From Candidatus Thalassarchaeum sp. (GTDB lineage: Archaea > Thermoplasmatota > Poseidoniia > Poseidoniales > Thalassarchaeaceae), in contig JAKURL010000002.1 in NCBI GenBank assembly GCA_022449345.1, forward strand, positions 36,302-100,301: 64,000 nucleotides of DNA. The letters are read 5' to 3'. This document shows positions 1 through 64,000 of this stretch, piece after piece. How positions within the stretch are numbered: the first letter of the stretch is position 1; the number at the start of each line of letters is the position of its first letter. Below the pieces are notes generated by a model. The model worked only from the letters and a program-made list of their open reading frames with translations, searched no databases and had not been told where the DNA came from. Position numbers and translations under genes: made by a program.

Positions 1-24
1 GGAAGAGAGCAAATTCAACGCAGA

Positions 25-1287
25 TTGCCAGAGTTACGCACCACCAAGGTACTATTGCGAGAGCGTGGTGGAAATTTGTTGGAAGTTCGAGCCGATGAGG
101 CAGGCTCTCGCTTGGAGACAGGACTTACTTTACTACAGGTATTGATGCACGCTCAGCACGAAGGAGTCCTAAATTTCGGAGATATCCGCTTTGGTGCAAT
201 TGTTCGTGCTGATCCAGAAGAAACTCCAGCACCCGGCTCACTGAAGTTACTCTCGGGTGCTCACTCGACATACCACACCCGACCACCCGAAACTCGAACA
301 GTCCACGGAAGGGAGAGCGAGGTTGCAGCCCTCGACGAGTGGTTTTCCGGTGATGCTGCTATGGCGGTGATTTCTGGCATCGCAGGATGCGGTAAAACCA
401 CCCTTACCAGCCATTGGTTAGAACACGCTTTGGAGAGCAATCTTGACCTCGATGTGATGTATTATCCATGCCAGCCGTGGGATAGCAGTTTAGGTATTGC
501 AACAAGCCTTCTGCATCGGCTGAAAATAAGTTCAGAAGATAATGGTCAAGACCCCTACGGGGTCTTGGAGTCGCTTCCCTTGAAGCCAGGAGCACACTTC
601 GATCTGGATCAATATCGTCGTCGGCTAATCGCTCATCTAGTCGACGAAGAAGGTAGGCGAGGTGTACAAGAAGAAGATCTCCTAGTCATTTTGGATGACG
701 TTCACAACCTTGCATCAGACGGAGACCACTTGTTTGGTGTACTGCTTCAAGTAGCTGAGGCGACGAACATGCGTTTACTTCTCATATCCAGAACTAACTT
801 AGCCTTCTACGACCGTCGAGATGTTCACACCCGAGGAAGGGTAGTCGAACTGAGATTAACTGGCCTTTCAATTGAGGAAGTTGCAGAGTGGATCGCTTCA
901 ATCGACCTTCCTTCGGAAGCACCAGCGGAAGAAATTCACAGAGCCACAGGCGGTCACCCACTGGCTGTTGAACTACTGGAATTGTATGGGCAGACCCTTC
1001 ACGATGATTGGCTCAGATTCCTAGACGAGGAAATTCTAGACGTCCTACCCAAAGATCATCGCGAACTACTAGCTCTACTTGCTGTTGCCGACCGACCGAT
1101 TCCTTGGGAGAATTTGGCCTCAGCCGCGGGTTATGATGGAAAGCCACCAGAGGCTTTAGTTTCTCGTGGCCTTATGCTAGAACTCGATAGCGGAATGTGG
1201 CTACACGAGGCGCTACGCTCACGCTTGCTGCGGGAAGTAGGAGAGCCACTCGAAGAGCGCGCTCGAAAACTCAGAGAATCAGTCTGA
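25..1287 (+). CDS. P-loop NTPase of the archaeal-ATPase/AAA_16 (STAND-like) family; the reading frame is open to the window start, so the 5' end is uncertain
   Basis: Walker A GIAGCGKTTL preceded by a GRESE..L motif; Walker B ILDDVH; sensor-like LLISRTN; matches the Arch_ATPase layout. Confidence 0.6.
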   Translation: MPELRTTKVLLRERGGNLLEVRADEAGSRLETGLTLLQVLMHAQHEGVLNFGDIRFGAIVRADPEETPAPGSLKLLSGAHSTYHTRPPETRTVHGRESEVAALDEWFSGDAAMAVISGIAGCGKTTLTSHWLEHALESNLDLDVMYYPCQPWDSSLGIATSLLHRLKISSEDNGQDPYGVLESLPLKPGAHFDLDQYRRRLIAHLVDEEGRRGVQEEDLLVILDDVHNLASDGDHLFGVLLQVAEATNMRLLLISRTNLAFYDRRDVHTRGRVVELRLTGLSIEEVAEWIASIDLPSEAPAEEIHRATGGHPLAVELLELYGQTLHDDWLRFLDEEILDVLPKDHRELLALLAVADRPIPWENLASAAGYDGKPPEALVSRGLMLELDSGMWLHEALRSRLLREVGEPLEERARKLRESV

Positions 1288-1288
1288 A

Positions 1289-1606
1289 TTACGCCATATG
1301 GCGATCTAGCCATTGGTCAAACAGCGGCTTTGGCATTGCTCCAGCCTGTTGGTCTACCAACTGCCCATTGTGGAAAAGTAGCAGAGCAGGAATTCCACGA
1401 ATTCCGAACTTACCCGCTGAAAGCGGATTGATGTCAGTGTTGACTTTTGCAATCGTCATCTCTCGCTCGCCAGAGAGTTGTTCAAGCATGGGTGCAATCA
1501 TTTTGCAAGGTCCACACCAAGGAGCCCAAAAGTCAACAAGAACCCACTCATCACTCTGTGTTACCGCATCGAAATCGCCATCACTTGCCTCAATCAGCCT
1601 GCCCAT
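1289..1606 (-). CDS. trxA: thioredoxin
   Basis: WAPWCGPCKMIAP active-site motif, about 105 aa. Confidence 0.9.
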   Translation of the reverse strand: MGRLIEASDGDFDAVTQSDEWVLVDFWAPWCGPCKMIAPMLEQLSGEREMTIAKVNTDINPLSAGKFGIRGIPALLLFHNGQLVDQQAGAMPKPLFDQWLDRHMA

Positions 1607-1771
1607 TATGTCTCCCCATAGCGTCTGCCTCGTGGCGCTTTTATCAATGCTAGTATGGACCTTTGAGTAAGAACTGTTGAGAACCCTAGTCCATTCGCAT
1701 TAAGCGAGGGGAGCATCATCGAAATCACTCCGAGCATTCTGACGGCGGATTTTTCCCGACTCGGTGAGACT

Positions 1772-2398
1772 TTGGAAGAAGCTATCGATGCCGGAATAAA
1801 TTGGATACACATGGATGTCATGGATGGCAATTGGGTGGTCAACAAGACCATCACTTTCGGACCGGCATTGATTCGCTCGATACGGGATAGGCTTGGCCCG
1901 AATGTATTCATCGATTGTCATTTGATGATAACAAATGCAGAAGCAACTTCGTCGCAGTACGTTGATGCGGGAGTCGACCTAGTCATCGCTCACATAGAAG
2001 CAGTCGACGACCCAGCCGCGCTGATTTCCTCGCTTCATGCGGCTGGTTGTCAAGCCGGCCTAGTCCTAAACCCAGATACGTCGGCAGATACGATTCTACC
2101 TTATCTCGCAGACTTGGATCTAGTTCTAGTGATGTCGGTAGTTCCCGGAAAGGGCGGACAATCCTTCATACCAGAGGTGGAAGGTAAGGTGCGAGAATTC
2201 CGAGCCGCCATCGATCAGCAAATCAGTGATGGGGGAAGGGCAACTAAACTCATGATTGATGGTGGAATCAAACATCACAACGCTGCTATGGTATCTGAGT
2301 GGGGGATTGATGTGGCGGTCGTAGGAAGTGGCCTCATCAACGACAAAGCCAGCATCGCCGAGAATCTCGAGCAAATCAATTCGACCATCGGCCTTTGA
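1772..2398 (+). CDS. rpe: ribulose-phosphate 3-epimerase; the conserved N-terminus (IEITPSILTADFSRLGETL) lies in-frame upstream of the TTG at 1772, back to the stop at 1664-1666, with no ATG/GTG/TTG in between
   Basis: Rpe motifs PSILxADF, HxDVMDG, DxHLM, NPxT, VMSVxPGxGGQ and a C-terminal DGG; 208 aa from the TTG. Confidence 0.85.
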   Translation: MEEAIDAGINWIHMDVMDGNWVVNKTITFGPALIRSIRDRLGPNVFIDCHLMITNAEATSSQYVDAGVDLVIAHIEAVDDPAALISSLHAAGCQAGLVLNPDTSADTILPYLADLDLVLVMSVVPGKGGQSFIPEVEGKVREFRAAIDQQISDGGRATKLMIDGGIKHHNAAMVSEWGIDVAVVGSGLINDKASIAENLEQINSTIGL

Positions 2399-2446
2399 TT
2401 AATTCACGCGCGCGAGCATTCAAATCACAGCGGCCCGAGCAGGCGA

Positions 2447-2776
2447 TTGATGGTCACGGAGCAGTGGGTAGTCGAGGAAGTTCTGAAAGTAGTTCCAGAC
2501 GCTACCGTAGAAGCCAAGGACTTGCATGAAAGTGGTGATCACTTCCATGTTCGAGTAATCTCGGATACTTACGAGGGAGTTCGTCCATTACAGAGGCAAC
2601 GCCCAATTCTGAGCCACTTCAAGCCCTTCATTGCGCAAAATACAGTGCACGCACTAGACCTCAAATGCATGACACCTGAACAGGCTGAGCAGTTGGGCGA
2701 CACATCTTTCGACCCTCACGGGGAAAAAGAGATGCAATTCTTTGGAGTGCACATCCGCAGGCCGGATCAGGAGTGA
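2447..2776 (+). CDS. BolA-family protein
   Basis: About 100 aa; a GDHFHVRVISDTYEG...RQR..L...IHALDLKCMTPEQ pattern typical of BolA. Confidence 0.75.
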   Translation: MMVTEQWVVEEVLKVVPDATVEAKDLHESGDHFHVRVISDTYEGVRPLQRQRPILSHFKPFIAQNTVHALDLKCMTPEQAEQLGDTSFDPHGEKEMQFFGVHIRRPDQE

Positions 2777-2780
2777 TAGA

Positions 2781-3113
2781 ATGAGTTTTAATTGGACACC
2801 AGACGAACTAGAAGCCCTAGTCAATGAACACCGCATCGTTCTCTTCATGAAAGGGACACCGGATGAACCACGCTGTGGATTTAGCAATAGAGCCGCCATG
2901 GTATTGAATCAACTCGGAGAGCCTTTTGCGAGCGTTAATGTGCTCGCTGACAATCGAGCAATTCCATCTGTCTGCACTTGGGCAGACTTCCCTACCATGC
3001 CTCAAATATACGTCCATGGAGAACTCATTGGTGGATCCGATATCGCCCTCGAAATGTTTCAATCCGGCGAGCTTCAACAAATGATTGCCGATGGCGACTC
3101 AGCCTCTGAGTGA
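2781..3113 (+). CDS. grxD: monothiol glutaredoxin (Grx4/GrxD type, CGFS active site)
   Basis: PRCGFSNRAAMVLNQLG...IPQIYVHGELIGGSDI motif; starts at an internal ATG of the 2742 ORF. Confidence 0.85.
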   Translation: MSFNWTPDELEALVNEHRIVLFMKGTPDEPRCGFSNRAAMVLNQLGEPFASVNVLADNRAIPSVCTWADFPTMPQIYVHGELIGGSDIALEMFQSGELQQMIADGDSASE

Positions 3114-3122
3114 GGCGATAAT

Positions 3123-4046
3123 ATGGCGACGGTCGAGGACCGTCGCACGATGCTTATTGCCCTAGCAGGAGCGACGGTAATTTCCTTCGCTCCACTTCTG
3201 TATATTCGCTCCGACACCACTCCATTAACCGGAGCATTCTATCGAATGTTGTACGCTCTTCCTTTGCTGGGGCTGTTGGTTTGGACATCCAAAAAGGAAG
3301 ATCCTCGCAATTCCAATTCCCGCTGGCTTGCCTTTGGCGCAGGAGTTCTCCTCGCCATCGATTTCGTAGGCTATCACAGCGCTATCGACTACATCGGAAG
3401 CGGTATTGCAACGATGATTGGTAATTCTCAGGTCATCATCGTAACTTTGGTCAGTTGGTGGCTACTAGGAGAGCGACCAAATCGATTCATCCTCCTATCC
3501 TTACCCTTAGTTATGTTTGGATTAATACTGATTTCTGGAATATGGGACGATGCCCCCTATGGTGAAGATCCAGTCAAGGGAGTAATTGGAGGCATGGTTG
3601 CTGCAGTCTTCTACTCCTCATTCTTGATTGTTTATCGACAATCGAATAGGATAGGTGGGCCAGCGGTCAATGCGCAATTTGATGCGACCACTGGAGCAAC
3701 ACTCGGGATACTGATTCTAGGCTCTATGCCACTTACTTCAGTCGGTATCGAGGCCATCGATCATTCGATTACTTGGCCAAACCATGGTTGGTTGATTCTA
3801 TTGGCTCTTTCTTGCCAAGTAATCGGTTGGATTGCGATAACTTACGCGCTTCCTAGGCTTCCAGCAGCTCACACCTCTTTCGCAGTGCTATTACAACCGG
3901 TATTGACTATCATTTGGGGAGTCATTTTACTCAATGAATCCCCCTCCTTGCAGCAATCTGCAGGGATGGCTCTAATCTTCGCTGCTATCATCGCAGTCAC
4001 CTTGTTTGGAGCAACCGAAGACGCGATAATTCAAACGGATAATTGA
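3123..4046 (+). CDS. EamA/DMT-superfamily transporter (10-TM permease)
   Basis: Two hydrophobic halves of 4-5 TM each; EamA-like glycine-rich segments. Confidence 0.65.
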   Translation: MATVEDRRTMLIALAGATVISFAPLLYIRSDTTPLTGAFYRMLYALPLLGLLVWTSKKEDPRNSNSRWLAFGAGVLLAIDFVGYHSAIDYIGSGIATMIGNSQVIIVTLVSWWLLGERPNRFILLSLPLVMFGLILISGIWDDAPYGEDPVKGVIGGMVAAVFYSSFLIVYRQSNRIGGPAVNAQFDATTGATLGILILGSMPLTSVGIEAIDHSITWPNHGWLILLALSCQVIGWIAITYALPRLPAAHTSFAVLLQPVLTIIWGVILLNESPSLQQSAGMALIFAAIIAVTLFGATEDAIIQTDN

Positions 4047-4297
4047 GTCGCCAGAAACCTTGGCCAAAGCCTTCGCGTGGCCTGAAAAGGTGTACAGGGC
4101 GAGAGACACAAGCGAGGGGATGGGATGCACTCAGCGAGAACCTCAACGGCCCCGTACGGCGAGGTTTTGGGGCAGACGATAGATAATCGTTGTGTGGAAT
4201 AGACCTCTATAACTCAAGAACGCTACACTGAGCCTTAGTTTAATGAAATAATCAATATATTTCAATTCGAAGGAAAAAATCTCTAGAATTAACAAAA

Positions 4298-5311
4298 TCA
4301 CTCGACTGTGAGAACCTCAGGTCCACCTTCGGTAATCCAGACCGTATGTTCGAATTGACCGATTAAACCACGATCCTGGCAGCGCAAAGCTGCGTATGTC
4401 TCGAGGAATCTGATGGAGATTAGTTTCTTCACCAGGGCATTCCATTTCTTTCTCAGAGTTTCTTCATCTTCACCGGGGAATGGCTTCTCTAGCAGAGGGT
4501 AAGCCCACCTCTCCGCAAAGGGTAGAGTGTGGTAGCGCTCTTCGATGTACCGCGCCATTGTCGCACCTATTGGTTTGAGTTTGTTCTTTGCCATTGCTTT
4601 GCGGATTGTTATGTCTCCAGTAACTCGGTAGATATTGCTGGAGTTTGCGGGAGGGATATTCTCTATCATACCGGACTTTCCTGTTGTGTTAAACGGCTCA
4701 ACCGCGTATATCGACCCTAATTCAACCCCGCCTTTGAACCCAGGATTGTCGGCACCGCAGGCATGGGCAGGAATCGAAGTGCCTGCGTGTAGATTCCAGC
4801 GGGTTAATTCGTGTCCACAGAGGTTGCGAATAGGCTCGAAGCCAGCGTCTTTGTGAACCTGTTCTGAGGCGGCACCGACCTCATGCCACGGAGTTTCAGG
4901 ATGCATCTTCTCAATCGATGCATCTCTTGCTTCCTTTGCCGCCTTGATTTGCTCGGTGTGATTGCCACCATTGCCGACTTCAATAGTCATGGCGTTATCT
5001 GAGATGGCTCCCGCTACATGCACTCCAACATCGAGCTTTACCAAATCACCATTCTGGAAGGTCATTTCTCCTTCCCATCCTTCTGGGGCAGTCAGTCGAT
5101 GGTCACTGGTGTAGTGTGCCGCGATATCGTTGACAGAAATCGTCACTGGGAAAGCCGGAGTTCCTCCGTGCCGTCGAATGAATCTCTCAGCCGAGTCGAT
5201 GACTTCGTCCCAAGTTTTTCCTGCGACTATCTCGCCTTTGATTCCTTCAAGGGTTCGTCGAGCTACATGTCCGGCGTCTCGCCACTGCTTGAGATCTGAT
5301 TCTTCCACCAT
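4298..5311 (-). CDS. map: methionine aminopeptidase, type 2 (archaeal/eukaryotic)
   Basis: Pita-bread fold motifs (AFPVTISVNDIAAHYT, metal ligands D..D..H..E..E); about 300 aa; the N-terminus resembles archaeal MetAP. Confidence 0.9.
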   Translation of the reverse strand: MVEESDLKQWRDAGHVARRTLEGIKGEIVAGKTWDEVIDSAERFIRRHGGTPAFPVTISVNDIAAHYTSDHRLTAPEGWEGEMTFQNGDLVKLDVGVHVAGAISDNAMTIEVGNGGNHTEQIKAAKEARDASIEKMHPETPWHEVGAASEQVHKDAGFEPIRNLCGHELTRWNLHAGTSIPAHACGADNPGFKGGVELGSIYAVEPFNTTGKSGMIENIPPANSSNIYRVTGDITIRKAMAKNKLKPIGATMARYIEERYHTLPFAERWAYPLLEKPFPGEDEETLRKKWNALVKKLISIRFLETYAALRCQDRGLIGQFEHTVWITEGGPEVLTVE

Positions 5312-5931
5312 AACAGAACCTCCTCAGCCGGTATAATCCCCTCTCTCAGCACCTCTATGCTCGCGCTATCGGATGCATCACAGACCGAATACCACGCTAT
5401 CAAAGTACTGGGTGAGCCACCGGGCGTATCTCCAGCCACCAAACCGACATTGTGACCTGCCTTTTCTAACGCCGTAACGGCATCGAGGCAGGTGGTTTTC
5501 GGAGGTGTTCCACTGGTGTTTGCAGAGGTTGCGGTAAGTGGTCCGGTGGCTTTCAGTAGGGCTTTTGCGGTAGTATGAGCGACGACTCGAATAGCGATTT
5601 TATCCGAGCCGAGTCGACCATCAAGATTTTCCTTAGCTGGAAGTACCAAAGTCAGAGAACCCTCTGGAAATGAGGAAAGAAGGTCAGGAATATCATCTGT
5701 TAACTCGACCAAGGTGGAAGCCTGCTCTAAATCGGCCACACCGATACTTACCGGCATATGCGATGGCCTTTTTTTGATTTCATACAAATCATCGAGGGCG
5801 GCGGGTGTAGGTAAACAACCTAGGGCTGGTTGGGTTGAGGTAGGATAGACAATACAACCACCGGAAGCAACAATCGAGAGAGCCTCCGGAGAAATATCCT
5901 CTGAGTTTGATTCTGCTGAATCAGTAGACAA
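5263..5931 (-). CDS. L-threonylcarbamoyladenylate synthase (Sua5/YrdC/TsaC family)
   Basis: YrdC-domain motifs (IYPTSTQPALG, KKRPSHMPVSIGV, ATSANTSG). Confidence 0.85.
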   Translation of the reverse strand: MSTDSAESNSEDISPEALSIVASGGCIVYPTSTQPALGCLPTPAALDDLYEIKKRPSHMPVSIGVADLEQASTLVELTDDIPDLLSSFPEGSLTLVLPAKENLDGRLGSDKIAIRVVAHTTAKALLKATGPLTATSANTSGTPPKTTCLDAVTALEKAGHNVGLVAGDTPGGSPSTLIAWYSVCDASDSASIEVLREGIIPAEEVLLWWKNQISSSGETPDM

Positions 5932-5943
5932 CCTTTGACCTCC

Positions 5944-6552
5944 TCATTTGATGTGTTTCCTATTTGCAGGAGGAAGTGAATCAGCGTGTGCTACAATCGA
6001 ACCAACGTGTAGGTCGATATTCGATTGGTGTGTGTGTCTTTGTGAAATGCGACTCAATTCTCGAACTCCTTGCACGATATTGAGTATTGGAATCAAGAAT
6101 ACTAACTTCCGCAAAGCGCGTTGATCCCACATCTGACTTGTCATTGCTGAACCGTCTTCTGCAAGAACAGCGATTCCAAACATTCTCTGACCGAGAGAAC
6201 GAGAATATCGTAGTCCTGTCAATCGCCAATACAGCCAGTGGCTGACGAGAATTAATCCGGCCATTGCAAGTGCGTAGTGAAAGTTTGTTGAATTCCAAAG
6301 AGTCAGATTCCAAGCATCGATAATTTGACCCCTGCTAGCCACCATCAGAATGGTTGTTACAATAACAACATCCACGCTCAATGCAGCGATTCTACGAATT
6401 CCAGAAGCGAGAACTGTGCCTTCCGGAACGGGCCAATGACCACCTTCTTCTGCGGTGAGAATCTGCTTTGCAAGAGTTCCTCCACCTTGCAGAGAAATCG
6501 GCGAGTCGTGGTCAGCCATGGGTATCCTCAAGCCATTCCGAGAATGTGCCAC
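5944..6552 (-). CDS. RDD-family membrane protein
   Basis: RRIAALSVDVVIV... followed by 2-3 TM helices; about 200 aa. Confidence 0.5.
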   Translation of the reverse strand: MAHSRNGLRIPMADHDSPISLQGGGTLAKQILTAEEGGHWPVPEGTVLASGIRRIAALSVDVVIVTTILMVASRGQIIDAWNLTLWNSTNFHYALAMAGLILVSHWLYWRLTGLRYSRSLGQRMFGIAVLAEDGSAMTSQMWDQRALRKLVFLIPILNIVQGVRELSRISQRHTHQSNIDLHVGSIVAHADSLPPANRKHIK

Positions 6553-8489
6553 GCCTCAAGGTTGCGACTCCGTATGTATTCCAGCCAAGCCCCCCAAGTC
6601 TCGTCGTTACGTAGAGTGTCTGGGTCTCCTATTACGATGAGGCCACGCCTCGCACGGGTTAGGGCGACATTTAGGCGACGAGGATCTGCGAGGAAGCCGA
6701 CGTTACCATCAGCATTCGAGCGAACACAAGAGAAGATGATGACATCTTTCTCCCTACCTTGGTAACCATCCACTGTATGTACCTCAACGGCATCATTTCG
6801 CTCAGGTATCGCGTCTCGAATCGCTCTGACCTGACCCGCGTATGGTGTGATTATTCCGATATCGTCTTGCTGCAGGTCTCCGGCTTCAAGCAGGCTTTCG
6901 AGAATTCTAGCTACCCAACCCGCTTCAGACGGGTTTTCCTTTGATGCTCCGTCGGGTGAAAGAACCTCATCTCCATTCACAGGCAGGAAGGCGATTGGAA
7001 CTTCCCAATTATTCCAGAGTAGTCCAGCAGGGTTGGGTCGGTCGGCTGCATCTATGCCATCGACTAGTAGACCGTTGTAGAAGGTCTGATTGGGAAATTC
7101 TGAGATCGCAGGATGCATTCTATACTGTGTGTCAAGCAACATTGGCTCGATTCCCATGGCGACCATCCTTTCGAATAGAGAGCGCCGCAATCCATCGTTT
7201 TCCGCCCGTTGACTAATGACGGTGGGAGGTAATTGACGGTGGTCGCCAACCAAGACAATTTGTCTAGCTCCCCGTACCAGTGGAACGAGGCTTGCCGGCT
7301 CGGTTGCTTGGGTCGCCTCATCGAGTAATACACGAGTGAATTTCCTTCCATCTAGAAGTCGGTGTCCTACTCCGATGCAAGTGCAGCAGAGGACCTGCGC
7401 ACGATCCAAAATATCGTCGCGCATTTGGCGTTCAATGCGTCTAACTTCCTTCCAACCTCGATTCAAATCTCGGTGGGCCAGTCCCTTTTCCTTACCCTTC
7501 ATTCCCGGAATGCGCCGTGCTAACTTTTCATTCAGTTCGAGATGTTCCTCAAGGTCACGGCGCAGAGGGTGGCTTTCCATCTGAGCATCTACCGTGGCTT
7601 GGCGCAGTGACTCCCTCACCTTGACTGGTTGGCCCAGTCGAACAGCCCTCACTCCAAGCCCAAGGAGCCCCTCAAGGAGATTGTCTACCGCTACGTTGGA
7701 GTCGGCCACAGCGAGTATATTTCCTATATCTTGACTCGACCACGATTGTAGGATACGAACCGCGGTGTGGGTTTTGCCAGTTCCAGGTGGGCCTTGAATT
7801 AGAGTTAGTCGCTGTGCAATAGCGGCCTCACAGGCTTGTTTTTGTGACTCATTGAGGCCTTCTGGTTGGCTAGCAGGCCGTCGATTTGCTCCACCCAACT
7901 CAGGCCCCAATCCAGCCGTTCCAACAGGATCGTGAACCAATCCTAGCAGCAAATCCCGCAGTGGTGCTCCTCCTTCCTCTTCGAAAATAGAATTCAATGC
8001 GTCCCGCATTCGATCGAAGGCCACCTTATTTGCAGCTCTATCTATTCGCCAAAATCCGCTGCGAAGACCGCTAGGTAATTCCGGAAGCACGATTCGAATA
8101 CGGTTGCGAGTTCGGTCAGAAACGATGGCTTCTATCGGTTTCTCACCAATCGGATCTCCCCTACTCAGCATGACTATGTCGCCCTGACGAAATCGGTGCT
8201 GACCCATATCGGCCCGACCGTTTAATTCCAGTTTGACAATCCTCTGACCGAATAACCATCCATCCGGTCTTGCCTTTAGGTCAAAAAGGGCCAAACCATG
8301 AGCAGCTAACTTCGCACGCGACCAATTGCGTAATCTCTCGTCGGTCGCTCGCAATTCGTCGTCCAATTCCCATTGAATTAACTGTAGATACGCCTCATGG
8401 TGATCTTGGCTACGAGTAAACCTCGCAGGAAGCGCCCCATCAGAGTCCACAACTAGCCTGTGCGGGTGGCGACACATCAGATTTCGCAA
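6528..8489 (-). CDS. superfamily-1 helicase, UPF1/IGHMBP2-like (AAA_11/AAA_12)
   Basis: Motifs GPPGTGKT, DEATQ, VLVGDHRQLPP, YRMHPAISEFPNQTFY, DGYQGREKDVII and ALTRAR; an N-terminal beta-barrel-like region as in IGHMBP2. Confidence 0.85.
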   Translation of the reverse strand: MRNLMCRHPHRLVVDSDGALPARFTRSQDHHEAYLQLIQWELDDELRATDERLRNWSRAKLAAHGLALFDLKARPDGWLFGQRIVKLELNGRADMGQHRFRQGDIVMLSRGDPIGEKPIEAIVSDRTRNRIRIVLPELPSGLRSGFWRIDRAANKVAFDRMRDALNSIFEEEGGAPLRDLLLGLVHDPVGTAGLGPELGGANRRPASQPEGLNESQKQACEAAIAQRLTLIQGPPGTGKTHTAVRILQSWSSQDIGNILAVADSNVAVDNLLEGLLGLGVRAVRLGQPVKVRESLRQATVDAQMESHPLRRDLEEHLELNEKLARRIPGMKGKEKGLAHRDLNRGWKEVRRIERQMRDDILDRAQVLCCTCIGVGHRLLDGRKFTRVLLDEATQATEPASLVPLVRGARQIVLVGDHRQLPPTVISQRAENDGLRRSLFERMVAMGIEPMLLDTQYRMHPAISEFPNQTFYNGLLVDGIDAADRPNPAGLLWNNWEVPIAFLPVNGDEVLSPDGASKENPSEAGWVARILESLLEAGDLQQDDIGIITPYAGQVRAIRDAIPERNDAVEVHTVDGYQGREKDVIIFSCVRSNADGNVGFLADPRRLNVALTRARRGLIVIGDPDTLRNDETWGAWLEYIRSRNLEAWHILGMA

Positions 8490-8586
8490 ACCTTGGAATC
8501 TGATTGGGTGAAGGATGTAGTTTCCAACAGCACGTGAGGGTTATACGCGGAACGCGGCCGAACGGGCTCGTATTTGGGGGCTTGAG

Positions 8587-9933
8587 ATGGTATTTGACAA
8601 GTTCAAGAGTTGGCGAAAGGCTTCGGCAGGCCCAACCGTTGAGTGTCCACTTTGCCAGACCCAGAATCCCGAAGATGCCACTGAATGTTCTCAATGTATG
8701 TACCAATTAGGTAAGGCAGCATTCGAGCAAGTAGCCTCTGTTGACGAGAAAGAAGCGGGTAGTCTGTTCGATGAACTGCTCGCTGATTTTGAGGAGGATG
8801 AAGAAGATCAGGTCATCGATTGGTCAAAGGGCACCTTCACTATGGACGATGTCACAATCGATGTCGAACAGTATGGTGATGGTGATGCAATCAAACTAAG
8901 CGACAATCCTACTTTTGCAATGACTGTCGACAATCCAAACCCAGTTGAAAAAGATGATGAGAAGGATTACGAGTTGACCTCCGCCGACGCGCCTAAATTC
9001 GTAACTAAGTTTGAAGTTCCAGAAACAGAATTGAAACCATTGGAAGAGGTCAAATCTCAGAAAATTGAGTTGGTACAGCCGACGGCAACCGCTCCGAAGA
9101 CTGTAGCCGTTGTTGCTACCGATCAGATATCCGATAGCAACGGCGATGTTCTGGTCAAAGAGAAGGTATCAGAAACTCATCCGGAAGAAACCAAGCAGAC
9201 CGTTGAACAGGAAGAAACTCCTGAACCGGAAGAGCAAGTCGAAGAGATTAGCGAGGAGGAATCTTTGCTCGCACTGAAGAAGGTGGAATTGGTCGAAATA
9301 GCTTCAGAAAAGGACCTACCAATCTCCGGCACCAAAGCGGAAATAGTCTCTCGAATATTAGAAAACGATTCAGCAACTGAGGAAGAGGCAGCTCCTGAAC
9401 CAGAACCGACTCCACCTCCACCGATTGCTGTACCTTCAACACCCGCCGGTTTGCCAGTTCCCCCCCCAGTCTCAGCCAGACCAGTCGATCCAATGGACGC
9501 TGCATTCGATGGCGAGTCTCCAGAAATTCCACTCGCCGATGCAAAATCGGTAATGGACATGCCAACTCCACCGAAGATTCCTAAGATACCCAAGTTACCT
9601 CATATTAAGGAGGCCAATTCTGCTAAAGAAGACTCACATAGCAACGGATTTTGGCCTTGGCCTCAGCAAGAAGAATGGTCAAACCGAGATGTTGCAATGA
9701 AAATCAAGGAGGCCATGGAAGCGGCAAAGAGTCAAAATATGGCACAAAGCACAGTCTTGCTAGACGAGGTAGGACCTCATCTTGGGGATCGTACCAAACT
9801 GCTCTATCCAGTAGGCGCTTTACTGCAGAGAATTGGTAGGCCTTCGGCCGTGGATAGGATGCTTGAAGCGGCTATCCAAAGTGCCCCAGATGACTCTCAT
9901 GTGCAGACTGCAAAGGCCAAGTTGAGACCCTGA
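8587..9933 (+). CDS. acidic hypothetical protein: N-terminal C4 zinc ribbon, SAP-like motif, Pro-rich linker, helical C-terminus
   Basis: CPLCQT...CSQC ribbon; LLALKKVELVEIASEKDLPISGTKAEIVSRIL matches the SAP consensus; PEPEPTPPPP tract. Confidence 0.5.
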   Translation: MVFDKFKSWRKASAGPTVECPLCQTQNPEDATECSQCMYQLGKAAFEQVASVDEKEAGSLFDELLADFEEDEEDQVIDWSKGTFTMDDVTIDVEQYGDGDAIKLSDNPTFAMTVDNPNPVEKDDEKDYELTSADAPKFVTKFEVPETELKPLEEVKSQKIELVQPTATAPKTVAVVATDQISDSNGDVLVKEKVSETHPEETKQTVEQEETPEPEEQVEEISEEESLLALKKVELVEIASEKDLPISGTKAEIVSRILENDSATEEEAAPEPEPTPPPPIAVPSTPAGLPVPPPVSARPVDPMDAAFDGESPEIPLADAKSVMDMPTPPKIPKIPKLPHIKEANSAKEDSHSNGFWPWPQQEEWSNRDVAMKIKEAMEAAKSQNMAQSTVLLDEVGPHLGDRTKLLYPVGALLQRIGRPSAVDRMLEAAIQSAPDDSHVQTAKAKLRP

Positions 9934-9979
9934 TTCACTGCGCCGCAGTCCTCATTCGTCATTACCTTGAGGCAATAAC

Positions 9980-10564
9980 ATGCAACGGCGCGCGACGACG
10001 ACAATCAAGGTCGACGATGGCTTGCAGATGCGTCCTGCAAATACCACTCATTTAGATACCCTTCAGGAGGCTTTCGAGGAAACTTGGCCAGAGGTTAGCA
10101 GAGCCATGCCTTGGATTCTTCCAGAGAAGGAGATAGAGCCTCAGTTAGCCGATTTTCTCGACGAAACCGAACGCACCGGAAGAGTTGGCCGAATGCATCA
10201 TTGGGTACTAATTAGGCCATGGGATGAGGCCGTTCTAGGACTCTTAGGATTCGACAGGGTAACTCGCTCCGCAGAAGCCGAATGGAATCTCGGATACTGG
10301 GTCCGATCATCGGAACAACGCAGAGGGGTTGCTAGTCGAGCAATCGAGGCGGCACTAACTTGGATCGGAGAATTGGAATCGGTTTCGATTGAACTGAAAG
10401 TCGATCCCAATAACGCCGCCGGAAAGAGGACCGTGGAGAGAACGGTCCGGCGTTGGAAAGGCAGTCGTTGTGTATCTGGAGATTCGGCAATTACCGTCGC
10501 TGGAGTCCGCACACCTCATGAATGTCACCTCATTACAATTGGTCCCGAATCCGGTCCTCTATGA
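9980..10564 (+). CDS. GNAT-family N-acetyltransferase (RimJ/RimL-like)
   Basis: The NLGYW...RRGVASRA motif A pattern of GNAT. Confidence 0.65.
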   Translation: MQRRATTTIKVDDGLQMRPANTTHLDTLQEAFEETWPEVSRAMPWILPEKEIEPQLADFLDETERTGRVGRMHHWVLIRPWDEAVLGLLGFDRVTRSAEAEWNLGYWVRSSEQRRGVASRAIEAALTWIGELESVSIELKVDPNNAAGKRTVERTVRRWKGSRCVSGDSAITVAGVRTPHECHLITIGPESGPL

Positions 10565-10637
10565 GGACCGGTCTATAACACGACCATTCAAATCGGTAGG
10601 TATGTTCGGAAGTCTGCCCGGAGGGCAGGTGTTGGTG

Positions 10638-13292
10638 ATGTCAATCAATCACAGGCAACGACTTCCTGACATTGACCCTGAGGAAACCGACGAGTGGCTG
10701 GAGGCCCTGCGTTCGGTTGTGGATGCTCATGGAGTTGAGAGGGCGCGTCTGTTGTTACATGAACTAATGTCAGAGTCGGAGGATCTCGATGTAGAGATTG
10801 CTCCTATTGCTCAAACCCCCTATGTCAACACCATCGCTTGGGATCAACAGCCTCCTTATCCAGGCAATCTCGATACTGAGCAAGAAATTCAGAATTCGAT
10901 ACTTTGGAATTCGGCCTTGATGGTTTCAGATGCCAATCGTCGAATTGATGGAATCGGTGGACATATCTCCACCTATGCATCCTCTTCGACACTTTACGAG
11001 GTTGGATTTAACCACGTCTTCAGAGGTAAGGATAGCAACGGAATCGGCGATGCTCTTTACATCCAAGGCCATGGAAGTCCAGGGATTTATGCTAGGGCTT
11101 TCCTTGAAGGAAGATTGACTCGCGAACAATTGGCTAACTTTCGGCAAGAAGCATTTGCCGATGGTCTCTCATCGTATCCACATCCTCGCTTGATGTCTGA
11201 CTTCTGGGAGTACCCGACAGTCTCGATGGGGCTAGGTCCTCTATCGGCAGTGATGCACGCTCGATTCTGGAAGTACCTTCACAATCGAGGCTTGGCGGAC
11301 ACATCGGAATCGACTGTATTTGCATTCCTCGGCGATGGTGAGATGGACGAGCCGGAATCCATCGCCGCAATCGCTGTTGCCGGCCGAGAGAAGTTGGACA
11401 ATCTCATCACAATCGTCAACTGTAATCTGCAGCGATTGGACGGACCTGTTCGCGGCAACGCGAAGATTGTTCAAGAGTTGGAAGGCCTCTACAGAGGAGC
11501 CGGTTGGGAGGTATTCAAGGTCCTCTGGGATTCCAATTGGGATCGCCTCTTAGCTCAGGATAAGGACGGTGTTCTCCTTGCGCGCCTCGAGGAGATTACA
11601 GACGGCGACTTCCAGCGAATCAGCATTCTTGAGCCGGCTGAATTCAGAGCCGAAATTTTCGCCGGTAATCCTGCTCTAGTTGCGATGGGTCAGAACCTAT
11701 CTGATGAGGAAATCAGCAGATTGCGAAGGGGTGGCCATGATCCAATCAAGGTCTGGGCCGCCTATCATGCAGCCAAACAGTCGGACAAGCCAGCAGTCAT
11801 TCTAGCCCATACGGTGAAGGGTTGGGGAATCGATTCCTTTGAGGCTAGAAATAGCACTCATCAGAAGAAAAAGATGAGTCTTGACGACCTAAAACAATAC
11901 AGAGATGGACTCGGAATTGCAGTACCTGATGAAAACCTAGAGAATGACCCTTTCCACGAGTTTGACGAAGATAGTGATGCACTAGCATATATTCACCAGA
12001 GGAGACAGGCATTGGGAGGATACCTACCGAGTCGCCTTTCGCCAACTATCGAACAACCCCTGCCTAGAAACGAAACCTACGCAGCTTTCGATGAGGGCAC
12101 TCCAGAAGGTCAAGAGGTTTCAACAACCATGGTGTTTGTCCGTTTACTTCGAAATCTAATGAAGTCGGAAATTGGAGAAAAGATAGTTCCAATAATTCCC
12201 GACGAAGGACGAACATTTGGAATGGACCCGCTTTTTAGCGAGTTCGGAATTTACTCATCATTCGGTCAGCTGTACACTCCGGTTGACCACAAGATGCTGA
12301 TGAATTACAAAGAATTGACAAGCGGTCAGATTCTCCAAGAAGGAATTTCAGAAGCCAACTCAATCGCTTCTTGGATAGCCAGTGCAACTTCCTACGCCCA
12401 CGCAGGAATTCCTACCCTTCCATTCTATGTGTTCTACTCGATGTTTGGATTCCAGCGCGTCAACGACCAGATTTGGTCAGCGGCTGACGCGCGTGCGCGT
12501 GGCTTCCTAATGGGTGCAACCGCCGGGCGAACTACCCTGAATGGCGAAGGTCTGCAACACCAGGATGGGCACTCACTACTACACGCTAGTACTGTGCCAT
12601 CATGCCGTGCTTGGGATCCAGCTTATGCTTACGAGTTGGCGACCATAATCGAGCACGGCATCGATGAAATGTGGGGTAAAGACAAGGATGTCTTCCACTA
12701 TGTTATGCTCTACAATCAGAATGAGCAGCAGCCACCCAAGCCAAAGGGAATCGAGGCTGACTTGGTTAGAGGAGCGTATCGATATAGCGAGGCTGCTGAT
12801 GGAAACGGCCCTGTAATTCGCTTGCTTGGTTCGGGTCCGATTCTTTCCCACGTGCGAGAGGCCGCTGATATGTTGGCCGAGCACGGAGTAAGGGCAGAAG
12901 TCTGGTCTGTTCCTTCCTATGGTGAGTTGCGAAGAGCGGGACTTGCAGCTGAGAGAGCAACCCGCTTCGACCCTCAAAACCCTCAGACAGCCTTTGTCTC
13001 GGAGTGTTTTGGTGATGATGTCACAACCGTAGCGGCTTCCGATTATATCGCGGCCGTACCGGAGATGATTCAACGCTGGGTTGGAGGACGGTTCGTAGTG
13101 CTTGGAACCGATGGCTACGGCCGCTCCGACACCCGCGACTCATTACGCCGATTCTTTGAGATCGATACCGCCAGCATCGTCGTCGCGGCCCTCTCTGCTT
13201 TGGAGCAGGAAGGCTCGTTAGATTCCGGAACTACGAAGAAGGCAGCAAAGAAATTGGAAATCTCAGCCGATAGATTCGATAAGACGGAGTGA
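10638..13292 (+). CDS. aceE: pyruvate dehydrogenase E1 component, homodimeric AceE type
   Basis: N-terminal DIDPEETDEWLEALRSV, a ThDP motif GDGEMDEPES, and a length of 884 aa from the ATG at 10638; the ORF-track start at 10470 overlaps the GNAT gene and is rejected. Confidence 0.85.
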   Translation: MSINHRQRLPDIDPEETDEWLEALRSVVDAHGVERARLLLHELMSESEDLDVEIAPIAQTPYVNTIAWDQQPPYPGNLDTEQEIQNSILWNSALMVSDANRRIDGIGGHISTYASSSTLYEVGFNHVFRGKDSNGIGDALYIQGHGSPGIYARAFLEGRLTREQLANFRQEAFADGLSSYPHPRLMSDFWEYPTVSMGLGPLSAVMHARFWKYLHNRGLADTSESTVFAFLGDGEMDEPESIAAIAVAGREKLDNLITIVNCNLQRLDGPVRGNAKIVQELEGLYRGAGWEVFKVLWDSNWDRLLAQDKDGVLLARLEEITDGDFQRISILEPAEFRAEIFAGNPALVAMGQNLSDEEISRLRRGGHDPIKVWAAYHAAKQSDKPAVILAHTVKGWGIDSFEARNSTHQKKKMSLDDLKQYRDGLGIAVPDENLENDPFHEFDEDSDALAYIHQRRQALGGYLPSRLSPTIEQPLPRNETYAAFDEGTPEGQEVSTTMVFVRLLRNLMKSEIGEKIVPIIPDEGRTFGMDPLFSEFGIYSSFGQLYTPVDHKMLMNYKELTSGQILQEGISEANSIASWIASATSYAHAGIPTLPFYVFYSMFGFQRVNDQIWSAADARARGFLMGATAGRTTLNGEGLQHQDGHSLLHASTVPSCRAWDPAYAYELATIIEHGIDEMWGKDKDVFHYVMLYNQNEQQPPKPKGIEADLVRGAYRYSEAADGNGPVIRLLGSGPILSHVREAADMLAEHGVRAEVWSVPSYGELRRAGLAAERATRFDPQNPQTAFVSECFGDDVTTVAASDYIAAVPEMIQRWVGGRFVVLGTDGYGRSDTRDSLRRFFEIDTASIVVAALSALEQEGSLDSGTTKKAAKKLEISADRFDKTE

Positions 13293-13297
13293 ATTGT

Positions 13298-13396
13298 ATG
13301 GCCAAGCCATTGCGTGCAATTTTGGCTGTATTCAAGTTCATGGGTCGTATCGGTTTTATTCTTAGATTCGTTAAGCGTTTAGTTAGACGCAAATAA
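13298..13396 (+). CDS. possible 32-aa basic/hydrophobic micro-protein (MAKPLRAILAVFKFMGRIGFILRFVKRLVRRK)
   Basis: ATG-initiated ORF in the aceE/MBL intergenic gap; not in the ORF track because it is below 60 aa. Confidence 0.2.
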   Translation: MAKPLRAILAVFKFMGRIGFILRFVKRLVRRK

Positions 13397-13399
13397 AAT

Positions 13400-14152
13400 T
13401 CAAGCTGCGATATCATCATCGAATCTTTGGAATGGTAAATTTTCGAAGACTTCTAACTCTCTTGCATTCAATGCGTAGTTGTGAGCTAGGGCCTCAGCAA
13501 CCGTTACCCAGTCAGGGGTTGAGCCATCTATCCAATCATATCGATGTCCCGGAATCAATCTCCAATCTTGTGGCAAATCTCTCAGAATACCTCTGGCGCA
13601 TAATACTGACCACCACTGCGCGGTTGGGTCTGAGCCGGGTAGGTCGACTCTACCCGAAGCGGCTGTGAATAGCAGGTCTCCTGCGTGATAGATACCATGG
13701 CCGTGGAAGGTGCAATGTCCTGGGGCGTGACCGGGTGAATGGGTGACGCTGAGGGTAATTCCTCCTGCTGACCATTCAACGCTGGAGTTTGGATGATGAT
13801 TCCACTCATTTGTCAATGAGACATTTCCGAATACAAAGCGGCCGAGGAATGACTTGTGAATCGAGCCGTGATGTCCCCAGACCTCGGCCTCGGGTACCAA
13901 TTCCATCATTTTGGCATACCCTGCGGTATGGTCGCGGTGAGTATGCGTGTAGAGGATATGAGTGGGCTGCAGTCCCTCGCTTGCAAGCGCTTCAACCCAA
14001 CGTTCGGAATCAAATGGATCGGTGATTGCAACAATCCCGTTCTCTCTGTCAATCCATGCAGTATTCATGTTCATGTAAGCGCCCATCTGGGTAACCCAGA
14101 CCTCGATTCCAGCATCATCAGTGCGGACATCGAACTCGCCATCACCTAGCAT
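13400..14152 (-). CDS. MBL-fold metallo-hydrolase
   Basis: HTHRDH (HxHxDH) plus downstream His/Asp ligands. Confidence 0.8.
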   Translation of the reverse strand: MLGDGEFDVRTDDAGIEVWVTQMGAYMNMNTAWIDRENGIVAITDPFDSERWVEALASEGLQPTHILYTHTHRDHTAGYAKMMELVPEAEVWGHHGSIHKSFLGRFVFGNVSLTNEWNHHPNSSVEWSAGGITLSVTHSPGHAPGHCTFHGHGIYHAGDLLFTAASGRVDLPGSDPTAQWWSVLCARGILRDLPQDWRLIPGHRYDWIDGSTPDWVTVAEALAHNYALNARELEVFENLPFQRFDDDIAA

Positions 14153-14362
14153 CGCTATCGGGGAGGGGCTTCTGAGGCATAGCGATGGCGATTGATTACG
14201 GCCTCTATTGGAGTCTCAAGCCAATGATTGAAAGCGAGAAGGCTCGACGCGGAGTCATGGCTCGAACGCCTGCTACACCTTACTTCGCGGCTGGCGACTC
14301 ACTGAGCCTGCTGCTTAGCTTGGGAGTCTGAAAGGACTCCCATTTTCGAATGAGGTGAATAA

Positions 14363-17236
14363 ATGGCATACGATTCCGCAGACATTGAGACGCGCTGGCA
14401 GGCTCGCTGGCGAGACGCGCGCGTCTTTGATGCCGAAGTTGATGATTCTCGTCCGAAATTCTACTGTCTCGAGATGTTCCCATATCCATCTGGCTACATG
14501 CACATGGGTCACGTTAGGAATTACTCGATTGGAGACGCCATGGCACGCTTCCAACGCTTGATGGGCAAGAATGTACTCTATCCGATGGGATACGACTCGT
14601 TCGGAATGCCCGCCGAGAACGCTGCAAAGAAGGAAGGCGGGCATCCTCACACTGTAACTGAGCGAAATATCGAGATGATCCGTGCAGATCAGGAGAGAAT
14701 GGGATATTCCTACGACTGGCGACGTGTATTCGCTACTTCGACGCCAGAATATTACCGATGGAATCAGGAGTTATTCTTGCGATTCAACGAGGCTGGCTTG
14801 GTCGAAAGGCGATTTGCTCCAGTCAACTGGTGTGACGATTGTGATACCGTTCTTGCAAATGAACAGGTGAAGAATAATCGCTGCTGGCGATGTGGTCTTG
14901 AGGTAGTTCAGAAGGACATGGCACAGTGGTTCTTACGCATGACAAAGTACGCTGATGAACTATTGGACGAACTCGATCACATAGAATTCCCAGAGAATGT
15001 CAAGGCCATGCAACGCAATTGGATTGGTAGATCACATGGCGCGCATATCGAATTCCCTGTCGTCGGTGATGTTGACGGTCAATCAGCCAGTATAGGGGCG
15101 TTTACCACACGTCCGGACACTATCTTTGGAGTCACTTTCGTAACTCTGTCTCCAGAACATCCTCTCTGCGAACCGCTAGTTGCCGGAACAGAATTCGAGC
15201 AGGCTTGGAGAGACTTGGCAGAAGAGTGCGCTAGAATGTCAGAGTTTGAGAGAGTCAATATGCTGAAGGAGAAAAAGGGAGTTCCTCTCGGGCGATTCGC
15301 TACAAATCCACTAACCGGAGAGGAAGTTCCAATCTTTGCAGGCAATTTCGTTGTCGCCAGCTACGGAACAGGGGCTGTAATGGCGGTCCCAGGACATGAC
15401 CAACGAGATTACGACTTCGCCAAGAAGTACGGACTTGAAATCAAGCCAGTTCTATCCCGAAGCGAGGGTGGTGAAGGGATTGAGGAGAATCCCGTATTCG
15501 ATGGCTTAGGTTGGATGGTTAATTCAACTGCCGAGGGGTTCGACGGGCTCTTCGGTGATGACGCAAAGACCGCGGTAATTTCTGCCTTAGAAGCAAGGGA
15601 AACAGGCCATGGGTCGGTGGAGTATCGACTGAAGGATTGGTTACTCAGTCGCCAGCGCTTCTGGGGCACTCCGATTCCAATGCTCCACTGTGATGCCTGC
15701 GGCGTCGTTCCTGTTCCCTACGAAGAACTGCCCGTTGAGTTGCCGTTGGACGTTACTTTCAGTTGGGAAGAGAGTGGTAATCCGCTCGCGCGCAGTGAAT
15801 CATTCCTTGCAGCAACTTGTCCGCAGTGCAGCGCTCCTGCGCGTCGAGAAACCGATACGATGGATACTTTCTATGATTCATCTTGGTATTTTATGAGATT
15901 CGCTGATTCGTCCAACGAATCAGCTTCTTTCGATCGTCAAGCGGTTGATTATTGGATGAATTGCGGGGTCGATTTGTACATCGGTGGTATCGAACACGCC
16001 GTTATGCATCTGCTATATGCTCGCTTCTTCACCAAAGCAACTCGCGATCTCGGAATGAACGAGGTCGGTGAGCCATTCGGGCGCTTGGTCTGTCAGGGTA
16101 TGCTAAACGCTCCCGCGCCTTTCTGTGTCGTTTGTAACACAGAATATCATGTAGATAATTTCGGAGGAGATTGTCCGAATTGTGGGGGAGGTCTAGGCTC
16201 TCGATCTGCAAAGATGAGCAAGAGTCTCGGAAACACCGTTAGTCCGGGCGAGATGGTAGATCGATTCGGTGCTGATACCGTTCGCCTGTTCATTCTCTTC
16301 GGTGCGAATCCCGAGGCTGGAATGGATTGGTCAGATAATGCAGTAATCGCAAATCACAAACAGGTTTGTTCGATTATCGACGCTTTTGAGCACGGGATGT
16401 CGCTAGAAGATTCCTCCGGCCCAATGGATTCGTGGTTGTTGGCTCGCCTGCGAGTAAACCAGAATCGTTGGCGAGATTGCATGCAAGCAGTCAGCCTTAG
16501 AGAAGGTGTGATGGTGAGCCACTTTGAGATGCTTGCAGATTGGCAGTGGTATCTGCGAAGAGGAGGCTCTGATAGGGCAACTGCACACCAGTTCCTAAGT
16601 GGATGGGCGCCGATGTTAGCACCTGCGACACCGCATATTGCAGAAGAGTTCTGGGCAGCTCTTGGTGAGAGCGAATCAGCAAGTATGCTGGCAATTCAAG
16701 AGATGGAATTTTACTCTGGAGAAGAAGGTGATGCAGAAGCCCTTGCCCGAGAAGCCTACCTGCGTGGAGTCATTGAATCAGCTCGGAATTTGAGAGGCCT
16801 AGCAGAACGCCATTCGGATGCAGAAATTTCCGGAGTCGTCATCCAAACCGCTCCATCTTGGAAAGCAGACTTAGCCCGTGAAGCAGTCAAGTTAGCAACC
16901 GAGGACTTCGATTTCAAGGGCCAAGGTCAAGATTATCTAAAGTCGCTGGTGATTTTCGAAAATGAGTCATTGAGGGGAGAAATTTTCCAGACTTGGATGG
17001 CTCTTACCATGGGCTCAAAGAAGAAGCGAGGCCGAATTCACACTTGGGCTGACGGTGAGAAACAATTGGTCATGAGCGGCCTTGACGAGAGCGAGGTAAT
17101 CAATTCCGCAGCCGACTTCCTCACTGCTGCTTTGGGAGTCGATTCGGTAATCGCTTACCCTGTTGGAGAGGGTGAGGATGTCGCTGGTAAGGCGCGAGTT
17201 GCCTTCCCACTAGAGCCTGGTATCGCTTTTGTTTGA
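14363..17236 (+). CDS. leuS: leucyl-tRNA synthetase, archaeal/eukaryotic type
   Basis: HMGHVRNY (HIGH-type) and KMSKSLGN motifs, a CP1 editing domain, 957 aa. Confidence 0.95.
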   Translation: MAYDSADIETRWQARWRDARVFDAEVDDSRPKFYCLEMFPYPSGYMHMGHVRNYSIGDAMARFQRLMGKNVLYPMGYDSFGMPAENAAKKEGGHPHTVTERNIEMIRADQERMGYSYDWRRVFATSTPEYYRWNQELFLRFNEAGLVERRFAPVNWCDDCDTVLANEQVKNNRCWRCGLEVVQKDMAQWFLRMTKYADELLDELDHIEFPENVKAMQRNWIGRSHGAHIEFPVVGDVDGQSASIGAFTTRPDTIFGVTFVTLSPEHPLCEPLVAGTEFEQAWRDLAEECARMSEFERVNMLKEKKGVPLGRFATNPLTGEEVPIFAGNFVVASYGTGAVMAVPGHDQRDYDFAKKYGLEIKPVLSRSEGGEGIEENPVFDGLGWMVNSTAEGFDGLFGDDAKTAVISALEARETGHGSVEYRLKDWLLSRQRFWGTPIPMLHCDACGVVPVPYEELPVELPLDVTFSWEESGNPLARSESFLAATCPQCSAPARRETDTMDTFYDSSWYFMRFADSSNESASFDRQAVDYWMNCGVDLYIGGIEHAVMHLLYARFFTKATRDLGMNEVGEPFGRLVCQGMLNAPAPFCVVCNTEYHVDNFGGDCPNCGGGLGSRSAKMSKSLGNTVSPGEMVDRFGADTVRLFILFGANPEAGMDWSDNAVIANHKQVCSIIDAFEHGMSLEDSSGPMDSWLLARLRVNQNRWRDCMQAVSLREGVMVSHFEMLADWQWYLRRGGSDRATAHQFLSGWAPMLAPATPHIAEEFWAALGESESASMLAIQEMEFYSGEEGDAEALAREAYLRGVIESARNLRGLAERHSDAEISGVVIQTAPSWKADLAREAVKLATEDFDFKGQGQDYLKSLVIFENESLRGEIFQTWMALTMGSKKKRGRIHTWADGEKQLVMSGLDESEVINSAADFLTAALGVDSVIAYPVGEGEDVAGKARVAFPLEPGIAFV

Positions 17237-17245
17237 GGGCTAGCG

Positions 17246-17602
17246 ATGGACGCGCAATACACCGTTCTCATCGACGGATTCTGTCCTGTTTGCACCGGCT
17301 GGGCGGTCTTTATCAACAAGAGAGATTCATCGGGACGTTTCTCAATCGTTGCTCAGGAAACTCCAGAAGGAGAGCGGATTTTAACTAGCCGTCCGGAAAC
17401 AATGTCGGACCTTGATTCAGTATTCTTCATCGATGAATCGGGTAAATGGTATGCTCAGTCGTCAGCGGTTATTCGGATTCTTCTTGGCCTTGGCTTTCCG
17501 TATAATCTAGGGGCAGTTATTTGGTTGATTCCAAGTCCAGTACGAAACTTCGCTTACGGTCTCTATGCTCGCCATCGTAAGCGAAACCCAAGCGACTCGT
17601 GA
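17246..17602 (+). CDS. DCC-family thiol-disulfide oxidoreductase (DUF393)
   Basis: LIDGFCPVCTGW motif, about 118 aa. Confidence 0.7.
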   Translation: MDAQYTVLIDGFCPVCTGWAVFINKRDSSGRFSIVAQETPEGERILTSRPETMSDLDSVFFIDESGKWYAQSSAVIRILLGLGFPYNLGAVIWLIPSPVRNFAYGLYARHRKRNPSDS

Positions 17603-17662
17603 TAGAGAATTGGACATCTTCAGCGCGAGGGTTCATGGGCGGTCGACCGGTCGCACGCTTCG

Positions 17663-18718
17663 TTGAGCGAGAATAAGGAAGGTAGAGGCCGTCGCAGAAG
17701 GCGACGTCCGCGAAGGAAGCCGGCCAATGCTGCCGAATCTCGGCCATGGTCGCAAGGAGATTCCGAGGCGGTAGATCGAGCCTTAGCGCGCTTTCAACAA
17801 AACCCTCCTCCGATGGGGATGCCGGATTCGCTAGATCCTCCACCGAGGGAAAGGCAACTCCGATGGAGAACAAATTCTGTTCCCAAAGATATCCAAAAGA
17901 AGGTCGCTGACATCGTCTGCAGACCGGGTGAATTTGGCTTCCTTCCTGAAGAAAGGGTTGAGGAAATTAAAAGTCAAATAGACCATCTTCCGATTACTGT
18001 CGAACAAGCACTATCGCTTCGCGGTGCATTGAATCAGGAGAAGAGCGTACATTCTCATGGCCGTCTGATGCGTAATGCAAATCAGTTACGACGGCGCTAT
18101 GACAAGGGCGAAGGAGTTCTGACTCTCTCTCAACGATTTGACGCCCCGCCAGTCAATACATTCAGAGCCATACTTAGCGGACGGGGCTGGTCAAAGAATC
18201 GAATCAAAGAGACACTGAAAAATCCCAAGAGGTTGAACGAGCGAGACCGAGAGGAATTTTCCAAAGCCGAGGAAGCAGACAAAGTCAGTTCAGTCAATCA
18301 GGCCGATACTCATACCGCTGCAGAGGTATTCGAGGACATTTTGTGCGCACACTTTGATTTCCTAGACATACGCTTCCGAAGGCAAGAGGATTTACTCCGT
18401 GAGCAAAAACAATCCGAAGGCCGAGCGGTTTTGACTCCCGACCTTCTGCTATTGGATGATGTTAGAATCAATGGTGTACCATGCGCTTGGATTGATGCCA
18501 AGCATTTCTACGGTGCTGACTTGAGATTCCCACGAAAGAAGACTCAGAAACAGGTTGATCGATACGTCAAGGAATATGGCCAAGGAGCAATCGTATATCG
18601 ACACGGATTCAGCGGCTCATTGGTTCAGAAAGGAGCAATTTTACTCGACGCTAGTCCGCTGGATTTGACTCCGCTTGACGAATTCCACGAAAGTCGAGCC
18701 GGCGGTTCACACTCATGA
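17663..18718 (+). CDS. hypothetical protein with a poly-Arg N-terminus and a C-terminal TPD-motif PD-(D/E)xK nuclease-like domain (CDIN1/C15orf41-like)
   Basis: GRGRRRRRRPRRK at the N-terminus; ...VLTPDLLLLDDVRINGVPCAWIDAKHFYG shows the TPD motif and a D...(D/E)xK pattern. Confidence 0.4.
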   Translation: MSENKEGRGRRRRRRPRRKPANAAESRPWSQGDSEAVDRALARFQQNPPPMGMPDSLDPPPRERQLRWRTNSVPKDIQKKVADIVCRPGEFGFLPEERVEEIKSQIDHLPITVEQALSLRGALNQEKSVHSHGRLMRNANQLRRRYDKGEGVLTLSQRFDAPPVNTFRAILSGRGWSKNRIKETLKNPKRLNERDREEFSKAEEADKVSSVNQADTHTAAEVFEDILCAHFDFLDIRFRRQEDLLREQKQSEGRAVLTPDLLLLDDVRINGVPCAWIDAKHFYGADLRFPRKKTQKQVDRYVKEYGQGAIVYRHGFSGSLVQKGAILLDASPLDLTPLDEFHESRAGGSHS

Positions 18719-19687
18719 GACGGATCCGACGTAAGTCAGGGTAGAATCCAACCCTTCTTCAGCCAGTTCAGTCAATAATGAATCTAGAGTGATTGACCCA
18801 GAAAGCTCCCTTGGTACTATGGCAATACTTTCACCTAACATACAGAGCAAGACAGTGGTATCTGAGCCTAAACCAGTTCTCTGTGCTGCGTTTTGGCCTG
18901 ACTTTACCAAGGCGGAGCGGGATGCATCTTCGCTGAGTCCAGAATGTTTTGCAAAGGCCTCTGCTGAATCTAGAAGTTCTTTCCATCGAGAATTATCCCA
19001 AACACCCTCTGAAAGATGGTTCATCTGATTTATTCCAGCTTCTGTTATCGACTGTTTCCAATCTACATCATCGATATACTCAGATGTATGTCGTCCAGGA
19101 CTAGCACGCCAAGCTAAGACCACAGGTATCGACTTACTCCAACCTTCGGCTTTGCCAGGTCCATTTAGCAAATCTGCTCCCGAATAGGGAGCACCCGGAA
19201 TCAGTCTGCGCTCAACTCCACCAGCAGCTAATGCGGTAACGTCACCGAGGCCGGTTGAATTGTGTCTCTCTACCAAGTGAGCGATAGCGAAGGATCGACG
19301 CATACTCTCCTCGTGTGGTAACCCTAGCGCTCTTTGGAAGGCGACTGCGGCAGCGACTGCACCAGCCGCCGACATTCCGAATCCTTGCGAGGATGGTAAT
19401 TGGTTTCGAATGGCAATTTCCCAACTATGCTCTGTAATTGCAGGAATATCTTCTCTCAGCAGGTCCAAGACCTGCTGGAACATACTTGAATCACCATTTC
19501 CATCTAGGAATTTGACTTTTAGAGAATATTCTCCGGATTCGGCTCGTGCGATTGCCTCAGCCCCATCCGCGAGGCATAATCCAGCTCCGAGGCTGCCTTG
19601 CTTCATCGGGTCATCTTCGAGGTCATCTACTGTGAACAATAGGGTGACGTGCCCACCGCAGGTCCCGCGACCCAACACCGCAGTCAT
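18713..19687 (-). CDS. GHMP-kinase family protein (pantoate-kinase-like)
   Basis: PSSQGFGMSAAGAVAAAVA matches the GHMP ATP-binding motif PxGSGLGSSAA; about 320 aa. Confidence 0.65.
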   Translation of the reverse strand: MTAVLGRGTCGGHVTLLFTVDDLEDDPMKQGSLGAGLCLADGAEAIARAESGEYSLKVKFLDGNGDSSMFQQVLDLLREDIPAITEHSWEIAIRNQLPSSQGFGMSAAGAVAAAVAFQRALGLPHEESMRRSFAIAHLVERHNSTGLGDVTALAAGGVERRLIPGAPYSGADLLNGPGKAEGWSKSIPVVLAWRASPGRHTSEYIDDVDWKQSITEAGINQMNHLSEGVWDNSRWKELLDSAEAFAKHSGLSEDASRSALVKSGQNAAQRTGLGSDTTVLLCMLGESIAIVPRELSGSITLDSLLTELAEEGLDSTLTYVGSVS

Positions 19688-19729
19688 ATGACCTCATCTC
19701 CTAGGCACTGCAAGAATGCTGCGCCGGCA

Positions 19730-20719
19730 TCAGAGAACAGCTTTCAGGTCCACGCCTAGAGATCCGAAGATCTCTGCGAGAGAAGCCGAAGCCATTTCCA
19801 GCGCAGTCTGAGGACTCATCGAACCATCGGTTTCGAAACTGAAGATGAATTCTCCAGGTACGTCCTCAATGGTGATTGCTTCCTTGAAATCGACCTTATT
19901 CTCGGTTCCATCGCCAACGTGGTATAGTTCCCTTGCGAGTGTCTCAACCTTCTCCTGATCCTCAAGGCGTCCGTTCTTGTCGAAGTCCTTTGCATTGATT
20001 TTGAGATTCAAATCCCAGAGAATCTTTGCCTTGGTCTTGTTATTCAAGATTCCAACTTGTCGAGGAACGAAAGCGGTACCACAAACCGGCGACCATTTTG
20101 CGTGCTGGCTACCGCGACCCATAACTGCGGTCGCGTAGAACTCCAACATCTGTCCCTTGTACAACTTGGTAATTGGAATATCTCGGTAATGCTCTGGAAT
20201 CTCTAGACTCTGGTCACCTAGGTAAATCATATCACCAGCAGTTACGGTGATTCCCTCTTCTGTACCGAATGCTTTGCAGGTGTAAATCATGTTACAGGCA
20301 GGACATCCACGATCTTCTGGAACCAACTCCTTGCAATTCGGACAGGTTTCCTCATAGTGGAACTGCTTGTGATCGGTTGGGATTGGAATCATCGCAAGTC
20401 GTTGAGCGACCATCTCATCGGGTAGTGAACCGTTCGTTTCCCATACCGTGAAATCAACGCCTTCCTTCTCCAACTTCTTCTCACACTGGTTACACCCTGA
20501 ACCGCCAGCGGATTCACGGGCTGCAGCAGCAGGATTCAGGTGTCCGCAGGACAAACATAGATCGAAAGAGCCCATTTGGAATCTAACGGTCTCGATTGCC
20601 ATCTTCGGAGTTTCCGACATTAGAGTTCGACGCAGTGCATTTGCAAATGCGCGGTCGCAATCTTTGAGCAGGAGTTTGATATTCTCCATTCCTTCTTCGA
20701 GAACTTGTATCTTTACCAT
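19730..20719 (-). CDS. rpoD: DNA-directed RNA polymerase subunit D (Rpo3) with a Cys-rich insertion
   Basis: N-terminal MVKIQVLEE...DCDRAFANALRR; sits in the S13-S4-S11-RpoD block; two Cys clusters (CLSCGH...CNQC and CPNC...CPAC); start at the internal Met to avoid overlapping rps11. Confidence 0.85.
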   Translation of the reverse strand: MVKIQVLEEGMENIKLLLKDCDRAFANALRRTLMSETPKMAIETVRFQMGSFDLCLSCGHLNPAAAARESAGGSGCNQCEKKLEKEGVDFTVWETNGSLPDEMVAQRLAMIPIPTDHKQFHYEETCPNCKELVPEDRGCPACNMIYTCKAFGTEEGITVTAGDMIYLGDQSLEIPEHYRDIPITKLYKGQMLEFYATAVMGRGSQHAKWSPVCGTAFVPRQVGILNNKTKAKILWDLNLKINAKDFDKNGRLEDQEKVETLARELYHVGDGTENKVDFKEAITIEDVPGEFIFSFETDGSMSPQTALEMASASLAEIFGSLGVDLKAVL

Positions 20720-20729
20720 TACAATCACC

Positions 20730-21113
20730 TCAGACCCTACGGCCTCTTCGGCCGCCCTTTTTCTTAGTCCCATTAGTTGGGATTGGAGTTACGTCTTCGA
20801 TACGGGTGATTTGGACACCAGCACGAGTAAGTGCACGTATAGCCGCAGTAGCGCCAGGTGCACTGTGTGATCGGTTTCCACCTGCTCCTCGATACTTGAC
20901 GACAACTTGGTCGAATTCTTTCTCTGCTAGCATTTCAGCGATTCGTTCAGCAGCTCTGGTTGCGGCGAATTGGCCACCAGCATCGCTGCCCTTCTTGGTT
21001 ACCATTCCACCGGAGACCTTGGCCAAAGTCTCAGCTCCGGTAAGGTCAGTGGCGGTAATCAACACGTTGTTGTAGGTGCTGAAGATGTGTAAAACAGCCT
21101 TGTGCCCCATCAC
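20730..21113 (-). CDS. rps11: 30S ribosomal protein S11 (uS11)
   Basis: ...[25 protein letters not shown]-terminus; about 127 aa. Confidence 0.9.
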
Positions 21114-21802
21114 TCATCGCCTCCTTCTGGAATTGTTTCCTCGACTGTAGGTGCTTCTTCAGCGTCAGCCTTGATTTGTTGCACGAACTCATCGTTGTCT
21201 GTGGTAGCTCTAACTCCGCCAATTTCCTCGAGTTCTTCTTCCTCGGTCTGTCGAGTCATCCGTAGTGTCTCCATCTCGACACGGAAGGGGTGGTTTTCAT
21301 CTTGGTACGGTGAAGTCGCGCTGTACTGGAGAATTTCCTCCTCTTGGCGGCGAATCTTGTAGCCGGGAACTGTCATTCTCTGGTCACCGATTGAGATGTG
21401 TCCGTGGACAATCATGTTTCGAGCAGCGCGCATAGATGGCGCTAGACCACGGTAGTAGACAACTGATTGCAGTCTGCGAGCAAGCATGTGCTCGACAGAA
21501 ATCTGTAGAACATCGTCAACACTGGATCCCTTTGCTAGGAGACCCTTGCGGACAAGTGCGTCGACCAAATTGGCTTTCTCTTGAGCGTAGTGTCCTTCTG
21601 AGGACTCTACTCTACCGATGATTTTCATCGCTTGGTTTCTGTGTCGGCGTAGTGCGGACTTCTCTCGCCAGATCTCACGCATTCCACCGACCTTCTTCAG
21701 GCCGAATTGGTCCTTGAGAGCGTGCTCTTCCTCGATACGAGCAGCCTTCCAAGGGTGAGTGGGAGTCTGTGTCTTAGGTCTTGCAAACTTAGGATGCCCC
21801 AT
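21110..21802 (-). CDS. rps4: 30S ribosomal protein S4 (uS4)
   Basis: Archaeal S4 N-terminus [10 protein letters not shown]... and an S4 RNA-binding domain; 4-nt overlap with rps11. Confidence 0.9.
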
Positions 21803-21813
21803 GCTTCATCACC

Positions 21814-22281
21814 TCACTTCTTCCTCTGCACACCGAGTGTGCTACCACTGCGCCCATTGCTGCGTAGGCGCTGTCCGCGCACTTTGTGGCCGCTTCGGTG
21901 GCGCATTCCGCGGTAGGTCTTGATTGCAGCCAAGCGTGCTACATCGTCGTTGCGGGTCAATCTGACCTCAGTTCCGATGATGTGCGCATCTTCGTTAGAC
22001 TGCAAATCGCGTTGTCTGTTGACGAGCCACCAAGGCACGTTCAACGCATATTCATCAATAGTTGTTCGAATCTTGTCTTGCTCCTCGTCGGTCAGATGAC
22101 CACCGAGTTTGTTGCTGTCGATTCCTGCCATGCGGCAAATCTGGCCGGCCGCGCGTTTTCCAACCCCGTTGATGGAAGTCAGACCCTGTGCTATCGGACG
22201 GAGACCATCGATATCAGAGTCAGCAAGTCTCAGGATGTAGGAGAAATCCTCTCCTAGTTCTGCTTCATTCACTTTTGCCAT
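21814..22281 (-). CDS. rps13: 30S ribosomal protein S13 (uS13)
   Basis: IRLADSDIDGLRPIAQGLTSINGVGKRAA...TYRGMRHRSGHKVRGQR. Confidence 0.9.
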   Translation of the reverse strand: MAKVNEAELGEDFSYILRLADSDIDGLRPIAQGLTSINGVGKRAAGQICRMAGIDSNKLGGHLTDEEQDKIRTTIDEYALNVPWWLVNRQRDLQSNEDAHIIGTEVRLTRNDDVARLAAIKTYRGMRHRSGHKVRGQRLRSNGRSGSTLGVQRKK

Positions 22282-22367
22282 AGTACGGTTCCCCCGTGTT
22301 CATCGGTTGCCCGATGGCCCTCATAGGGCATCCCGCCGACCTGCCCTCCATATTTGAAGGAGACGGC

Positions 22368-22382
22368 CGCCCCTACGGGGCG
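22368..22382 (-). terminator. 6-bp GC hairpin (cgcccc-tac-ggggcg) 3' of the methyltransferase gene; the same 13-nt core recurs at 48142-48156
   Basis: Perfect stem visible in the sequence; lies 22 nt downstream of the stop codon at 22404 in the gene's orientation. Confidence 0.3.
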
Positions 22383-22403
22383 TTAAAGCGACCAATCGCC
22401 TTA

Positions 22404-23705
22404 CTACTCCTTACAAACGATGTACAGAGTATGACTGCCGCTTCCTCTTTCCAACTCTAGGTCGACTATGAATCCACGAGCCCCTTCAAACTCCTTCATT
22501 GCCTTGTCCAATCTGCGTTGAAGGGTCGGATGCAAGTCTGGGTCGAGGCTGCATCGAAGAGTCACTTTTCCCACTTCATTTCGAGCAGCCGCGGCCGCTG
22601 TTTGTTCGATAGTGTGTAGTTCAGGAGGAGTGAGTCTGTGTTGAACAATTTCACCACTGGCGATTACAAAGGCATCGATTTCATCATCTCTGGTTAGTGG
22701 ATCGGTGCTGATTAGCAGTGGTCTTCTACCATCTAGCCGTAGCCATGAATGGCCTGCACTTTTGGGAAGAGCTCTGTCTAGCCAAGCCTCGTGCAGGCCA
22801 GATTGAACCAGCGCAGGGTCAACGATTGTTAGGTATGCACCAAAAGGTGGCGGACTACTCATCGAAACCAATTCTGATTTGGCTACCCTGCCCTCTATCG
22901 TCGCCATGATGTTCTTTTTCCCCATTCTTACACATCGAGAGGGTTCTTTGGAGGAAAGAGAGCCAATCCAAACCGACAGCCGGTCAATCCTCCCTCCGCC
23001 TTGGCTAAGGTATTCCCAAGTCCTTGCGATTCCAGGGAAAGAAGTCTCGATTACCGCATCGACCAATGAGCGTTGTTCCTCATTAAGTCGAGGTGAAAGA
23101 TCGAGTAAAATTGCAGGTCCACGTGGTCCGGTTTCAAGGTGATTTGCCCAAGACTTCAGTAGTGGGGCAAGAGCAGGTTCCATTTCGTCGATTTCATGTC
23201 TCTGCGCATCTTTTGGACGGGCGGGGTCAAGGTGCAACATACCGATTGGTGGATGCGCCCTAGTTCCTGCCTCCCTGAGGCTATTCCAGTACGAAACGAT
23301 TGCATCCTCTGCATCTGTTCCATCACCAATCAGAACGCGATCCATGGTTCTCTGTAGATCTTCTTCCCCTCCTGAAATATGCATATTCGCGGCGCAGAGT
23401 AACCCCACATTGGGATCCACTTCTATCGCCAATCCCGGCCGCTTGAGTCTAGTGGTGAATGCAATGAGTTGTACACCACTCCCGGCCGCCGCATCAAGGA
23501 TTACTCCTGCTGGAAGGTCAGCGGCTTCAATCTGCTCTGCTCTAATTTGAGCAACAGACCACGGAGTGGACAATCTTCGCATATCCTCCGTCATGTGGAA
23601 TTTAGGTTCACCCTTCCTGGCTGATTTGGCCTTAGCAACCTTGGAAGCCCTCTTTACAATGTCAGAAGAGGGGTTCAGAGCGTAGTGGCTTGGGCTCTCA
23701 TTCAT
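22404..23705 (-). CDS. class I SAM-dependent methyltransferase; motif I resembles the RNA cap guanine-N2 (Tgs1-like) family
   Basis: VILDAAAGSGVQLIAFTTRLKRPGLAIEVDPN (DxFxGxGxxxIxFA...AI(D/E)xDP pattern). Confidence 0.45.
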   Translation of the reverse strand: MNESPSHYALNPSSDIVKRASKVAKAKSARKGEPKFHMTEDMRRLSTPWSVAQIRAEQIEAADLPAGVILDAAAGSGVQLIAFTTRLKRPGLAIEVDPNVGLLCAANMHISGGEEDLQRTMDRVLIGDGTDAEDAIVSYWNSLREAGTRAHPPIGMLHLDPARPKDAQRHEIDEMEPALAPLLKSWANHLETGPRGPAILLDLSPRLNEEQRSLVDAVIETSFPGIARTWEYLSQGGGRIDRLSVWIGSLSSKEPSRCVRMGKKNIMATIEGRVAKSELVSMSSPPPFGAYLTIVDPALVQSGLHEAWLDRALPKSAGHSWLRLDGRRPLLISTDPLTRDDEIDAFVIASGEIVQHRLTPPELHTIEQTAAAAARNEVGKVTLRCSLDPDLHPTLQRRLDKAMKEFEGARGFIVDLELERGSGSHTLYIVCKE

Positions 23706-23754
23706 GCACTCCGCTCCTTTGTCGAACTCAAGTCCTTTTCGCGTCTAGAGGTTC

Positions 23755-24741
23755 TCATATGGTTGCTCTATCAACCTTCAACTCAAATCGCAACCAAGAC
23801 TCTTGCAGTTCGTGCCCGTCGCTATTTCCGTAGGCGATTGGGGGTGGTAAGAGAGTAACGTGAGTGGTTCCAGTATCTATACCGGGAATTAGTCCTCTAT
23901 CTCCATCGATGTCGAGTCCAATTGCTGACCATCCGAATCCCTGAATGAAATTGTCGTCATCACCCGCGGTGACGATTAGATCACCTTCGTCAAGAAGTTC
24001 ATCAGTGTCGGCATCCCATACCTTGTAATGGACCTCAAGAGTATCTCCATCACTTGCATGCAAATCTCTTGGATTAGAACCTTCGAAGATGTGCACGTCT
24101 AGAATAACTTTAGCCTCTGGAACACGTAGGTGGGAAGCCTGAATCTGGATATCGTGCTCGGTTACCGCATTATTCAGTTCAATCTCGACAATTACAGTTT
24201 CATTTACCCCAATTTCATTTAGGGTTAGATCTGTATCTCCTTCTGAGGCAAATACGACCTCTCCACCAGTTATTTCAAGAACAATATCTAGCGTTTGGTT
24301 ACCTCTATTGTAAACTGCAACACTGGCTCTGTCGTCATCTCCTTGATGCTCCCAATCACATCGCAATTCGCCAGGATAGAGGAAGACTTCGTCCTGTTCA
24401 GAGAGAACATCCGGCCAATCCCAGTCTCCTAATCTAGAGTCACAGGTGTCGAATAACAAGTCAACTTCCCAATACCATCGATCATTTTCATCCTTAAACA
24501 GGTCTTCGTCAGTCATGGAAAATGCATCCTCATTGACCTTTGTGAATACATATACGCTGTATCCAACAACGATTGTTGAAACGATTAGCAGGGCAGCGGT
24601 AGCTAAAGAGAGCAAAATTGCTGCCCGCGGAATCGCCATTTCGTTGATACCAAGCGGTACAGTGGGGTGCTCGACCTCATCGGGAGTATCTGAGATCCAA
24701 CTGCGGGACACGATATGCGACCATACCCCGTCAGTCATCAA
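23755..24741 (-). CDS. membrane-anchored FKBP-type peptidyl-prolyl cis-trans isomerase
   Basis: N-terminal TM (AAILLSLATAALLIVSTIVVGY); C-terminal FKBP domain (GDTLEVHYKVWDADTDELLDEGDL...PGIDTG...PPPIAYG). Confidence 0.7.
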   Translation of the reverse strand: MMTDGVWSHIVSRSWISDTPDEVEHPTVPLGINEMAIPRAAILLSLATAALLIVSTIVVGYSVYVFTKVNEDAFSMTDEDLFKDENDRWYWEVDLLFDTCDSRLGDWDWPDVLSEQDEVFLYPGELRCDWEHQGDDDRASVAVYNRGNQTLDIVLEITGGEVVFASEGDTDLTLNEIGVNETVIVEIELNNAVTEHDIQIQASHLRVPEAKVILDVHIFEGSNPRDLHASDGDTLEVHYKVWDADTDELLDEGDLIVTAGDDDNFIQGFGWSAIGLDIDGDRGLIPGIDTGTTHVTLLPPPIAYGNSDGHELQESWLRFELKVDRATI

Positions 24742-24756
24742 GGTTAGTGTCAGAAG

Positions 24757-27700
24757 TCAATCCTGTAGCAATGCTTCCTCGTTTCTTTGCCCCAGCCAAG
24801 TAACTAGAGCTAATTCAGCGCCTACTACCGCTAGCAATAGGAACAATCCTCCCGCATTAAGTGAAGACGCAGCACCCAGCATTAGCAGTGATGCCCCCAC
24901 TCCTGCCAGAAGATTTCCAAATCCCCAAACACGTAAAATTCGTCGCAAATCAAGAATTCCAACGACCCAAAGGGTCGTTGATATTGAAAACAAGGCAATC
25001 GGATAAAGTAACCATTCATTGACCAATGTTAGGCCAGCTAACATCAGAATGTGGCAATCGATTGCCGCCATCATCGTCCAATGACCATTTCGCATTGGAA
25101 CGGATGCGGCAACTAATCCGAGCATACCAAATCCACCTGCTAGAATTATCCAGTCTAGGTAGTCGAGAATTTGTGGAATTAGGGTGCTCATTGAGTATAG
25201 AACAAGCGGCACGCAAAGTATAGCCAACCCGACACCTTCGACTTGCCGATGTTTGCGTCCAGCATATATTGCATTAGCAACAGCAAGAACTCCAGCAGGG
25301 CCCCAAGACACCATGACGTAAGCCAATGCTCGTAGGCCTCTCCCCGAACTTCCCAAATGTGTCTCTCGACCCACGCTGGATCTTCGTGCATCAATCATTG
25401 CATCGATGATGATTGTGAAGATTAACAAGGCCTCAAGTATTAACCAAGGAATTTGCCATAGGATGAGGTCTCCATCGAAAGGATCTACCGTGAATGGGAA
25501 TGGAAGAGATTCAACCAACAAGGCTCCAATCAACCTTCCCAGAACTAGAGGTAGAACAAACCAATCAATTGCAATCGGAATGCGGTCGAGTAGGTTGTCC
25601 CTTTGGTAGAGAGAAATAATTACGAATTGTAGAATTAGAATTGTCACCACTGCCAAGTCAAGTAATTCTTTGTTACTCGCCCCAGGGCCTAGATGCCCAG
25701 AAATCAAGGCTAGAATCAATCCGATAATCGCGTAGGCAATTGGCATCTCGATTCCCATCACGGTTGGTAAATCGAGGTCTAGTTGTTTGGTTCGCAGTCT
25801 TGCTATTGCAACCAGCACAGTGGCGAAGATTCCCGCAGTAAGAAGAATGAATGGAGAAGAAGAGAAAATTAGTCCCCAAACGATTACAGTGCCAAGGACC
25901 AGAATTAGAACCAGTAGAACGATTGTTGGCCTATGAGATATGTCTGTAGTGTACAACTCAGAGTCATCATCTGTTGCAGTGAGATGCCTTTTCTTCTTGC
26001 GTTTTTGTTCTAATTCGATTCTTTTTGGGTCGAAAGTCGCCAATTCCCCAGTACCTAGGCTTAGTTTTCCGACCTTATCCTGACCAGCCATGGCCAAGAG
26101 TTGGTCTCTTTTGGTCATAGTTCTCAATTCGGCTCTAATTTCTCCTCGTGCGACAAGCCATAGGGTGCTGAGTATGAACAAACCGATACCCGCCATAGCC
26201 GAGGTTTCATTTTCCAATTGTATCGAAAGCCCGATTGTAATCACAAGCAGCCAGAGAGCTGCCGCCGCTGGTTTGAGCAATTTTTCCATCTTCTCCGCGC
26301 GCGGGAGATAGAAAGCCATCACTAGACCAGTGCAGGCGACTGAAGTCATTGACAGATCTAACTCTGGGATTGAGTCCGTCGATTCGAGAATACGGCCTGG
26401 ATCCTTGGAGTAAAGGGCGATGATTAGTGGTAGGGACATCAGAGCCATACCGTTGGTGAAAACCGGCTCATCCTCAGGGTTGCCACGATAGAGTATTGAA
26501 GCGGTGGCGACAAGCATCAGAATTATCCACATTTCATCTAATCCATGCTTCCAACCGAGCGTTGCCACGCTTACTGCAATTATTCCCATAAGCGCAACCG
26601 GTCCACCCAGTCTTCTTCCAACAAATTCGGCTCCAAGGTGGGATAACGATACAGCCCAAACCACCGCTAACAGAGTGATAGCGGTAAATCCACCCGCATG
26701 GGCCATGACGATGATTGTGACCATTGGTAGCCACAATCCCATGGACCACAATTGCAGCACCCCAGAATCACGAATAGATGCTGAAATTTCTGTTATTCCA
26801 AGGAATCCAGATGCGAGATTTACACCTATTTCTCCCAATTGCAAATTGACAATTAGCATCAGTACTACCGAGACGATTAGGTAGGCTGCGAACGGAGTTG
26901 ATGCGAGCTCTATGACATTCCCAGGATCAGTCCAACCATTGCTAATCATCACGGTTCTGAATGATTCGACAACAAACTCCTGTAGCAATACCCAAGTCCA
27001 TGGTAGCAATACTGTAGCACCTGCCAAAGAAGGTGCTTGCCGTATAATCGCAAGGATTGCAGTACCTATGTGTAGGGTGGTTAGAAGTGCAAGGAGTGCA
27101 ATTCCGCCATCGCCTCCGTCCGCCTCTGCTTCTGCAGGAATTAGAATTACCAATAGTAAGAGAACACCTACCGAGCCGACCCATAATACACGGTCAGTAA
27201 CGCGATTCTGATCTCGTAATATAACAAATCCAGTCAGAATCGAGGCAAAAATTGTGAAGGTCTCGTAACGGTCGAAAGGAGATAACGATTCAGTAAATTC
27301 GCCCATAATCAGCAATAGAGAAAACAGTGCTGCTCCGGATAGCAAAGGAATCGCTACTCTGAGCTTTTCAACCCCCCTAACGACTAGGTATGACCCACCA
27401 AATGCCCCCGCGAGGAAGGTGACCATTCCCAAAGCGTATCCAGAGTCCTCTCGACTCGAGGCTACTGCCATTAGTGCCCCAACCATACCTAAGGAAATCG
27501 ATACCCCCCAAAGCCCAGGTTGTCCGAGGCCGGCGACCTTGAATCCCTTTGAGAACCAATTGTCCTCACGCGCGAAGCGCGCGGCCATACTGGCATTGAT
27601 TCCAGATACAATCATCAACAGTAGGAAGAGAATTAGCGGCGTATCTAGAGGTTCAATAATCAATGAACCTGCGGTAAAACCACTAGTAATCGCATGCATA

Positions 27701-28551
27701 CCTATCCAGAGATTGGAGGCAGCGACTCCGAGCGCTGCGAGGTTTCCAGAGCCTCGATGCAGCGCTAGACCATGAAGAAGTAAAGTAGCGATTAGAATCA
27801 TCACTGCGACTCCAATCTCTCCACCGATTGAGCCAGCAGTGGAGCCGATTGCCAAGAGAACTAGAGTCGCTTGGGCGGCAATCGCGTCGTGGTCGTGACG
27901 ATAGGCAACGAATACGTTGAGTGCAACCAGTAAAAGCAACAGAATCGCCAATACTTCTACTGATATCGGAAGGAAACCACCTAATTCCCAGTGGTTTAAC
28001 TCGATTGCAAGACCATAGAGAACTTTCATCGAAATTATGACCCAAGAGACTCCAAGCAAATGCAGATTCTTGTCAGGAACCCATCGCTCACCAAGGGTGA
28101 ATCCGACAGTGGCGAGAACTAGAAGTAACGCTAAGGATACAGCGGGAGGGAATGTTGTACCAGCAACCACACTCAGGGCACTGAAGACGAATATCATCGA
28201 TACCATCAGTGACCAATTGACTCGACGCTCTCCCTCCTTTGCCATCGAAGTCACTATGTCATCCTCTGGAGCACTCAGCACACTCCCATCAGCGGCTATT
28301 GAGCCCGGTTCCTTTCCAGTAGTTTCTTTGAATGGATCGAAGACATCACCTAGGGCATCATCATCTTGAATATTCTCTTCAGCCTCGGACGGTGTGATGC
28401 CGGAATCAACCTCTTCTTTGCCAGCATCACCTAAACCGAGATCACCAATGTCGATGTTTGCACCAATTTTGAATCGACGTTCGCGAATCACGCTGTCGTC
28501 CTTCTCATCGTTCACGCGCCTACGAGGAACGGCATTCGGCGATAACCGCAT
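24757..28551 (-). CDS. very large polytopic integral membrane protein (1264 aa, more than 30 predicted TM segments), function unknown
   Basis: Continuous ORF; hydrophobic helices throughout; hydrophilic acidic N-terminal region of about 110 aa. Confidence 0.7.
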   Translation of the reverse strand: MRLSPNAVPRRRVNDEKDDSVIRERRFKIGANIDIGDLGLGDAGKEEVDSGITPSEAEENIQDDDALGDVFDPFKETTGKEPGSIAADGSVLSAPEDDIVTSMAKEGERRVNWSLMVSMIFVFSALSVVAGTTFPPAVSLALLLVLATVGFTLGERWVPDKNLHLLGVSWVIISMKVLYGLAIELNHWELGGFLPISVEVLAILLLLLVALNVFVAYRHDHDAIAAQATLVLLAIGSTAGSIGGEIGVAVMILIATLLLHGLALHRGSGNLAALGVAASNLWIGMHAITSGFTAGSLIIEPLDTPLILFLLLMIVSGINASMAARFAREDNWFSKGFKVAGLGQPGLWGVSISLGMVGALMAVASSREDSGYALGMVTFLAGAFGGSYLVVRGVEKLRVAIPLLSGAALFSLLLIMGEFTESLSPFDRYETFTIFASILTGFVILRDQNRVTDRVLWVGSVGVLLLLVILIPAEAEADGGDGGIALLALLTTLHIGTAILAIIRQAPSLAGATVLLPWTWVLLQEFVVESFRTVMISNGWTDPGNVIELASTPFAAYLIVSVVLMLIVNLQLGEIGVNLASGFLGITEISASIRDSGVLQLWSMGLWLPMVTIIVMAHAGGFTAITLLAVVWAVSLSHLGAEFVGRRLGGPVALMGIIAVSVATLGWKHGLDEMWIILMLVATASILYRGNPEDEPVFTNGMALMSLPLIIALYSKDPGRILESTDSIPELDLSMTSVACTGLVMAFYLPRAEKMEKLLKPAAAALWLLVITIGLSIQLENETSAMAGIGLFILSTLWLVARGEIRAELRTMTKRDQLLAMAGQDKVGKLSLGTGELATFDPKRIELEQKRKKKRHLTATDDDSELYTTDISHRPTIVLLVLILVLGTVIVWGLIFSSSPFILLTAGIFATVLVAIARLRTKQLDLDLPTVMGIEMPIAYAIIGLILALISGHLGPGASNKELLDLAVVTILILQFVIISLYQRDNLLDRIPIAIDWFVLPLVLGRLIGALLVESLPFPFTVDPFDGDLILWQIPWLILEALLIFTIIIDAMIDARRSSVGRETHLGSSGRGLRALAYVMVSWGPAGVLAVANAIYAGRKHRQVEGVGLAILCVPLVLYSMSTLIPQILDYLDWIILAGGFGMLGLVAASVPMRNGHWTMMAAIDCHILMLAGLTLVNEWLLYPIALFSISTTLWVVGILDLRRILRVWGFGNLLAGVGASLLMLGAASSLNAGGLFLLLAVVGAELALVTWLGQRNEEALLQD

Positions 28552-28626
28552 CCCCGTCGAGCACAGTTGGATTTCAATATCCAGCAGAATTTCTCTCGGC
28601 GGTTATCCGCAATGGTTGAAAGGTGA

Positions 28627-30261
28627 ATGTCTGAGCCGGACCGCATGGAGAGCACCTCGGGCTCGTCCACAACAGCCGTTTCGGCAACCCCTATGTCTTC
28701 TCATGGACTGAAACCTAGCGGCTCAGTGCATTGGAATCTAAGCTCCAGTGAATTGCACCAGCGGGCAGTAGAGCGTGGAGAAGCAGAAATGAGCGCCCAT
28801 GGTGTACTACTAGCCACAACCGGAGACCGCACTGGGCGCTCGCCAAATGACCGATTCATCGTCGATGAATCCGGATATGCTGACCATGTTTGGTGGGGTA
28901 AAGTGAATCTCCCAACAAGCCGCTGGGTCTTCGATAATCTTCTCAAGAAAGTGCAATCGCACCTCGATGCCGCAGACCAACTCTTCGTCAAAGACGCGCA
29001 TTGCGGTGCAGATCCAAATTACGCCATGCCAGTACGTCTAGTTACCGAGAAGGCTTGGCATGCTGCGTTCTTCCACAATATGTTCGTTCGTAGCGACCCA
29101 TCTGAATTACACGACCATGTTCCAGAATACACGATTCTTCACGCCCCCGACTTCCTAGCCGACCCAGAGTCTGATGGAGTAAACTCAGATGCATTCGTAA
29201 TCCTCGCTTTGGACAGAGGTTTGGTAATCATCGGTGGAACCCACTACGCAGGCGAGATAAAGAAGGCGATTTTCACTATCATGAATCACATTCTGCCTGA
29301 AAGAGGAATCATGCCAATGCATTGCTCTGCCAATACGGATGAAAAAGAATCGGCTCTTTTCTTTGGACTATCTGGGACCGGTAAGACTACTCTTTCAGCG
29401 GACCCTCACAGGGCTTTGGTCGGAGATGACGAACATGGATGGTCCGATGATGGTGTGTTCAATTTCGAAGGCGGATGTTATGCCAAACTAATCGGTTTGT
29501 CTCAGGAGGACGAACCGGAAATTTATGCTACAACTCGTATGCCTGGAACAATATTGGAGAATGTCATTCTCGATTCAAGTGGAGTTCCAGATTTCGATGA
29601 TGGAACTTTGACCCAAAACACCCGAGCTTCCTACCCTATTGAAGCGATAGAAAACAGGACTGAAGATTCCACAGCCGGTCATCCAAAGAATGTGGTTTTC
29701 CTTACCTGTGATGCCTTCGGTGTTCTACCTCCACTGTCCCGACTAACTCCTGACCAAGCCGCATACCACTTCATGTCAGGTTACACTGCGAAAGTTGCCG
29801 GAACTGAGGTCGGTGTTATCGAGCCTCAGGCAACATTCTCAACTTGTTTTGGAGCACCATTCATGCCTCGACATCCGAGCATTTACGCTGACTTGTTATC
29901 CAAGAAAATCAGCGAGCATAATGCCAATTGTTGGCTGATTAACACCGGCTGGGTTGCAGGCGGCTATGGCGAGTCCAACCGAATCAAAATCCGCTGGACT
30001 CGCGCCCTCCTAAACGCAGCACTGCACGGTGATTTAGAAAATGTAGTATTCGTCGAAGACGAACGCTTTGGCTTTGCAGTACCGACTGAGTGTGAAGGTG
30101 TTCCTAGCAATATTCTACAGCCTCGTGAAACTTGGTCAGACAAGAATAGATACGACAATGTTGCAAACCTTCTAGCACAGATGTTCACAGAAAATTTCCA
30201 GCAGTATGAAGATGGTTGTAGCGAGGAAGTTTTAGCATCCTCCCCCAAGGTTCTGTTTTGA
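28627..30261 (+). CDS. pckA: phosphoenolpyruvate carboxykinase (ATP)
   Basis: FFGLSGTGKTTLS kinase-1a motif; HYAGEIKK. Confidence 0.9.
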   Translation: MSEPDRMESTSGSSTTAVSATPMSSHGLKPSGSVHWNLSSSELHQRAVERGEAEMSAHGVLLATTGDRTGRSPNDRFIVDESGYADHVWWGKVNLPTSRWVFDNLLKKVQSHLDAADQLFVKDAHCGADPNYAMPVRLVTEKAWHAAFFHNMFVRSDPSELHDHVPEYTILHAPDFLADPESDGVNSDAFVILALDRGLVIIGGTHYAGEIKKAIFTIMNHILPERGIMPMHCSANTDEKESALFFGLSGTGKTTLSADPHRALVGDDEHGWSDDGVFNFEGGCYAKLIGLSQEDEPEIYATTRMPGTILENVILDSSGVPDFDDGTLTQNTRASYPIEAIENRTEDSTAGHPKNVVFLTCDAFGVLPPLSRLTPDQAAYHFMSGYTAKVAGTEVGVIEPQATFSTCFGAPFMPRHPSIYADLLSKKISEHNANCWLINTGWVAGGYGESNRIKIRWTRALLNAALHGDLENVVFVEDERFGFAVPTECEGVPSNILQPRETWSDKNRYDNVANLLAQMFTENFQQYEDGCSEEVLASSPKVLF

Positions 30262-30285
30262 TTCAAAGATAGGTGTCTAATCACA

Positions 30286-31215
30286 ATGACATCTGAACTC
30301 CACGTAGTAACCGGAGCCTTCGGTTATAGTGGCAGATGGATAGCTAAGCAACTTCTAGCTGAGGGTAAACAGGTTCGCACCCTTACCAATGCAGCTGCTC
30401 GTGATGACCCATTCGATGGAGCGGTTGAGGTCCATCCACTGAATTTCGATAATTACGATGCATTGGTAGAGTCTCTTCGAGGAGCGGACGTCCTCTACAA
30501 CACATATTGGGTTCGTTACAACGATAATGAGCGCAATTTTGGCCATGGAATCGCGGTTGAAAATTGCAAGAAACTGTTCGCCGCTGCTGCGGAGGCTGAG
30601 GTTAGAAGAATCGTGCATTTCAGCGTCGCAAAACCAGACCAAGCACCAGGTTGGACTTACTTTCAAGGTAAGGTGGAGACCGAGAGGTTACTCAGGGATT
30701 CGGATCAATCCTATGCCATAGTTCGCCCCACAGTATTATTTGGCGGAGGCAGAAATGTTCTGATCAACAACATCGCTTGGATACTGAGAAAATTTCCCGT
30801 ATTCGGAGTGTTTGGTTTTGGAAGATATCCAATTCAGCCGGTTCACATCCGTGATGTAGCAAGGGTAGCGATAGAACTCGGTACTAGTAACGAAAACATA
30901 ACTCGAGACATTGCAGGTCCGGAGAAATACTCCTACCGCGAATTTGTTTCCTTGATTGCAAAGAGTATGGGAGTCCGCCGTCTGATTATTCCAATTCCTC
31001 CTCTAATGGGTTGGCTAGCCGGACAAATGATGGGAATTTTCCTTCAAGATCGAGTAATCACAAGGGCAGAAATTCGCGGATTGATGAATGGCTTAGTTGC
31101 ATCTGATGAAGAGCCGATAGGAGAGATTGCATTCAGTGAATGGATTGCAGAAAACGGTTCAGAATTGGGTAGGGAATATCAGAACGACTTGCAAGAAAGA
31201 AGGTACAACAAATAG
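30286..31215 (+). CDS. NAD(P)-binding Rossmann-fold protein, NmrA/NDUFA9-like atypical SDR (epimerase/dehydratase family)
   Basis: N-terminal VVTGAFGYSGRWIA glycine motif; about 300 aa. Confidence 0.7.
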   Translation: MTSELHVVTGAFGYSGRWIAKQLLAEGKQVRTLTNAAARDDPFDGAVEVHPLNFDNYDALVESLRGADVLYNTYWVRYNDNERNFGHGIAVENCKKLFAAAAEAEVRRIVHFSVAKPDQAPGWTYFQGKVETERLLRDSDQSYAIVRPTVLFGGGRNVLINNIAWILRKFPVFGVFGFGRYPIQPVHIRDVARVAIELGTSNENITRDIAGPEKYSYREFVSLIAKSMGVRRLIIPIPPLMGWLAGQMMGIFLQDRVITRAEIRGLMNGLVASDEEPIGEIAFSEWIAENGSELGREYQNDLQERRYNK

Positions 31216-31281
31216 AGTATATTGACTAGAGTGGAAATCATCCCAAAATCGTAATATATTCATCATAAAATAACTCCGTTT

Positions 31282-31605
31282 ATGCCCAAATACATGTTTT
31301 CGGGGAGCTATACTACTGAAGGCGTGGCTGGACTGCTAAAGGAAGGTGGAACAGCCCGTAGAGACGAGGCCGTGAGGATTGCAGAATTACTCGGTGGAAC
31401 TCTAGAAGCGTACTACTGGTGCTATGGAGATACAGACTTCATGTGCATCATGGATGTACCAGACAGTGCTAAAATCGCTAAACTATCGCTCTCTATCGGA
31501 GCATCAGGTACCTTCAATGGAAAGCTGACTCCACTAATCACAGTAGAAGAGATGGACGACATCTGCGACGCAGATATCGGAGATTTCAGACTACCTGGTC
31601 AATGA
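31282..31605 (+). CDS. GYD-domain protein
   Basis: About 100 aa with the GYD-family pattern (...YWCYGDTDFMCIMDVPD...). Confidence 0.7.
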   Translation: MPKYMFSGSYTTEGVAGLLKEGGTARRDEAVRIAELLGGTLEAYYWCYGDTDFMCIMDVPDSAKIAKLSLSIGASGTFNGKLTPLITVEEMDDICDADIGDFRLPGQ

Positions 31606-31638
31606 ATCAACATAGGTTTCAAGATTGACACTCATCCC

Positions 31639-33204
31639 TTGAATGGCATGAGCCGGCGAGTCCTAACCGGTTTCTTTCTTGTCTGCCTGATGTTTCTATC
31701 GACCTCGCTTCCGATTAGTCTAGCAGAAGTTGAGGAGCCAAACCCTACTTGGGTCGATTGCTGGGCGAGCAGTGAAGACCAGATTACAGAAGAAATGTAC
31801 GAATTCTGTAATGAACATCATTCTACAGCCCCCGATAACAGACTTTATGGCATCCGTTGGGTGTTCCTTAATGTATCACAGGATGAGATTCCTAGTGACT
31901 GGGTAGATATCCAACTCAACAATCTAAATGCCGTCTTTTCAAAGTGGAATTTTCGCTTCCAAACCAGTGAACAGATAGTCATTGAAGATGCCGTTGCAGA
32001 ATCCAATGATTATCATCAAAAGTGGCCATTGCGCCAAATTTTACCCGATCTTCGCGCCCAACTTGGTCTATCCGATGAAGAGGACCAAGCGCTAATTGAC
32101 CTCAAGGCGCAGTTGGCGGAAAGGCACGTATCTCAAGAGTCTCTAGATGATTTAACACTCGATGAAGAATTCAACACCGCCGCCGCATTCCGCCTCGCCT
32201 CAAGGGCACGTTCAGAGGACATCACAGTGGTCATTAGACCAAATTTAGACGTAGGAGGAAAGAGCGGAGGTCCCAATGATGAATTCCAATCAATCAATGG
32301 CGGTGCAGTCGAGTTAAGCACAAGTTTGTTTAGCAGTGGTACACTAACCACATTACCGCACGAAATGGGCCACTATTTTGGCCTCAGTCATACTCATGTC
32401 TTAGGCTTCAATACTCCTGAAGCCGAGTTCGATTTCAACAACTTGTGGAGCCGGATGGAGTTCGGTGGAGATGCCCTCCGTCGTGCAGTTGGAGACGATT
32501 ACTCTCAGCCATTCGGAGAACAATGGATTCCATACTCTGCAAGCGATCAGGAATTAGAGGAATTCAATCAGTTGATCCCAGAGTCATTGGTATGGCCAGT
32601 GTGGAGATTGACCTATCACGGCGATCATCAGGATTTTGATAACCTTGCAGAATTCATCGCCGCTGGCGAAGCAGGAGATACGATTTATCGCAAGAACTTC
32701 CAACGCAATTATGTCTTAGACGATAAAGCACCTGAATGGTGGGGTAACAACTGCATCTGGAATGATCTGGAACAACAAGGTGAATGCCGTTACCACGAAC
32801 CGATGCAAGTGTTTGACTATAATGATTCAACAATACAAGATGTCATGTTTTTCGAGAATGGAACTGCTTCCAATTTGATGAGTTACATTACTCCCGATTA
32901 TGACAATGTATCATCTCGTAACGGCTTGTCCAGCGAACAGATAGACAAAATGAGATTTGGAGCCAACACACCTACTCGTCTGCTTCTACGAAACCATTGC
33001 TTGGGAACTTCACTATGTGATGGATGGCCAGAACAAATCGACCCTTCAGAAGACGAGGAAATTGTCGAGGAACCAGCCAATGAATCAACTCCCGTAATCG
33101 AATTAGTCGCAGCAATAATTGCTATTCTCCTAATTATTCCAGGTTGGGCAGTTGCACTCCTTGCAATATTCGCATATTTCTGGAGAAAATCTAGGAATAA
33201 ATAG
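31639..33204 (+). CDS. secreted, C-terminally membrane-anchored metzincin zinc metalloprotease (M43/pappalysin-like)
   Basis: Signal peptide; HEMGHYFGLSHTH (HExxHxxGxxH); C-terminal TM followed by a basic tail. Confidence 0.7.
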   Translation: MNGMSRRVLTGFFLVCLMFLSTSLPISLAEVEEPNPTWVDCWASSEDQITEEMYEFCNEHHSTAPDNRLYGIRWVFLNVSQDEIPSDWVDIQLNNLNAVFSKWNFRFQTSEQIVIEDAVAESNDYHQKWPLRQILPDLRAQLGLSDEEDQALIDLKAQLAERHVSQESLDDLTLDEEFNTAAAFRLASRARSEDITVVIRPNLDVGGKSGGPNDEFQSINGGAVELSTSLFSSGTLTTLPHEMGHYFGLSHTHVLGFNTPEAEFDFNNLWSRMEFGGDALRRAVGDDYSQPFGEQWIPYSASDQELEEFNQLIPESLVWPVWRLTYHGDHQDFDNLAEFIAAGEAGDTIYRKNFQRNYVLDDKAPEWWGNNCIWNDLEQQGECRYHEPMQVFDYNDSTIQDVMFFENGTASNLMSYITPDYDNVSSRNGLSSEQIDKMRFGANTPTRLLLRNHCLGTSLCDGWPEQIDPSEDEEIVEEPANESTPVIELVAAIIAILLIIPGWAVALLAIFAYFWRKSRNK

Positions 33205-33254
33205 TTAGAACCGCCCTGCAGAGTTCAAATACCCTCGAAGAGTTTTATGTTCTT

Positions 33255-33548
33255 ATGAGAGTTTTCGAAACGGTGGAAATTGTTGCCGCCTCATTGCCAT
33301 TTATTGCGTTGGGCCTCTCGGGGGACTTGTATTCCACCTTCAAGGTGGCCAAATGGGCCTACCAAGGGGTGGATCAAGTCATTCAAAATTCGGATGGCAC
33401 CAGGACATACAAGTGTGGTTTCTGTGGTGAAGAAGGGCACAACAGACGTACGTGTGATGAAAATGTGTCTTGTGATGGCTGTGGTAACAAAGAGCCAGAT
33501 GAAGTTTGGGAAAAAGACGGCAACACTGTGTGCAATGACTGCATCTGA
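33255..33548 (+). CDS. small Cys-rich protein with a CCHC zinc-knuckle-like motif
   Basis: CGFCGEEGHNRRTC matches CX2CX4HX4C, plus a CDGC...CNDC ribbon; sits in the gap before the maeB stop. Confidence 0.35.
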   Translation: MRVFETVEIVAASLPFIALGLSGDLYSTFKVAKWAYQGVDQVIQNSDGTRTYKCGFCGEEGHNRRTCDENVSCDGCGNKEPDEVWEKDGNTVCNDCI

Positions 33549-33558
33549 GTTGATTAAC

Positions 33559-35868
33559 TCACAAACGCTGTCTAGCGTGTCTTTGTGCATCAACTGCCGT
33601 GATTGCTGCCATATGCACAACTTGTCTAACCGAGTCTCCGCGCTGTAGAACGTGGGCTGGCTTTGCTAGTCCTTCCAAAATCGGTCCAGTCATTTCTGCT
33701 CCTGCAATCCTTTGTAGTAACTTGTAGGCGATATTCGCGGATGCAAGGTTAGGGCAGACCAGTACATTTGCCGGTCCTTCGAATTCCATGAATGGGAACT
33801 CCTTCTGTCGGTCAGGCACCAGTGCGGTATCCGCCTGCATTGGTCCGTCGATAACTAGACCTCGATCCATCTCCCGTGCCATTGTGATTGCTTCCTCAAT
33901 TCTGTCTGTTCGGAGTTCATTTGAGGTTCCGAAGTTGGAGAATGAAAGCATAGCGACCTTTGGAGTAACTCCGAATCTGCGAGCAACCCTAGCGGTTTGC
34001 AGTGCGATTTCTGCAAGTGTTCTTGCATCTGGATAAATATTGATTGTTGCATCAGCGATAAACATCAGTTGACCGTTTACTGTCATCATGTACAGACCTA
34101 CAATTCGGTGAGCGGATGGGTCAGGACCAATTGTCTGAAGACATGGTTTGACGATGTCCGGATAGTGATGTGCGATTCCACCGAGATATCCGTCAGCATC
34201 GCCACAATGAACCATCATTGGACCGAAGTAATTTGGAGACTTTAGTAGGCTAATCGCATCTCTGCGAGTCAATCCCTTGCGTCCACGCAGTTTGTGTAAT
34301 TCGTCAGCGTAGTCGCCGCGCCTGCGCGGGTCGTATCTTACATCGATGACTTCGCAATCGAATGAAAGACCCAATTCTTCCTTGACTGCTTCAATTCGCT
34401 CAGGGTGTCCGAGAAGGATTGGATCACAGATTCCTTCAACCATGCATTGGGCTGCAGCCTTGATGATGGTCGGCTCTTCACCTTCAGAGAAGACAACCTT
34501 CTTCCTGTCCTTCTTTGCTATGTTAATCACATGACGCATTATCGAGCGGGTTAGTCCAAGTCTCGCTTCTAGATTTTCTCGGTACTTGTCAACATCGAAA
34601 TCCTTTGCACTAATTCGTGCCATTCCCTCATCGACAGCCGCTTGTGCAACCGCGCTGGCTTCCCAAATCAATACACGCGCATCGAATGGCTTTGGAATCA
34701 GGTATTCCGGTCCGAACTGCATCTGTTCGCCACCGTATGCGGCTGCGACATCGTCGGGCACAGGCTCTTTTGCCAAAGTTGCAAGTGCCTTTGTTGCGGC
34801 CATCTTCATTCCTTCAGTGATTTCTTTAGCACGAACGTCTAGAGCTCCACGGAAGATGTATGGAAATCCGAGAACGTTGTTAATCTGGTTTGGATAATCC
34901 GAGCGACCAGTTGCGATGATAGCATCGTCTCGGACCGCTTGGACCTCGGTCGGAAGAATCTCAGGGTCTGGATTTGCAAGAGCGAAAATCATCGGTCTTT
35001 CGGCCATAGATTTGACCATATCACCAGAGACCAATCCTCCTTTTGAGAGGCCGAGGAACACATCGGCATCGATCATGGCCTCTACCAATCCGCCTTCATC
35101 GACATCCCTAGCAAAAGTGAGTTTGTATGGATTCAATTCACCGGCGTCAGCGCGCGATTTGGTGAGGATTCCCTTACTATCACACATCAGTAGATTATCC
35201 GCGCTGACCCCGAGACGGAGATAGTGTTCTGCACAAGAGATTGCACTTGCACCCGCGCCGGAAATTACCACCTTAATTTCGGAAATCTCCTTTTCGACTA
35301 CTTCCAATCCATTTAGTAGAGCAGCACCGGAAATTATCGCAGTACCGTGCTGGTCGTCATGCATTACAGGAATATCTAGTTCGGCGACGAGCCTGCGCTC
35401 AATCTCGAAGCATTCTGGAGCCTTGATGTCCTCAAGGTTGATCCCTCCGAAAGTAGGGGCAATCGCCTTTACCGCTTCGACGAATTCGTCGACATCTGTT
35501 CTGTCAACCTCAATATCGAACACGTCAATGTCTGCGAATGCCTTGAACAAAAGCCCCTTTCCTTCCATTACCGGTTTTCCAGCAAGAGCCCCAATGTCCC
35601 CTAATCCTAGAACTGCGGTACCGTTGCTGACTACTGCTACCAAGTTGCCCTTTGAGGTGTACTTGTAGGCATCATCAGGGTTCTCAGCAATTTCCTCACA
35701 AGGATATGCTACACCAGGTGAATAAGCCAATGATAACTCACGAGCTGTGCCATGTGGTTTTGTTGGCACAATACGAATCTTTCCCGCTGGCTCAGCAGCG
35801 TGGTATTCGAGCGCCTCCTCGCGCAGTCGGTCTTCATCCATGCCGATACCTCGAGAATCGTCGGCCAT
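33559..35868 (-). CDS. maeB: NADP-dependent malic enzyme with a C-terminal phosphotransacetylase-like domain (MaeB type)
   Basis: Malic enzyme NAD-binding and catalytic motifs plus a PTA-like C-terminal half; 769 aa. Confidence 0.9.
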
Positions 35869-36029
35869 ACACCCCCCTTTGATGCTATCCTACAGAATTT
35901 GAGTTATTTATCGGCCCACTGAAATGCGTTTTTGATTGACTAAACTCCCTCCTATAGAGGGAGAGTCATGACCAACTCAACAACCCACTCCTTTCTTAAT
36001 GGGTAAAAGTAGGCCGATGGTTCGTAGCC

Positions 36030-39000
36030 ATGTCTATACCTCCTCAACTGCCGAGCAAGCGCAGGTATGCCTTGCTTCTTGCTGCATTGATGATTTTGTT
36101 GCCTTGGTCGGCATATTCTAGTGTAAATGAGTTAGATTCTGAGTTAGAAACTCGCGAGGTTTCGCAGGCGGCATGGGGTGCTTCCGGAAGCAACGACACC
36201 GGATGGATAGATTTGATCGCGACCGGAGCAGACCCTGTTAACGGAAGTTATGCGTACAGTGACCTATTCCTACCGTTTGCTCCGGGCGCTGAAATTTCCA
36301 ATTTAACCTTCGAGATAGCCGTCAACGGCTCGGCTGGTTATTGGGCTAACGAGCCACAACTGACTCTAATGGATACACAAACTCCAATCCTTGATTGGAG
36401 AGGTTATGGTGACCTTGGTCGGCAGGATGAGATGGAGAATAATCCGCCGACCGTACTCAATGGTACACTTAGCACTCATTTGAGACCCAACTCAATCTCA
36501 GATGCTTCTTGGGAACTGCCGGCCGGAGTGACACTCACAGATATGGTAATCGAGGCATTAAGGCCTGCCGATCCAAAGATATCCTACTCAGCAGTAGACA
36601 TAGAGATTCACGACACAGCGGTAAATCCAGTAGATGGCCGATTGTATCTATTGCTAGACGATGATCTTCTTCATCTAGACGCAAGGGCTCACAAGCAAAT
36701 TGTCGATATCGAAACAGGAATCATGGGAAGATCTCTAGCAATCGACGATGATTCTGGAATACTATTGATTGGAACAGAAGATGGCTCAGTGCTTTCACGC
36801 AGTTTGTCGAATTCTGCAATTCTGCCAGACCTGCGTACTAGTGATGGTTCTCAAAACGCCGGAATCTATGCCATAACAGTAGATGATCATGGAACAATTT
36901 GGGCGGCAGGAAATTGTACCATTTACTACAAGCCGATGGGGAATGTCGACTGGAGTGATTACGATTATTGCCAGTCGTTTAACATAGAGACTCCATCTGA
37001 CATTCTCATTATTGGCGATAGTGTCTACCTTGCAACCACTAGTTCTGGAGTACACATCATCAACTACATCACCGCTTCTTCTTCAGGCAGTGTTTCAGTC
37101 TCAATAGACTCTCAAATAGATTGGAGTACTCAGAATTTCCTTTCCTCAAACCTGATTACAGACCTCGAGATAGTTGGTAATAATCTTCTAATCGCGACCT
37201 ATGACACTGGAATCAATCGTAGAGACCTTACCTCACAATCTTGGATAGCCACTTGGTCAACAAATAACTGGTTGGCATCCAATCAGATTCACGGCTTGTC
37301 GCTTACCCCCGGCTGGCTTCATATCCTTGCTGGTACGACCATTCACGCCTATGATACCAATTCACTAATCTTCCAATCACAAAATCAACTTACTTCCCTC
37401 GGTTTGTATGGAAATGGTGCTATGGCCATTCCATGGCCTTCACATTCGGTTAGAGGCCCAATCACCTCCACAGCTCTGTTTAGCGATGGTTCTGGCACTT
37501 TGGGAATGCAGATTGGTGAGAACCCAGCAGGCGCTCTTACTCTTGTCAGTAGCCCATCTGTCGAAGGCATGGCGGTAGTCTCACGCATCAATGATGGTGC
37601 GTCGGGTGAGATTTGGGTTGCTGGGGGTAAAATAATCGATCGATTTGACGAATCAGATCGGGCTTGGGAGATTCCAATCGACATTAGTGACTACGTCAAC
37701 AATCCAGGTCAGATCGTTGCGATTGAACAGGATGGCAACGAGAAGGTTTGGATTGGAACGACTAATGCCGGAGTTCTGAGGCTAGAAAATACCGATGGAA
37801 CCTACATCGGAACTGTTTCAGGACTAAGTTCAACTCATGTTACTTCCTTATCTTACGACGATATCAACGGTTACTTGGTAGTAGGGCATAGCCAATCTGG
37901 AATTTCCATAATCGATACCAACCAGATGACATTAGTAGATACGATAACCACTTCCGATGGTTTAGATTCTGACTTCATAAATTCAGTTACAACTCGTTTT
38001 GGAATCGCCTACATCGCTACTCCGGATAAGGGAGTAATGCGTATCGAATTATCGACTTCGACAATCATCGGCTCGTGGCAATCACTCGGTGCCGATAATT
38101 TGGATGCAACACCGGTTGCAGTCGATGGTGACGTTGTTTACATCGGACTCTATGAGTTCGGTATTCTAGTCGTCGATAGACTAACTGGAGATATCTCAGA
38201 CCATTGGACACAGGATACCAACACTCTACCTGACGACGACGTTCTATCATTGGAAATGGACGATTTCGGTGGTCTATTAGTCGGCTCAGAGGGCTCCTTC
38301 TCCCGTTACGATGGCAGTACTTGGACCACTATGACAAGCAGTGGCCAATGGTGGAATCAACCTAGTGTATTCTACGATGTCACCAGCGACGGAGATGGGC
38401 TGTACGCTGGAACTAACAGAGGTGCTTGCAAGTGGGATTGGCAGTATCAATTCCAAGATTGTGTAAGCTCTGGTGATGGCCTCGAGAGTCGTTTCGTGTA
38501 TACCATAGAGATGCTAGCACCAAACCGTGCTTACACGGGTGGAAACTCCGGAGCTGGTATCGTCAATATGGATAATTTCTCAGTAATTGAGACTTGGACC
38601 GCCGGCGACAACACACAGCGCTCGCGTACGGTCAAGGTTGACGATATTCTCTACCTTGGATTCGAGAACACCGGCATAGCCCGATATGATTTGACAAATA
38701 ATCAGTGGTTGACTACTTGGGACGGAGATCAAGGATACATCAACGACGATGATGTAACCGCCTTAGTTCCAGGGGAAACATACGGAACAATTTGGGCAGG
38801 CGGAGATTTTGGTCTGACATTAATCGATGTCGTGAATGACGTAGTATTGATTGCTTGGGATAGAGGTTCGAATACCAACGGCCCTACACTTTCTAATTCA
38901 ATTCCTGCAGATATAGAAATCTACGGAGATGTATTGCATTACTCCACACAACGCTCAACCGGTTGGTGGGGCGGTGGCTCTGACAGCATCTATCGCATCA

Positions 39001-42000
39001 ATCTGACAACAAATTCTAGCATGACCACGCTTGAGGTTAACGATCAAACAGGTTGGACTGGAGTGGTGAACGGAATTGGAGTTGTAAACGACCAATTGTG
39101 GATTGGCATTAGACCTTCTCAGACTTGGAACGATGGAGATGGAACAATTGCTCGCTGGAATATGACCAACGAATCTTGGGAGGAAGATCTGGCAACAATC
39201 GGAAATGTTCTACGCGTTAATGCTCGATTCCTAGGTGATTGTTTCCCATTGAACACAAGTTCTTGTGAACTTTGGGTGGCGTATGGGAATTACATTCTAA
39301 GACGATTCAATGCAGATACAATGATGCTTCTAGATGAGTGGGTCGACGTTGACGGTCCAATTCGAGGAATGACCGAATTCGAAGGAGAATACCTATTCGC
39401 TAGCATGAATGGTATTCTTCGATGGAATCCAGTAAACGAAACTTGGCTAGATTCTTGGACTCCTGGAGACGGCTTACCATCGAGTTCTGAGGAAGAGTTC
39501 TACTCGATGGCGGTTATCGAAAACGATCTTTGGTTGGGTACAATGGAGTCCAGTGGCTGGAACTCAAACGCTCAGGTACTGAGAAAGAACGGAACAGACG
39601 GGAATTGGACATCTTGGGATTTAGGAACAGGAGACATCCCTGACGGATATCCAGCCGACATCAAGTTGTGTGATGATATTGTCCACATTGCTATCGGCGC
39701 TCGATTTTTCTGGGGCAATCAAGGTGGTGTTGCCCGTTATGACTTCGCAGACCATGATTCAGATTCCTTGACCAATGAATGGATTAGTGCGATGACTTCT
39801 GGTAGCTCGGGTTTATCCAATAATGATCCAAGGGCCGTGGCTTGCGATGAGAGCAACGACATTTTGTACATTGCATACGATACTGAGGGTGTAGGCATCG
39901 ATCGCTATAACTACAATACGGACACATACCTTTCCACCCTTACTTCAGTCGATGGAATCAGCGAGGACAGAATATTCCCTGGTGGATTGTTACATGACAA
40001 CAACGTCCTCTTGGCCGCTCACCAATTCGATAACCATGGAGGAATTTCTCGTTTGATTACTTCCGGAACAGCAACCGCAAATGGCCAAATCCTAGACCCC
40101 GGAATGGACGGCTGTTCTATCGAAAGAGCTCCTTCGTCTACAGGTCAAGTAGCCTACGCTGTGGGGCGCTCAGGTCAGACAACAGGACTGAACAGAGTCG
40201 ATAGGCTAGACAGTTCAGGATTAATCGCAAGTGGCTATGATGAACTCACTGGACTAACCAGTGGCCGCGTGATGGAAATAATCTCCAATGACACACATGT
40301 ATGGGTTACCTCATCCTTGGACTCTAACTCCTACTACGGGTCCTCGATTCTTCAGGGAGAAATTCTCTCGAATGGCTCTGTTAGATGGGAATTTGGTTAC
40401 AATTTCCGAGAGGATATAGTCAATGAAATGATGTTGGATGGTGAGACTCTATGGGTCACCACGGCAGGCCGAGGCCTGAAGGCAATTGACTTGAAACAGC
40501 GCCGTGTAACCTCCACTCCGCCGGCACTACACGCACAGATGGATGGAATGGTGTTGGAGAACGGTACGATGTATGTTGGACTAATGGGTAATCAAGGTTC
40601 AGCGGCCGGATTCCAGATGTTCAATACCCAAAATGCTCAGTGGGGTCATGGCAGTCTAATCGCCGGATTACCGAGCAACCTTGTGCGAGATTTCATCATT
40701 TACGGTGACCACATCATGATCGCTACCCATGGTGGAATTGGAATGTACAATACCACCCGTGACGATTGGGATAATCCGATAACCACAATCGATGGATTAC
40801 CTTCACCGATAATCACCCATTTACACGCCCTCAACACAACCATCCAGGGCGGTGGAAAGGTTCTGGCTGGCGGTGCAGCAGGTATGACGGTCCTGCATCA
40901 ACACAACCTTTCGGTCCTCAACACATTAGGATTCAATGATGGACTGATGGGTAATACCGTGAGTGGAATAGTAGAGGCAGGACCGAGTTCCCGCGTCGTT
41001 CAAAACGCCGATGGAACGAACACCACTCTTTACCACGACGCGTCGATATTCATCTCACACAATGGACAAGGGCCAACTCGACCCGGTGTAGCGGCCTGGG
41101 ATTTGGCCACCGATATGGCAAATGGTACTTACAATATCGACATGGTTCCAAGTAATGACATTAGGGCGATTGTTGCTGATGACTGGGGAGTTCACATCGC
41201 TACCGACGTCGCTCCTTTGGTACATTGGAACGGTAGCATGATGCAGATGGAAACTGGAGTTAGTACCAGTTCCTTACTTTCTTGGCCTCCATACGAGATG
41301 CACAGTGACGGCCAGCACATCGTGGTGATGAGTCCTCGTGGTCTCGACGTTGTAGATGTAGACGGAAGACACAATGTGGTGACTAGCCGAGTGATTACTG
41401 GTCTGCAAGGTGGATATGTCGACTTCAGCGGTTTCTATGCTGTTGGGAATGACGGTCTTCATGTCTACAAACCAGTAATTAGTCTGCAAGAGAATTCACG
41501 TGAGCATCAACGCCGTGCAGATCCGCTAACAGTATTGTATAGTGGCCGAAATTGGGATATTACCAATACAACTCATCCAGGAATGTCAACGGTTTTGGTA
41601 ACTCCTGATAATCCGATTGAGATTCCTGAGACCTCTAATGTTGCTGCCCCTGGTAAACTTCCGATGCACGTCGGAACAATGACGATGATGGCACCTCAAC
41701 GAGGTGCCTGGGTGTGGGCTCAGTCTACGTCGTTGAATTATACTGGAAGTTGGGATTTGGCTACCTCTAATGGAGGAATTCAACAGGCCTTCCAGTCAGC
41801 CATTTCTGCAGTAGGGCCTGGTACCTCTTCTGCAATTCTTCATGTCCAAATGCAGTCACCTCAGGATGGAGCCATTCAGGTTAGGTTGACTTATGATTGG
41901 GAGCGAATCGAGGCTCCAACTGTCATTACCAAACTTGAGGATAGACCCAATGATGGTGGAGGCGTAATCGAAGCCTCTTGGCTACCTGCAGAGGATGCTG

Positions 42001-44618
42001 CTTGGCATGCCTATAGATTGTATGTATGGGATTCGTCGGTTGACCCACTATGGGAACCAACTCAGGAAGACCTAGATTCATTCTCTACCTACATGAGATC
42101 CAACTTCTGGTCTCGCACAAATGCCACCATTACCCGAGCGGATAATGATGGACTAACCGAGCAATTGCGAGATGACCGTCAATACCGAGCAGCGGTGGTT
42201 ATCGAATATGCAGATGGCTCACTAGGTGTACCGATGGCATATCCTCACAATGTAACTCCGACTGATGAGATTCCAGCAGCCCCTGCTTGGATGACAGCTA
42301 ATCCAGTATCGGGAGGAGCAGCGGGTACCATCTTCCTAGAATGGGCCGCCTGTACAGAACTAGATCCGGATAGAGTAAGAATTTGGGCGGTCCAGCAGGA
42401 GATTACCAGTGCAGTAGGACTTTCTGACCCATTCGAATTCCATTGGAGTACCGGAAATACAACCGCCCTGCAGCTAGAAGGCGGAGTTGCTTACTGGTTT
42501 GCTGCAGTTTGTGTTGATGAGGCTGGACAGTCATCAATCGAGAACGCCACAATAATCGGACCTGTTGTTACTGCGGGTGGTTTGGATGATGGAATTCCAC
42601 CTGTTCCTATCACTGGAACAACAGCCATCGACGTTCCTAACGACGAAGGTGGTAGAATCAACGTCACTTGGGATGCAAATACCGAGGAGGACTGTACCTA
42701 CTACACGGTCTACACCTTGCCAGCCTCTGGCTGGCAACCCCCTTCAACGGTCGATGGTTGGCCAGTTGCAGGATATACAGACAGTTGTGAAACGACTTCG
42801 ATTATCATCGACTCTATAGGAGAAAGTAGTCTAATCGATGGAACGGTCTACTGGATAGGAGTAGTCGCTTACGATGATTGGGGCAATGGGGATGTCGACA
42901 ATGTATTGGTTGTCGACGCCACTCCTGAGGCAGATTTCGATGGTGAAGCGATACCACCAGACCGCGTAACTGGCCTCGAAGCTTGGGATTACCCAGATGA
43001 TGATGGAACGGCCATAGATATCCGTTGGAATCGCTCAGCCGCCGATGATTTCTCATTCTATACAGTCTGGGTATCCGAATACCCGTTGAATAATGTAACC
43101 GAGATATGGGAATTGTGTAGTGAAAATCCATCCTCGTGTGGTCTCGTTATCATTAACCAGCGTCAGTTTGGGGCAAATTTCCAGTTAGAATACACCGCGG
43201 AGAGAGCCCTTTACGGTAGTTCGGCAGATACCTTAGAGGCGACTCCAATCCACTCGATGATTCCGCTCTACGTGACAATCACCATTCACGATATCAGTGG
43301 AAATGTGCACCTAAGCGATCTTTCGGAACATATGGTCTTGGTCACTCCAATGGATAACCGTGGAGATATTTCTCCGCCAGACCGCCTAGAAGCGCCGGTA
43401 CTGAGAGATAGGCCCAACGATGCCGGAAATGCGATGTTCGTAGAATTCCAACAAAGTGATGCTTCTGACATTGCGGAATATTGGATTTACGCGGTAATTG
43501 ACACTCCAGTTCTATTGGAGAGAACCGATGACTTACACCCCGCGATGGTTATCGACAGGGAACAAGGTCTACCAGTTCTGCTAACCGAGTTCTCTGCTCA
43601 TGGAGATGACGAGGCGACACCACTGGTGCCAAACCGCCGAATTTACGTGGCGGTAGTCGCCGTTGATTCATCTGGCAATGCTTGGATGGACAACCTCGCT
43701 AGCACATGGATCGAGTTGTCCGACGAACTCTCCGCAGATCCATGTCCAGAGTGCCCAGATGTTAGTGGGCTACGGGCTAGTTGGAATGCTGCGGGTTCAC
43801 TGATTGAGGTAAATTGGGATAATGTCGAAGACCCGAAGTATGCAAGCTACTACGCCTTTGTCAGCCTTGACACATTCGATGATACACGTAACGCAACTTT
43901 GGTCAAGTCTGGAATGAGAGACACTATTTTGATTCTCAACGAATTCAACGGCGAGATGATTGACCGTGAAGAGAGATATTGGATTGAGATTGTAACTTGG
44001 AACGGCCAAGTCCACACATATCACGCCGACCCGATTGAGGTTTCACCTTGGGAGGAATCTTCCTTTGGTACAACCCAACCAGGAGATGATTCAGCAGGAG
44101 AGTCTTGGGTTGAGAGAATACTTGCAGGGGAGATGAACATGGTAATCCTCGCGCTATCGGTAGTAATGCTGCTAATCGGCGCACTGATGTTCATCAGACC
44201 AAGAGGAGAAGCGGCTCCAGAACCTTGGGAGATGGGCGCGCTCGAGGTCGAATTGGAAGAACAACTAGAGCGCGAGGCGGCAGGTCTCAGCGACGACGAA
44301 GAATTCGGCGTTGATGATTTGGAGATTGATGGTGGCTTGGTAGCCAATGCTCGGCGCAAAGACGGAGATGCTCCTGATTCAAGCGAGAGCGATTATACAG
44401 AGACAGCGGCGAGTGCTGGAGTACCTGTAGAAGAAGACCTCGGCCCAACACCATCTGCTGAAAGCGAGGTCATCGACGAATTACTCGGTGCCGAGGAAGA
44501 AGAATTAGATCTCGGCGATCTAGATGATATGGCCGATGACCTAAACTTGGATGAAAAGCCTGATGATGATTCCGAAGACGAGGATATTGACACCTCCTTC
44601 CTCGACGAGATGCTCTGA
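36030..44618 (+). CDS. giant secreted surface protein (2862 aa): signal peptide, many beta-propeller (Reg_prop/YVTN-like) repeats, FN3-like modules, a C-terminal TM anchor and an acidic cytoplasmic tail
   Basis: N-terminal signal; a repeating G..vW.GT..G.. pattern; C-terminal MVILALSVVMLLIGALMFI followed by a D/E-rich tail. Confidence 0.85.
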   Translation: MSIPPQLPSKRRYALLLAALMILLPWSAYSSVNELDSELETREVSQAAWGASGSNDTGWIDLIATGADPVNGSYAYSDLFLPFAPGAEISNLTFEIAVNGSAGYWANEPQLTLMDTQTPILDWRGYGDLGRQDEMENNPPTVLNGTLSTHLRPNSISDASWELPAGVTLTDMVIEALRPADPKISYSAVDIEIHDTAVNPVDGRLYLLLDDDLLHLDARAHKQIVDIETGIMGRSLAIDDDSGILLIGTEDGSVLSRSLSNSAILPDLRTSDGSQNAGIYAITVDDHGTIWAAGNCTIYYKPMGNVDWSDYDYCQSFNIETPSDILIIGDSVYLATTSSGVHIINYITASSSGSVSVSIDSQIDWSTQNFLSSNLITDLEIVGNNLLIATYDTGINRRDLTSQSWIATWSTNNWLASNQIHGLSLTPGWLHILAGTTIHAYDTNSLIFQSQNQLTSLGLYGNGAMAIPWPSHSVRGPITSTALFSDGSGTLGMQIGENPAGALTLVSSPSVEGMAVVSRINDGASGEIWVAGGKIIDRFDESDRAWEIPIDISDYVNNPGQIVAIEQDGNEKVWIGTTNAGVLRLENTDGTYIGTVSGLSSTHVTSLSYDDINGYLVVGHSQSGISIIDTNQMTLVDTITTSDGLDSDFINSVTTRFGIAYIATPDKGVMRIELSTSTIIGSWQSLGADNLDATPVAVDGDVVYIGLYEFGILVVDRLTGDISDHWTQDTNTLPDDDVLSLEMDDFGGLLVGSEGSFSRYDGSTWTTMTSSGQWWNQPSVFYDVTSDGDGLYAGTNRGACKWDWQYQFQDCVSSGDGLESRFVYTIEMLAPNRAYTGGNSGAGIVNMDNFSVIETWTAGDNTQRSRTVKVDDILYLGFENTGIARYDLTNNQWLTTWDGDQGYINDDDVTALVPGETYGTIWAGGDFGLTLIDVVNDVVLIAWDRGSNTNGPTLSNSIPADIEIYGDVLHYSTQRSTGWWGGGSDSIYRINLTTNSSMTTLEVNDQTGWTGVVNGIGVVNDQLWIGIRPSQTWNDGDGTIARWNMTNESWEEDLATIGNVLRVNARFLGDCFPLNTSSCELWVAYGNYILRRFNADTMMLLDEWVDVDGPIRGMTEFEGEYLFASMNGILRWNPVNETWLDSWTPGDGLPSSSEEEFYSMAVIENDLWLGTMESSGWNSNAQVLRKNGTDGNWTSWDLGTGDIPDGYPADIKLCDDIVHIAIGARFFWGNQGGVARYDFADHDSDSLTNEWISAMTSGSSGLSNNDPRAVACDESNDILYIAYDTEGVGIDRYNYNTDTYLSTLTSVDGISEDRIFPGGLLHDNNVLLAAHQFDNHGGISRLITSGTATANGQILDPGMDGCSIERAPSSTGQVAYAVGRSGQTTGLNRVDRLDSSGLIASGYDELTGLTSGRVMEIISNDTHVWVTSSLDSNSYYGSSILQGEILSNGSVRWEFGYNFREDIVNEMMLDGETLWVTTAGRGLKAIDLKQRRVTSTPPALHAQMDGMVLENGTMYVGLMGNQGSAAGFQMFNTQNAQWGHGSLIAGLPSNLVRDFIIYGDHIMIATHGGIGMYNTTRDDWDNPITTIDGLPSPIITHLHALNTTIQGGGKVLAGGAAGMTVLHQHNLSVLNTLGFNDGLMGNTVSGIVEAGPSSRVVQNADGTNTTLYHDASIFISHNGQGPTRPGVAAWDLATDMANGTYNIDMVPSNDIRAIVADDWGVHIATDVAPLVHWNGSMMQMETGVSTSSLLSWPPYEMHSDGQHIVVMSPRGLDVVDVDGRHNVVTSRVITGLQGGYVDFSGFYAVGNDGLHVYKPVISLQENSREHQRRADPLTVLYSGRNWDITNTTHPGMSTVLVTPDNPIEIPETSNVAAPGKLPMHVGTMTMMAPQRGAWVWAQSTSLNYTGSWDLATSNGGIQQAFQSAISAVGPGTSSAILHVQMQSPQDGAIQVRLTYDWERIEAPTVITKLEDRPNDGGGVIEASWLPAEDAAWHAYRLYVWDSSVDPLWEPTQEDLDSFSTYMRSNFWSRTNATITRADNDGLTEQLRDDRQYRAAVVIEYADGSLGVPMAYPHNVTPTDEIPAAPAWMTANPVSGGAAGTIFLEWAACTELDPDRVRIWAVQQEITSAVGLSDPFEFHWSTGNTTALQLEGGVAYWFAAVCVDEAGQSSIENATIIGPVVTAGGLDDGIPPVPITGTTAIDVPNDEGGRINVTWDANTEEDCTYYTVYTLPASGWQPPSTVDGWPVAGYTDSCETTSIIIDSIGESSLIDGTVYWIGVVAYDDWGNGDVDNVLVVDATPEADFDGEAIPPDRVTGLEAWDYPDDDGTAIDIRWNRSAADDFSFYTVWVSEYPLNNVTEIWELCSENPSSCGLVIINQRQFGANFQLEYTAERALYGSSADTLEATPIHSMIPLYVTITIHDISGNVHLSDLSEHMVLVTPMDNRGDISPPDRLEAPVLRDRPNDAGNAMFVEFQQSDASDIAEYWIYAVIDTPVLLERTDDLHPAMVIDREQGLPVLLTEFSAHGDDEATPLVPNRRIYVAVVAVDSSGNAWMDNLASTWIELSDELSADPCPECPDVSGLRASWNAAGSLIEVNWDNVEDPKYASYYAFVSLDTFDDTRNATLVKSGMRDTILILNEFNGEMIDREERYWIEIVTWNGQVHTYHADPIEVSPWEESSFGTTQPGDDSAGESWVERILAGEMNMVILALSVVMLLIGALMFIRPRGEAAPEPWEMGALEVELEEQLEREAAGLSDDEEFGVDDLEIDGGLVANARRKDGDAPDSSESDYTETAASAGVPVEEDLGPTPSAESEVIDELLGAEEEELDLGDLDDMADDLNLDEKPDDDSEDEDIDTSFLDEML

Positions 44619-44662
44619 TTGCATCAACATCGGATTGAAGCCCTCTTCATCTATCGAGGCCC

Positions 44663-45442
44663 ATGACCGGTGATCCGCGTTCCGAGATATTCACCACAGT
44701 CGCTTGGGATGGAGGAACGCGCTTGTTAGCAGCGGATTTGCATTTTGCTCGCTTTCACAGACACGCTGAGAGACTAGAATTCAATCTTCCAGATAACCTT
44801 CCAGAAATCGTCTTCGAAGCTCTCTCCATGGCAGAGATTCCTGGTGAGCCGGTGGTTGTAGAAAACCAAGCCCCATACCTAGTAAAAATCGGAATCAAAC
44901 CGAGTGGAGAGGTGGAATTAATCCCTCGCGTAAATGGGAAATGGCCGAGTCTAATGACTGCGATAAGTCGTGCAGCACCTCTCTGGGATGGTGAAGGTCG
45001 AGGTACTAAACATGGTGATTGGCAGCCATATATCGATGCCCGTGAGATTGCCAAAGAACACGGAGCAGAGATCTCCCTTCTATTCGATGAGGACAGTCTT
45101 GTAGACGGCGACCGCTGTATGCCAGTCTTGTTAGATAGCGATGGCGTAGCCTACTATCCCAAGCCGTCAGAAGGTGCTCTAGATTCGATAACACTGGAAC
45201 AAATCAGAGAGGGAATTGAGAGCGCTGGAATACCAATTCGCGAGGCGAGATTGACTCTCTCGATGTTACTTCGAGCCTCTGAAATGGTTGTATTAGGAAG
45301 CGGTCTTGGAGTTCAGGCATTAGGTGAAATTGATGGACGAGTAATCGGTCAACCGCATGGTAGATTGTATCAGGTGGCACTCGCTGCTTGGATGAAGAGA
45401 TTGCAAACCGCATGGATGAGTTTGGAAGATTTGGAGGGCTGA
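44663..45442 (+). CDS. pabC: class IV aminotransferase-fold protein, aminodeoxychorismate lyase-like
   Basis: FExxR..., TKHGDW..Y and LpGI..-like patterns; lies immediately upstream of pabBA. Confidence 0.55.
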   Translation: MTGDPRSEIFTTVAWDGGTRLLAADLHFARFHRHAERLEFNLPDNLPEIVFEALSMAEIPGEPVVVENQAPYLVKIGIKPSGEVELIPRVNGKWPSLMTAISRAAPLWDGEGRGTKHGDWQPYIDAREIAKEHGAEISLLFDEDSLVDGDRCMPVLLDSDGVAYYPKPSEGALDSITLEQIREGIESAGIPIREARLTLSMLLRASEMVVLGSGLGVQALGEIDGRVIGQPHGRLYQVALAAWMKRLQTAWMSLEDLEG

Positions 45443-45443
45443 G

Positions 45444-47690
45444 ATGCAGGTTGTTGAACGCGTTGAGAACACCTCGCATGAATCTCCACTAATTGCGATG
45501 GTAAAGGCAGGAAATCGCGACCGCGATGAATTGCTCCTTCACTCGGGCGGGCCGGTCACCGACTTATCACAAAACTCGATGCTACCCGCCTTGGACAGCA
45601 TTCGCTTTCTATTCTTTGAGCCACATGGTGAAGACACACCCGAAGGCTCTCCACTGCAGGGTGAAGTCTGCCTAGGTTCTCCTCCTCCTCTGAATTTGGT
45701 TCGCCAACGCTTAGTGGATGGGCGCTGGCAGACTGAGGAAGAGTACAACCCATCCACATTGGAGCAAGCACTGTCCATTGTGGCTGAACAGGAAATCGCA
45801 GCACAGGTCAGCGAAAACTATCCGATTACTCCGGGTGGATTCGCTGGCTTGCTTGGATATGATCTCGGTCGCTGGTCAAATGTAATTCGATTGAGTAATA
45901 CACCACAACCCGGCATCCTGCTTGGTGTATTGTGGAGATGCGATGCGTGGTGGATACACGAGCGCGAGAGGGAACAATTGCGACTTCTAGCTCTCGAAGG
46001 TCATGATTGGTTGAATCAAGAATTGCCGGAACTTGCCGAATTGCAAATTCCATCAAAACTCGAATCGCGAGTTCCGGACAGCGAGAGCGATTCCGACCAT
46101 GCTAGAAAGGTAGAGCGAATACGTGAGGCGATTCGTGGCGGCCATCTCTACCAAGTTAACTACGGTCGCAGATGGCAAGGAGAAATGCAAGGTCATCCGT
46201 GGGACACATTCCTGCGAATGACTCGTTCTAACCCCGCTCCATTCGCCTCTTGGCTGCACTTAGCCGACCACGGCTGGGCGGTCGCGTCCGCCTCTCCAGA
46301 ACGATTGATGAGACTAGATTTCGGAGTCGTCTCAACACGACCGATTAAGGGAACTCGAGCAAGGGGTTCAAGCGAGGAGGAAGATTCTGCATTACGTCTT
46401 GAATTAGCCTCGTCAGAAAAAGAAATGGCGGAGCATTTGATGCTGGTAGATTTGGAGCGCCATGACCTTTCATCGGTTTGTGAATCCGGATCCGTACATT
46501 GGTCAGAATGTCGCATTGAAGCGCTGGCAAATGTTCAGCATTTGGTATCTGGAGTCGAAGGAAAACTTAGTTCGAAATCGAGCGCTGGAAAGTCTCTCGC
46601 TGCCCTTTTCCCAGGCGGCTCAATTACAGGTTGTCCAAAGGTTGTAACAATGGCTGCTATCGACCAACTTGAGGGGACTCCGCGTAGTGCTTGGACAGGT
46701 TCTGTCGGCCACCTTAATCAAGGCGCGGGACAGGCCGATTGGAACATACTAATTCGCACTATGGAGGCTCACAGTGGTCCAGATTCATGGTATGCTACGG
46801 TTCAGGCCGGCGGCGGTGTTGTAATTGATTCTAATCCCGCCGCCGAGGTCGAGGAAGCTCGCTGGAAGGCAGCTGCAGTTACCGAAGCGACATGGGGATT
46901 CCGTACTGGATTTAGCAGTGAAGAACTGCCGGAGAGAAAAGTAGGAATCCTCCCTCTCCCGAAAGTCGAAGGTGCATTGGGCAGAATCACCCCAGGGCTG
47001 CTAAAGAAATTCGAGTCGCAAACGGATGCCCATGTCCTATTGGTAGACAATCTCGATTCCTTTACCAATAATATCGCCGAATCACTACACAGACTTGGAG
47101 CAAGGGTTACTATTGTCGAAGGGCGGCCTGCTCAAGACCTCGATGTGAGTGCCCAAGTCGACACTTGGCTCACCACCCATCGTCCAACTCACATCGTACT
47201 AGGGCCGGGACCATCTCGGCCAGAGGTGTCTCCACTAAGTATGGAAATTGCCGACAGAGCATTACAAAATCGACTGAGTATTTCGGACTCACCAATTCCA
47301 CTTCTAGGTTGGTGCTTAGGCCACCAAGCGATTGGTCTTGCAGCAGGATGGGATCTGATTGAATCTCCTATGGGGGCCGTTCATGGAGTTCCTTCAAGAA
47401 TCACACATGACGGCTCAGGCCTATTCCAAAGCGCCCCTGAAAATGTTGTAATGATGCGCTACAATAGTCTGGTACTGGAATCAACAAATGACTATATCAG
47501 AGCAAATTCATGGGATGAGTCTGGCTCTCTCATTATGGGAATAAGTCACCCTCATCTTCCGATTGAGGGAGTTCAATTTCATCCCGAATCAGTGGGTAGC
47601 CCTGATGGGCTTGCTCTGCTAAAATCATTCCTCAATATCTCAACCGAAGTTAGCAAGCCCGAGGCCAAGAAACAGGTTAGACAACCGTAG
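45444..47690 (+). CDS. pabBA: aminodeoxychorismate/anthranilate synthase fusion: chorismate-binding component I plus a class-I glutamine amidotransferase (PabB-PabA)
   Basis: Chorismate-binding motifs (LVDLERHD, PGGSITGCPK); C-terminal GATase (GWCLGHQAIG, HPES). Confidence 0.75.
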   Translation: MQVVERVENTSHESPLIAMVKAGNRDRDELLLHSGGPVTDLSQNSMLPALDSIRFLFFEPHGEDTPEGSPLQGEVCLGSPPPLNLVRQRLVDGRWQTEEEYNPSTLEQALSIVAEQEIAAQVSENYPITPGGFAGLLGYDLGRWSNVIRLSNTPQPGILLGVLWRCDAWWIHEREREQLRLLALEGHDWLNQELPELAELQIPSKLESRVPDSESDSDHARKVERIREAIRGGHLYQVNYGRRWQGEMQGHPWDTFLRMTRSNPAPFASWLHLADHGWAVASASPERLMRLDFGVVSTRPIKGTRARGSSEEEDSALRLELASSEKEMAEHLMLVDLERHDLSSVCESGSVHWSECRIEALANVQHLVSGVEGKLSSKSSAGKSLAALFPGGSITGCPKVVTMAAIDQLEGTPRSAWTGSVGHLNQGAGQADWNILIRTMEAHSGPDSWYATVQAGGGVVIDSNPAAEVEEARWKAAAVTEATWGFRTGFSSEELPERKVGILPLPKVEGALGRITPGLLKKFESQTDAHVLLVDNLDSFTNNIAESLHRLGARVTIVEGRPAQDLDVSAQVDTWLTTHRPTHIVLGPGPSRPEVSPLSMEIADRALQNRLSISDSPIPLLGWCLGHQAIGLAAGWDLIESPMGAVHGVPSRITHDGSGLFQSAPENVVMMRYNSLVLESTNDYIRANSWDESGSLIMGISHPHLPIEGVQFHPESVGSPDGLALLKSFLNISTEVSKPEAKKQVRQP

Positions 47691-47692
47691 CG

Positions 47693-48091
47693 TTGAAGGA
47701 GCGGTATTCGCTGGCTGGGTTGACGTCTATGCCAGTCTGTCGAATGTGCACCCAAAACTACCCGAACTCTCAGTTCGTAAGTGGTAATGGCCCACGCTAC
47801 CAAGTTTGCGTTCGCTGCGCTACCGAGAATGATATGCTGGCTGAGGGAGAGGAGACAGCACTCTACTCAGACGAACTAGTTCGAGCTCGCTCGGCACTAT
47901 TCGCTCGACGCTACAGACCGTGGGCTTTTCTTGGAGCAGGATGGTTACTCTTCTTCACCTATGGATCTGGAATCGAATTGTGGTCGAACATACTGCTAGG
48001 CACTCTAGTTCTCGGAACACTGGCAACTCCAGTGCTTCACTTCATGACATCGACGAAATTCAAGGCAGAACTCGCCGGACTAACTCCCTGA
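47693..48091 (+). CDS. small membrane protein with an N-terminal zinc ribbon
   Basis: CRMC...CVRC followed by two TM helices. Confidence 0.45.
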   Translation: MKERYSLAGLTSMPVCRMCTQNYPNSQFVSGNGPRYQVCVRCATENDMLAEGEETALYSDELVRARSALFARRYRPWAFLGAGWLLFFTYGSGIELWSNILLGTLVLGTLATPVLHFMTSTKFKAELAGLTP

Positions 48092-48141
48092 GGGTAAATT
48101 ATCCAGTTTCCTACCCAATCAGCCTCGGGAACTCTTGAAAT

Positions 48142-48156
48142 AGCCCCGTAGGGGCT
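48142..48156 (+). terminator. 6-bp GC hairpin (agcccc-gta-ggggct) 3' of the 47693-48091 gene; same 13-nt core as at 22368-22382
   Basis: Perfect stem; about 50 nt after the stop codon. Confidence 0.3.
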
Positions 48157-48431
48157 GAGAATTCAGAGGGAACGGTGGGTTCCCTATGAAAGCCCGTGAG
48201 ATTGGATGCGTAAAAGAGGAGGAGCAAACGAAGTAATACAGCAGTTCCACAATAACCGTGAATGGAGCGCAGTGCAGCGTTTAGAACGGTCGTGGAAGGC
48301 ATACCCAGTGGGCTCCCAAATAGCATCCATCACTCCCGGACGAATCGGCTTCGCGCAAGGACGAGCGCGAGCATTCGCTGGAAAGAGAGAACAGCGGGTT
48401 CTCTGAACTGATTTTTGGAAGTGAAAAGAAA

Positions 48432-49850
48432 ATGCAGAAAACAAAGAATGCGAGCATGATGATTGCGCTGCTCCTTGTTTTGATGGCTGGTTCCGTTGGC
48501 GTTTCCGCCGATGGTTCTGACCCACTCGACCCCTCCGACGGAGGGGCCGACTGGGACGGAGACGGCCTGACAAACGCAGAGGAGACAGCTGAAGGCACGG
48601 ACCCCACCAACCCCGACACTGACAACGATGGTCTACCGGACGGTTGGGAGGTTGCATACGGACTAAATCCAAACTCGGCTAGTGACGCTAACGCGGACCC
48701 AGACGGTGATGGATTGACGAACTCTCAGGAGTACGCGTCCGGAACCAACCCCAACGCGGCTGACACCGACGGTGATGGGCAGAACGACGCAAGCGATCCT
48801 TTCCCGAACGATCCGAACAACGGATCGATGTCGGATTCGGATGGCGACGGTATCCCAGATGCGTATGATCCGGACTACGGTGACAACGGAGAGGGAACTG
48901 GAGACGGCGGAACTGACGGTGGCGGAGATTCCGACCAAGACGGAGAGGGCCAAGGTCAGAACCAAGGATCCCAATCCGGTCAAGACGGTCAGCAGGGCAG
49001 CGGTCAGCAGGGTGGAGAACAATCCAACCAGCAAGACAACGGCCAAGGCCAGCAGCAAGGCGGAGAACAATCCGGCCAGCAGGGTGACCAAGAGAGTCAA
49101 GACCAGAATGGTAACAACCAGAATGGTCAGAACCAGCAGCAGCAAGGCCAGACCCAAGACAACAGTCAGGGTCAGCAGGGCCAGCAGTCCGACCAGCAGC
49201 AGAGTCAGCAGCTCGACAACCAAGACCAGAACGGTGAGAACGACAACGATGGCGATGGTATCCCAGACGACCTGGACTTCGATGATGACCAGGACGGCAT
49301 CCCCGACAATGTGGATGAATTCCCTGAGGACCACGACAACGACGGCATCAATGACGCTGAGGATGATGATGACGATGGCGACGGCATAGACGACCGCGAG
49401 GAAGTCAATGACGGCGATCCTAACTCAGATATCTACGATCACGACAACGATGGCGTTCGCGACAACATCGATTTCGACATCGACAATGACGGCATCGACA
49501 ATTGGAATGACGTTGGACCGAACGGTGAGGACTACTCACGCGATCACGACAACGACGGACTAAATGACGGAGTCGACCCAGACGACGATAACGACGACAT
49601 CCTAGATGTCGACGAGATCGACGGCGCTATCGGTCTCTGGAGATACGACCACGACAACGATGGTCTAACCGACAGAGTCGATACCGATGACGACAACGAC
49701 GGACTTTCCGACTGGTTCGAGCAGAACGATGGCTGGGATAACACCGGCCAGTTCGATCACGACAACGACGGCATCCCAGATCATCTGGATGACGACGATG
49801 ACGCCGACGGCATCCTCGATGAGGATGAAAACGACGGCAGCCTACTGTGA
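48432..49850 (+). CDS. secreted, highly acidic protein with thrombospondin-type-3-like Ca-binding Asp repeats (DxDxDGxxDxxD) flanking a Q/G/N-rich low-complexity core
   Basis: Signal peptide; at least 12 repeats of the DHDNDG..D..D / DTDGDG type; a roughly 100-aa Q/G/N/S tract. Confidence 0.75.
   Translation: MQKTKNASMMIALLLVLMAGSVGVSADGSDPLDPSDGGADWDGDGLTNAEETAEGTDPTNPDTDNDGLPDGWEVAYGLNPNSASDANADPDGDGLTNSQEYASGTNPNAADTDGDGQNDASDPFPNDPNNGSMSDSDGDGIPDAYDPDYGDNGEGTGDGGTDGGGDSDQDGEGQGQNQGSQSGQDGQQGSGQQGGEQSNQQDNGQGQQQGGEQSGQQGDQESQDQNGNNQNGQNQQQQGQTQDNSQGQQGQQSDQQQSQQLDNQDQNGENDNDGDGIPDDLDFDDDQDGIPDNVDEFPEDHDNDGINDAEDDDDDGDGIDDREEVNDGDPNSDIYDHDNDGVRDNIDFDIDNDGIDNWNDVGPNGEDYSRDHDNDGLNDGVDPDDDNDDILDVDEIDGAIGLWRYDHDNDGLTDRVDTDDDNDGLSDWFEQNDGWDNTGQFDHDNDGIPDHLDDDDDADGILDEDENDGSLL
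49240..49840 (+). repeat. DNA-level tandem degenerate repeats (gaccacgacaacgacggc...) encoding the Asp-repeat units
   Basis: The gacaacgacgg / gatgacgacg motifs recur many times; explains the spurious antisense ORFs. Confidence 0.6.
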
Positions 49851-49958
49851 TACAGTAGCGCTGGTCGATTATTGCTCAGGCCCGCGGTCCGTTGATTCGC
49901 GGTGACAGGTTCCCTAGGGGTGATTCAGTCCCTAGGCGAACCGCCCCTTTTTCCATCC

Positions 49959-50972
49959 TCAGAAATCGAAGAGGGTTGGTTGATTTTCGGACTTCAGATG
50001 ATTTGCTGATGCTAGTCTGTCTAGGGCTCTCTGCAATCTACCATCAGAGAATCCATATTCACCTTGTAGGAATTCACGTAAGTCCTTCTCAACGGCACGC
50101 TGCGCTTGGGGAATAGGATCTGGATGAACAGGATGATTGAGAAATAACCCTCGTATAGTTTCGATATCCTCTGGCATTTCGAATTCCTTCACTTCAGCAA
50201 CCGCTTCCATTGTACCATGTTCTTTGATTAGTTTCAGACCAGTTTTTGGACCAATTCCCTTGATTCCAGGGTGGAAGTCGGTTCCAATCATTATCGCAAG
50301 GTCAACCAGTTGCTCTTTAGTAATCTCGTGAGTGTCGAGCATTTCCTTCAATACAACCTTCTCAGCGGTTAGTACACGGCCGAATTTCTTGCGTCCGTGA
50401 CTGGTTAGATTCCGAATCATTACAGGAGATCCATACAGAAGAGTGTCCCAATCTTGGCTAGCAACAGCGGCTACCTCTCCATTCGCACAACGAACCGCTC
50501 CTGCGCCTTCAGCTTCCATCGGTGCCTCAATCCAGACTAGGCCTAGGCAATCGAATAGCCGCTTGGTCTCGGCGACCATGGCACGAGTGTATTCAGCGGT
50601 CTGTGGGCCGAGTTTCTTTGCGAGAGCCATGTCTCCCGCCTCAACGGCAGCTTCCCACTTTTCTACAGCCTCGACTTTACGCTCCTTTCTTCCGGCAAGT
50701 GTTTCCAACTTCAGGTCATGTGGACGACCATCAAAGATGAATACCGGCTCGATTCCATTCTCTAGCATCCAGGTCGCTCGATCAAGAAATCCCATCAGAT
50801 GAGCAACAGGCTTTCCATTGAAGGAAAGCGGCTTACCATCTTGGCCGACAAGGCTAGTGATGAATTGGTAGGCATTCAGGAATACGTCGACGGCAATTTT
50901 CTGACCCGCCATCTCATTCAATTCTAGAGGGTGTGCGGTTGCTAAATCTCTCAAATTACAGCCCAGATTCAC
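49959..50972 (-). CDS. fen: flap endonuclease 1
   Basis: XPG-N and XPG-I domains; N-terminus ...LAGKKIAIDALNAIYQF-like (here MAGQKIAVDVFLNAYQF). Confidence 0.9.
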   Translation of the reverse strand: MNLGCNLRDLATAHPLELNEMAGQKIAVDVFLNAYQFITSLVGQDGKPLSFNGKPVAHLMGFLDRATWMLENGIEPVFIFDGRPHDLKLETLAGRKERKVEAVEKWEAAVEAGDMALAKKLGPQTAEYTRAMVAETKRLFDCLGLVWIEAPMEAEGAGAVRCANGEVAAVASQDWDTLLYGSPVMIRNLTSHGRKKFGRVLTAEKVVLKEMLDTHEITKEQLVDLAIMIGTDFHPGIKGIGPKTGLKLIKEHGTMEAVAEVKEFEMPEDIETIRGLFLNHPVHPDPIPQAQRAVEKDLREFLQGEYGFSDGRLQRALDRLASANHLKSENQPTLFDF

Positions 50973-50995
50973 TCCCCCCTGCCGATGGCTAGCCT

Positions 50996-52210
50996 ATGCT
51001 AACCGTCGAGGCATTTAGGGTTGAAGTCGGGCGCGAGGAGGCGGGAGGAACGGACTTGAGCGGGCTAACTCTAGTTGGAAGCGGCTGGCATCCAGCACTG
51101 TTCCGCTCAGAGGCAGAGGCATTAGTTGGTCCAGTCGGTTTTGTTCATCCAAGGGTTGTAATTACTAATTCGATAGATGAGGAAGCGCTCAATCGTCTAA
51201 GCAGATCAGCTCTAGTTGACGAAGTGCTTTGCAAAGCAGAACATAGCGAGGTTATTGAACCAACAAGAATAATCCAACGAATTACAGATTGGGCAAGCAA
51301 GAATCTACCAAACGGAAGCTTTGCGGTCAGAGTCAGAGTAATCGGTTCGGGTTTAGCAGGCTTTTCGCGGTCCGCTATCGCACAGGGTGTGGGAGGAGAA
51401 CTCTCTAGTGATTCGCATCCAGTAGATTTGGAAAACCCAGAAAATGAAATTGTAGTAATTCTAGCAGGCCCAGAAGACCCACCAAACCATCCTGACCCAT
51501 TATACCTCTCACCACCGATGATAATCTGGGGATTGAAACAAGAAAATTGGCAGCGTTCAGGTTGGGGAGGTCGTTCACCGATGGACCGCCCATTTTTCCA
51601 ACCGGTGTCTTTGGAACCAAGATTGGCGCGACTGATGATTTCTCTTGGTCATCGCTCCGACACAGAACCTACAACAGTAATCGATCCGTTCTGCGGAACC
51701 GGTGGAATAGCAATTGAAGCCATGTTAGCAGGATTGAATGTCCTCGCAAGTGATCTTGACCCGAAGATGGTCAAAGGCACCAAGGAGAATTTGCAATGGG
51801 CATCTGAAGACCTCTGTAGCGGCTATTCTGCAACATGGGATGTGCAAGAGTCTGGCGTCGGGCTTACTCCTGATGTTTGGGGCAAGGTAGGTGGTGCAAT
51901 CTTTGCTTTCGACCCTCCATATGGCCGCAATGCTTGGAAGTCTGATGATGGTTACCAACTATTCCTCAAGGCCTGTTCTGCTGCTAGAACAATTGACCAT
52001 TCAGGCTCTCTATGTACACTTCTTCCAACTGACCCAGCGATTCTGAAAGATAATTCAGACGAACCGTTAGACTATCTCGTTATGGGCAAGCCTTGGTCAA
52101 AGGTGGTTGACGAAATGCTCGACCGTGGGTGGAAAGTAGCCCTGACTGCACCGGTCAAAGTTCACCGCTCGTTGGCACGATTATTGGTTGTCGCGCACCC
52201 GTCGCATTGA
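50996..52210 (+). CDS. THUMP-domain tRNA (guanine-N2) methyltransferase, Trm11/Trm-G10 family
   Basis: Motif I VIDPFCGTGGIAIEA; motif IV FAFDPPYG; an N-terminal THUMP-like region. Confidence 0.7.
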   Translation: MLTVEAFRVEVGREEAGGTDLSGLTLVGSGWHPALFRSEAEALVGPVGFVHPRVVITNSIDEEALNRLSRSALVDEVLCKAEHSEVIEPTRIIQRITDWASKNLPNGSFAVRVRVIGSGLAGFSRSAIAQGVGGELSSDSHPVDLENPENEIVVILAGPEDPPNHPDPLYLSPPMIIWGLKQENWQRSGWGGRSPMDRPFFQPVSLEPRLARLMISLGHRSDTEPTTVIDPFCGTGGIAIEAMLAGLNVLASDLDPKMVKGTKENLQWASEDLCSGYSATWDVQESGVGLTPDVWGKVGGAIFAFDPPYGRNAWKSDDGYQLFLKACSAARTIDHSGSLCTLLPTDPAILKDNSDEPLDYLVMGKPWSKVVDEMLDRGWKVALTAPVKVHRSLARLLVVAHPSH

Positions 52211-52236
52211 AATTCTGCGGGCTTTCGTCAGCGGCT

Positions 52237-52313
52237 GGGCGATTGGTGTAGTCTGGATATCATCTGGCGCTTCGGACGCTAGGACACGGGTTCGAATCCT
52301 GTATCGCCCACCA
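52237..52313 (+). tRNA. tRNA-Arg (anticodon TCG), CCA encoded
   Basis: Cloverleaf folded by hand: acceptor GGGCGAT/ATCGCCC, anticodon stem TGGCG/CGCTA with loop CTTCGGA, T-arm ACGGG-TTCGAAT-CCTGT, discriminator A, then CCA. Confidence 0.85.
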
Positions 52314-52317
52314 CTAA
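52302..52317. repeat. attL-like copy of a 16-bp direct repeat (tatcgcccaccactaa) overlapping the 3' end of tRNA-Arg
   Basis: Exact 16/16 match to 54016-54031. Confidence 0.8.
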
Positions 52318-52341
52318 TCATTTCCAAGTCAGAATGAACAT

Positions 52342-53382
52342 TCAAAGCAAATCCGAGTATGGAATTAAGTGCTTAATTTCCCCATACAAATTATTTCTTT
52401 GTTGTTTAAGTTCTTTGATTTCGATACTAACCGTTTCTTTGTATTTCTGCATTTTTCCTATATTTTTGGTTAGTTTTTGAATTTCCTCATCATTCTTTTT
52501 TATCTTGTCCTGTTTCCTTTCTTCTTTCCGCAATAATAGATTTGCATCTCGTACTTCCCTCTCAGCTTTTGCAACCTTGTCCGCTAATTTGCCTTCCTTC
52601 TTTTTGTTCATTTCTCGAGCGCTATCATTTCTAGCCTCTGCAGCACCATAACCAATGCCCAAGACAATAATACTTCCACAACAGCCCAACACAGGCATAG
52701 GCTCGTCCATGCTGTAACTTTCAGCGGCACTACTGGTAAACCAATTTGTTCTTTCATCATTTCCGTTGGAACAATCTTCTTTGTCATCTAGAACCTTAGA
52801 ACCATGAATCGTCTCTCCATTTCCACAATCAAATCCTTGCTCAAAATATGAATCCCTTTGAGTTTCCCAGTGCATCATACCGAGAGCCAAAATAATAATC
52901 GCTGCGATCCACCATCCAAGCAAGAATCCCTCGGAATCAACATAGACTGGATGTCTGTTAAGTTCTCTTCTCTTTTCATCCAATTGAACCTTTTTTGTTA
53001 CTTTTTTTACATTTTCTCTCAGTTCAACAAGTGTCCCAGAACTGATAGTTTTTTCTGCCCTACTTGTCCTTGAATAACGGATGATTCTCTTCTTTAATTC
53101 CTTTTTATTTCCAGAGACCGGCAGTCCATATCCGTGTAATATATCCTTCAATTGATTTACAGTTAGAGAATCGGGGATCGAGTCTCCCCACAACTGAGTT
53201 AAGTCATCAAGATCAAGTTGCTGGAATTGATTGTCAGATTCTAACTTCTCAATAAGTTTCTTTGATTTAGCCAATTCTTTAGAGTTAATTTTCTTCTTTT
53301 CTTGCAATTTAGCAATTTCTGCATTTTTTTTATAGATTTCTTTGAGAGATTTTTTGAGGAATTTCAGGTCTCTTTTCCCCAT
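52342..53382 (-). CDS. element cargo: coiled-coil protein with a SAP-like motif, two TM helices flanking a Cys-containing extracytoplasmic loop, and a K/E-rich C-terminal coiled coil
   Basis: LTVNQLKDILHGYGLPVSGNKKELKKRI SAP-like; TMs FLLGWWIAAIIILALGMM and VLGCCGSIIVLGIGYGAA; low-GC codon usage. Confidence 0.6.
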   Translation of the reverse strand: MGKRDLKFLKKSLKEIYKKNAEIAKLQEKKKINSKELAKSKKLIEKLESDNQFQQLDLDDLTQLWGDSIPDSLTVNQLKDILHGYGLPVSGNKKELKKRIIRYSRTSRAEKTISSGTLVELRENVKKVTKKVQLDEKRRELNRHPVYVDSEGFLLGWWIAAIIILALGMMHWETQRDSYFEQGFDCGNGETIHGSKVLDDKEDCSNGNDERTNWFTSSAAESYSMDEPMPVLGCCGSIIVLGIGYGAAEARNDSAREMNKKKEGKLADKVAKAEREVRDANLLLRKEERKQDKIKKNDEEIQKLTKNIGKMQKYKETVSIEIKELKQQRNNLYGEIKHLIPYSDLL

Positions 53383-53931
53383 TCAATCACCTAATCTCTT
53401 GTTTAATTGGAAATGAGCATCATCAACCGATTCGATAACTTGTTTCGCCTGTTTAATGTCCGCAAAGGACAATTTTGAGAAATGTTCAACTTTGACATCG
53501 TGGTCCTTAATTATGGTTTGAAGGTCCTCTATCTGGACAATTGCATATTCAGGATATTTTTTTGAATATTCCAATATTTTTTCTAATTCATCTTCGATTC
53601 CAAGGATAATCATTTTCAAATCTCCGACGAAATTTTCTTCCTTTTCTTTTCTCTCCAAATATCCTTTTACGTCCCATGCAATACTAGATAATGTGTCCAA
53701 TTTATTATCCAATTCAACAAGTCCACTCATGGTAGCAATTTGAAGTTCAGCGACGGATCCAATTGAATTTAGGATTAAATTTGTTGAACGTCTAATATCT
53801 TCAGATGTTTCTCTTTGCATAGCCCTCATTCTTCCGATGTCGGACTTCATTGACCTTAATTTGACGGAATTATACCCTGAGAATCCAAGACCGAAACCGC
53901 TACCCCAAGAGGTCTTTGGACGCTTGCTCAT
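53383..53931 (-). CDS. element cargo: 182-aa predicted helical cytoplasmic protein, unknown function
   Basis: ORF abuts the downstream gene with a 0-nt gap, which suggests an operon; same low GC. Confidence 0.55.
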   Translation of the reverse strand: MSKRPKTSWGSGFGLGFSGYNSVKLRSMKSDIGRMRAMQRETSEDIRRSTNLILNSIGSVAELQIATMSGLVELDNKLDTLSSIAWDVKGYLERKEKEENFVGDLKMIILGIEDELEKILEYSKKYPEYAIVQIEDLQTIIKDHDVKVEHFSKLSFADIKQAKQVIESVDDAHFQLNKRLGD

Positions 53932-54015
53932 TGATTATGCGTTAGTCCTTTCAAACTTAATCTCACCGCAATGTAATTTCTAGTCGGTGTAACTCATAAT
54001 TTGAACTGTAATCAT

Positions 54016-54031
54016 TATCGCCCACCACTAA
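54016..54031. repeat. attR-like copy of the 16-bp direct repeat (tatcgcccaccactaa)
   Basis: Exact match to 52302-52317. Confidence 0.8.
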
Positions 54032-54277
54032 CTCTCCACGGGGTCTTCCTTAGACCTCACTTTCTTTATCCAGCGGAATAGTAGTCTCGAGAATACCATT
54101 GAGAATGCTAGGAAAACTAGTGAGTACCACCAGGGGTTATTCTCGCTAGTGGCGATGAAATAGGTCACAATTAGAATGCCCATTCCGTAGAAGGCTCGAA
54201 AGATCGAGTAGGCAATGAATGACTTGACCAATGGATTTGCAAGAAACCGTTGCAACCAAGTTTGCTCAGGCAATTGG

Positions 54278-55408
54278 CTAATCCTCTCGCCTCCAATGAC
54301 TAATCTTGTCTCCACCGACCTCAATTTCTCTGAATTGTTGCAGACCAGCGGAAACCAATTCGGATTCAGAGAACACCGTTCCGTTTCCACTCAACTCGAT
54401 AGGCGATTGGCATAGGTGAGCTCTGTCGACTAATCCAGCTGCCAAGAATCTCCTCCATGTGTTTGGGCCGCCTTCAACGAGAAGTGATTGGGTTCCTCGA
54501 TCGCCAAGGAAATCTAGGATGCGAGCGATTGGGATTTCACCATCATCAGCCGCTAGGACTGCTCGCTCGACGTTTTCTGCATCCGAATCTGGTAATTCGA
54601 ATGGCTCGGCGTGAATCAGCAGTGTAGGTGCATGGCCATCATTCAGTAATTTGCAATCTGAGGGAGTTCTACCATTAGGATCAATGATAATGCGTGTAGG
54701 TGGATTTCGTGGCCCAATATCTGGTCCGCGTACCGTCAAAGAGGGGTCATCTCGAACCACTGTGTCAACCCCAACTAGAATCGCCATAGAATCAGCCCGA
54801 AGAGCATGAACAATCTCCAATGATTCCGCAGAGGAAAATCGCTGGGCAGGCTCGTTGGGATCACAATCAACTCTTCCATTTGCATCAATTGCAGCCTTCA
54901 ACAGAATCTCCGGGCGCATATTTTCGCACCAATGCATGAATTCACTCATCTGAGCATTGCATTCGTCAGCCAGAAGCCCAGAATCGACCTCAACTTCTGA
55001 TTTCATCAGTGTTGCAGCACCATCTCCACGAACTGTTGGGTTTGGATCATCAGCACCGATTACAACTCTCTTGACTCCTGCCCAAAGTAAGGCCTCAGTG
55101 CAAGGAGGAGTTCTCCCAAAGTGATTGCATGGCTCTAATGTAACATAGGCTGTAGAGCCCTGAGTTGGGACACCCTTTGCCTCAGCATCGGCAATCGCCA
55201 TTTGTTCTGCGTGCAAACCCCCCAAGTGGTCGTGCCACCCCTCAGCGATGATTTCTCCATTCTGAACTAGCACACATCCAACTAACGGGTTAGGCATTAC
55301 TCGATGCCTACCACGCTCGGCGAGCTCGATGGCTCGCCACATGAATTGTGCATCATCGTCCATGCTGTTCGGACCTTGCGAATGCCCCATCACACTTGAT
55401 TCCTCCAT
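54278..55408 (-). CDS. ribD: bifunctional riboflavin biosynthesis protein RibD (pyrimidine deaminase plus reductase), bacterial type
   Basis: CMP/dCMP-type deaminase zinc motif HAE...PCxxC (HAEQMAI...EPCNHFGRTPPC) and a RibD_C reductase half. Confidence 0.85.
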   Translation of the reverse strand: MEESSVMGHSQGPNSMDDDAQFMWRAIELAERGRHRVMPNPLVGCVLVQNGEIIAEGWHDHLGGLHAEQMAIADAEAKGVPTQGSTAYVTLEPCNHFGRTPPCTEALLWAGVKRVVIGADDPNPTVRGDGAATLMKSEVEVDSGLLADECNAQMSEFMHWCENMRPEILLKAAIDANGRVDCDPNEPAQRFSSAESLEIVHALRADSMAILVGVDTVVRDDPSLTVRGPDIGPRNPPTRIIIDPNGRTPSDCKLLNDGHAPTLLIHAEPFELPDSDAENVERAVLAADDGEIPIARILDFLGDRGTQSLLVEGGPNTWRRFLAAGLVDRAHLCQSPIELSGNGTVFSESELVSAGLQQFREIEVGGDKISHWRRED

Positions 55409-55447
55409 TCGCGAGGATTCAAGTTTAGTTCGGGCCCTCAGATAACT

Positions 55448-56479
55448 ATGCCGCGTATAGCCTGCATCCTCAATCCAAAGGCCAGAGACGGAATATCATC
55501 GAAAAGTTGGCCGGAATTTGAGACAGCACTTACAGCAGCAGGATTCGAAATCGACATTCACGAAACTCAGCATGTCGGCCATGCCATGTCAATCGCTCAC
55601 GATCTACTTTCTGACGACCACGATATGATTGTAGCAGTAGGAGGCGATGGTACAGCCCACGAAGTCGCCTCGGGCTTACGGGACAGCGGTCGTACCTTGG
55701 GTATCCTGCCGATTGGAAGTGGCAATGATTTCGCTCGCGCCTTAGGAATTCCACTCTTTGATGTTCAGGGCGCAGTGGATTTGCTGTCAAACGGAACTGA
55801 TCATTCAGTCGGGGCAGTTCGCGCTGAAGGACCGGCTGCAAGCGATCTGCCGCAATACAAGATACCACCACCTCACCCATGCAATGGAGAACCGAATCGA
55901 GAAGGTAATCTAGTCCGCTGGTCCTTCCTAGAAATCGATGGAGGGGTCACAAGCAGCGTAAATCGGATGAAGATTGCAGGTAAATTCAGTTGGATTCGCG
56001 GCCAAGCCAAGTACACCGCATTAGGTATTCGTGCAATTCTTGGATGGAAGACTCAACCTGCTTGGATGCGAATTAATGGAGGAGAGACGCAAACCGTTCC
56101 CCTTCAGGGCCTCTTCGTCCTCAGCCAGTGTGAAACTTTCGGGGGCGGATTCAGGGTTGCTCCAGGCGCTCATCCAAAGCGTGATTGTGCCTCACTCATC
56201 ATCGGTTTAGGATTGTCAAAACTACAGATGCTAGCAGTCATGGGTCCACTTGAGAAGGGTAAGCACATCGGCAAGTGGGGTAAGATTACTATGGAGGATT
56301 GCACATCATTCGAGATTGGTGCAGTAGATTCCGAAGGACAACCAAGCCAAACTCAACCACATAATCCTCCGTTATTCATTAATGTGGATGGAGAAGCTTG
56401 CCTAACGACTCCTTGCAGCCTCGAGTTTCATCCTCATCAACTAATTGTGCGCGGCGGCACTACAATTCCCAATGAATGA
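55448..56479 (+). CDS. lipid kinase with a diacylglycerol-kinase catalytic domain (YegS/BmrU-like)
   Basis: MIVAVGGDGTAHEV...LGILPIGSGNDFARALGIP. Confidence 0.8.
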   Translation: MPRIACILNPKARDGISSKSWPEFETALTAAGFEIDIHETQHVGHAMSIAHDLLSDDHDMIVAVGGDGTAHEVASGLRDSGRTLGILPIGSGNDFARALGIPLFDVQGAVDLLSNGTDHSVGAVRAEGPAASDLPQYKIPPPHPCNGEPNREGNLVRWSFLEIDGGVTSSVNRMKIAGKFSWIRGQAKYTALGIRAILGWKTQPAWMRINGGETQTVPLQGLFVLSQCETFGGGFRVAPGAHPKRDCASLIIGLGLSKLQMLAVMGPLEKGKHIGKWGKITMEDCTSFEIGAVDSEGQPSQTQPHNPPLFINVDGEACLTTPCSLEFHPHQLIVRGGTTIPNE

Positions 56480-56482
56480 TAG

Positions 56483-56568
56483 TGGCGCAGACGGAGAGAT
56501 TTGAACTCCCGAGTCCAAGGGACACCGGATTTCAAATCCGGCGCAATACCAGGCTATGCGACGTCTGC
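56483..56568 (-). tRNA. tRNA-Ser (anticodon TGA), type II with a long variable arm, CCA encoded
   Basis: Reverse complement folds as: acceptor GCAGACG/CGTCTGC, D-loop AGCCTGGTA, anticodon stem CCGGA/TCCGG with loop TTTGAAA, variable arm GTCC-ctt-GGAC, T-arm GGGAG-TTCAAAT-CTCTC, discriminator G, then CCA. Confidence 0.85.
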
Positions 56569-56622
56569 AGTAATCAGCCGTAGCGGCTACTTTTCATGAA
56601 TCTATGCGGTGGCTAAATCCAC

Positions 56623-56985
56623 TCAAAACTCGTAATATCCTGGTCTACACCATGCTGGAAGGCTTGTTGCAGCATCTGGATGAGTCAGGCCAACAAACAG
56701 AACCATGACGATGATGAAGAAGGCAGGGAATAGGGCTGTGAGCGTCAGGATTCCAGAATCCGCATCACCGTACAAGTGCATGAAAATCGCTGCTATCATG
56801 ATGAATTTTGGAATTGCAATGAAAGTTAGAATCCACAATGTCAAGACCTTCTCTGTAGTGTCATAGTCAGCGGCAAACTCGGATAGGTCTAATCCGACCG
56901 CCGCCACTTCAATGAAAGTCAAAATCATCAAGCCGTAGAAATTCATCCAGTAGGGGTCTTGCCCCAAAATCTTGTAATGCGCCAT
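56623..56985 (-). CDS. small 3-4 TM membrane protein in the cox operon (possible subunit IV-like)
   Basis: 120 aa, hydrophobic, directly downstream of coxC. Confidence 0.45.
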   Translation of the reverse strand: MAHYKILGQDPYWMNFYGLMILTFIEVAAVGLDLSEFAADYDTTEKVLTLWILTFIAIPKFIMIAAIFMHLYGDADSGILTLTALFPAFFIIVMVLFVGLTHPDAATSLPAWCRPGYYEF

Positions 56986-56996
56986 ATCTAATCACC

Positions 56997-58067
56997 TCAA
57001 TACAGATAGAAGAATGGGAACACCAGTACCCAAACCAGGTCAACAAAGTGCCAATAGAGACCGAAGTACTCAATCGATACAGCGTTATTAGGAGTGTAAA
57101 GTCCCTTCCAAGCCTTGAATGTCATGTAGCTCAAACCAATGATTCCACCCGCAACGTGAGCACCGTGAGTTCCGGTAGTCACGTAGAACAGGGATGCGGA
57201 GACTTGGATGTTCGCCACCATGTGTGCGCCTGTGGCCTCATCGACGTAGGAGTGGTGTTGGTAGTGGTCGGCATTGATTGTGTAGCCTTCGTCGACTAAG
57301 GAGATGATGTCGTGCTCGTGAAGGCCGATGGCGCTGATTTCTGGAACATAGAATCCAATGAACCACTCGATCATCTTCAGGGTAAGGAACAGACATGCGA
57401 GGAACCAAGTTGCCCCCAGGTATCGATATACCTTCTTTCGGCGTGCCTCGTCATCTAAGTCAGGCATCTTGGCATAGCGAAGTGCCTGTACAATTGTGAA
57501 TGAGGACAAAATCAGTGCGAATGTGTTGATTGCTCCGGGTGCTAGATGCCACCAGCTGGAAGCGATTAGATGGCTTGCTGGTTCGAAGCAAGTTACTGCA
57601 ACACCTTCCTGCCATCCGGTTGGATTTGTCGCTGGGTCGAACATTCCGCGATCGAAAACTGTGCCACAGTTCTCGATTCCGAGTCGGTATCTCATGTAGG
57701 TGCTGAATAGAGATGTGAATACCATCATCTCCGACATTAGGAAGACCCAAACTCCTACTTTTCGAATCTGGACTCCACGGAATGGAACTCCTGTGGCTAA
57801 TGGCTCGTAATGTCCGTCAAAGGACAGGTCCTGCCTCCACCAGATGAATAGAGCAAATCCGATTACTAACAATCCTAGCAGAATCATCGGAATGTTACCG
57901 GGGTTGTAAGTTCCGTACGACCAAGCTTCGGCCATAGCGAAGAGGAAAATCGCGATACCAATGGAGAGGAATATTGGGGAGAACGAATTGTGTGGAGCAC
58001 CATGGCCCCAGTCGTGTGGACCCCATGGCTCAGGAGTATGATAGTCATGGTCGTAATCGCCGCTCAA
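56997..58067 (-). CDS. coxC: cytochrome c oxidase subunit III
   Basis: 7-TM protein ending ...YWHFVDLVWVLVFPFFYLY; conserved His residues. Confidence 0.85.
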   Translation of the reverse strand: MSGDYDHDYHTPEPWGPHDWGHGAPHNSFSPIFLSIGIAIFLFAMAEAWSYGTYNPGNIPMILLGLLVIGFALFIWWRQDLSFDGHYEPLATGVPFRGVQIRKVGVWVFLMSEMMVFTSLFSTYMRYRLGIENCGTVFDRGMFDPATNPTGWQEGVAVTCFEPASHLIASSWWHLAPGAINTFALILSSFTIVQALRYAKMPDLDDEARRKKVYRYLGATWFLACLFLTLKMIEWFIGFYVPEISAIGLHEHDIISLVDEGYTINADHYQHHSYVDEATGAHMVANIQVSASLFYVTTGTHGAHVAGGIIGLSYMTFKAWKGLYTPNNAVSIEYFGLYWHFVDLVWVLVFPFFYLY

Positions 58068-60421
58068 TGGCTCACCTCCTCGTGGTCTTCAGGCACCATC
58101 AAGCGACTGAACCACTTTCCAACTCGACCAGGCTCGTTAGCAATGTGCTCGTTTGCATCCTTCAATACTGGCAGGTTGTGCCAATCGAAGGAAGGAGTTG
58201 GTGGAGGCGAGGAAGTCATCCACTCGAATGACCATCCACCCCATGGGTCTGCCGGTGCCTTATCTCCTCTAACTAAACTGAGTAGCATATTTGCAACCAA
58301 AATGAAGTTCGAGAAGAAGAACAAGAATGCACTAACCGAGATGAATAGATTCCAGTCGGCGGCCCACTCAGGCAGGTTGGTGAAATCTTCAGTGGTGATG
58401 AAGTAAGTGTGTGTTCGTCGAGGCATTCCAACTACACCTAGTCGGTGCATTGGCCAGAAGATGCCATTGTAGGTGACGAATGCGGTTAGGAAGTGTAGGG
58501 TTCCTAACTTCTCGTCTAGCATTCGTCCAGTCATCTTTGGATACCAGTAATAGATTGCAGCGAAGAATCCGAAGACGGTTCCTCCGACCAATACGTAGTG
58601 GAAGTGAGCTACTACGAAGTATGTCTCGTGAAGGTGGGTGTCCATAGCGATTGAAGGGAAGAACATGCCTGAAATTCCGCCAAGGGTGAAAGTTACTATG
58701 AAGCCGAGCGCCCACAATGTATGCGTACGATAGACAAGCGAACCTCCGTGCATTGTTTTCAGCCAATTGAAAATCTTTATTCCGGTTGGAACAGCAACCA
58801 ACATTGTAGTCATCATCGTAACAAATCGCAAGGTGGGCGACATTCCAGATGTCAACATGTGGTGACCATAGACAATGAAAGATAAGATTCCAATTCCGGC
58901 CAACGCGTAAACCATCGAGCGGTAGCCGAAGATTGAGCGTCGTGCAGATGTCGCAAGCACCTCAGATATTACTCCGAATGCAGGCACGATAACCACGTAT
59001 ACCTCAGGATGACCGAAGTACCAGAACAAGTGACTCCATAGCAATGGATCTCCACCTGCAGAAATATCGTAGAATGCTGTTGAAATCGTTCTGTCTAGAT
59101 AAACTTGAATCAATCCAACTCCGAATGCTGGAATCGAAAGGAATAGCATGAGGTTGGCAACTAAGATTGACCAAGTGAACAATGGCATCTGCATCCAACC
59201 CATTCCTTCAGCACGCATGACTGCCATTGTGGTAAGGAAGTTGATTCCAGTTAGGGTTGAGGAAGCAACCAACATGATTTGTCCTGCAACCCACATTGTT
59301 ACTCCTGTGTGTGCTCCAGCGGTGACGATGTATGGTGCGTAACCCGTCCAACCTGTATCCGCGCCTTCTCCAGAGAAAACTCCGGTGAAGATTAGTAGGG
59401 CAGCGAATGGCTGTAGCCAGAAGGATAGCGCATTGAGTCTCGGCATTGCAAGGTCCGGTGCACCGATTTGTAGTGGTACAATCCAATTTGCAAATCCAGC
59501 GATTAGTGGCATCGCAGCCAAGAAAATCATCGTGGTTCCGTGCAATGTGAAAAACTGATTATACTGGTCTTGAGATATGAATCCCATCTCGGGTCCGGCT
59601 AATTGTAAGCGAATCATCATTGCAAGAATTCCACCGATGCCGAGGAAGAACATACCCTGAACGAAATACAGAGTTCCAATCTTCTTGTGGTCGGTACTAG
59701 TAAGCCACTCGGTAATCCATGGAGCTAGATGCTCCCAGTCGAAAGCATCTGGATTAGTTCTGTAAAATCCGTATAGTATTGTAATTACCAGTAAGATACC
59801 TGAGATGATAATCAACGTCGCTAGGACAGTGAACGGGTCTGCTGGGTCTAGAGCAGCACCGAGCGATCCCGCAACGGTAATGCTTAGGCGATTCCACTTA
59901 TCTTCAGGGCCTTGCACACCATCTCCGTTTACGGAATTGACGTGGAGGACGAAGTCGACATTTCGTCCATGGCTAGGTGCAGTCCATTCAACGGTCCAAC
60001 TGCGGTAGTCATTACCCGCCTCTGTATGGGTTACTTCTGAAGAATCACGTGATTGTACGGTGGCATCCACTGGAGTGATTTCGCCGCCAGATGCCCAGAG
60101 ATTGAATCCACCAAGGTTAGCTGCACCATCGGTTGAAGGCCCACCAGTGAATGAAATTGTAAGTTCATAGGTTTCTGAGACGTTATATTGCTCAGGGAGT
60201 CCATCTAGGGCAACTACAACTCCTGTATCGGCAACTCCGTTGTGGCAATTACAGCCGCCCGATTTCACCTGTTCATAGCCAATACCATTCGGCAGGGAGT
60301 TGACTGCCGGTGATACCACCATTGCAATCGAAATCAGGATTAGTACAACCATACTTCTCGTGATGAGTGTCTTCTTCTCCATCCTATTTACCTCCTCAAG
60401 CGTGAACGTTGACTCCCGCAA
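58064..60421 (-). CDS. coxA: cytochrome c oxidase subunit I (heme-copper oxidase) fused to an N-terminal ~200-aa extracytoplasmic reeler-like domain
   Basis: Core CoxI motifs (GHPEVY, WAHHMF-like, multi-TM); the N-terminal extension has a signal/anchor, GGCNCHNG, ...GGFNLWA..., VTHTE...WTVEWTAPSHG...VDFVLHV. Confidence 0.9.
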   Translation of the reverse strand: MRESTFTLEEVNRMEKKTLITRSMVVLILISIAMVVSPAVNSLPNGIGYEQVKSGGCNCHNGVADTGVVVALDGLPEQYNVSETYELTISFTGGPSTDGAANLGGFNLWASGGEITPVDATVQSRDSSEVTHTEAGNDYRSWTVEWTAPSHGRNVDFVLHVNSVNGDGVQGPEDKWNRLSITVAGSLGAALDPADPFTVLATLIIISGILLVITILYGFYRTNPDAFDWEHLAPWITEWLTSTDHKKIGTLYFVQGMFFLGIGGILAMMIRLQLAGPEMGFISQDQYNQFFTLHGTTMIFLAAMPLIAGFANWIVPLQIGAPDLAMPRLNALSFWLQPFAALLIFTGVFSGEGADTGWTGYAPYIVTAGAHTGVTMWVAGQIMLVASSTLTGINFLTTMAVMRAEGMGWMQMPLFTWSILVANLMLFLSIPAFGVGLIQVYLDRTISTAFYDISAGGDPLLWSHLFWYFGHPEVYVVIVPAFGVISEVLATSARRSIFGYRSMVYALAGIGILSFIVYGHHMLTSGMSPTLRFVTMMTTMLVAVPTGIKIFNWLKTMHGGSLVYRTHTLWALGFIVTFTLGGISGMFFPSIAMDTHLHETYFVVAHFHYVLVGGTVFGFFAAIYYWYPKMTGRMLDEKLGTLHFLTAFVTYNGIFWPMHRLGVVGMPRRTHTYFITTEDFTNLPEWAADWNLFISVSAFLFFFSNFILVANMLLSLVRGDKAPADPWGGWSFEWMTSSPPPTPSFDWHNLPVLKDANEHIANEPGRVGKWFSRLMVPEDHEEVSH

Positions 60422-61181
60422 TCATGTATGCGTGGTCGTCACCACAATACTCTGTGCAGAGTAGTAGAAAGTCCTCGACCTCATCTGCAAGAACCCACTG
60501 AGTAGTAACCTGACCAGGCTGAGTATCTTCCTTGATTCCTAAAGATACGAACCAAGGTGCATGAGTGACGTCCTCGGAGGTCATAATTGCAAGATAAGCC
60601 TCACCTGCCTTCAAAGAAATAAGTGGGCTGTCCCTTCCCTCAATTTGTGCGAATCCTGTATCACATATGTCCGCATCTAAATCATAACAATCGAAACTCC
60701 AAACCCACTGTTTTCCAGAAATTCCAATCTCGTGATAACAATCAGCTTCGTACAATCCTTCGGATTGATTGAAGATTAGATTAGAAGATTCTCCGACGAC
60801 ACACTCATCACCAAAGAATCCGTCTTCCTCATTTGCAGCGGACCAGATATTATCCAAGGGCGCCCAAGAGATGAATGTAAGATAGACGATTAAAATAAAT
60901 GGCACTACAGTCCAAGTTATTTCCAATTTCATATTGTCATAATGAGCAGGGAAAACCCCCACTTTTAGGTCGTCAACATTGGGATTTTGACCGTCCTCTG
61001 AACGATAGAAAAATGAGTGGTGATACAACCATCCGAAGGTGAATAATCCGACCAAGGCGGACCATACAAGATACTCGTTCCAGAGGTCATCGTATAGAGG
61101 CGTGATGAGACCCATCGCAATCTCCAATCCAACCGCGTGCGAAAGCCCCTCATAAGTGTGAGGTAGGTCAGTCCTGAGCAA
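60396..61181 (-). CDS. coxB: cytochrome c oxidase subunit II (CuA)
   Basis: Two N-terminal TMs and the CuA motif H...CTEYCGDDHAYM. Confidence 0.85.
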   Translation of the reverse strand: MLRTDLPHTYEGLSHAVGLEIAMGLITPLYDDLWNEYLVWSALVGLFTFGWLYHHSFFYRSEDGQNPNVDDLKVGVFPAHYDNMKLEITWTVVPFILIVYLTFISWAPLDNIWSAANEEDGFFGDECVVGESSNLIFNQSEGLYEADCYHEIGISGKQWVWSFDCYDLDADICDTGFAQIEGRDSPLISLKAGEAYLAIMTSEDVTHAPWFVSLGIKEDTQPGQVTTQWVLADEVEDFLLLCTEYCGDDHAYMIAGVNVHA

Positions 61182-61293
61182 AGGTCCGACGTAGTCGGAA
61201 ATGACTTCAAACGACCTAGTTCAGAAGGCTGATTGGGAGGAGGCCTGATTTGTTCAGGTTATACTTCAATTTTGCTCGAATGGATGAAGAGTT

Positions 61294-61803
61294 ATGGGTG
61301 CTAGTGATTGGATTCAAGAGAGAGCAAAAACAGCCGGTCCTCCAGGCCGAGCAATACGCTTCGAGATGGCCGCTCGGGCCTTCGCAGAGAGCCAACTTCG
61401 CAATCGTATGCCGTTAGATGGTGGAGCAGGATGCCCAATAGTTGTCGAAGGTAAGAAAGACGAAGTTGCCCTACGAGCACTCGGCTTTGAGGGACCCATT
61501 GAACTAATCAATCGAGGCTGGGATAGATCCCGACTCGTCGCATATTTCTACGATACTTACGGAACTCGAAATACAATCGATGGTGGCCCTCCTCTGATGT
61601 TATTGATGGATTGGGATCGAACCGGAGGCCGTATCCAAACCTCATTGAGAGATCGACTAAATTCACTAGATGTTCCAGTCGATGAAAATCTCAGAAAGGT
61701 CCTGTTGAGAGCCATGAAGCCTGAGGGTAAAACCGTCGAAGCACTGGCTCCACATGCAAAGATTCTCAAGTCGATGATTGAAGATCAATTTGACAGAGTC
61801 TGA
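61294..61803 (+). CDS. small Toprim-domain protein
   Basis: IVVEGKKDEVAL ... LLMDWDRTG (E...DxD Toprim signature). Confidence 0.5.
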   Translation: MGASDWIQERAKTAGPPGRAIRFEMAARAFAESQLRNRMPLDGGAGCPIVVEGKKDEVALRALGFEGPIELINRGWDRSRLVAYFYDTYGTRNTIDGGPPLMLLMDWDRTGGRIQTSLRDRLNSLDVPVDENLRKVLLRAMKPEGKTVEALAPHAKILKSMIEDQFDRV

Positions 61804-61805
61804 AC

Positions 61806-62255
61806 CTATTTCTTCGGAAATGAGGTGGGACTCTCTTTGACAGCATTCAGTACCAAGTGAGTAACTGAGCGAACCACTCCATCCACCGATAGTAGATTCT
61901 TTGAGAGGTCATCCAAATCACTCCTATCGCTGGCTCTAGCGATTATCATCGAGTCGAATTCACCGGTCACATCGTAGACACCGTAGACCCTAGGGTCGCG
62001 AGCAATTTTCTCTTGGATTTCGATTAGGCGCCCCTTCTGAATTCTAAGTCCGATGACTACGTTAAGTCCCCATCCGACCTTTTCCGAATCGAGAATTACT
62101 CGATATCCCTTGATGATTGCCTTTTCTTCTAGTTTCTTGACTCGATTACTGACTGTTCCAAGTGATACTCCAACCTCCTCAGCGATGCGGCGCAGCGATG
62201 TTCGGGCATCGCGTTCGAGCACCTCAATGATGCTGCGGTCGGTATCGTCGAGCAT
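61806..62255 (-). CDS. Lrp/AsnC-family transcriptional regulator
   Basis: N-terminal HTH (DRSIIEVLERDARTSLRRIAEEVGVSLGTVSNRVKKL) plus a RAM domain. Confidence 0.85.
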   Translation of the reverse strand: MLDDTDRSIIEVLERDARTSLRRIAEEVGVSLGTVSNRVKKLEEKAIIKGYRVILDSEKVGWGLNVVIGLRIQKGRLIEIQEKIARDPRVYGVYDVTGEFDSMIIARASDRSDLDDLSKNLLSVDGVVRSVTHLVLNAVKESPTSFPKK

Positions 62256-62337
62256 GAATCTCCCTCGGGAGACCGCCCTTGAGTCACTCGGCTATTGAAC
62301 ATTCACCTCGAAAAACGCCTCTAAATTGAACGTATGT

Positions 62338-63984
62338 TCACTCTTCTTCGTTGACTTCGATGCCCCTAATTATCCGTAAAACATGCAGTTCACTGGCCCT
62401 CATCATTAGGCTGACTCGCCCACCAATCCAAACTGGAATTGTCGTCCCATCCGACTCGTCCACCAGTAGGCGGTTGCCTCTAATTGGAGCAAGTGAAATG
62501 TTGACTAAAGATGGGTCTGGCTCGTCTCCTGATAGTAAGGAATCGATTATTTTCGACGGCACCTCAGTGTACCCTTTGTTGACTGTTCCAGCGATTATTT
62601 TCGCTGCGGAGCCAACAACGCGTTCAAACTCACCGCGTCGTAAATGAATCGCCTCAAGACCGAGGTATACCACTTTCAGCGGCCGCCATCGTTTGCCCGG
62701 AATTCGAGTCCTTCCTCCCCTCCGGCTTCTTTCAGATGCCCAAATTTCGTGTGCCTCTGGTGTTGACCAAAGAATTTTCTTTCCACGCATCCATAACTCA
62801 TCAGGCAGCGATCCCAAATCATCTTGCAATAGAGATCTAACTTCTCGAATAATTGGTTGTGGGACATCCTCGTTATCCGCAGGTGCCTTATCCTCGGTGA
62901 GTATCTGCTCTACCTGCACACTTGTTTGTTCTCCGGTCTCAGAATGTTTCTCAAGAACCGCTAGGAAAAATCCTCCAGCCTCGGATTCATCATTCCATAC
63001 GCGCATGCATAATGGTAATACGTCGATAATTTCGTTTTCAGATGGTGAATGGAAGCTGTCTCGCAAATCTTCATCCTGAACGATTGAACAGTCATAGGAA
63101 AGGTTAGGCCATTGTTTCATTCCCTCTGATGCACTCAGATTTGGAATCAAATCGTGCGCTGAAATTAGACTTAATGTTGAGTCTCGCCGAAGAACTTCTG
63201 CGACTACGGCTTCGTTTTCAATCGGGTCGAGTGAGCAAGTCGAGTAGACAACTCTTCCACCAGATTTCACTAGTTGAGTCGCCCTGCTCAGTATGTCTAT
63301 CTGCAACTTCTGCATCGAACGCCCGTCGTCCGGTTTCCAACGAGTCCAGACATCAGGATTCTTTCGAGTGGTTCCGATTCCTGTGCAAGGTACATCAACC
63401 AATGCGCGGTCGTAACCAAACTCTGGAACTTTGGGAAAATGACGAGCATCATGATTGACTATGATATTACTTCGCGAACGATGTCTCTGCATATTCGATA
63501 CCAGTAGATTGACTCTACCTCTGACAATTTCGTTCGCTACAACCACACCCGAATTGTTGAGGTGCTCTGCAATCTGCGAGGTCTTTGATCCTGGGCTGGC
63601 GCAGACATCGAGAATATACTCTCCCGATTGTGGCTGCAAAGCCAGCACAGGGAGCATCGAAACCGCCTCTTGTTTGGTCAGCCTTCCAGTCTCATGTAAT
63701 GCGGATAAGGTGGATTTCACCTTGCCTTCCGCCTTACCTCTGTCAAACGGCATGATCCAAGCAGAGCCTGGACCCTTGAACCACTCGATTGGCTTGCAAT
63801 CTAACGATTGCAACCATTCTTCAACCCATCTTTGATCTCCAGAAAGTGGGTTGACGCGCACGGTTTCTGGTAGCCTTTCGTATGCGTGCGCGAACCAAGA
63901 TTCAGAATTATCTCGCCAGCAGCCAACCGCCTTCAGCAGCAGGCTGCTTCGCGCGGCCTCATCCCAATCGACCTCCTCTCGCAC
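62338..63984 (-). CDS. NOL1/NOP2/Sun-family RNA cytosine-C5 methyltransferase; the N-terminus is near the window edge and may be incomplete
   Basis: Motifs ILDVCASPGSKT, DRALVDVPCTGIGT and VYSTCSL; a C-terminal PUA-like extension. Confidence 0.85.
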   Translation of the reverse strand: MREEVDWDEAARSSLLLKAVGCWRDNSESWFAHAYERLPETVRVNPLSGDQRWVEEWLQSLDCKPIEWFKGPGSAWIMPFDRGKAEGKVKSTLSALHETGRLTKQEAVSMLPVLALQPQSGEYILDVCASPGSKTSQIAEHLNNSGVVVANEIVRGRVNLLVSNMQRHRSRSNIIVNHDARHFPKVPEFGYDRALVDVPCTGIGTTRKNPDVWTRWKPDDGRSMQKLQIDILSRATQLVKSGGRVVYSTCSLDPIENEAVVAEVLRRDSTLSLISAHDLIPNLSASEGMKQWPNLSYDCSIVQDEDLRDSFHSPSENEIIDVLPLCMRVWNDESEAGGFFLAVLEKHSETGEQTSVQVEQILTEDKAPADNEDVPQPIIREVRSLLQDDLGSLPDELWMRGKKILWSTPEAHEIWASERSRRGGRTRIPGKRWRPLKVVYLGLEAIHLRRGEFERVVGSAAKIIAGTVNKGYTEVPSKIIDSLLSGDEPDPSLVNISLAPIRGNRLLVDESDGTTIPVWIGGRVSLMMRASELHVLRIIRGIEVNEEE

Positions 63985-64000
63985 AGGGCCGCGTCAATCA

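Follow-up and report, generated by a model that had tools for sequence, protein, structure and literature searches.

The open reading frame at 48432–49850 of the 64-kb window (the whole stretch of DNA analyzed here) is real and belongs to a gene that is strongly conserved in marine Group II archaea. Its product is a poly-anionic, anchorless and probably Sec-secreted protein of the Thalassarchaeaceae (Marine Group II b). A signal peptide is followed by a TSP3_bac block of 139 aa, a Q/G/N/S/D core of 105 aa and finally a Cys-free block of 202 aa. The loops of the two Asp-rich blocks are homologous to known repeats, both blocks are invariant in length among relatives, and a (GQ)n tract is the variable part of the molecule. 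We would give about an even chance to the reading that the protein, stiffened by Ca2+, serves outside the cell in bridging or adhesion and has a tether of tunable length. The features, with positions in the window, are as follows.

48119–48411, + strand: structured RNA, about 293 nt, conserved and immediately upstream of the gene (folding z-score, covariation)
48417–48424, + strand: Shine-Dalgarno-like GGAAGTGA, 7 nt before the ATG (called by inspection)
48432–49850, + strand: gene for the hyper-acidic TSP3-repeat protein, 472 aa plus stop (ORF list, composition, syntenic orthologs, dN/dS)
48432–48509, + strand: predicted signal peptide, residues 1–26, MQKTKNASMMIALLLVLMAGSVGVSA, cleavage predicted before DG (n/h/c Sec layout, by inspection)
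48510–48926, + strand: N block, residues 27–165, five DxDxDG loops of the bacterial TSP3 type (DTDNDGLPDGWEVAYGLNPNSASDANADPDGDGLTNSQEY and following; Pfam PF18884)
48927–49241, + strand: low-complexity Q/G/N/S/D-rich core, residues 166–270 (composition, ortholog conservation)
48948–48959, + strand: residual (GQ)2, GGC CAA GGT CAG, 12 nt, at the site of the hypervariable (GQ)n of the orthologs (alignment)
49242–49847, + strand: C block, residues 271–472, Cys-free and thrombospondin-type-3-like, eleven DxDxDG loops

Conservation and synteny

An ortholog is present at the same position in 76 contigs of Poseidoniales (MGIIb), in the shared gene order pabAB, small membrane ORF, RNA, acidic-protein gene and convergent FEN1. 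The neighboring genes are pabC, pabAB, a 132-aa zinc-ribbon membrane ORF, FEN1 and a THUMP methyltransferase, and none of them is the glycosylation or secretion partner that the first-pass annotation had proposed to look for. The N block, the low-complexity core and the C block are all under purifying selection, with dN/dS values of around 0.03–0.06 in each, and the whole protein is 82–84% identical in a clade in which the identity of FEN1 is 69%. In a six-frame scan of the 64-kb window, all 16 DxDxDGxxDxxD/E loops fell inside this ORF, and exactly 16 motifs are found in 47 of 53 complete alleles. The gene is also overlain by long ORFs in other frames (223, 253 and 219 open codons in frames +1, −0 and −2), which had been dismissed as spurious at the first pass and do look so, because selection acts on the annotated frame. 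The Shine-Dalgarno-like site is conserved in most of 42 aligned upstream regions.

An exact-sequence database look-up found no record of this protein, and full-length orthologs are absent from the results of the protein-database searches, in which many of the closest matches are fragments of 90–300 aa. The nearest database proteins (P0012, P0067, P0083 and P0095) have unrelated N-termini and were rejected as evidence on the architecture; they and the fragments are treated here as chimeric or truncated calls. The source contig of P0067 (L002) shows homology to the window only from 49468 onward. The (GQ)n tract breaks metagenome assemblies and has yielded chimeric or truncated database entries, and this, together with the absence of full-length orthologs from protein searches, makes the family easy to miss.

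Composition and signal peptide

The ORF has a composition of 25.0% Asp, 15.3% Gly, 10.4% Gln and 10.2% Asn, with no Cys in 472 residues, and the mature protein has a computed pI of approximately 4.05 and a net charge of approximately −133. The first-pass description of a hyper-acidic Asp-repeat protein with more than 12 DxDxDGxxDxxD-type units is thus borne out by the Asp content and the 16 loops found. The signal peptide proposed there also holds by inspection, as it has the n/h/c layout of Sec substrates and contains the sole hydrophobic 19-mer of the protein (Kyte-Doolittle 2.1, versus a maximum of −0.24 in the rest); it is kept in all orthologs. A hydrophobicity scan and Pfam recognized no membrane anchor in addition to this lone hydrophobic segment, and Pfam recognized no lectin or receptor-binding domain in the 472-aa protein.

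A protein so acidic and so highly charged, with no anchor or ligand-binding domain, might act as a cation sink or envelope conditioner, buffering Ca2+, Mg2+ or trace metals or inhibiting CaCO3 nucleation (compare calsequestrin and the Asp-rich proteins of biomineralization), or might be part of a Ca-bridged S-layer or glycocalyx. The core-genome site, the housekeeping neighbors and the conservation above that of FEN1 would fit such a basic envelope function. We nevertheless regard this as rather unlikely, because the Asp residues stand in precise, conserved DxDxDG loops with conserved aromatics and do not form featureless poly-Asp, because a simple sink needs neither a conserved core nor a variable spacer, and because no S-layer domain was found. 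Identity with S-layer, Calx-beta (PF03160) or RTX proteins was rejected, as there is no Pfam or NCBIfam match and no PGF-CTERM-type or membrane anchor; the known S-layer or calx-type family that the first-pass annotation had weighed against its own reading accordingly drops out.

The two Asp-rich blocks

TSP3_bac (PF18884) matches the whole protein at 55.7 bits (cut-off 25; E 4.3e-15) in five stretches and the N block alone at E 2.9e-18 in four stretches, and it is the only Pfam family found at E ≤ 1 for the whole protein. This significant, multi-copy 22-residue repeat is confined to residues 27–165. The N block measures 123 aa between anchors in 43 alleles, with no variation. PF02412 (TSP_3) reaches only E 0.43 and 10.7 bits against the N block (cut-off 25), and PF03495 (Binary_toxB), which is also carried by several homologs, matches it weakly at E 0.025, below the Pfam threshold.

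The C block is built differently, its last nine loops being arranged in five units that start every 35–36 aa, the final one truncated, with the pattern DHDNDGxxDxxDxDxDNDGxxD...aromatic. It matches nothing in Pfam at E ≤ 10, PF02412 included. Its relatives in HMMER searches are giant surface proteins with TSP_3, TSP3_bac, CHU_C (T9SS), OmpA and cadherin-like domains, and among solved structures Foldseek with the C-block model retrieved only the type-3 repeats of TSP-1, TSP-2 and COMP (E 3e-5 to 1e-4); phmmer against the PDB gave weak COMP and TSP-1 matches. The AF2 model of this block (39-row MSA) consists of coil and short turns with a pLDDT of 67, as expected if the loops need metal ions in order to fold. 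Single-sequence AF2 of the whole protein gave a pLDDT of 41 and no secondary structure, and is uninformative. Thus, of the thrombospondin type-3 or dockerin-like loops suggested earlier, the thrombospondin part stands, through the TSP3_bac match, the TSP_3-bearing relatives and the Foldseek hits to type-3 repeats, whereas Dockerin_1 (PF00404) has no match at E ≤ 1 for the whole protein or at E ≤ 10 for its parts.

The first-pass annotation also held that the DNA at 49240–49840 is tandemly repetitive and may form a hypervariable contingency locus. A repeat search did detect a 59-nt unit in seven copies, the last five of which are 105–108 nt apart, and this regular spacing is what a slippage-prone, phase-variable array in the Asp-repeat DNA would have in its favor. 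However, the copies are only 61–76% identical to the reference copy, and Tandem Repeats Finder recovered four tiny arrays of 20–35 nt in 47500–51000, none with a period near 105. The repetition of the Asp region lies at the level of the protein motif and not in near-identical DNA. Furthermore, all 58 alleles compared have a C block of 202 or 203 aa, the number of motifs is nearly constant as given above, and in the ortholog alignment this block is free of indels even where clades have diverged heavily at synonymous sites; the variable repeat, with its units of 6 or 12 nt, is frame-neutral. We therefore consider a contingency locus in the Asp-repeat DNA to be extremely improbable.

The Gln/Gly-rich core and the (GQ)n tract

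The tract of roughly 100 aa made almost entirely of Q, G, N, S and D that had been noticed in the first reading corresponds to residues 166–270, 93% of which are Q, G, N, D or S (43 Q, 22 G, 12 N, 11 D and 10 S of 105). The core has no Pfam match at E ≤ 10. It is 92 or 93 aa long across 58 alleles, and its identity is 96–100% in close genomes and 84% in the clade with FEN1 at 69%, with abundant synonymous changes. Such strict conservation suggests a specific partner or structure, which a simple flexible tether would leave unexplained.

The core and the (GQ)n tract might act as a prion-like, self-associating domain, by which the protein would make a Ca-cross-linked hydrogel or matrix with an assembly threshold set by tract length. 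The composition of the core, the addition of up to 42 GQ units in relatives and a conservation that argues for more than a passive linker point in this direction, as does a PDB search of the core region, which matched only the Gln-rich region of prunin, a seed storage protein. However, 16 of the 105 core residues are acidic, in contrast to typical uncharged prion-like domains, and AF2 gave no structure for the core; we judge this reading to be very unlikely.

Length variation in the family is found between the N block and the Q/G/N core, where the (GQ)n tract is built in frame on the 12-nt GGCCAAGGTCAA unit (GGCCAA-GGTCAA). Its longest run in relatives varies from 3 to 42 units and differs even between alleles with identical flanks, and the variants of the (GGYCAR)n unit are all synonymous. 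The reading frame is kept in 46 of 46 complete alleles analyzed, among which the (GQ)2 of the window is the shortest. The lengths come from short-read assemblies, in which they plateau near 36–39 units, and may be lower bounds or partly shaped by assembly. The hypervariability first proposed for the Asp repeats is hence found elsewhere in the gene: compared across genomes, the Asp blocks are length-invariant and under purifying selection, and it is the in-frame (GQ)n that is polymorphic. A near-perfect short repeat with a copy number varying among close genomes, as in contingency loci, exists in the gene family and is present neither in the window allele (two units) nor in the Asp-repeat region. 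On/off switching by copy number was not found, as the units are of 6 or 12 nt and all in frame, and for this reason (GQ)n cannot switch the gene on and off like a classical contingency locus.

The short tract in the window could itself result from collapse during assembly, the true gene resembling the orthologs of 520–570 aa, since approximately 25 contigs break or have a gap at the tract and assembled lengths reach a plateau. We regard this as unlikely. Only 12 nt are left, far below the usual assembly k-mers, and a collapse should leave at least one k-mer; moreover, the reading frame runs cleanly through the (GQ)2 junction, and other short alleles occur on independent contigs, namely L091 with (GQ)3 and 491 aa, and L042 with (GQ)5.

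A structured RNA upstream of the gene

The RNA element at 48119–48411 has a minimum free energy z-score of −3.8. Its 74 pairs form 12 helices, in which 91.6% of cells are paired compared with 34–47% when the partners are slid, and 25 pairs show compensatory changes; the observed values were reached by none of 500 shuffles. Many G-U pairs fix its strand as +. There is one copy per locus by blastn, and the start codon of the acidic-protein gene lies 235–266 nt downstream in 63 of 63 metagenome contigs with sequence at that distance (63 of 66).

Nothing in the window reached an Rfam gathering threshold, the RNA alone matched no family at E ≤ 10, and six divergent loci matched none at E ≤ 0.5; RNase P, SRP and known riboswitches were rejected as its identity at the Rfam sensitivity used. 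At E ≤ 1, a chance-level match to an S15 leader overlaps the start of the gene, with nothing relevant besides. A 66-aa ORF in the spacer (48206–48406) was rejected as coding, given single-base indels and compensatory pair changes.

The RNA is the 5′ leader of this gene or else a non-coding RNA in its own right. Its linkage to the gene is not decisive for a leader, because the whole pabAB-m132-RNA-gene-FEN1 neighborhood is syntenic. We found no literature on structured RNA in MGII. To our knowledge, long structured leaders are rare in Archaea, and the list of known archaeal structured regulatory RNAs is very short; if the element represents a new class of leader or non-coding RNA, it would extend this scant set.

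Proposed function

In the reading that we favor, the two Asp-rich modules with their 16 DxDxDG loops (139 aa in the N block and 202 aa in the C block) would flank a Gln/Gly-rich tether. By analogy with the type-3 repeats of thrombospondin and COMP and with the Ca site of anthrax protective antigen, each loop would coordinate Ca2+. At the approximately 10 mM Ca2+ of seawater, both modules would be expected to carry Ca and to be stiffened once outside the cell. Through bound Ca2+ and conserved aromatics they might then bridge to anionic polymers or to the envelope of their own cell, giving the protein an extracellular role in adhesion or cross-linking. The tether would consist of the strictly conserved 92-aa Q/G/N core and, in relatives, the (GQ)n spacer, which would change its length in frame by slippage or unequal exchange on the GGCCAA-GGTCAA unit. 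Spacer length would thereby set the reach of the molecule without switching the gene off, and the window would carry the minimal allele. It is possible, though tentative, that RNA and protein belong together: the RNA may be a new MGII class that acts in cis as a long regulatory leader, perhaps responding to an ion or a ligand, for a calcium-loop exoprotein whose (GQ)n would be tuned at the population level, adjusting tether length to, for instance, pressure from viruses or grazers or the type of particle.

Few uncultured plankton are as abundant as the Marine Group II archaea, and we know of no account of how these make contact with one another, with algae or with particles. Rinke et al. (2019; PMC6461757) reported that 'thrombospondin genes' are widespread in Poseidoniales and tied them to adhesion; this general statement and a citation of it are all that we found in the literature on MGII thrombospondin or TSP3. 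That statement came without a gene description; the present locus provides a concrete candidate in the core genome: a small, presumably secreted protein with conservation above that of FEN1, a three-part architecture and a measurable (GQ)n polymorphism.

Comparison with known systems

The protein resembles the type-3 repeats of thrombospondin and COMP (PF02412; 1UX6, 1YO8, 2RHP, 3FBY) in its DxDxDGxxDxxD runs, in a unit of around 36 aa with two or three loops, and in forming a 'wire' poor in secondary structure that would be expected to fold around Ca2+. It differs from the thrombospondin family in having no cysteines for disulfide staples and no EGF or L-lectin domains. It also falls short of the PF02412 profile of the eukaryotic repeats, to which it is linked indirectly, through the TSP_3 of its relatives and local Foldseek matches.

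As a genuine TSP3_bac array, the N block is like those of bacterial TSP3 proteins (PF18884), such as Myxococcus CglD and MtsD and OmpA-linked or T9SS surface proteins, a class that is secreted or surface-located, depends on Ca and carries annotations for adhesion or cohesion. The similarity to MtsD and CglD (NCBIfam NF047639 and NF033765) is local, covering residues 27–121 only, with 35.4 and 30.3 bits versus equivalog cut-offs of 800 and 400 bits, respectively. Unlike these bacterial proteins, ours lacks a lipoprotein box and any partner domain such as OmpA or CHU_C, and its tripartite layout with a conserved Q/G/N core and (GQ)n is absent from the six sequences that we read among the other high-scoring, high-coverage TSP3 matches.

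Anthrax protective antigen, with Binary_toxB (PF03495), and EF-hand-like loops make up the DxDxDG class of calcium-binding sites. The toxin fold is absent from our protein, which has the D-x-D-x-D-G-I-P-D-x-x-E signature of the loop class.

In the Ser-Asp stalks of staphylococcal ClfA and Sdr proteins and in the repeats of fungal FLO and ALS proteins, strain-variable in-frame repeats set the length of a spacer in a surface adhesin. The archaeal tract is of Gly-Gln and not Ser-Asp, the protein that carries it has no cell-wall anchor, and its role as a stalk is putative; with ClfA/Sdr and FLO/ALS it shares an in-frame dipeptide repeat encoded by a degenerate DNA unit of 6 to 18 nt with synonymous variants.

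The acidic gene and its locus

The ORF is present as annotated and encodes a product of 472 amino acids, rich in Asp (25.0%), Gly (15.3%), Gln (10.4%) and Asn (10.2%), with no Cys and only seven basic residues (five Arg and two Lys). By inspection, residues 1–26 (MQKTKNASMMIALLLVLMAGSVGVSA|DG) resemble a Sec signal peptide in layout, and this region is the sole hydrophobic stretch of the protein (19-residue Kyte-Doolittle value of 2.1, against ≤ -0.24 elsewhere); no lipobox Cys, transmembrane segment or C-terminal sorting signal was found in the protein. A regular-expression census gave 16 DxDxDGxxDxxD/E units, and because all 16 matches across the six frames of the 64-kb window lie inside this ORF, the accumulation is far from chance. 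Between the N block (residues 27–165) and the C block (271–472) lies a core (166–270) in which Q, G, N, D and S make up 93% of residues. The first-pass description of a signal peptide, Asp loops and a Q/G/N-rich core was thus right, and the long ORFs noted in other frames also exist as strings (open runs of 223, 253 and 219 codons), owing to the GAY/CAR/GGN/AAY codon diet of the acidic gene. The same codon usage accounts for two local features of 48000–50000, an AT skew that is strong (+0.23 to +0.30) and a G+C content that is raised (0.55 compared with about 0.49); they are the compositional footprint of the gene's codons and no sign of foreign DNA.

The locus comprises the following features:
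pabC and fused pabAB, upstream of the acidic gene
47693-48091 (+), upstream of the acidic gene, 132-aa zinc-ribbon membrane ORF (m132)
48119-48411 (+), core of a structured RNA of about 293 nt within 48092-48431, between m132 and the acidic gene
48432..49850 (+), acidic gene
FEN1 (XPG_N/XPG_I), downstream of the acidic gene, convergent
THUMP methyltransferase, downstream of FEN1

The order pabAB-m132-RNA-acidic gene-FEN1 is retained in almost all of 76 contigs, which places the acidic gene in the conserved core genome and not in a flexible island. FEN1 of the window has 93% identity to its counterparts in Poseidoniales/Thalassarchaeaceae (MGIIb) MAGs and a SAG. Among the neighbours, none of pabC, pabAB, m132, FEN1 and the THUMP methyltransferase resembles a partner for glycosylation or secretion. 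The m132 ORF, which has no Pfam match, combines two zinc-ribbon-like CxxC pairs with a C-terminal half that is hydrophobic; in essentially every locus it stands directly 5' of the RNA and the acidic gene, with identities of 55–99%.

Farther away, a giant ORF at 36030-44618 (+; 2862 aa) has beta-propeller matches (PorZ_N, EML-type) and a transmembrane segment close to its C-terminus followed by a highly acidic tail, and is therefore probably a large surface protein; this tail accounts for a second D-rich ORF that several syntenic loci show at their edge. A low-G+C island at about 52–54 kb (0.36–0.43) is clearly below the rest of the window. Its 52342-53931 interval (-) holds a 346-aa protein, in which a SAP domain and a sub-threshold match to LDL-receptor class A accompany long, coiled-coil-looking Lys/Glu-rich runs, and then a 182-aa ORF with no matches; such SAP and LDL-receptor class A domains are unusual in an archaeon.

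Fixed blocks and a length-variable (GQ)n tract

The ortholog set came from 22 genome contigs, for which FEN1 served as anchor, and 66 metagenome contigs, for which the upstream RNA did. Compared with close genomes, all three parts (N block, core and C block) have 92–100% identity (pN 0.01–0.05, pS 0.25–0.53); compared with a clade in which FEN1 is at 69% identity, they keep 82–84% identity at a pS of about 0.86. High block identity despite high pS means that the low-complexity core is kept as protein, not as DNA. Lengths are 123 aa for the N block in 43 alleles and, in 58 alleles each, 92 or 93 aa for the core and 202 or 203 aa for the C block; 47 of 53 complete alleles have 16 motifs. These constant lengths and motif numbers refute the proposal that the Asp repeats are a hypervariable contingency locus. 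The underlying DNA had been called tandemly repetitive at 49240-49840; a 59-nt unit does recur there in seven copies, the last five 105–108 nt apart, but at only 61–76% identity to the reference copy, and TRF reported four arrays of 20–35 nt, none with a period near 105.

Length polymorphism does exist, at a different place and of a different type, in a (GQ)n tract found between the N block and core of all relatives and lacking from the window in alignment. The longest run has 21–39 units in eight complete genome copies and 3–42 in metagenome contigs. Among alleles with identical flanking protein sequence, differences are confined to this region; mid-region lengths are, for instance, 76, 80, 112 and 116 aa in one group and 80, 116 and 118 aa in another. 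The DNA unit is mostly the 12-nt dimer GGCCAA-GGTCAA; alleles have common ends and different internal unit blocks, and every DNA variant is synonymous. The pattern suggests slippage or unequal exchange, with selection acting for a Gly-Gln peptide.

The window allele, (GQ)2 at 48948-48959, is the shortest among 46 complete alleles compared; other short ones are (GQ)3 and (GQ)5, at the related loci L091 and L042. As the repeat is down to a mere 12 nt with a clean junction, we think this short allele probably genuine. Eleven genome contigs stop in or at the tract, two more have N-gaps there, and about 13 metagenome contigs likewise stop at it. Assembled lengths reach a plateau at about 36–39 units, and long alleles are therefore probably underestimated.

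Contigs also break or mis-join at the repeat of this gene family. The closest database entries (proteins P0012, P0067, P0083, P0095 and P0121-P0144; locus L002, 1-1480) are mostly fragments or chimeras in which an Asp-repeat C-terminus is joined to an unrelated N-terminus, and protein searches did not recover the full-length orthologs, although these exist in GenBank MAGs. Some genomes have the gene in tandem duplicate: locus L019 carries two copies (7038-10665), and in L044 FEN1 lies about 3.9 kb past the RNA. L019a, the second L019 copy (539 aa), lacks (GQ)n, and its S/P/G-rich core has diverged, with 61% identity.

The upstream RNA

The 340-nt spacer containing the RNA folds far better than shuffled sequences (z = -3.8 for the + strand, -4.2 for the - strand) and is conserved above the flanking genes. 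The structure has 74 pairs in 12 helices; across 42 distinct sequences 91.6% of cells are paired, compared with 34–47% for slid partners, compensatory changes occur at 25 of the 74 pairs, and in none of 500 shuffles is the percentage paired or the covariation score as high as observed. Frequent G-U pairs place the RNA on the + strand. It matches no Rfam family at any threshold tried, up to E ≤ 10. It is single-copy per locus; in the L019 duplication, the second paralog is preceded by no more of it than the final 28 nt (3' hairpin and leader). An SD-like GGAAGTGA 7 nt upstream of the ATG, and a T-run past the closing helix that is kept in some lineages but not all, tentatively favour a long 5' leader over a separately terminated, unclassified ncRNA.

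Possible function

The mature protein has a net charge of about -133 and a pI of about 4.05. In the reading that we prefer, and hold about evenly balanced between right and wrong, it is a Ca2+-stiffened bridging or adhesion molecule with a length-variable tether. The protein would be secreted, its two Asp-loop modules would take up Ca2+ in seawater and stiffen, and a Gln/Gly tether differing in length across the population would join them, and the molecule would bridge or adhere to anionic polymers or the cell's own envelope; Ca2+ binding, localisation and ligands are all inferred. That so acidic a product acts instead as a cation sink, antiscalant or envelope component seems unlikely to us. 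Conservation of the core as protein is unusual for a 'linker', and the tether model leaves it unexplained; a self-associating Q-rich matrix protein is nevertheless the least probable of the three.

Relation to known proteins

Pfam recognises only the N block (TSP3_bac). NCBIfam gave local, sub-threshold matches to Myxococcus MtsD and CglD. The C block, which finds nothing in Pfam even at E ≤ 10, contains eleven loops, the last nine forming five units that start 35–36 aa apart (the final one truncated), with the pattern DHDNDGxxDxxDxDxDNDGxxD...Y/F/W. AF2 gave a pLDDT of 41 without an alignment, and for the C block with a 39-row alignment 67, as coil and short turns. An exhaustive HMMER search with this block recovered 4115 cluster representatives, of which 120 reach E ≤ 1e-30. 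The best-ranked are giant surface proteins of 1–7 kaa, and in a sample of six Pfam annotates TSP_3, TSP3_bac, CHU_C, OmpA and cadherin-like domains. The Q-rich core is missing from six other high-scoring, high-coverage TSP3 proteins of the first search, and on this sampling the three-part layout seems particular to this archaeal lineage.

'Thrombospondin genes' are widespread in Poseidoniales and have been taken as evidence of adhesion (Rinke et al. 2019, PMC6461757); the class is therefore already known at the annotation level, whereas the architecture, tract and conservation described here are absent from that study. What makes the locus of interest is that (GQ)n is polymorphic, that a low-complexity core is oddly conserved and that the RNA is unclassified. 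The resemblance to thrombospondin type-3 repeats is real at the level of loop and motif, but the defining cysteines of those repeats are missing and a common fold is not demonstrated. The acidic gene is a genuine and conserved variant of the TSP3-repeat exoproteins.

Follow-up and report, generated by a model that had tools for sequence, protein, structure and literature searches.

The window, by which we mean the whole 64,000-nucleotide stretch of DNA that was analysed, carried an AT-rich insert between the 3' end of a tRNA-Arg gene and a conserved small membrane protein gene. The locus comprised the following features.

50996..52210, plus strand: THUMP/UPF0020 RNA methyltransferase gene, the left flank (Pfam UPF0020, E=9e-15; THUMP)
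52237..52313, plus strand: tRNA-Arg(TCG) with an encoded CCA end, the target gene (ARAGORN; Rfam, 51 bits)
52302..52317, plus strand: left copy of a 16-bp direct repeat, attL-like, made of 12 nt of the tRNA 3' end and CTAA
52318..54015, no strand: the insert, 1,698 bp, 36.5% GC (from composition and from occupied versus empty alleles)
52342..53382, minus strand: ORF346 (Pfam, hydropathy, family alignment, AlphaFold2)
53383..53931, minus strand: ORF182, an all-helical partner with no known domain
53980..54015, minus strand: relic of a TauE/SafE permease gene, its last 12 codons (MITVQIMSYTD and the stop; translation and alignment A6)
54016..54031, plus strand: right copy of the 16-bp direct repeat, attR-like, read as the recipient's leftover tRNA 3' end
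54028..54390, minus strand: ORF120, a conserved small membrane protein of the right flank (about 98 aa in relatives)
54278..55408, minus strand: ribD (deaminase/reductase), right flank (Pfam RibD_C, E=4e-33; synteny)

The sequence TATCGCCCACCACTAA occurred exactly at 52302-52317 and at 54016-54031, so that the exact 16-bp duplication of the tRNA-Arg 3' end described in a sequence-only reading of this DNA was found again at the same coordinates. No third copy was present in the window with two mismatches allowed (0 expected from 100 shuffles), and a dispersed repeat family was ruled out, as the two copies were the only ones. The repeat ran from the last base of the T-stem through the entire 3' side of the acceptor stem, the discriminator and CCA, and took in 4 nt beyond the tRNA. 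The insertion lay in the 3' part of the tRNA gene with a direct repeat that kept the tRNA intact, and tRNA-Arg(TCG) was intact in occupied and in empty alleles alike. Position 51 of the tRNA was C in the window's population and T in all 14 other lineages of the tRNA comparison. In one occupied contig, the right repeat copy bore a G>A change. Rfam reported only the two tRNAs and no ncRNA in the insert, and no partial repeats of the 3' end of tRNA-Ser (56483-56568) were found. The methyltransferase was conserved and syntenic in MGIIb-O1 relatives, of which 14 were found. The stop codon of ORF120 (TAG) fell within the right repeat copy, and therefore empty alleles had no spacer between the tRNA end and ORF120.

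The GC content of 52318-54015 was 36.5%, against 49.4% in the rest of the window; the AT-richness noticed earlier was thus upheld, at a value a little above the one third that had been given. The insert was deviant in both GC (z = -6.3 versus same-size windows) and tetranucleotide distance (z = 7.4). GC3 was 0.34 in the insert and 0.42-0.44 in neighbouring genes, and the GC1 of the insert genes was far lower still, because their proteins were rich in K, E, I and L. The GC skew was therefore partly a matter of amino-acid composition.

The insert polymorphism lay in one marine Group IIb archaeal population, being present in some strains and cleanly absent from others. The methyltransferase protein was used as the population marker, and the exact protein was indexed in 73 blocks of the contig collection. 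At least 10 contigs encoding the identical methyltransferase had an empty site, in which the tRNA was followed directly by CTAACTCTCC. These alleles (contigs L029, L031-35 and L037-41) had flanks 99.2-100% identical to the window, and the prediction that an unoccupied tRNA-Arg would run directly into CTAACTCTCCACGG was borne out in them. The unoccupied attB of these close relatives held a single core copy. The first empty-site match, L029, was chimeric, with a bacterial TonB-dependent receptor fused upstream, and for that reason the empty site was re-confirmed on contigs of 20 kb or more. Between the empty contig L035 and the window, the left flank showed 0 differences in 1,377 bp and the right flank one in 2,400 bp.

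Nine contigs of the population, the window's and eight others, carried the insert. Eight of the nine copies showed 0 differences (seven full-length, one spanning 1,385 bp), and the ninth had one SNP. With 0 of 1,698 insert positions differing versus a flank divergence of about 0.17%, P(0) was 0.04-0.07 per pair; by these counts the island appears younger than its flanks. The island was found on at least four left-flank haplotypes, and the window's closest flank haplotype was an empty one. Empty alleles occurred on both flank haplogroups and were in the majority. A SNP 11 nt from attR distinguished the window (G) from the other occupied contigs (A), a pattern that independent integrations could also fit. 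Flank SNPs do not separate the mechanisms considered below, as recombination tracts would be expected to stop at the heterology boundary and so mimic independent integrations. Both ends of contig L048 lay exactly 30 nt beyond the branch points, the extent expected of a k=31 bubble, and from these ends we infer that both alleles coexisted in one sample. An assembly artefact was rejected, since occupied and empty junctions recurred in many independent assemblies; the 16-bp repeat is also shorter than the usual assembly k-mers, which makes an artefact unlikely. The interval is a real insertion with precise boundaries. The population contigs read held only three alleles, and a 350-bp slot existed in one population in the states empty, insert A and insert B.

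The only two genes of the insert, ORF182 and ORF346, abutted on the minus strand, in agreement with the earlier description of two co-oriented genes of unknown function without an integrase; neither had a recombinase match in Pfam, PHROGs or PADLOC. ORF346 contained a SAP DNA-binding domain at aa 72-103 (Pfam PF02037, E=5.7e-11, 42.2 bits versus a cutoff of 23.9), which was missing from several members of its family alignment. Coiled coils lay at its N-terminal and C-terminal ends, the latter with a conserved IKHLIPYSDLL terminus. Hydropathy indicated two membrane helices (about aa 150-172 and 229-249), and between them lay an acidic, Cys-containing loop that was LDL-A-like but sub-threshold (Ldl_recept_a, 22.6 bits, cutoff 24.1). 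AlphaFold2 models were helical for ORF346 (pLDDT 59) and reached pLDDT 64 for ORF182, both of low confidence, and Foldseek searches of the PDB with these models returned nothing at E <= 0.001. Another SAP protein in the window (8587-9933) was rejected as an ORF346 paralogue, as only the SAP domain was in common.

The ORF182 family formed 94 representative clusters. An ORF182-like gene was always directly upstream of an ORF346-like gene and was fused to one in some relatives, with the fusion proteins P0013 and P0025 carrying the C-terminal motif IKHLIPYS/VKHLIPHS. All members looked up came from short contigs of at most 5.5 kb, and in three lineages the upstream flanks of the cassette differed between near-identical copies. 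In one contig (L050), the pair was directly behind a serine recombinase gene, of which no homologue was found in the window or in any fetched locus. When the cargo was compared with virus and plasmid collections, as the sequence-only reading had suggested, no relatives emerged from IMG/VR (single-protein and profile searches), GenBank phages, PLSDB, PHROGs or PADLOC. The cargo may form a membrane-anchored two-protein coiled-coil complex, whose SAP domain would bind DNA in the cytoplasm and whose small acidic loop would face outward, although our confidence in this architecture is low. The short contigs and the strain-variable flanks in three lineages make a strain-specific envelope or virus-interaction function a candidate; with similarly low confidence, a strain-variable role of this kind is probably the one served.

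No integrase was found in the insert (ORFs, Pfam, PHROGs, PADLOC), among 10 candidate window ORFs of 250-448 aa (Pfam), or in the variable slot at tRNA-Arg of 13 related species; nor did any of the population contigs read show an integrase-bearing occupant of tRNA-Arg. The attP 30-mer of the predicted circle junction, GAACTGTAATCAT followed by TATCGCCCACCACTAA and TCATTTCCAAG, was absent from IMG/VR, as was a 20-mer of the tRNA end. The 16-mer had 11 matches in IMG/VR, none with related context, and these look like chance. The short island contigs were all in the integrated form. Of the footprint of site-specific integration proposed from the repeat, the precise insertion with an empty site and without an integrase of its own stood, whereas a helper integrase, an attP junction and an integrase-bearing occupant were not found in these searches; site-specific integration at tRNA-Arg is possible. 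A casposon or MITE model was discarded, as the insert had no terminal inverted repeats and no transposase or casposase gene.

The right end of the insert indicated where the DNA came from. Its last 36 nt were the 3' end of a TauE gene, with the nearest tail in a sister lineage (AAIMITVQIISYIGY before the stop; contig L002). The intact TauE of relatives ends in AAIMITVQIVSYLN (TauE Pfam, E=2.6e-39) and adjoined tRNA-Arg in 11 related species. In the sister lineage with that nearest tail (L002), the gene pair was flanked by the tRNA on one side and by an intact TauE on the other, and no repeat was present; this sampled island was only 84% identical to the window's. At the locus of 13 related species, the two insert genes were absent. 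The TauE relic and the sister order of tRNA, gene pair and TauE therefore suggested that the insert is sister-type chromosomal DNA in a recipient lacking TauE, and we favour reading it as a borrowed piece of sister-lineage chromosome rather than as a self-contained mobile element. The right junction (CAT/TATCGC) joined TauE codon 239 to tRNA position 66, truncating the donor gene, with no exact microhomology (0 nt) and an imperfect match to the donor GATGGC at 4 of 6 positions; blunt junctions of this kind are typical of illegitimate joins. The left junction lay in the tRNA 3' end and CTAA(T), common to the window's population and the sister lineage (L001).

Our leading explanation, held tentatively and at somewhat below even confidence, is that chromosomal DNA of a sister MGIIb-O1 lineage was inserted recently, as a non-autonomous piece, by a homology anchor in the tRNA and an illegitimate join. 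The donor lineage would have carried the ORF182-ORF346 pair between tRNA-Arg and TauE, and the donor fragment would have started at the tRNA end, taken in both genes and stopped 36 nt into TauE. The recipient would have lacked TauE, with tRNA-Arg directly abutting ORF120. One side may have recombined via the shared tRNA 3' end, while the other would have been joined illegitimately, TauE codon 239 to tRNA position 66. Because the ORF120 stop overlaps the 4 nt after CCA, a join that spared both the tRNA and ORF120 would have had to fall inside the recipient tRNA, and the leftover tRNA end would then have become the right repeat copy. The process would be homology-facilitated illegitimate recombination (HFIR) or, equivalently, Campbell-type insertion of a circularised fragment via 16-17-bp homology. 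Ordinary homologous recombination of the long flanks may later have spread the occupied allele among strains. The data show the precise polymorphism, the donor-type TauE relic, the gene order of the sister lineage and the lack of recombinase genes; which enzymes acted, in which direction events ran and how the DNA was transferred belong to the proposal. HFIR is known in bacteria (PMC3240628), and displacement of T6SS effector-immunity modules that leaves relics has been reported in Vibrio cholerae (PMC5361080).

Several observations count against this homology-anchored insertion. The two repeat copies match exactly and span the acceptor 3' strand and CCA, the canonical extent of a tRNA att core, as a tyrosine integrase would leave. 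No donor-type polymorphism tract was present on the anchor side: occupied alleles keep C51, and the upstream 1,377 bp matched L035 throughout. Since T51 was found in every other lineage, including the only sampled lineage with island and TauE, an exchange with a donor of another species would be confined to 30 nt or less, which is very short for RadA-type recombination. An alternative donor would be an unsampled one within the species, with the island beside an intact TauE. The true donor was not observed, and the sampled sister island is, as noted, considerably diverged. We know of no documented HFIR in archaea, and of nothing reported on DNA uptake in Poseidoniales.

A second insert about 100 bp away, a mirror image of the first, bears on the choice of mechanism. 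It was 835 bp long with 36.7% GC and one gene, and an imperfect repeat of the ORF120 3' end, 38-57 bp in length, flanked it, with the functional ORF120-end copy bearing a foreign-type C-terminus. An integrase acting on identical cores does not predict an imperfect repeat, while one-sided homologous insertion does; the second insert therefore counts for the latter, and its imperfect repeat in the same architecture argues for integrase-independent insertion at this locus.

Next in rank, and a serious competitor that we nevertheless consider less probable than homology-anchored insertion, is a trans-mobilised mini-element resembling a CIME, in which the 16-bp core in tRNA-Arg would serve as the site of a tyrosine integrase whose gene lies elsewhere. 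The helper could be, for example, an integrative plasmid, a provirus or a Charybdis-type element, and the element would have originated by aberrant past excision from a tRNA-island-TauE chromosome via a pseudo-site in TauE, leaving a 1,714-bp circle that now integrates and excises at attB. The exact repeat over the acceptor 3' strand, CCA and 4 nt, the precise occupied and empty alleles, and the two alleles apparently present in the L048 sample would all be expected of such an element. So would a near-invariant island on differing flanks, with the window's nearest flank haplotype empty, and the C51/T51 limit of any exchange to the last 30 nt or less. In another species (L018), about 31 bp from the end of this tRNA were repeated independently. 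Integrase-bearing, tRNA-adjacent elements of 4.6 kb have been reported in Poseidoniales (bioRxiv 10.1101/2025.08.03.668216), and CIMEs by definition keep attL and attR while their integration genes are lost (PMC5704250). However, neither the 13 species nor the population contigs read had an integrase-bearing occupant of tRNA-Arg, and the IMG/VR searches gave no attP junction, no tRNA-end 20-mer and only 16-mer matches of chance appearance. The insert held no relic of any mobile-element gene, its TauE relic demands an extra rare event at a pseudo-site (4 of 7 matches), and the neighbouring insert had the same architecture with an imperfect repeat of a different sequence.

It is improbable that the cassette is an active minimal mobile element of planktonic archaea whose proteins serve its own maintenance or transfer and which hops between tRNA-Arg sites with a borrowed recombinase; if true, it would be the first CIME- or satellite-like element described in Poseidoniales. 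Nothing supported the new kind of minimal integrative cassette that the sequence-only reading had offered. Its decayed provirus or integrative plasmid, which at tRNA-Arg would have lost the integrase and other genes by internal deletion, is unlikely too, slightly more so than the active element. The tRNA-end repeat, the foreign composition and the lack of an integrase are what heavy decay would leave, but the DNA at attR is the TauE 3' end, collinear with the sister chromosome, and a deletion would have had to stop exactly at the core boundary. Moreover, the cargo has no viral or plasmid relatives, and no contig held a larger version at the site.

We regard as very unlikely that the gene pair was ancestral at the locus and that the empty alleles arose later, when recombination between the 16-bp repeats removed it. 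A sister lineage does have the pair at the same tRNA, its 84% identity resembles interspecies flank divergence, and the window's nearest flank haplotype is empty. This history leaves unexplained the replacement of the TauE body by a 16-bp tRNA fragment, and it sits poorly with an island less diverse than its flanks and with empty alleles that occur on both flank haplogroups and are in the majority. Least credible of all is a self-mobilising minimal element in which the SAP membrane protein and its partner would themselves carry out mobility or transfer: the pair is always together and sometimes fused, its short contigs have variable upstream flanks in three lineages, it once lies directly behind a serine recombinase gene and SAP is a DNA-binding domain, but no catalytic domain was detected, SAP is absent from several family members, the insert has no terminal inverted repeats, its right end is another gene's tail and the family is absent from virus and plasmid collections.

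The locus offers a clean, population-resolved case in which an uncultured archaeal group of global abundance alters its flexible genome one cassette at a time, and the relic in each insert (A and B) reveals donor gene order. It also flags a rare and uncharacterised two-protein membrane/coiled-coil module. A direct repeat of a tRNA end around AT-rich DNA does not in itself prove that an integrase acted: where genes are tightly packed, an illegitimate join can be constrained to leave behind the same kind of repeat.

Among known systems, tRNA-targeting integrative elements share with the insert the tRNA 3' end, the tRNA-restoring direct repeat, the precise alleles and the deviant composition. Williams is said to have described, in 2002, sublocation classes of tRNA att sites. 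Unlike such elements of archaea and bacteria (tyrosine-integrase proviruses, integrative plasmids and genomic islands), the insert has no integrase gene or pseudogene, is only 1.7 kb long, and carries cargo that is not virus- or plasmid-related. Casposons are Cas1-dependent transposons that insert at the 3' ends of tRNA or EF-2 genes and duplicate 14-15 bp of the target, and the duplication of about 15 bp at an archaeal tRNA 3' end is alike. In contrast to casposons, the insert lacks terminal inverted repeats, Cas1 and a polymerase, its right end is the TauE relic, and its left end lies at the equivalent point of the donor genome, a coincidence not expected under a staggered-cut model. Charybdis clade P elements (bioRxiv 10.1101/2025.08.03.668216) are likewise small and beside tRNA genes in Poseidoniales, and are conceivable as a source of integrase in trans. 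They differ in being about 4.6 kb long with around 10 genes, all integrated ones encoding an integrase, and no sequence link between them and the insert was found.

CIMEs of Firmicutes (PMC5704250) resemble the insert as attL/attR-bounded DNA at a target-gene 3' end, here a tRNA, without integration or transfer genes, and the insert, like them, would depend for any movement on a recombinase provided in trans. CIMEs originate when ICEs or IMEs decay, and they usually lie beside, or accreted with, a cognate element. The insert, unlike CIMEs, bears no mobile-gene relics of ICE, IME or provirus decay, had no cognate element in any genome or contig examined, ends on one side in a chromosomal gene relic, and resides in an uncultured planktonic archaeon. 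Insertions by HFIR (PMC3240628, PMC5361080) were described in naturally competent bacteria, not archaea; they differ in that the anchor here may be as short as 16-30 nt and the recipient leftover mimics a tRNA att site. They share with the insert foreign chromosomal DNA beside a conserved anchor, one homologous and one illegitimate junction, and truncated donor or recipient gene relics at the junction, with no dedicated recombinase needed.

The sequence-only reading had described a tRNA, a repeat, an AT-rich interval and two co-oriented genes at this locus, and ARAGORN, Rfam, a repeat scan and a GC content of 36.5% showed that description to be correct. The features of the locus were as follows:

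52237-52313, plus strand: tRNA-Arg(TCG), by ARAGORN and Rfam
52302-52317 and 54016-54031: 16-bp direct repeat (the core), TATCGCCCACCACTAA, two exactly matching copies
52342-53382, minus strand: ORF346, abutting ORF182; the pair fills the interval
53383-53931, minus strand: ORF182, abutting ORF346

The core ran from the last T-stem base through the 3' acceptor strand, discriminator and encoded CCA to the fourth base beyond. No third copy occurred in the window with two mismatches allowed, and none would be expected in shuffled sequence. The 1,698-bp island between the copies had a GC content of 36.5%, against 49.4% in the rest of the window (z = -6.3), and deviated in tetranucleotide distance (z = 7.4). 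GC3 was 0.34 in the island genes versus 0.42-0.44 in neighbouring genes, with a larger GC drop at codon position 1 because the island proteins are rich in K, E, I and L. Neither ORF182 nor ORF346 showed likeness to a recombinase. Position 51 of the tRNA (window 52287, T-stem) was C in this population, forming a C-G pair, and T (T-G wobble) in 14 of 14 other MGIIb lineages examined; this lineage-specific substitution was used as a recombination marker.

The flanking genes (FEN1, THUMP methyltransferase, the small membrane protein gene ORF120, ribD, a diacylglycerol-kinase-like gene, tRNA-Ser and cytochrome oxidase subunits) were syntenic across 14 species-level Marine Group IIb genomes (Thalassarchaeaceae, genus O1) at 68-86% nucleotide identity. 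Homology of these relatives to the window ended at 52318, with the tRNA plus CTAAT, and restarted at about 54044-54062, in the ORF120 3' end. Most species carried in this slot a single 250-aa TauE/SafE permease gene (Pfam E=2.6e-39), whose stop codon directly abutted the tRNA CCA; three had TauE with a PKD-domain gene, and three others had unrelated genes. The ORF182/ORF346 genes and any integrase were absent from the slot in 13 of 13 informative species, none of which had a second core copy except L018, another MGIIb species. There (9590-9763), about 31 bp of the tRNA-Arg 3' end and downstream flank were independently repeated, GAATCCTGTATCGCCCACCA[T/C]TTTGATTCAT, with copies 143 bp apart and about 110 bp between them; this may represent a short insertion or what is left of an att pair.

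Metagenome contigs were scanned for the core joined to the right flank. The first match read tRNA-Arg followed directly by CTAACTCTCCACGG, and its identity to the flanks of the window was 99.4% for one and 99.0% for the other. This contig, L029 (ENA UPTF01010040.1, coverage 2.3), was chimeric at 1-3352, where a bacterial TonB-dependent receptor gene was fused to the archaeal methyltransferase gene, and further contigs were therefore gathered through exact window proteins (methyltransferase, ribD, DAGK and ORF346). Within one population the slot showed three states: empty, island-occupied, and empty at the tRNA with a different insert in the ORF120 3' end. The predicted empty site thus exists, in at least 10 sequence-confirmed contigs of the same population, and the island was present in the window and 8 contigs; the polymorphism is real. 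Of the nine occupied copies, eight had 0 differences over 1,698 bp (seven of them complete, the eighth spanning 1,385 bp), and the ninth had one SNP. Flank divergence was about 0.17%, so that about 3 SNPs would be expected in the island (P(0) = 0.04-0.07 per pair). Occupied alleles lay on at least four left-flank haplotypes, and the haplotype nearest to the window was that of an empty contig (L035). Short island contigs stopped exactly at the divergence point of the two alleles, one of them (L048) starting and ending 30 nt either side of the branch points, which would fit assembly bubbles from samples containing both alleles.

A second presence/absence polymorphism, insert B, lay in the same population about 100 bp from the tRNA site (window ~54060-54100; contig L032 3521-4442, also L031, L033, L071-L074 and L079). 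Its 835 bp (36.7% GC) encoded a multi-pass membrane protein of 260 aa, which had a C-terminus rich in Cys and matched nothing in Pfam. Direct repeats of the ORF120 3' end, imperfect and 38-57 bp long, bordered the insert, and the C-terminus of the functional ORF120 copy was of a foreign type (..KKVRAK*). Insert B and the tRNA island were never seen together in contigs of this population.

The origin of the island was indicated by its last 36 nt, which on the minus strand encode MITVQIMSYTD*, a TauE C-terminus; TauE of the relatives ends ...AAIMITVQIVSYLN. In a sister lineage represented by two overlapping metagenome contigs (L001 and L002), tRNA-Arg was followed immediately by the gene pair and then by an intact TauE ending ...AAIMITVQIISYIGY*, without a repeat. 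The sister pair was 86% (ORF182) and 68% (ORF346) identical to the island in amino acids and about 84% in nucleotides, and the window's TauE relic was of the sister type. The relic and the sister gene order show that the insert derives from a chromosome with the order tRNA, gene pair, TauE, that it was cut within TauE, and that it now occupies a locus without TauE. Such a cut also implies that an illegitimate event made the right junction (CAT|TATCGC), which showed no exact microhomology and, against the bases that come next in the donor, 4/6 imperfect matches. A gene for a secreted PKD-domain protein (263-282 aa) lay between tRNA-Arg and the TauE stop codon in three related species (L014 11404-12195, L017 11340-12188, L024 3369-4217), without a tRNA repeat; its position is that of the two-gene island in the sister lineage.

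Both integrase-independent insertion and the action of a trans-acting integrase fit these data. We tentatively favoured the former, by homology-facilitated illegitimate recombination (PMC3240628), at somewhat short of an even chance. A donor fragment would recombine through the shared tRNA end and the donor's TauE end would be joined illegitimately; Campbell-type insertion of a circularised fragment would give the same product. In Vibrio T6SS loci, relics of genes are left behind by a comparable process (PMC5361080). The ORF120 stop codon falls within the four bases after CCA, and a join sparing both tRNA and ORF120 must therefore lie inside the recipient's tRNA, leaving a partial tRNA repeat behind. 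The donor TauE relic in the insert favours this process, as does the lack of an integrase-bearing element at tRNA-Arg in 13 species or any population contig read, and of an attP (circle) junction or tRNA-end fragment in IMG/VR. It is also favoured by insert B, which mirrors the island but cannot use the same core.

Somewhat more doubtful, at about one chance in three, is a tyrosine integrase acting in trans on the 16-bp core, which would make the insert a CIME-like (cis-mobilizable) element (PMC5704250). The two copies of the repeat match exactly, and their extent is canonical for a tRNA att core; with C51 here versus T51 in 14 of 14 other lineages, crossover from an other-species donor would be confined to the last <=30 nt. 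The independent tRNA-end repeat in L018 and the 4.6-kb integrase-bearing elements reported beside tRNAs in Poseidoniales (bioRxiv 10.1101/2025.08.03.668216) also favour an integrase, which would nevertheless require an earlier aberrant excision at a TauE pseudo-site. Integrated proviruses are apparently rare in Poseidoniales (PMC11706807). Flank SNP patterns did not discriminate between the two mechanisms, because conversion tracts should stop at heterology. The decayed provirus or integrative plasmid offered by the sequence-only reading is argued against by the insert's chromosomal origin.

ORF346 has a coiled coil at its N-terminus, followed by a SAP domain (E=5.7e-11). Next come two hydrophobic helices (~aa 150-172 and 229-249), which enclose an acidic loop that is conserved (GFDC.NGE.IHGS.VLDG.DDCSNG.DE, an LDL-A match below threshold), and then a C-terminal coiled coil ending IKHLIPYSDLL; ORF182 is all-helical, without a known domain. 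A word-indexed search of 5.8 billion proteins returned only 2 homologues of ORF346 and 7 of ORF182, and an exhaustive profile search with ORF182 returned 94 representative clusters. The two proteins probably act together, because an ORF346-like gene directly followed the ORF182-like gene in every contig with a visible downstream gene, and several longer family members are natural fusions with the same HLIPYS-type motif at the end. The SAP domain is optional across the ORF346 family. Family members looked up were all on contigs <= 5.5 kb; near-identical module copies had differing upstream flanks in three lineages, and module neighbours varied, including a HATPase_c_3 protein (L055), a beta-propeller protein (L051), and a serine recombinase and GIY-YIG/zinc-knuckle gene (L050). 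In L050 (946-3759; NCBI CACLJT010000023.1), a distant module copy whose second protein lacks membrane helices lay directly behind the 284-aa serine recombinase gene (Resolvase E=2e-31), with the gene for a GIY-YIG-domain protein with two CCHC zinc knuckles just downstream; these surroundings resemble those of a mobile element or a virus. A module lineage of 34% GC carried imperfect palindromic units of about 30 nt (GGTACCC...) upstream of gene 1 (palindromic-unit and repeat-block regions: L003 130-230 and 1789-1913, L004 63-142, L005 53-177). A 125-bp block downstream of gene 2 (L003) was 82% identical to a block upstream of gene 1 (L005-L007), which suggests flanking imperfect repeats or tandem cassettes. 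Structure models of both proteins were of low confidence, and a fold search with them was uninformative. With low confidence, the cargo may form a coiled-coil complex that is anchored in the membrane, binds DNA in the cytoplasm and has a strain-variable envelope or virus-interaction role.

Other genes of the window were also noted:

8587-9933, plus strand: 448-aa acidic, proline-rich protein with an N-terminal zinc-ribbon-like CxxC..CxxC and a SAP domain (E=1e-5)
22404-23705 and 23755-24741, minus strand: adjacent ORFs of 433 and 328 aa
36030-44618, plus strand: giant 2,862-aa ORF
48432-49850, plus strand: 472-aa extremely acidic protein with D/G/N/Q repeats, in the only GC-rich stretch of the window (55-60%)

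The 448-aa protein shows that apparently native genes of the host can have SAP domains too; it is not an ORF346 paralogue. Counterparts of the 472-aa protein in two strain contigs (L030, L036) were called at 471 and 508 aa, so that its length is variable in this population. Matches listed for the giant ORF's counterpart in L044 included faint Pfam beta-propeller hits, and the 433- and 328-aa ORFs had no Pfam match at E<=0.01.

The new kind of minimal integrative cassette envisaged earlier is not borne out; the insert is not a new class of element. It fits best among integrase-less genomic islets at tRNAs, which are a known kind, and its distinctive feature is its demonstrable descent from a sister chromosome.

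What the first reader, a model, noticed from the sequence alone, without database searches (positions are those of the whole stretch)
52342..53931. Two-gene cargo of the island: a SAP-motif/coiled-coil two-TM protein plus a 182-aa helical partner
The 346-aa product has an N-terminal K/E coiled coil, a SAP-like DNA-binding motif (LTVNQLKDILHGYGLPVSGNKKELKKRI), a TM, a Cys-containing extracytoplasmic loop (CGNG...CSNG), a second TM carrying a CC pair, and a long C-terminal coiled coil. The upstream 182-aa protein (GFGLGFSGY N-terminus, helical) abuts it with no gap, which suggests translational coupling. Neither protein matches any family I recognise. A membrane-tethered DNA-binding coiled-coil protein encoded on a mobile island could act in segregation or anchoring, in superinfection exclusion, or as an abortive-infection or defence pair.
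Basis: partly seen in the sequence, partly recalled or inferred. Interest (0 to 1): 0.55.

Follow-up and report, generated by a model that had tools for sequence, protein, structure and literature searches.

The report
Mobile two-gene membrane/DNA-tether cassette, archaeal
A 1.7-kb low-GC cassette sits beside a tRNA gene in a marine planktonic archaeon and encodes a rare, undescribed pair of proteins, a small helical protein and a membrane-anchored coiled-coil protein with a DNA-binding SAP domain, which moves between genomes as a unit and whose function is not yet known.

Summary
The 182-aa and 346-aa ORFs exist and abut (TGA then ATG, with a Shine-Dalgarno inside the last codons of the upstream gene). 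The SAP motif is a real SAP domain: Pfam 42 bits against a cut-off of 24, plus hits to solved Tho1 SAP structures. The Cys loop is a reduced LDL-receptor-A-like module, and the topology is N-in/C-in with two TM segments.

The pair lies in a 1,714-bp, 36.5% GC segment. This segment is bounded by a perfect 16-nt direct repeat of the tRNA-Arg(TCG) 3' end in a Marine Group IIb (Thalassarchaeaceae) chromosome. No recombinase was found among the window ORFs examined.

The pair is a conserved module. Only 114 cluster representatives exist among 1.84 billion proteins, and those whose source is evident come from marine metagenomes. The small gene is followed by the large gene in every locus that extends far enough. 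About a quarter of representatives are long enough to be single-chain fusions. Identical cassettes occur in different chromosomal contexts, some next to a serine recombinase, HNH or GIY-YIG genes.

SAP, the TM hairpin and the LDLa loop are each dispensable in some members. The core is a helical domain, a coiled coil and a C-terminal LIPYS tail. It matches nothing in Pfam, PADLOC, PHROGs, NCBIfam, PDB or BFVD.

My best guess is an envelope-level exclusion or abortive-infection module on a non-autonomous cassette. The function is inferred, not shown.

The parts
52237..52313 (+). tRNA-Arg(TCG). Its 3' end is the integration target (attB/attL).
   Evidence: ARAGORN. Rfam tRNA, 51.1 bits. The same tRNA with the same downstream CTAA occurs in 13 related MGIIb genomes.
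52302..52317 (+). attL: left copy of the perfect 16-nt direct repeat TATCGCCCACCACTAA (the last 12 nt of the tRNA plus CTAA).
   Evidence: the repeat finder family D12. There are 2 matches in 64 kb against 0 expected, even with 2 mismatches allowed.
52342..53382 (-). Large subunit, 346 aa. Order of parts: N-terminal coiled-coil helix, SAP, TM1, LDLa-like ecto loop, TM2, C-terminal coiled coil, LIPYSDLL tail.
   Evidence: ORF. Pfam. Orthologues P0001 (68% identity) and P0002 (31%). Family alignment A2. AlphaFold2 model.
53218..53382 (-). N-terminal helix of the large subunit (residues 1-55, motif MGKxDLxFLKxTLxEI). Family-wide core element.
   Evidence: pLDDT 78-88. Conserved in split and fused members, including members without a TM segment.
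53074..53169 (-). SAP (helix-extended loop-helix) domain, residues 72-103. Accessory module.
   Evidence: PF02037, 42.2 bits against 23.9. PDB hits to the Tho1, MKL1 and SIZ1 SAP domains. Absent in L002, L003 and L026; duplicated in L010.
52867..52929 (-). TM1 (residues 152-172).
   Evidence: Hydropathy 2.22, with a basic N-terminal flank.
52750..52839 (-). LDL-receptor class A-like module in the acidic extracytoplasmic loop (residues 182-211; FDCGNG...DCSNGNDE). It has only 2 of the 6 canonical Cys.
   Evidence: PF00057, 22.6 bits (cut-off 24.1) in the window protein. The L001 and L066 orthologues score 24.8 and 26.9. Weak LDLR/VLDLR hits in PDB. Absent in L013 and in the TM-hairpin-only members.
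52642..52698 (-). TM2 (residues 229-247, with the CC pair).
   Evidence: Hydropathy 1.71, with a basic C-terminal flank.
52345..52641 (-). C-terminal coiled coil (residues 248-338) and the invariant tail LIPYSDLL (339-346).
   Evidence: AlphaFold2 predicts one long helix 236-342, with pLDDT 80-89 over residues 290-340. I336, L339, I340, P341, Y342 and S343 are invariant in A2. The tail is present in all complete members listed.
53383..53931 (-). Small subunit, 182 aa: invariant N-terminal (K/R)RP(K/R)(T/S)S motif, then an all-helical domain.
   Evidence: ORF. 80 clusters at 90% identity. 114 representatives among 1.84 billion. Alignments A1, A3 and A4. AlphaFold2 predicts all helices, with pLDDT 70-83 for residues 100-180.
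53386..53392 (-). Shine-Dalgarno AGGTGAT for the large gene, inside the LGD codons of the small gene. The stop and the start codon abut (TGAATG).
   Evidence: Sequence read directly.
53947..53955 (-). Conserved upstream motif TTTGAAAGG, 16-24 nt before the small-gene ATG. Candidate promoter or regulatory element that travels with the cassette.
   Evidence: The same (C/T)TTGAAAGG motif lies at the same distance in L001, L067, L025 (both units), L033 and L035. Its function is not tested.
53980..54015 (-). Remnant of the 3' end of a tauE/safE-like gene (encodes MITVQIMSYTD*), inside the repeat-bounded segment.
   Evidence: Matches the C terminus of the 250-aa TauE-like gene (…MITVQIVSYLN*) that abuts tRNA-Arg in L042-L054. 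The 14-mer TGAACTGTAATCAT is shared. L001 begins with the same remnant.
54016..54031 (+). attR: right copy of the 16-nt direct repeat. It overlaps the stop codon of the host 2-TM gene.
54028..54324 (-). Host flank: a conserved small 2-TM protein gene (about 98 aa in relatives). Homology to sister genomes resumes here.
   Evidence: blastn to L042-L054 resumes at window position 54044-54064. The orthologues are 98-aa ORFs.

Best explanation
SHOWN.
The two genes form one conserved, co-translated module of an undescribed protein family.
- The small subunit is an all-helical domain with an invariant basic N-terminal RP motif.
- The large subunit has an N-terminal helix and a long C-terminal helix that ends in an invariant LIPYS tail.
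- Variable modules are inserted between these two helices. In the window protein they are a SAP domain, a two-TM hairpin and an extracytoplasmic LDLa-like loop.
- In about a quarter of family representatives the protein is long enough for the two subunits to be one polypeptide.
- The module travels as a compact cassette of about 1.7 kb. Here it lies at the 3' end of tRNA-Arg, between 16-nt direct repeats, in a Marine Group IIb archaeon and without its own recombinase.

INFERRED (structure).
The N- and C-terminal helices of the large subunit pair into an antiparallel stalk. The tip of the stalk is the membrane hairpin. The base of the stalk is capped by the small subunit, probably through the LIPYS tail. 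The SAP domain then sits on the cytoplasmic face close to the membrane, and the Ca-binding-type loop sits outside.

INFERRED (function; my committed guess).
The complex is an envelope-level exclusion or abortive-infection device carried by a non-autonomous cassette. The cassette would be mobilised in trans by recombinases such as the serine recombinase found next to some family members. The complex would act at the membrane, where foreign DNA enters. The SAP domain would bind that DNA, or the ecto loop would sense or occupy virus contact sites. The TM hairpin and coiled-coil assembly would either block entry or compromise the membrane.
For: Module and coupling:
- The small gene is followed by the large gene in every locus that extends far enough.
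- The stop and start codons abut, and a Shine-Dalgarno lies just upstream.
- Independent fusions exist: L025/L032 (272 aa), L030 (465 aa), P0084, and 27 of the 114 representatives are 290 aa or longer with the small domain at the N terminus.
- Both genes are under purifying selection but evolve fast: dN/dS is 0.30 and 0.56, against 0.076 for the adjacent Trm gene.

Mobility:
- The 16-nt direct repeat of the tRNA 3' end, and the GC step.
- The same cassette sits at the same tRNA in L001.
- A truncated copy faces tRNA-Ala in L065.
- An identical cassette occurs in three or more different left contexts, with a sharp breakpoint 194 nt upstream of the small gene.
- L010 and L011 carry the same cassette but diverge 77 nt upstream.
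- A serine recombinase lies directly upstream in L025, L030, L033 and L062.
- HNH or GIY-YIG genes are neighbours.

Lean towards defence or exclusion:
- The cassette lies in a hypervariable locus that differs in all 13 relatives.
- Nearly all contigs carrying close relatives of the window pair end within a few hundred bases of it (all 2.3 kb or shorter). This fits strain-level presence/absence.
- One member sits next to Mokosh-like (MkoA, 2e-53) and DolB/PDC-M37B-like genes.
- Sensor-like inserts (SAP x0/1/2, LDLa, Zn finger) are swapped on a constant core.
- No family member was found in 2.9 million viral contigs.

Topology. Confident terminal helices.
Against: - There is no functional evidence of any kind.
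- Neither protein hits PADLOC.
- No enzymatic effector domain is present.
- The defence-island association rests on a single locus (L059).
- Members without a TM segment or a SAP domain (L062, L030, P0084, several 400-490-aa fusions) cannot act at the membrane or through SAP. A membrane/DNA mechanism can therefore hold for this subfamily at most.
- The stalk-and-cap model is inferred from pLDDT patterns and from the fusions, not from a computed complex. Both AlphaFold2 models are of low overall confidence (pLDDT about 59-60).
- The cassette is not a clean insertion. It includes a tauE remnant and no strictly empty site was found in relatives. The repeat could therefore mark a rearrangement rather than a recent integration.
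Confidence: 0.35

Rival explanations
1. Maintenance or anchoring module of a small archaeal mobile element. The complex tethers the element's DNA (through SAP and/or the basic RP motif of the small subunit) to the membrane, for segregation, replication or retention. The window cassette would be a stripped-down, integrated remnant of such an element.
For: - In L025, L030, L033 and L062 the pair follows a serine recombinase directly, in one co-oriented gene string with HNH or GIY-YIG genes. This looks like the backbone of a small element.
- L026 places the pair among small HTH, Zn-finger and a second SAP/HeH-TM gene.
- The SAP domain is a DNA-binding fold.
- L025/L032 carry two tandem paralogous units, as expected for element-specific functions.
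Against: - There is no NTPase, no Rep and no centromere-like repeats.
- SAP and the TM hairpin are missing in the very subfamily that is linked to the recombinase (L062, L030).
- No circular contig was found: none has a terminal overlap.
- The pair persists as the only cargo of recombinase-less cassettes in chromosomes, where partition would be useless.
Confidence: 0.2
2. Addiction (toxin-antitoxin-like) pair. The two-TM coiled-coil protein is a membrane-damaging toxin held in check by the small upstream protein, and this stabilises the cassette in the island.
For: - The genes are arranged as two tightly coupled genes with the small one first.
- The pair is the sole cargo of a minimal cassette that lies in variable loci and near recombinases.
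- It evolves fast.
- A weak PHROG hit to a 'bacteriocin production or immunity' family covers TM2 and the C-terminal coil, but E=0.018 is not significant.
Against: - Frequent natural fusion of the two partners into one chain is not what one expects of a toxin and a labile antitoxin.
- Family members without a TM segment exist.
- At 182 and 346 aa, with long coiled coils, the proteins are atypical for toxin-antitoxin pairs.
- There are no hits to any toxin or antitoxin family.
Confidence: 0.12
3. A flexible-genome cell-envelope gene pair that benefits the host. Examples would be a Ca-dependent surface interaction or an envelope scaffold. It would have no role in conflicts with mobile elements and would simply hitch-hike in a variable tRNA-proximal locus.
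For: - In relatives the same locus holds ordinary variable genes: a TauE-like exporter, a PKD-like secreted protein, cysteine synthase and a monooxygenase.
- The ecto loop is an LDLa-like ligand- or Ca-binding module.
- Other members sit beside surface proteins: a TIG-domain protein in L060/L061 and a secreted protein in L027.
Against: - GC is 13 points below the host.
- The direct repeat of the tRNA end.
- Sharp cassette breakpoints in several contexts.
- Linkage to recombinase, HNH and GIY-YIG genes.
- The ecto loop is dispensable.
Confidence: 0.12
4. The pair is itself part of the mobility or transfer machinery of a minimal element. It could be a novel recombination or synapsis factor, or a membrane/vesicle DNA-export device.
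For: - Cassettes with only these two genes recur with defined ends: inverted repeats of 107 nt in L008 and 30 nt in L013, a GGGTAGCG-type end motif, and direct repeats at the tRNA.
- The only constant content of all these mobile units is the pair.
- The proteins combine membrane and DNA-binding features.
- Poseidoniales are known to host small enigmatic elements that are enriched in vesicle-density fractions (Charybdis elements, bioRxiv 10.1101/2025.08.03.668216).
Against: - No catalytic motif was recognised.
- A bona fide serine recombinase accompanies some members, which suggests the pair is not the recombinase.
- The family is absent from IMG/VR, where Charybdis elements abound.
- No circular forms were seen.
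Confidence: 0.08
5. Decaying leftover of a larger integrated element, with no present function.
For: There is no integrase. A tauE remnant lies inside the repeat-bounded segment. The locus is rearranged relative to all relatives.
Against: - Both ORFs are intact.
- dN/dS is below 1.
- A 100%-identical small protein is found in other metagenomes (P0003).
- The same two-gene unit is conserved across 114 clusters, with its own Shine-Dalgarno and upstream motif.
Confidence: 0.08

Closest known systems
SAP / HeH domain proteins (Pfam PF02037; e.g. yeast Tho1, Ku70, PIAS/SIZ1)
   Same: Residues 72-103 score as a bona fide SAP domain and align to solved SAP structures. The predicted fold is helix-extended loop-helix.
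   Different: SAP is mostly eukaryotic and nuclear. Here it is an optional insert (0, 1 or 2 copies) in an archaeal mobile-element membrane protein. DNA binding is not tested.
Inner-nuclear-membrane HeH/LEM proteins (Heh1/Src1, Heh2, LEM2, MAN1). This comparison is architectural only and comes from my own knowledge.
   Same: The order of parts is the same: an N-terminal HeH/SAP-type DNA-binding motif, TM, a short extracytoplasmic (lumenal) loop, TM, then a C-terminal domain facing the DNA side. It is a membrane-to-DNA tether layout.
   Different: No sequence relationship was detected beyond the SAP motif. The C-terminal part here is a coiled coil with a LIPYS tail, not a winged-helix MSC domain. 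The partner subunit has no counterpart. The host is a euryarchaeon, not an Asgard archaeon or a eukaryote.
Two-gene membrane plus DNA-binding exclusion or defence systems (lambda RexAB; Kiwa KwaAB; Zorya ZorAB with its long coiled-coil tail). This is a functional analogy from my own knowledge.
   Same: Each is a mobile-element- or island-borne pair (or set) that combines a membrane component with a DNA-binding or coiled-coil signalling part and acts at the envelope against incoming DNA.
   Different: No homology was found: PADLOC gave no hit for either protein. Here the DNA-binding motif is on the membrane subunit. No channel-type four-TM protein, nuclease or motor is present. The activity is unproven.
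LDL-receptor class A module (PF00057)
   Same: The F-x-C-x-N-G...D-x-x-D-C-x-N-G-x-D-E pattern matches profile positions 6-36 of 37, including the acidic Ca-cage residues. Two orthologues pass the Pfam cut-off.
   Different: Only 2 of the 6 cysteines remain, so at most one disulfide can form. The window copy scores just below the cut-off. It is a single copy in a 56-residue loop between two TM helices.
tRNA-targeting integrative elements and the islands they build (e.g. tycheposons of Prochlorococcus, bioRxiv 10.1101/2020.12.28.424599; Charybdis elements of Poseidoniales, bioRxiv 10.1101/2025.08.03.668216)
   Same: The cargo is flanked by a full tRNA and a partial-tRNA repeat. The tRNA-proximal locus is variable and differs between strains. 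Degenerate, integrase-less remnants and extra partial tRNAs occur. Poseidoniales elements integrate next to tRNAs.
   Different: No integrase or replication module lies in or near the cassette. The cassette is only 1.7 kb with two genes. The family was not found in IMG/VR, where Charybdis elements are abundant.

Membership tests
SAP domain (PF02037) | Sequence profile match above the curated threshold | tested here: met
   42.2 bits against a gathering score of 23.9, E=5.7e-11, residues 72-103. Orthologues score 31-52 bits.
SAP domain (PF02037) | Two amphipathic helices separated by an extended loop (helix-extended loop-helix) | tested here: met
   AlphaFold2 places helices at 75-84 and 93-108 at pLDDT 66-74. 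The family profile aligns to the solved SAP domains of Tho1 (E=5e-6), MKL1 and SIZ1.
SAP domain (PF02037) | Binds nucleic acid | not testable with these tools
   Needs a gel-shift or similar assay with the purified N-terminal region.
LDL-receptor class A module (PF00057) | Profile match above the curated threshold | tested here: inconclusive
   The window protein scores 22.6 bits against 24.1. Orthologues L001 (24.8) and L066 (26.9) pass; others score 19-23.
LDL-receptor class A module (PF00057) | Six cysteines forming three disulfides | tested here: not met
   Only two Cys lie in the loop (C186, C204) in all family members.
LDL-receptor class A module (PF00057) | Acidic Ca-binding cluster D-x-x-x-D-x-x-D-E next to the fifth Cys | tested here: met
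   The window has DDKEDCSNGNDE. The family consensus is DGxDDCSNGHDE, nearly invariant. Ca binding itself is not testable here.
tRNA-integrated mobile element | Direct repeat made of the tRNA 3' end flanking the element | tested here: met
   Perfect 16-nt repeat at 52302-52317 and 54016-54031, with 0 expected by chance.
tRNA-integrated mobile element | Composition or ancestry distinct from the host flanks | tested here: met
   GC 0.365 against 0.495-0.499. The pair is absent from 13 related genomes at this locus.
tRNA-integrated mobile element | Integrase or recombinase encoded in the element | tested here: not met
   The segment holds only the two genes. The window has no serine-recombinase homologue, and none of about 30 large window ORFs scanned has a recombinase domain.
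tRNA-integrated mobile element | Empty site (tRNA directly followed by the distal flank) in a relative | tested here: inconclusive
   The attB core TATCGCCCACCACTAA is native in relatives, but every relative has other genes (0.8-4.3 kb) between the tRNA and the 2-TM gene. A tauE remnant lies inside the segment.
Known anti-phage defence systems (PADLOC-DB v2) | Homology of at least one component to a catalogued defence protein | tested here: not met
   No family at E<=1 for either protein or for the L025 fusion. L030 gives only a coiled-coil JetC match at E=0.12.
Known anti-phage defence systems (PADLOC-DB v2) | Recurrent location in defence islands | tested here: inconclusive
   One locus (L059) has MkoA-like and DolB-like neighbours. 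Other contexts are recombinase/HNH, surface proteins or housekeeping genes. The contigs are too short for statistics.
Toxin-antitoxin module | Two small, tightly coupled genes, with one product neutralising the other | tested here: inconclusive
   Coupling is present. Frequent covalent fusion of the partners and their sizes argue against it. Toxicity is not testable here.
Viral or virion protein families (PHROGs, BFVD, IMG/VR) | Sequence or fold match to virus proteins, or presence on viral contigs | tested here: not met
   PHROGs: nothing below E=0.01. BFVD: no match at E<=0.001 for either model. Three IMG/VR scans were negative.
Integron-type gene cassette | Cassette bounded by imperfect palindromic recombination sites next to an integron integrase | not tested
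   Inverted repeats flank the pair in L008 and L013, and palindromes lie upstream in L003 and L021. No such repeat is seen in the window and no tyrosine integrase in any locus. A systematic search could not be run.

The most novel reading that the evidence does not exclude
The small protein and the coiled-coil protein, split or fused, are the entire functional content of a new class of minimal archaeal mobile element. The complex tethers the element's own DNA to the cytoplasmic membrane and promotes its transfer or mobilisation, for example by export in membrane vesicles or as a new recombination or synapsis factor. It would then not be passive cargo. This would give marine Group II archaea a two-gene selfish DNA-transfer device built on a SAP-TM-TM layout, which is otherwise known only from eukaryotic nuclear-envelope tethers.
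Probability: 0.08. Interest if true: 0.85.

Novelty: categorically new. Interest (0 to 1): 0.58.

Why it matters
Marine Group II archaea are among the most abundant planktonic archaea. They are uncultured, and their mobile elements and anti-virus systems are almost unknown.

This module is a compact, clearly delimited candidate for either kind of function. It is cheap to synthesise, at 1.6 kb for two genes or one gene for the natural fusions, so it can be tested heterologously.

It also shows three things:
- SAP/HeH and LDLa-like modules, both usually thought of as eukaryotic, are used as interchangeable inserts on an archaeal mobile-element protein.
- Recombinase-less mini-cassettes move between chromosomal sites in these archaea.
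- The tRNA-Arg(TCG) locus of MGIIb is a recurrent integration and variation hot spot.

If the exclusion or defence guess is right, this is a new system with no relative in current catalogues.

Tried and rejected
- **Circular mini-replicon.** All homologue contigs are short (2.3 kb or less for the close relatives), which suggested complete circles. None has a terminal overlap. The ends carry host genes or a tRNA, so these are assembly breaks at a strain-variable cassette.
- **SSV-type integrase split by integration.** Neither ORF overlaps the att repeats and neither resembles a recombinase, so I rejected this.
- **Other RNA genes as targets.** Rfam at a permissive threshold found nothing in 12 loci except the L001 tRNA.
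- **GTDB species representatives.** The small-family scan found no member. I used the second scan to identify the host.
- **IMG/VR.** Three scans were negative. A fourth query (A4) was too diverse to scan.
- **Charybdis elements of Poseidoniales.** The paper mentions no SAP or coiled-coil proteins, and the family is absent from IMG/VR, so I rejected a link.
- **Protein family libraries.** PADLOC, PHROGs and NCBIfam gave nothing significant. Pfam gave nothing for ten fused members.
- **Fold searches.**
  - BFVD gave nothing at E<=0.001.
  - AFDB50 was not available.
- **PDB sequence search with the small family.** It returned only weak heptad-repeat matches, such as coronavirus spike HR1 at E about 0.07. 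I treat these as compositional.
- **C-terminal HbYX or PIP-box reading of LIPYSDLL.** The Tyr is not at position -2 and there is no Qxx(L/I) pattern, so I dropped it (by reading the alignment).
- **Integrase elsewhere in the window.** None was found.


Full report
**1. Observation**

The stop codon of the upstream gene (TGA) is followed at once by the ATG of the downstream gene. A Shine-Dalgarno AGGTGAT is encoded by the last three codons (LGD) of the small protein, so translational coupling is plausible.

The 'SAP-like' segment is a real SAP domain:
- Pfam PF02037 gives 42.2 bits against a cut-off of 23.9.
- A family profile hits the solved SAP domains of Tho1, MKL1 and SIZ1.
- AlphaFold2 puts two helices at 75-84 and 93-108.

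The Cys loop matches the LDL-receptor class A profile. The window protein scores 22.6 bits, just under the 24.1 cut-off, and the L001 and L066 orthologues score above it. The loop keeps the acidic Ca-cage motif DCSNGNDE but only two of the six cysteines.

Two hydrophobic segments (152-172 and 229-247) have basic cytoplasmic flanks and an acidic loop between them (4 K+R against 14 D+E). Both termini are therefore cytoplasmic.

**2. The island**

tRNA-Arg(TCG) lies at 52237-52313. Its last 12 nt plus CTAA form a perfect 16-nt direct repeat at 52302-52317 and 54016-54031, with none expected by chance. Between the repeats GC is 0.365, against 0.495-0.499 in the flanks.

The flanks are housekeeping genes: FEN1, a THUMP methyltransferase, RibD and a DAG-kinase-like gene. 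About 30 large window ORFs were scanned and none is a recombinase.

The methyltransferase identifies the host as Marine Group IIb (Thalassarchaeaceae / Poseidoniales), at 86-95% identity to MAGs and SAGs. In 13 relatives the interval between this tRNA and the conserved 2-TM gene is never empty and never the same:
- about 0.8 kb, a TauE-like gene;
- about 1.7 kb, a PKD-like protein plus TauE;
- 1.8, 3.0 and 4.3 kb of other genes.

One relative (L048) has a 143-bp mini-insert bounded by a repeat of about 30 nt from the same tRNA end. The locus is therefore a recurrent integration and variation hot spot.

The repeat-bounded segment of the window ends, next to attR, with a 36-nt remnant of the 3' end of a tauE-like gene: MITVQIMSYTD*, against MITVQIVSYLN* in relatives. 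The L001 contig carries the same cassette at the same tRNA and begins with the same remnant. The simplest history, which is an inference, has three steps:
- The pair first sat between tauE and the tRNA.
- A segment including the tauE tail was excised using the tRNA core.
- That segment was re-integrated at the tRNA of a genome lacking tauE, or the locus was rearranged at the core.

**3. The family**

Direct searches found very few relatives:
- 2 clusters for the large protein and 7 for the small one.
- A profile of the small family found 80 clusters at 90% identity.
- An exhaustive HMMER scan of 1.84 billion representatives found only 114 at E<=0.001.

The contigs whose names reveal a source are marine. 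Nearly all contigs that carry close relatives of the window pair are 2.3 kb or shorter and end within a few hundred bases of the pair. This fits a strain-variable cassette that breaks assemblies.

In every locus that extends far enough, the small gene is followed by the large gene. Twenty-seven of the 114 representatives are 290 aa or longer with the small domain at the N terminus. The ones I read continue into a coiled coil and end in a hydrophobic-hydrophobic-Pro motif. Independent fusions also occur in L025/L032 (272 aa), L030 (465 aa) and P0084.

Comparison of members separates a constant core from optional inserts. The constant core is:
- the small helical domain, with its invariant N-terminal (K/R)RP(K/R)(T/S)S;
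- the N-terminal helix of the large protein (MGKxDLxFLKxTLxEI);
- a long C-terminal helix;
- the tail LIPYS(D/E/N).

The optional inserts are:
- SAP, in 0, 1 or 2 copies;
- the TM hairpin, present in most members but absent in L062, L030 and P0084;
- the LDLa-like loop;
- a DnaJ-type Zn finger in L025.

**4. Mobility elsewhere**

- The same cassette occurs in three different left contexts (L067/L070; L068 next to NDK; L069). The shared sequence ends sharply 194 nt upstream of the small gene.
- L010 and L011 diverge 77 nt upstream.
- L059 and L060/L061 encode the same small protein in different neighbourhoods.
- L008 is flanked by 107-nt inverted repeats and L013 by 30-nt ones.
- L065 holds a truncated copy facing the 3' end of tRNA-Ala.
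- In L025, L030, L033 and L062 a serine recombinase (Resolvase plus Recombinase domains) lies directly upstream in the same orientation. HNH or GIY-YIG genes lie downstream.
- A (C/T)TTGAAAGG motif precedes the small gene in distant subfamilies.

I read the window cassette as a non-autonomous member of this group.

**5. Searches for function**

None of these gave a significant match beyond SAP and LDLa:
- PADLOC, PHROGs and NCBIfam;
- Pfam on ten fused members;
- PDB by sequence;
- BFVD.

The small-subunit model (pLDDT 59.8) is an all-helical bundle that resembles thousands of structures. The large-subunit model (pLDDT 59.4) is confident only for the two terminal helices. Three IMG/VR scans found no member. 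Against L001, dN/dS is 0.30 for the small gene and 0.56 for the large gene, compared with 0.076 for the neighbouring methyltransferase. That is constrained but fast evolution.

**6. Mechanism**

Shown: the pair is a co-inherited, probably co-translated unit. It is mobile. In this subfamily it is membrane-anchored, with a cytoplasmic SAP domain and an external LDLa-like loop.

Inferred from the fusions and from the pLDDT pattern: the terminal helices of the large subunit form an antiparallel stalk. The membrane hairpin is at its tip, and the small subunit caps the base through the LIPYS tail.

My committed functional guess, at about 0.35, is an envelope-level exclusion or abortive-infection device. 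The reasons are:
- the hypervariable location;
- the strain-level presence/absence;
- the swapping of sensor-like inserts on a constant core;
- one defence-island context, with MkoA-like and DolB-like neighbours;
- the absence of the family from viral contigs.

The rivals are element maintenance or anchoring (0.2), an addiction pair (0.12), a host envelope function (0.12), mobility or transfer machinery (0.08) and a functionless remnant (0.08). Members without a TM segment or a SAP domain limit any membrane/DNA mechanism to a subfamily.

**7. Comparison with what is known**

Domain membership in SAP is met. Membership in LDLa is partial: the cysteine criterion fails.

As a system, the closest analogies are functional rather than homologous: lambda RexAB, Kiwa and Zorya. 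The layout SAP-TM-loop-TM-C-terminal domain mirrors eukaryotic HeH/LEM nuclear-envelope tethers, with no detectable homology beyond SAP. The mobility resembles tRNA-targeting island builders such as tycheposons and the tRNA-proximal integration of Charybdis elements in Poseidoniales, but the cassette has no integrase and the family is not found in IMG/VR.

**8. Verdict**

The core family is undescribed and matches no known kind of system. Its function is unresolved, and so is how a recombinase-less cassette moves.

Noticed in passing
window 53980-54015 (minus strand): A 36-nt remnant of the 3' end of a tauE/safE-like gene (MITVQIMSYTD*) lies inside the repeat-bounded segment, next to attR. In sister genomes the intact 250-aa gene abuts tRNA-Arg. 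L001 starts with the same remnant.
   Followed up: yes
window 8587-9933 (+): The host chromosome encodes a second SAP-domain protein of 448 aa. It has an N-terminal Zn-ribbon-like CxxC pair, a long acidic region, a SAP domain at 229-260 (25.4 bits) and a Pro-rich stretch. It has no TM segment. SAP domains are therefore not confined to the cassette in this archaeon.
   Followed up: partly
L048 7380-7560 (related MGIIb genome): A 143-bp mini-insert is bounded by a direct repeat of about 30 nt from the same tRNA-Arg 3' end. This is independent evidence that the tRNA is a recurrent recombination target.
   Followed up: partly
L065 39-488: A truncated small-family gene (the first 67 residues, then decay) faces the 3' end of tRNA-Ala(TGC). 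This is a second tRNA associated with the family.
   Followed up: partly
window 53947-53955; L001, L067, L025 (two units), L033, L035 upstream regions: A conserved (C/T)TTGAAAGG motif lies about 16-35 nt upstream of the small-gene start in subfamilies that share only about 33% protein identity. It could be a promoter or an operator carried by the cassette.
   Followed up: partly
L008 50-156 / 1984-2090; L013 8-37 / 1632-1661; L003 130-195; L067 about 760: In other subfamilies the pair is flanked by inverted repeats (107 nt at 87% in L008; 30 nt in L013). GGGTA(C/G)C-type palindromes and a GGGTAGCGT motif sit at the left cassette boundary. The window cassette has no such repeats.
   Followed up: partly
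L025 57-3726 and L032: This compact gene string contains a serine recombinase, a small subunit, a large subunit (with a Zn finger instead of SAP), a second unit in which the small and large subunits are fused without a TM segment (272 aa), and an HNH protein. It looks like the autonomous form of the element.
   Followed up: partly
L059 2349-10843: The pair sits beside a Fer4_12 radical-SAM-activase-like gene, a ClpB-like AAA+ protein (PADLOC DolB/PDC-M37B), two unknown proteins and a 1307-aa SF1 helicase (PADLOC MkoA, 2e-53). This is a defence-island-like context. The identical small protein in L060/L061 lies next to a TIG-domain surface protein instead.
   Followed up: partly
L026 5551-6353: Directly downstream of the pair lie a 94-aa TM protein and a 173-aa protein with an N-terminal SAP/HeH-like motif (LTVAELKFLCQEKGISV) followed by TM segments. 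This is a second SAP-plus-membrane design in the same element.
   Followed up: no
window 36030-44618 (+) and 24757-28551 (-): A 2862-aa ORF has only weak beta-propeller matches, and a 1264-aa ORF has no Pfam match. Both lie in regions of somewhat lower GC (0.45-0.48). They are probably giant surface proteins typical of MGII.
   Followed up: no
window 48432-49850 (+): A 472-aa extremely acidic, D/N/G/Q-rich secreted protein has five bacterial TSP3 (thrombospondin type 3) Ca-binding repeats.
   Followed up: no
window 53383-53392: The conserved C-terminal LGD of the small protein in this subfamily coincides with the Shine-Dalgarno (AGGTGAT) of the large gene. The conservation of LGD may therefore reflect the ribosome-binding site rather than protein function.
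   Followed up: no
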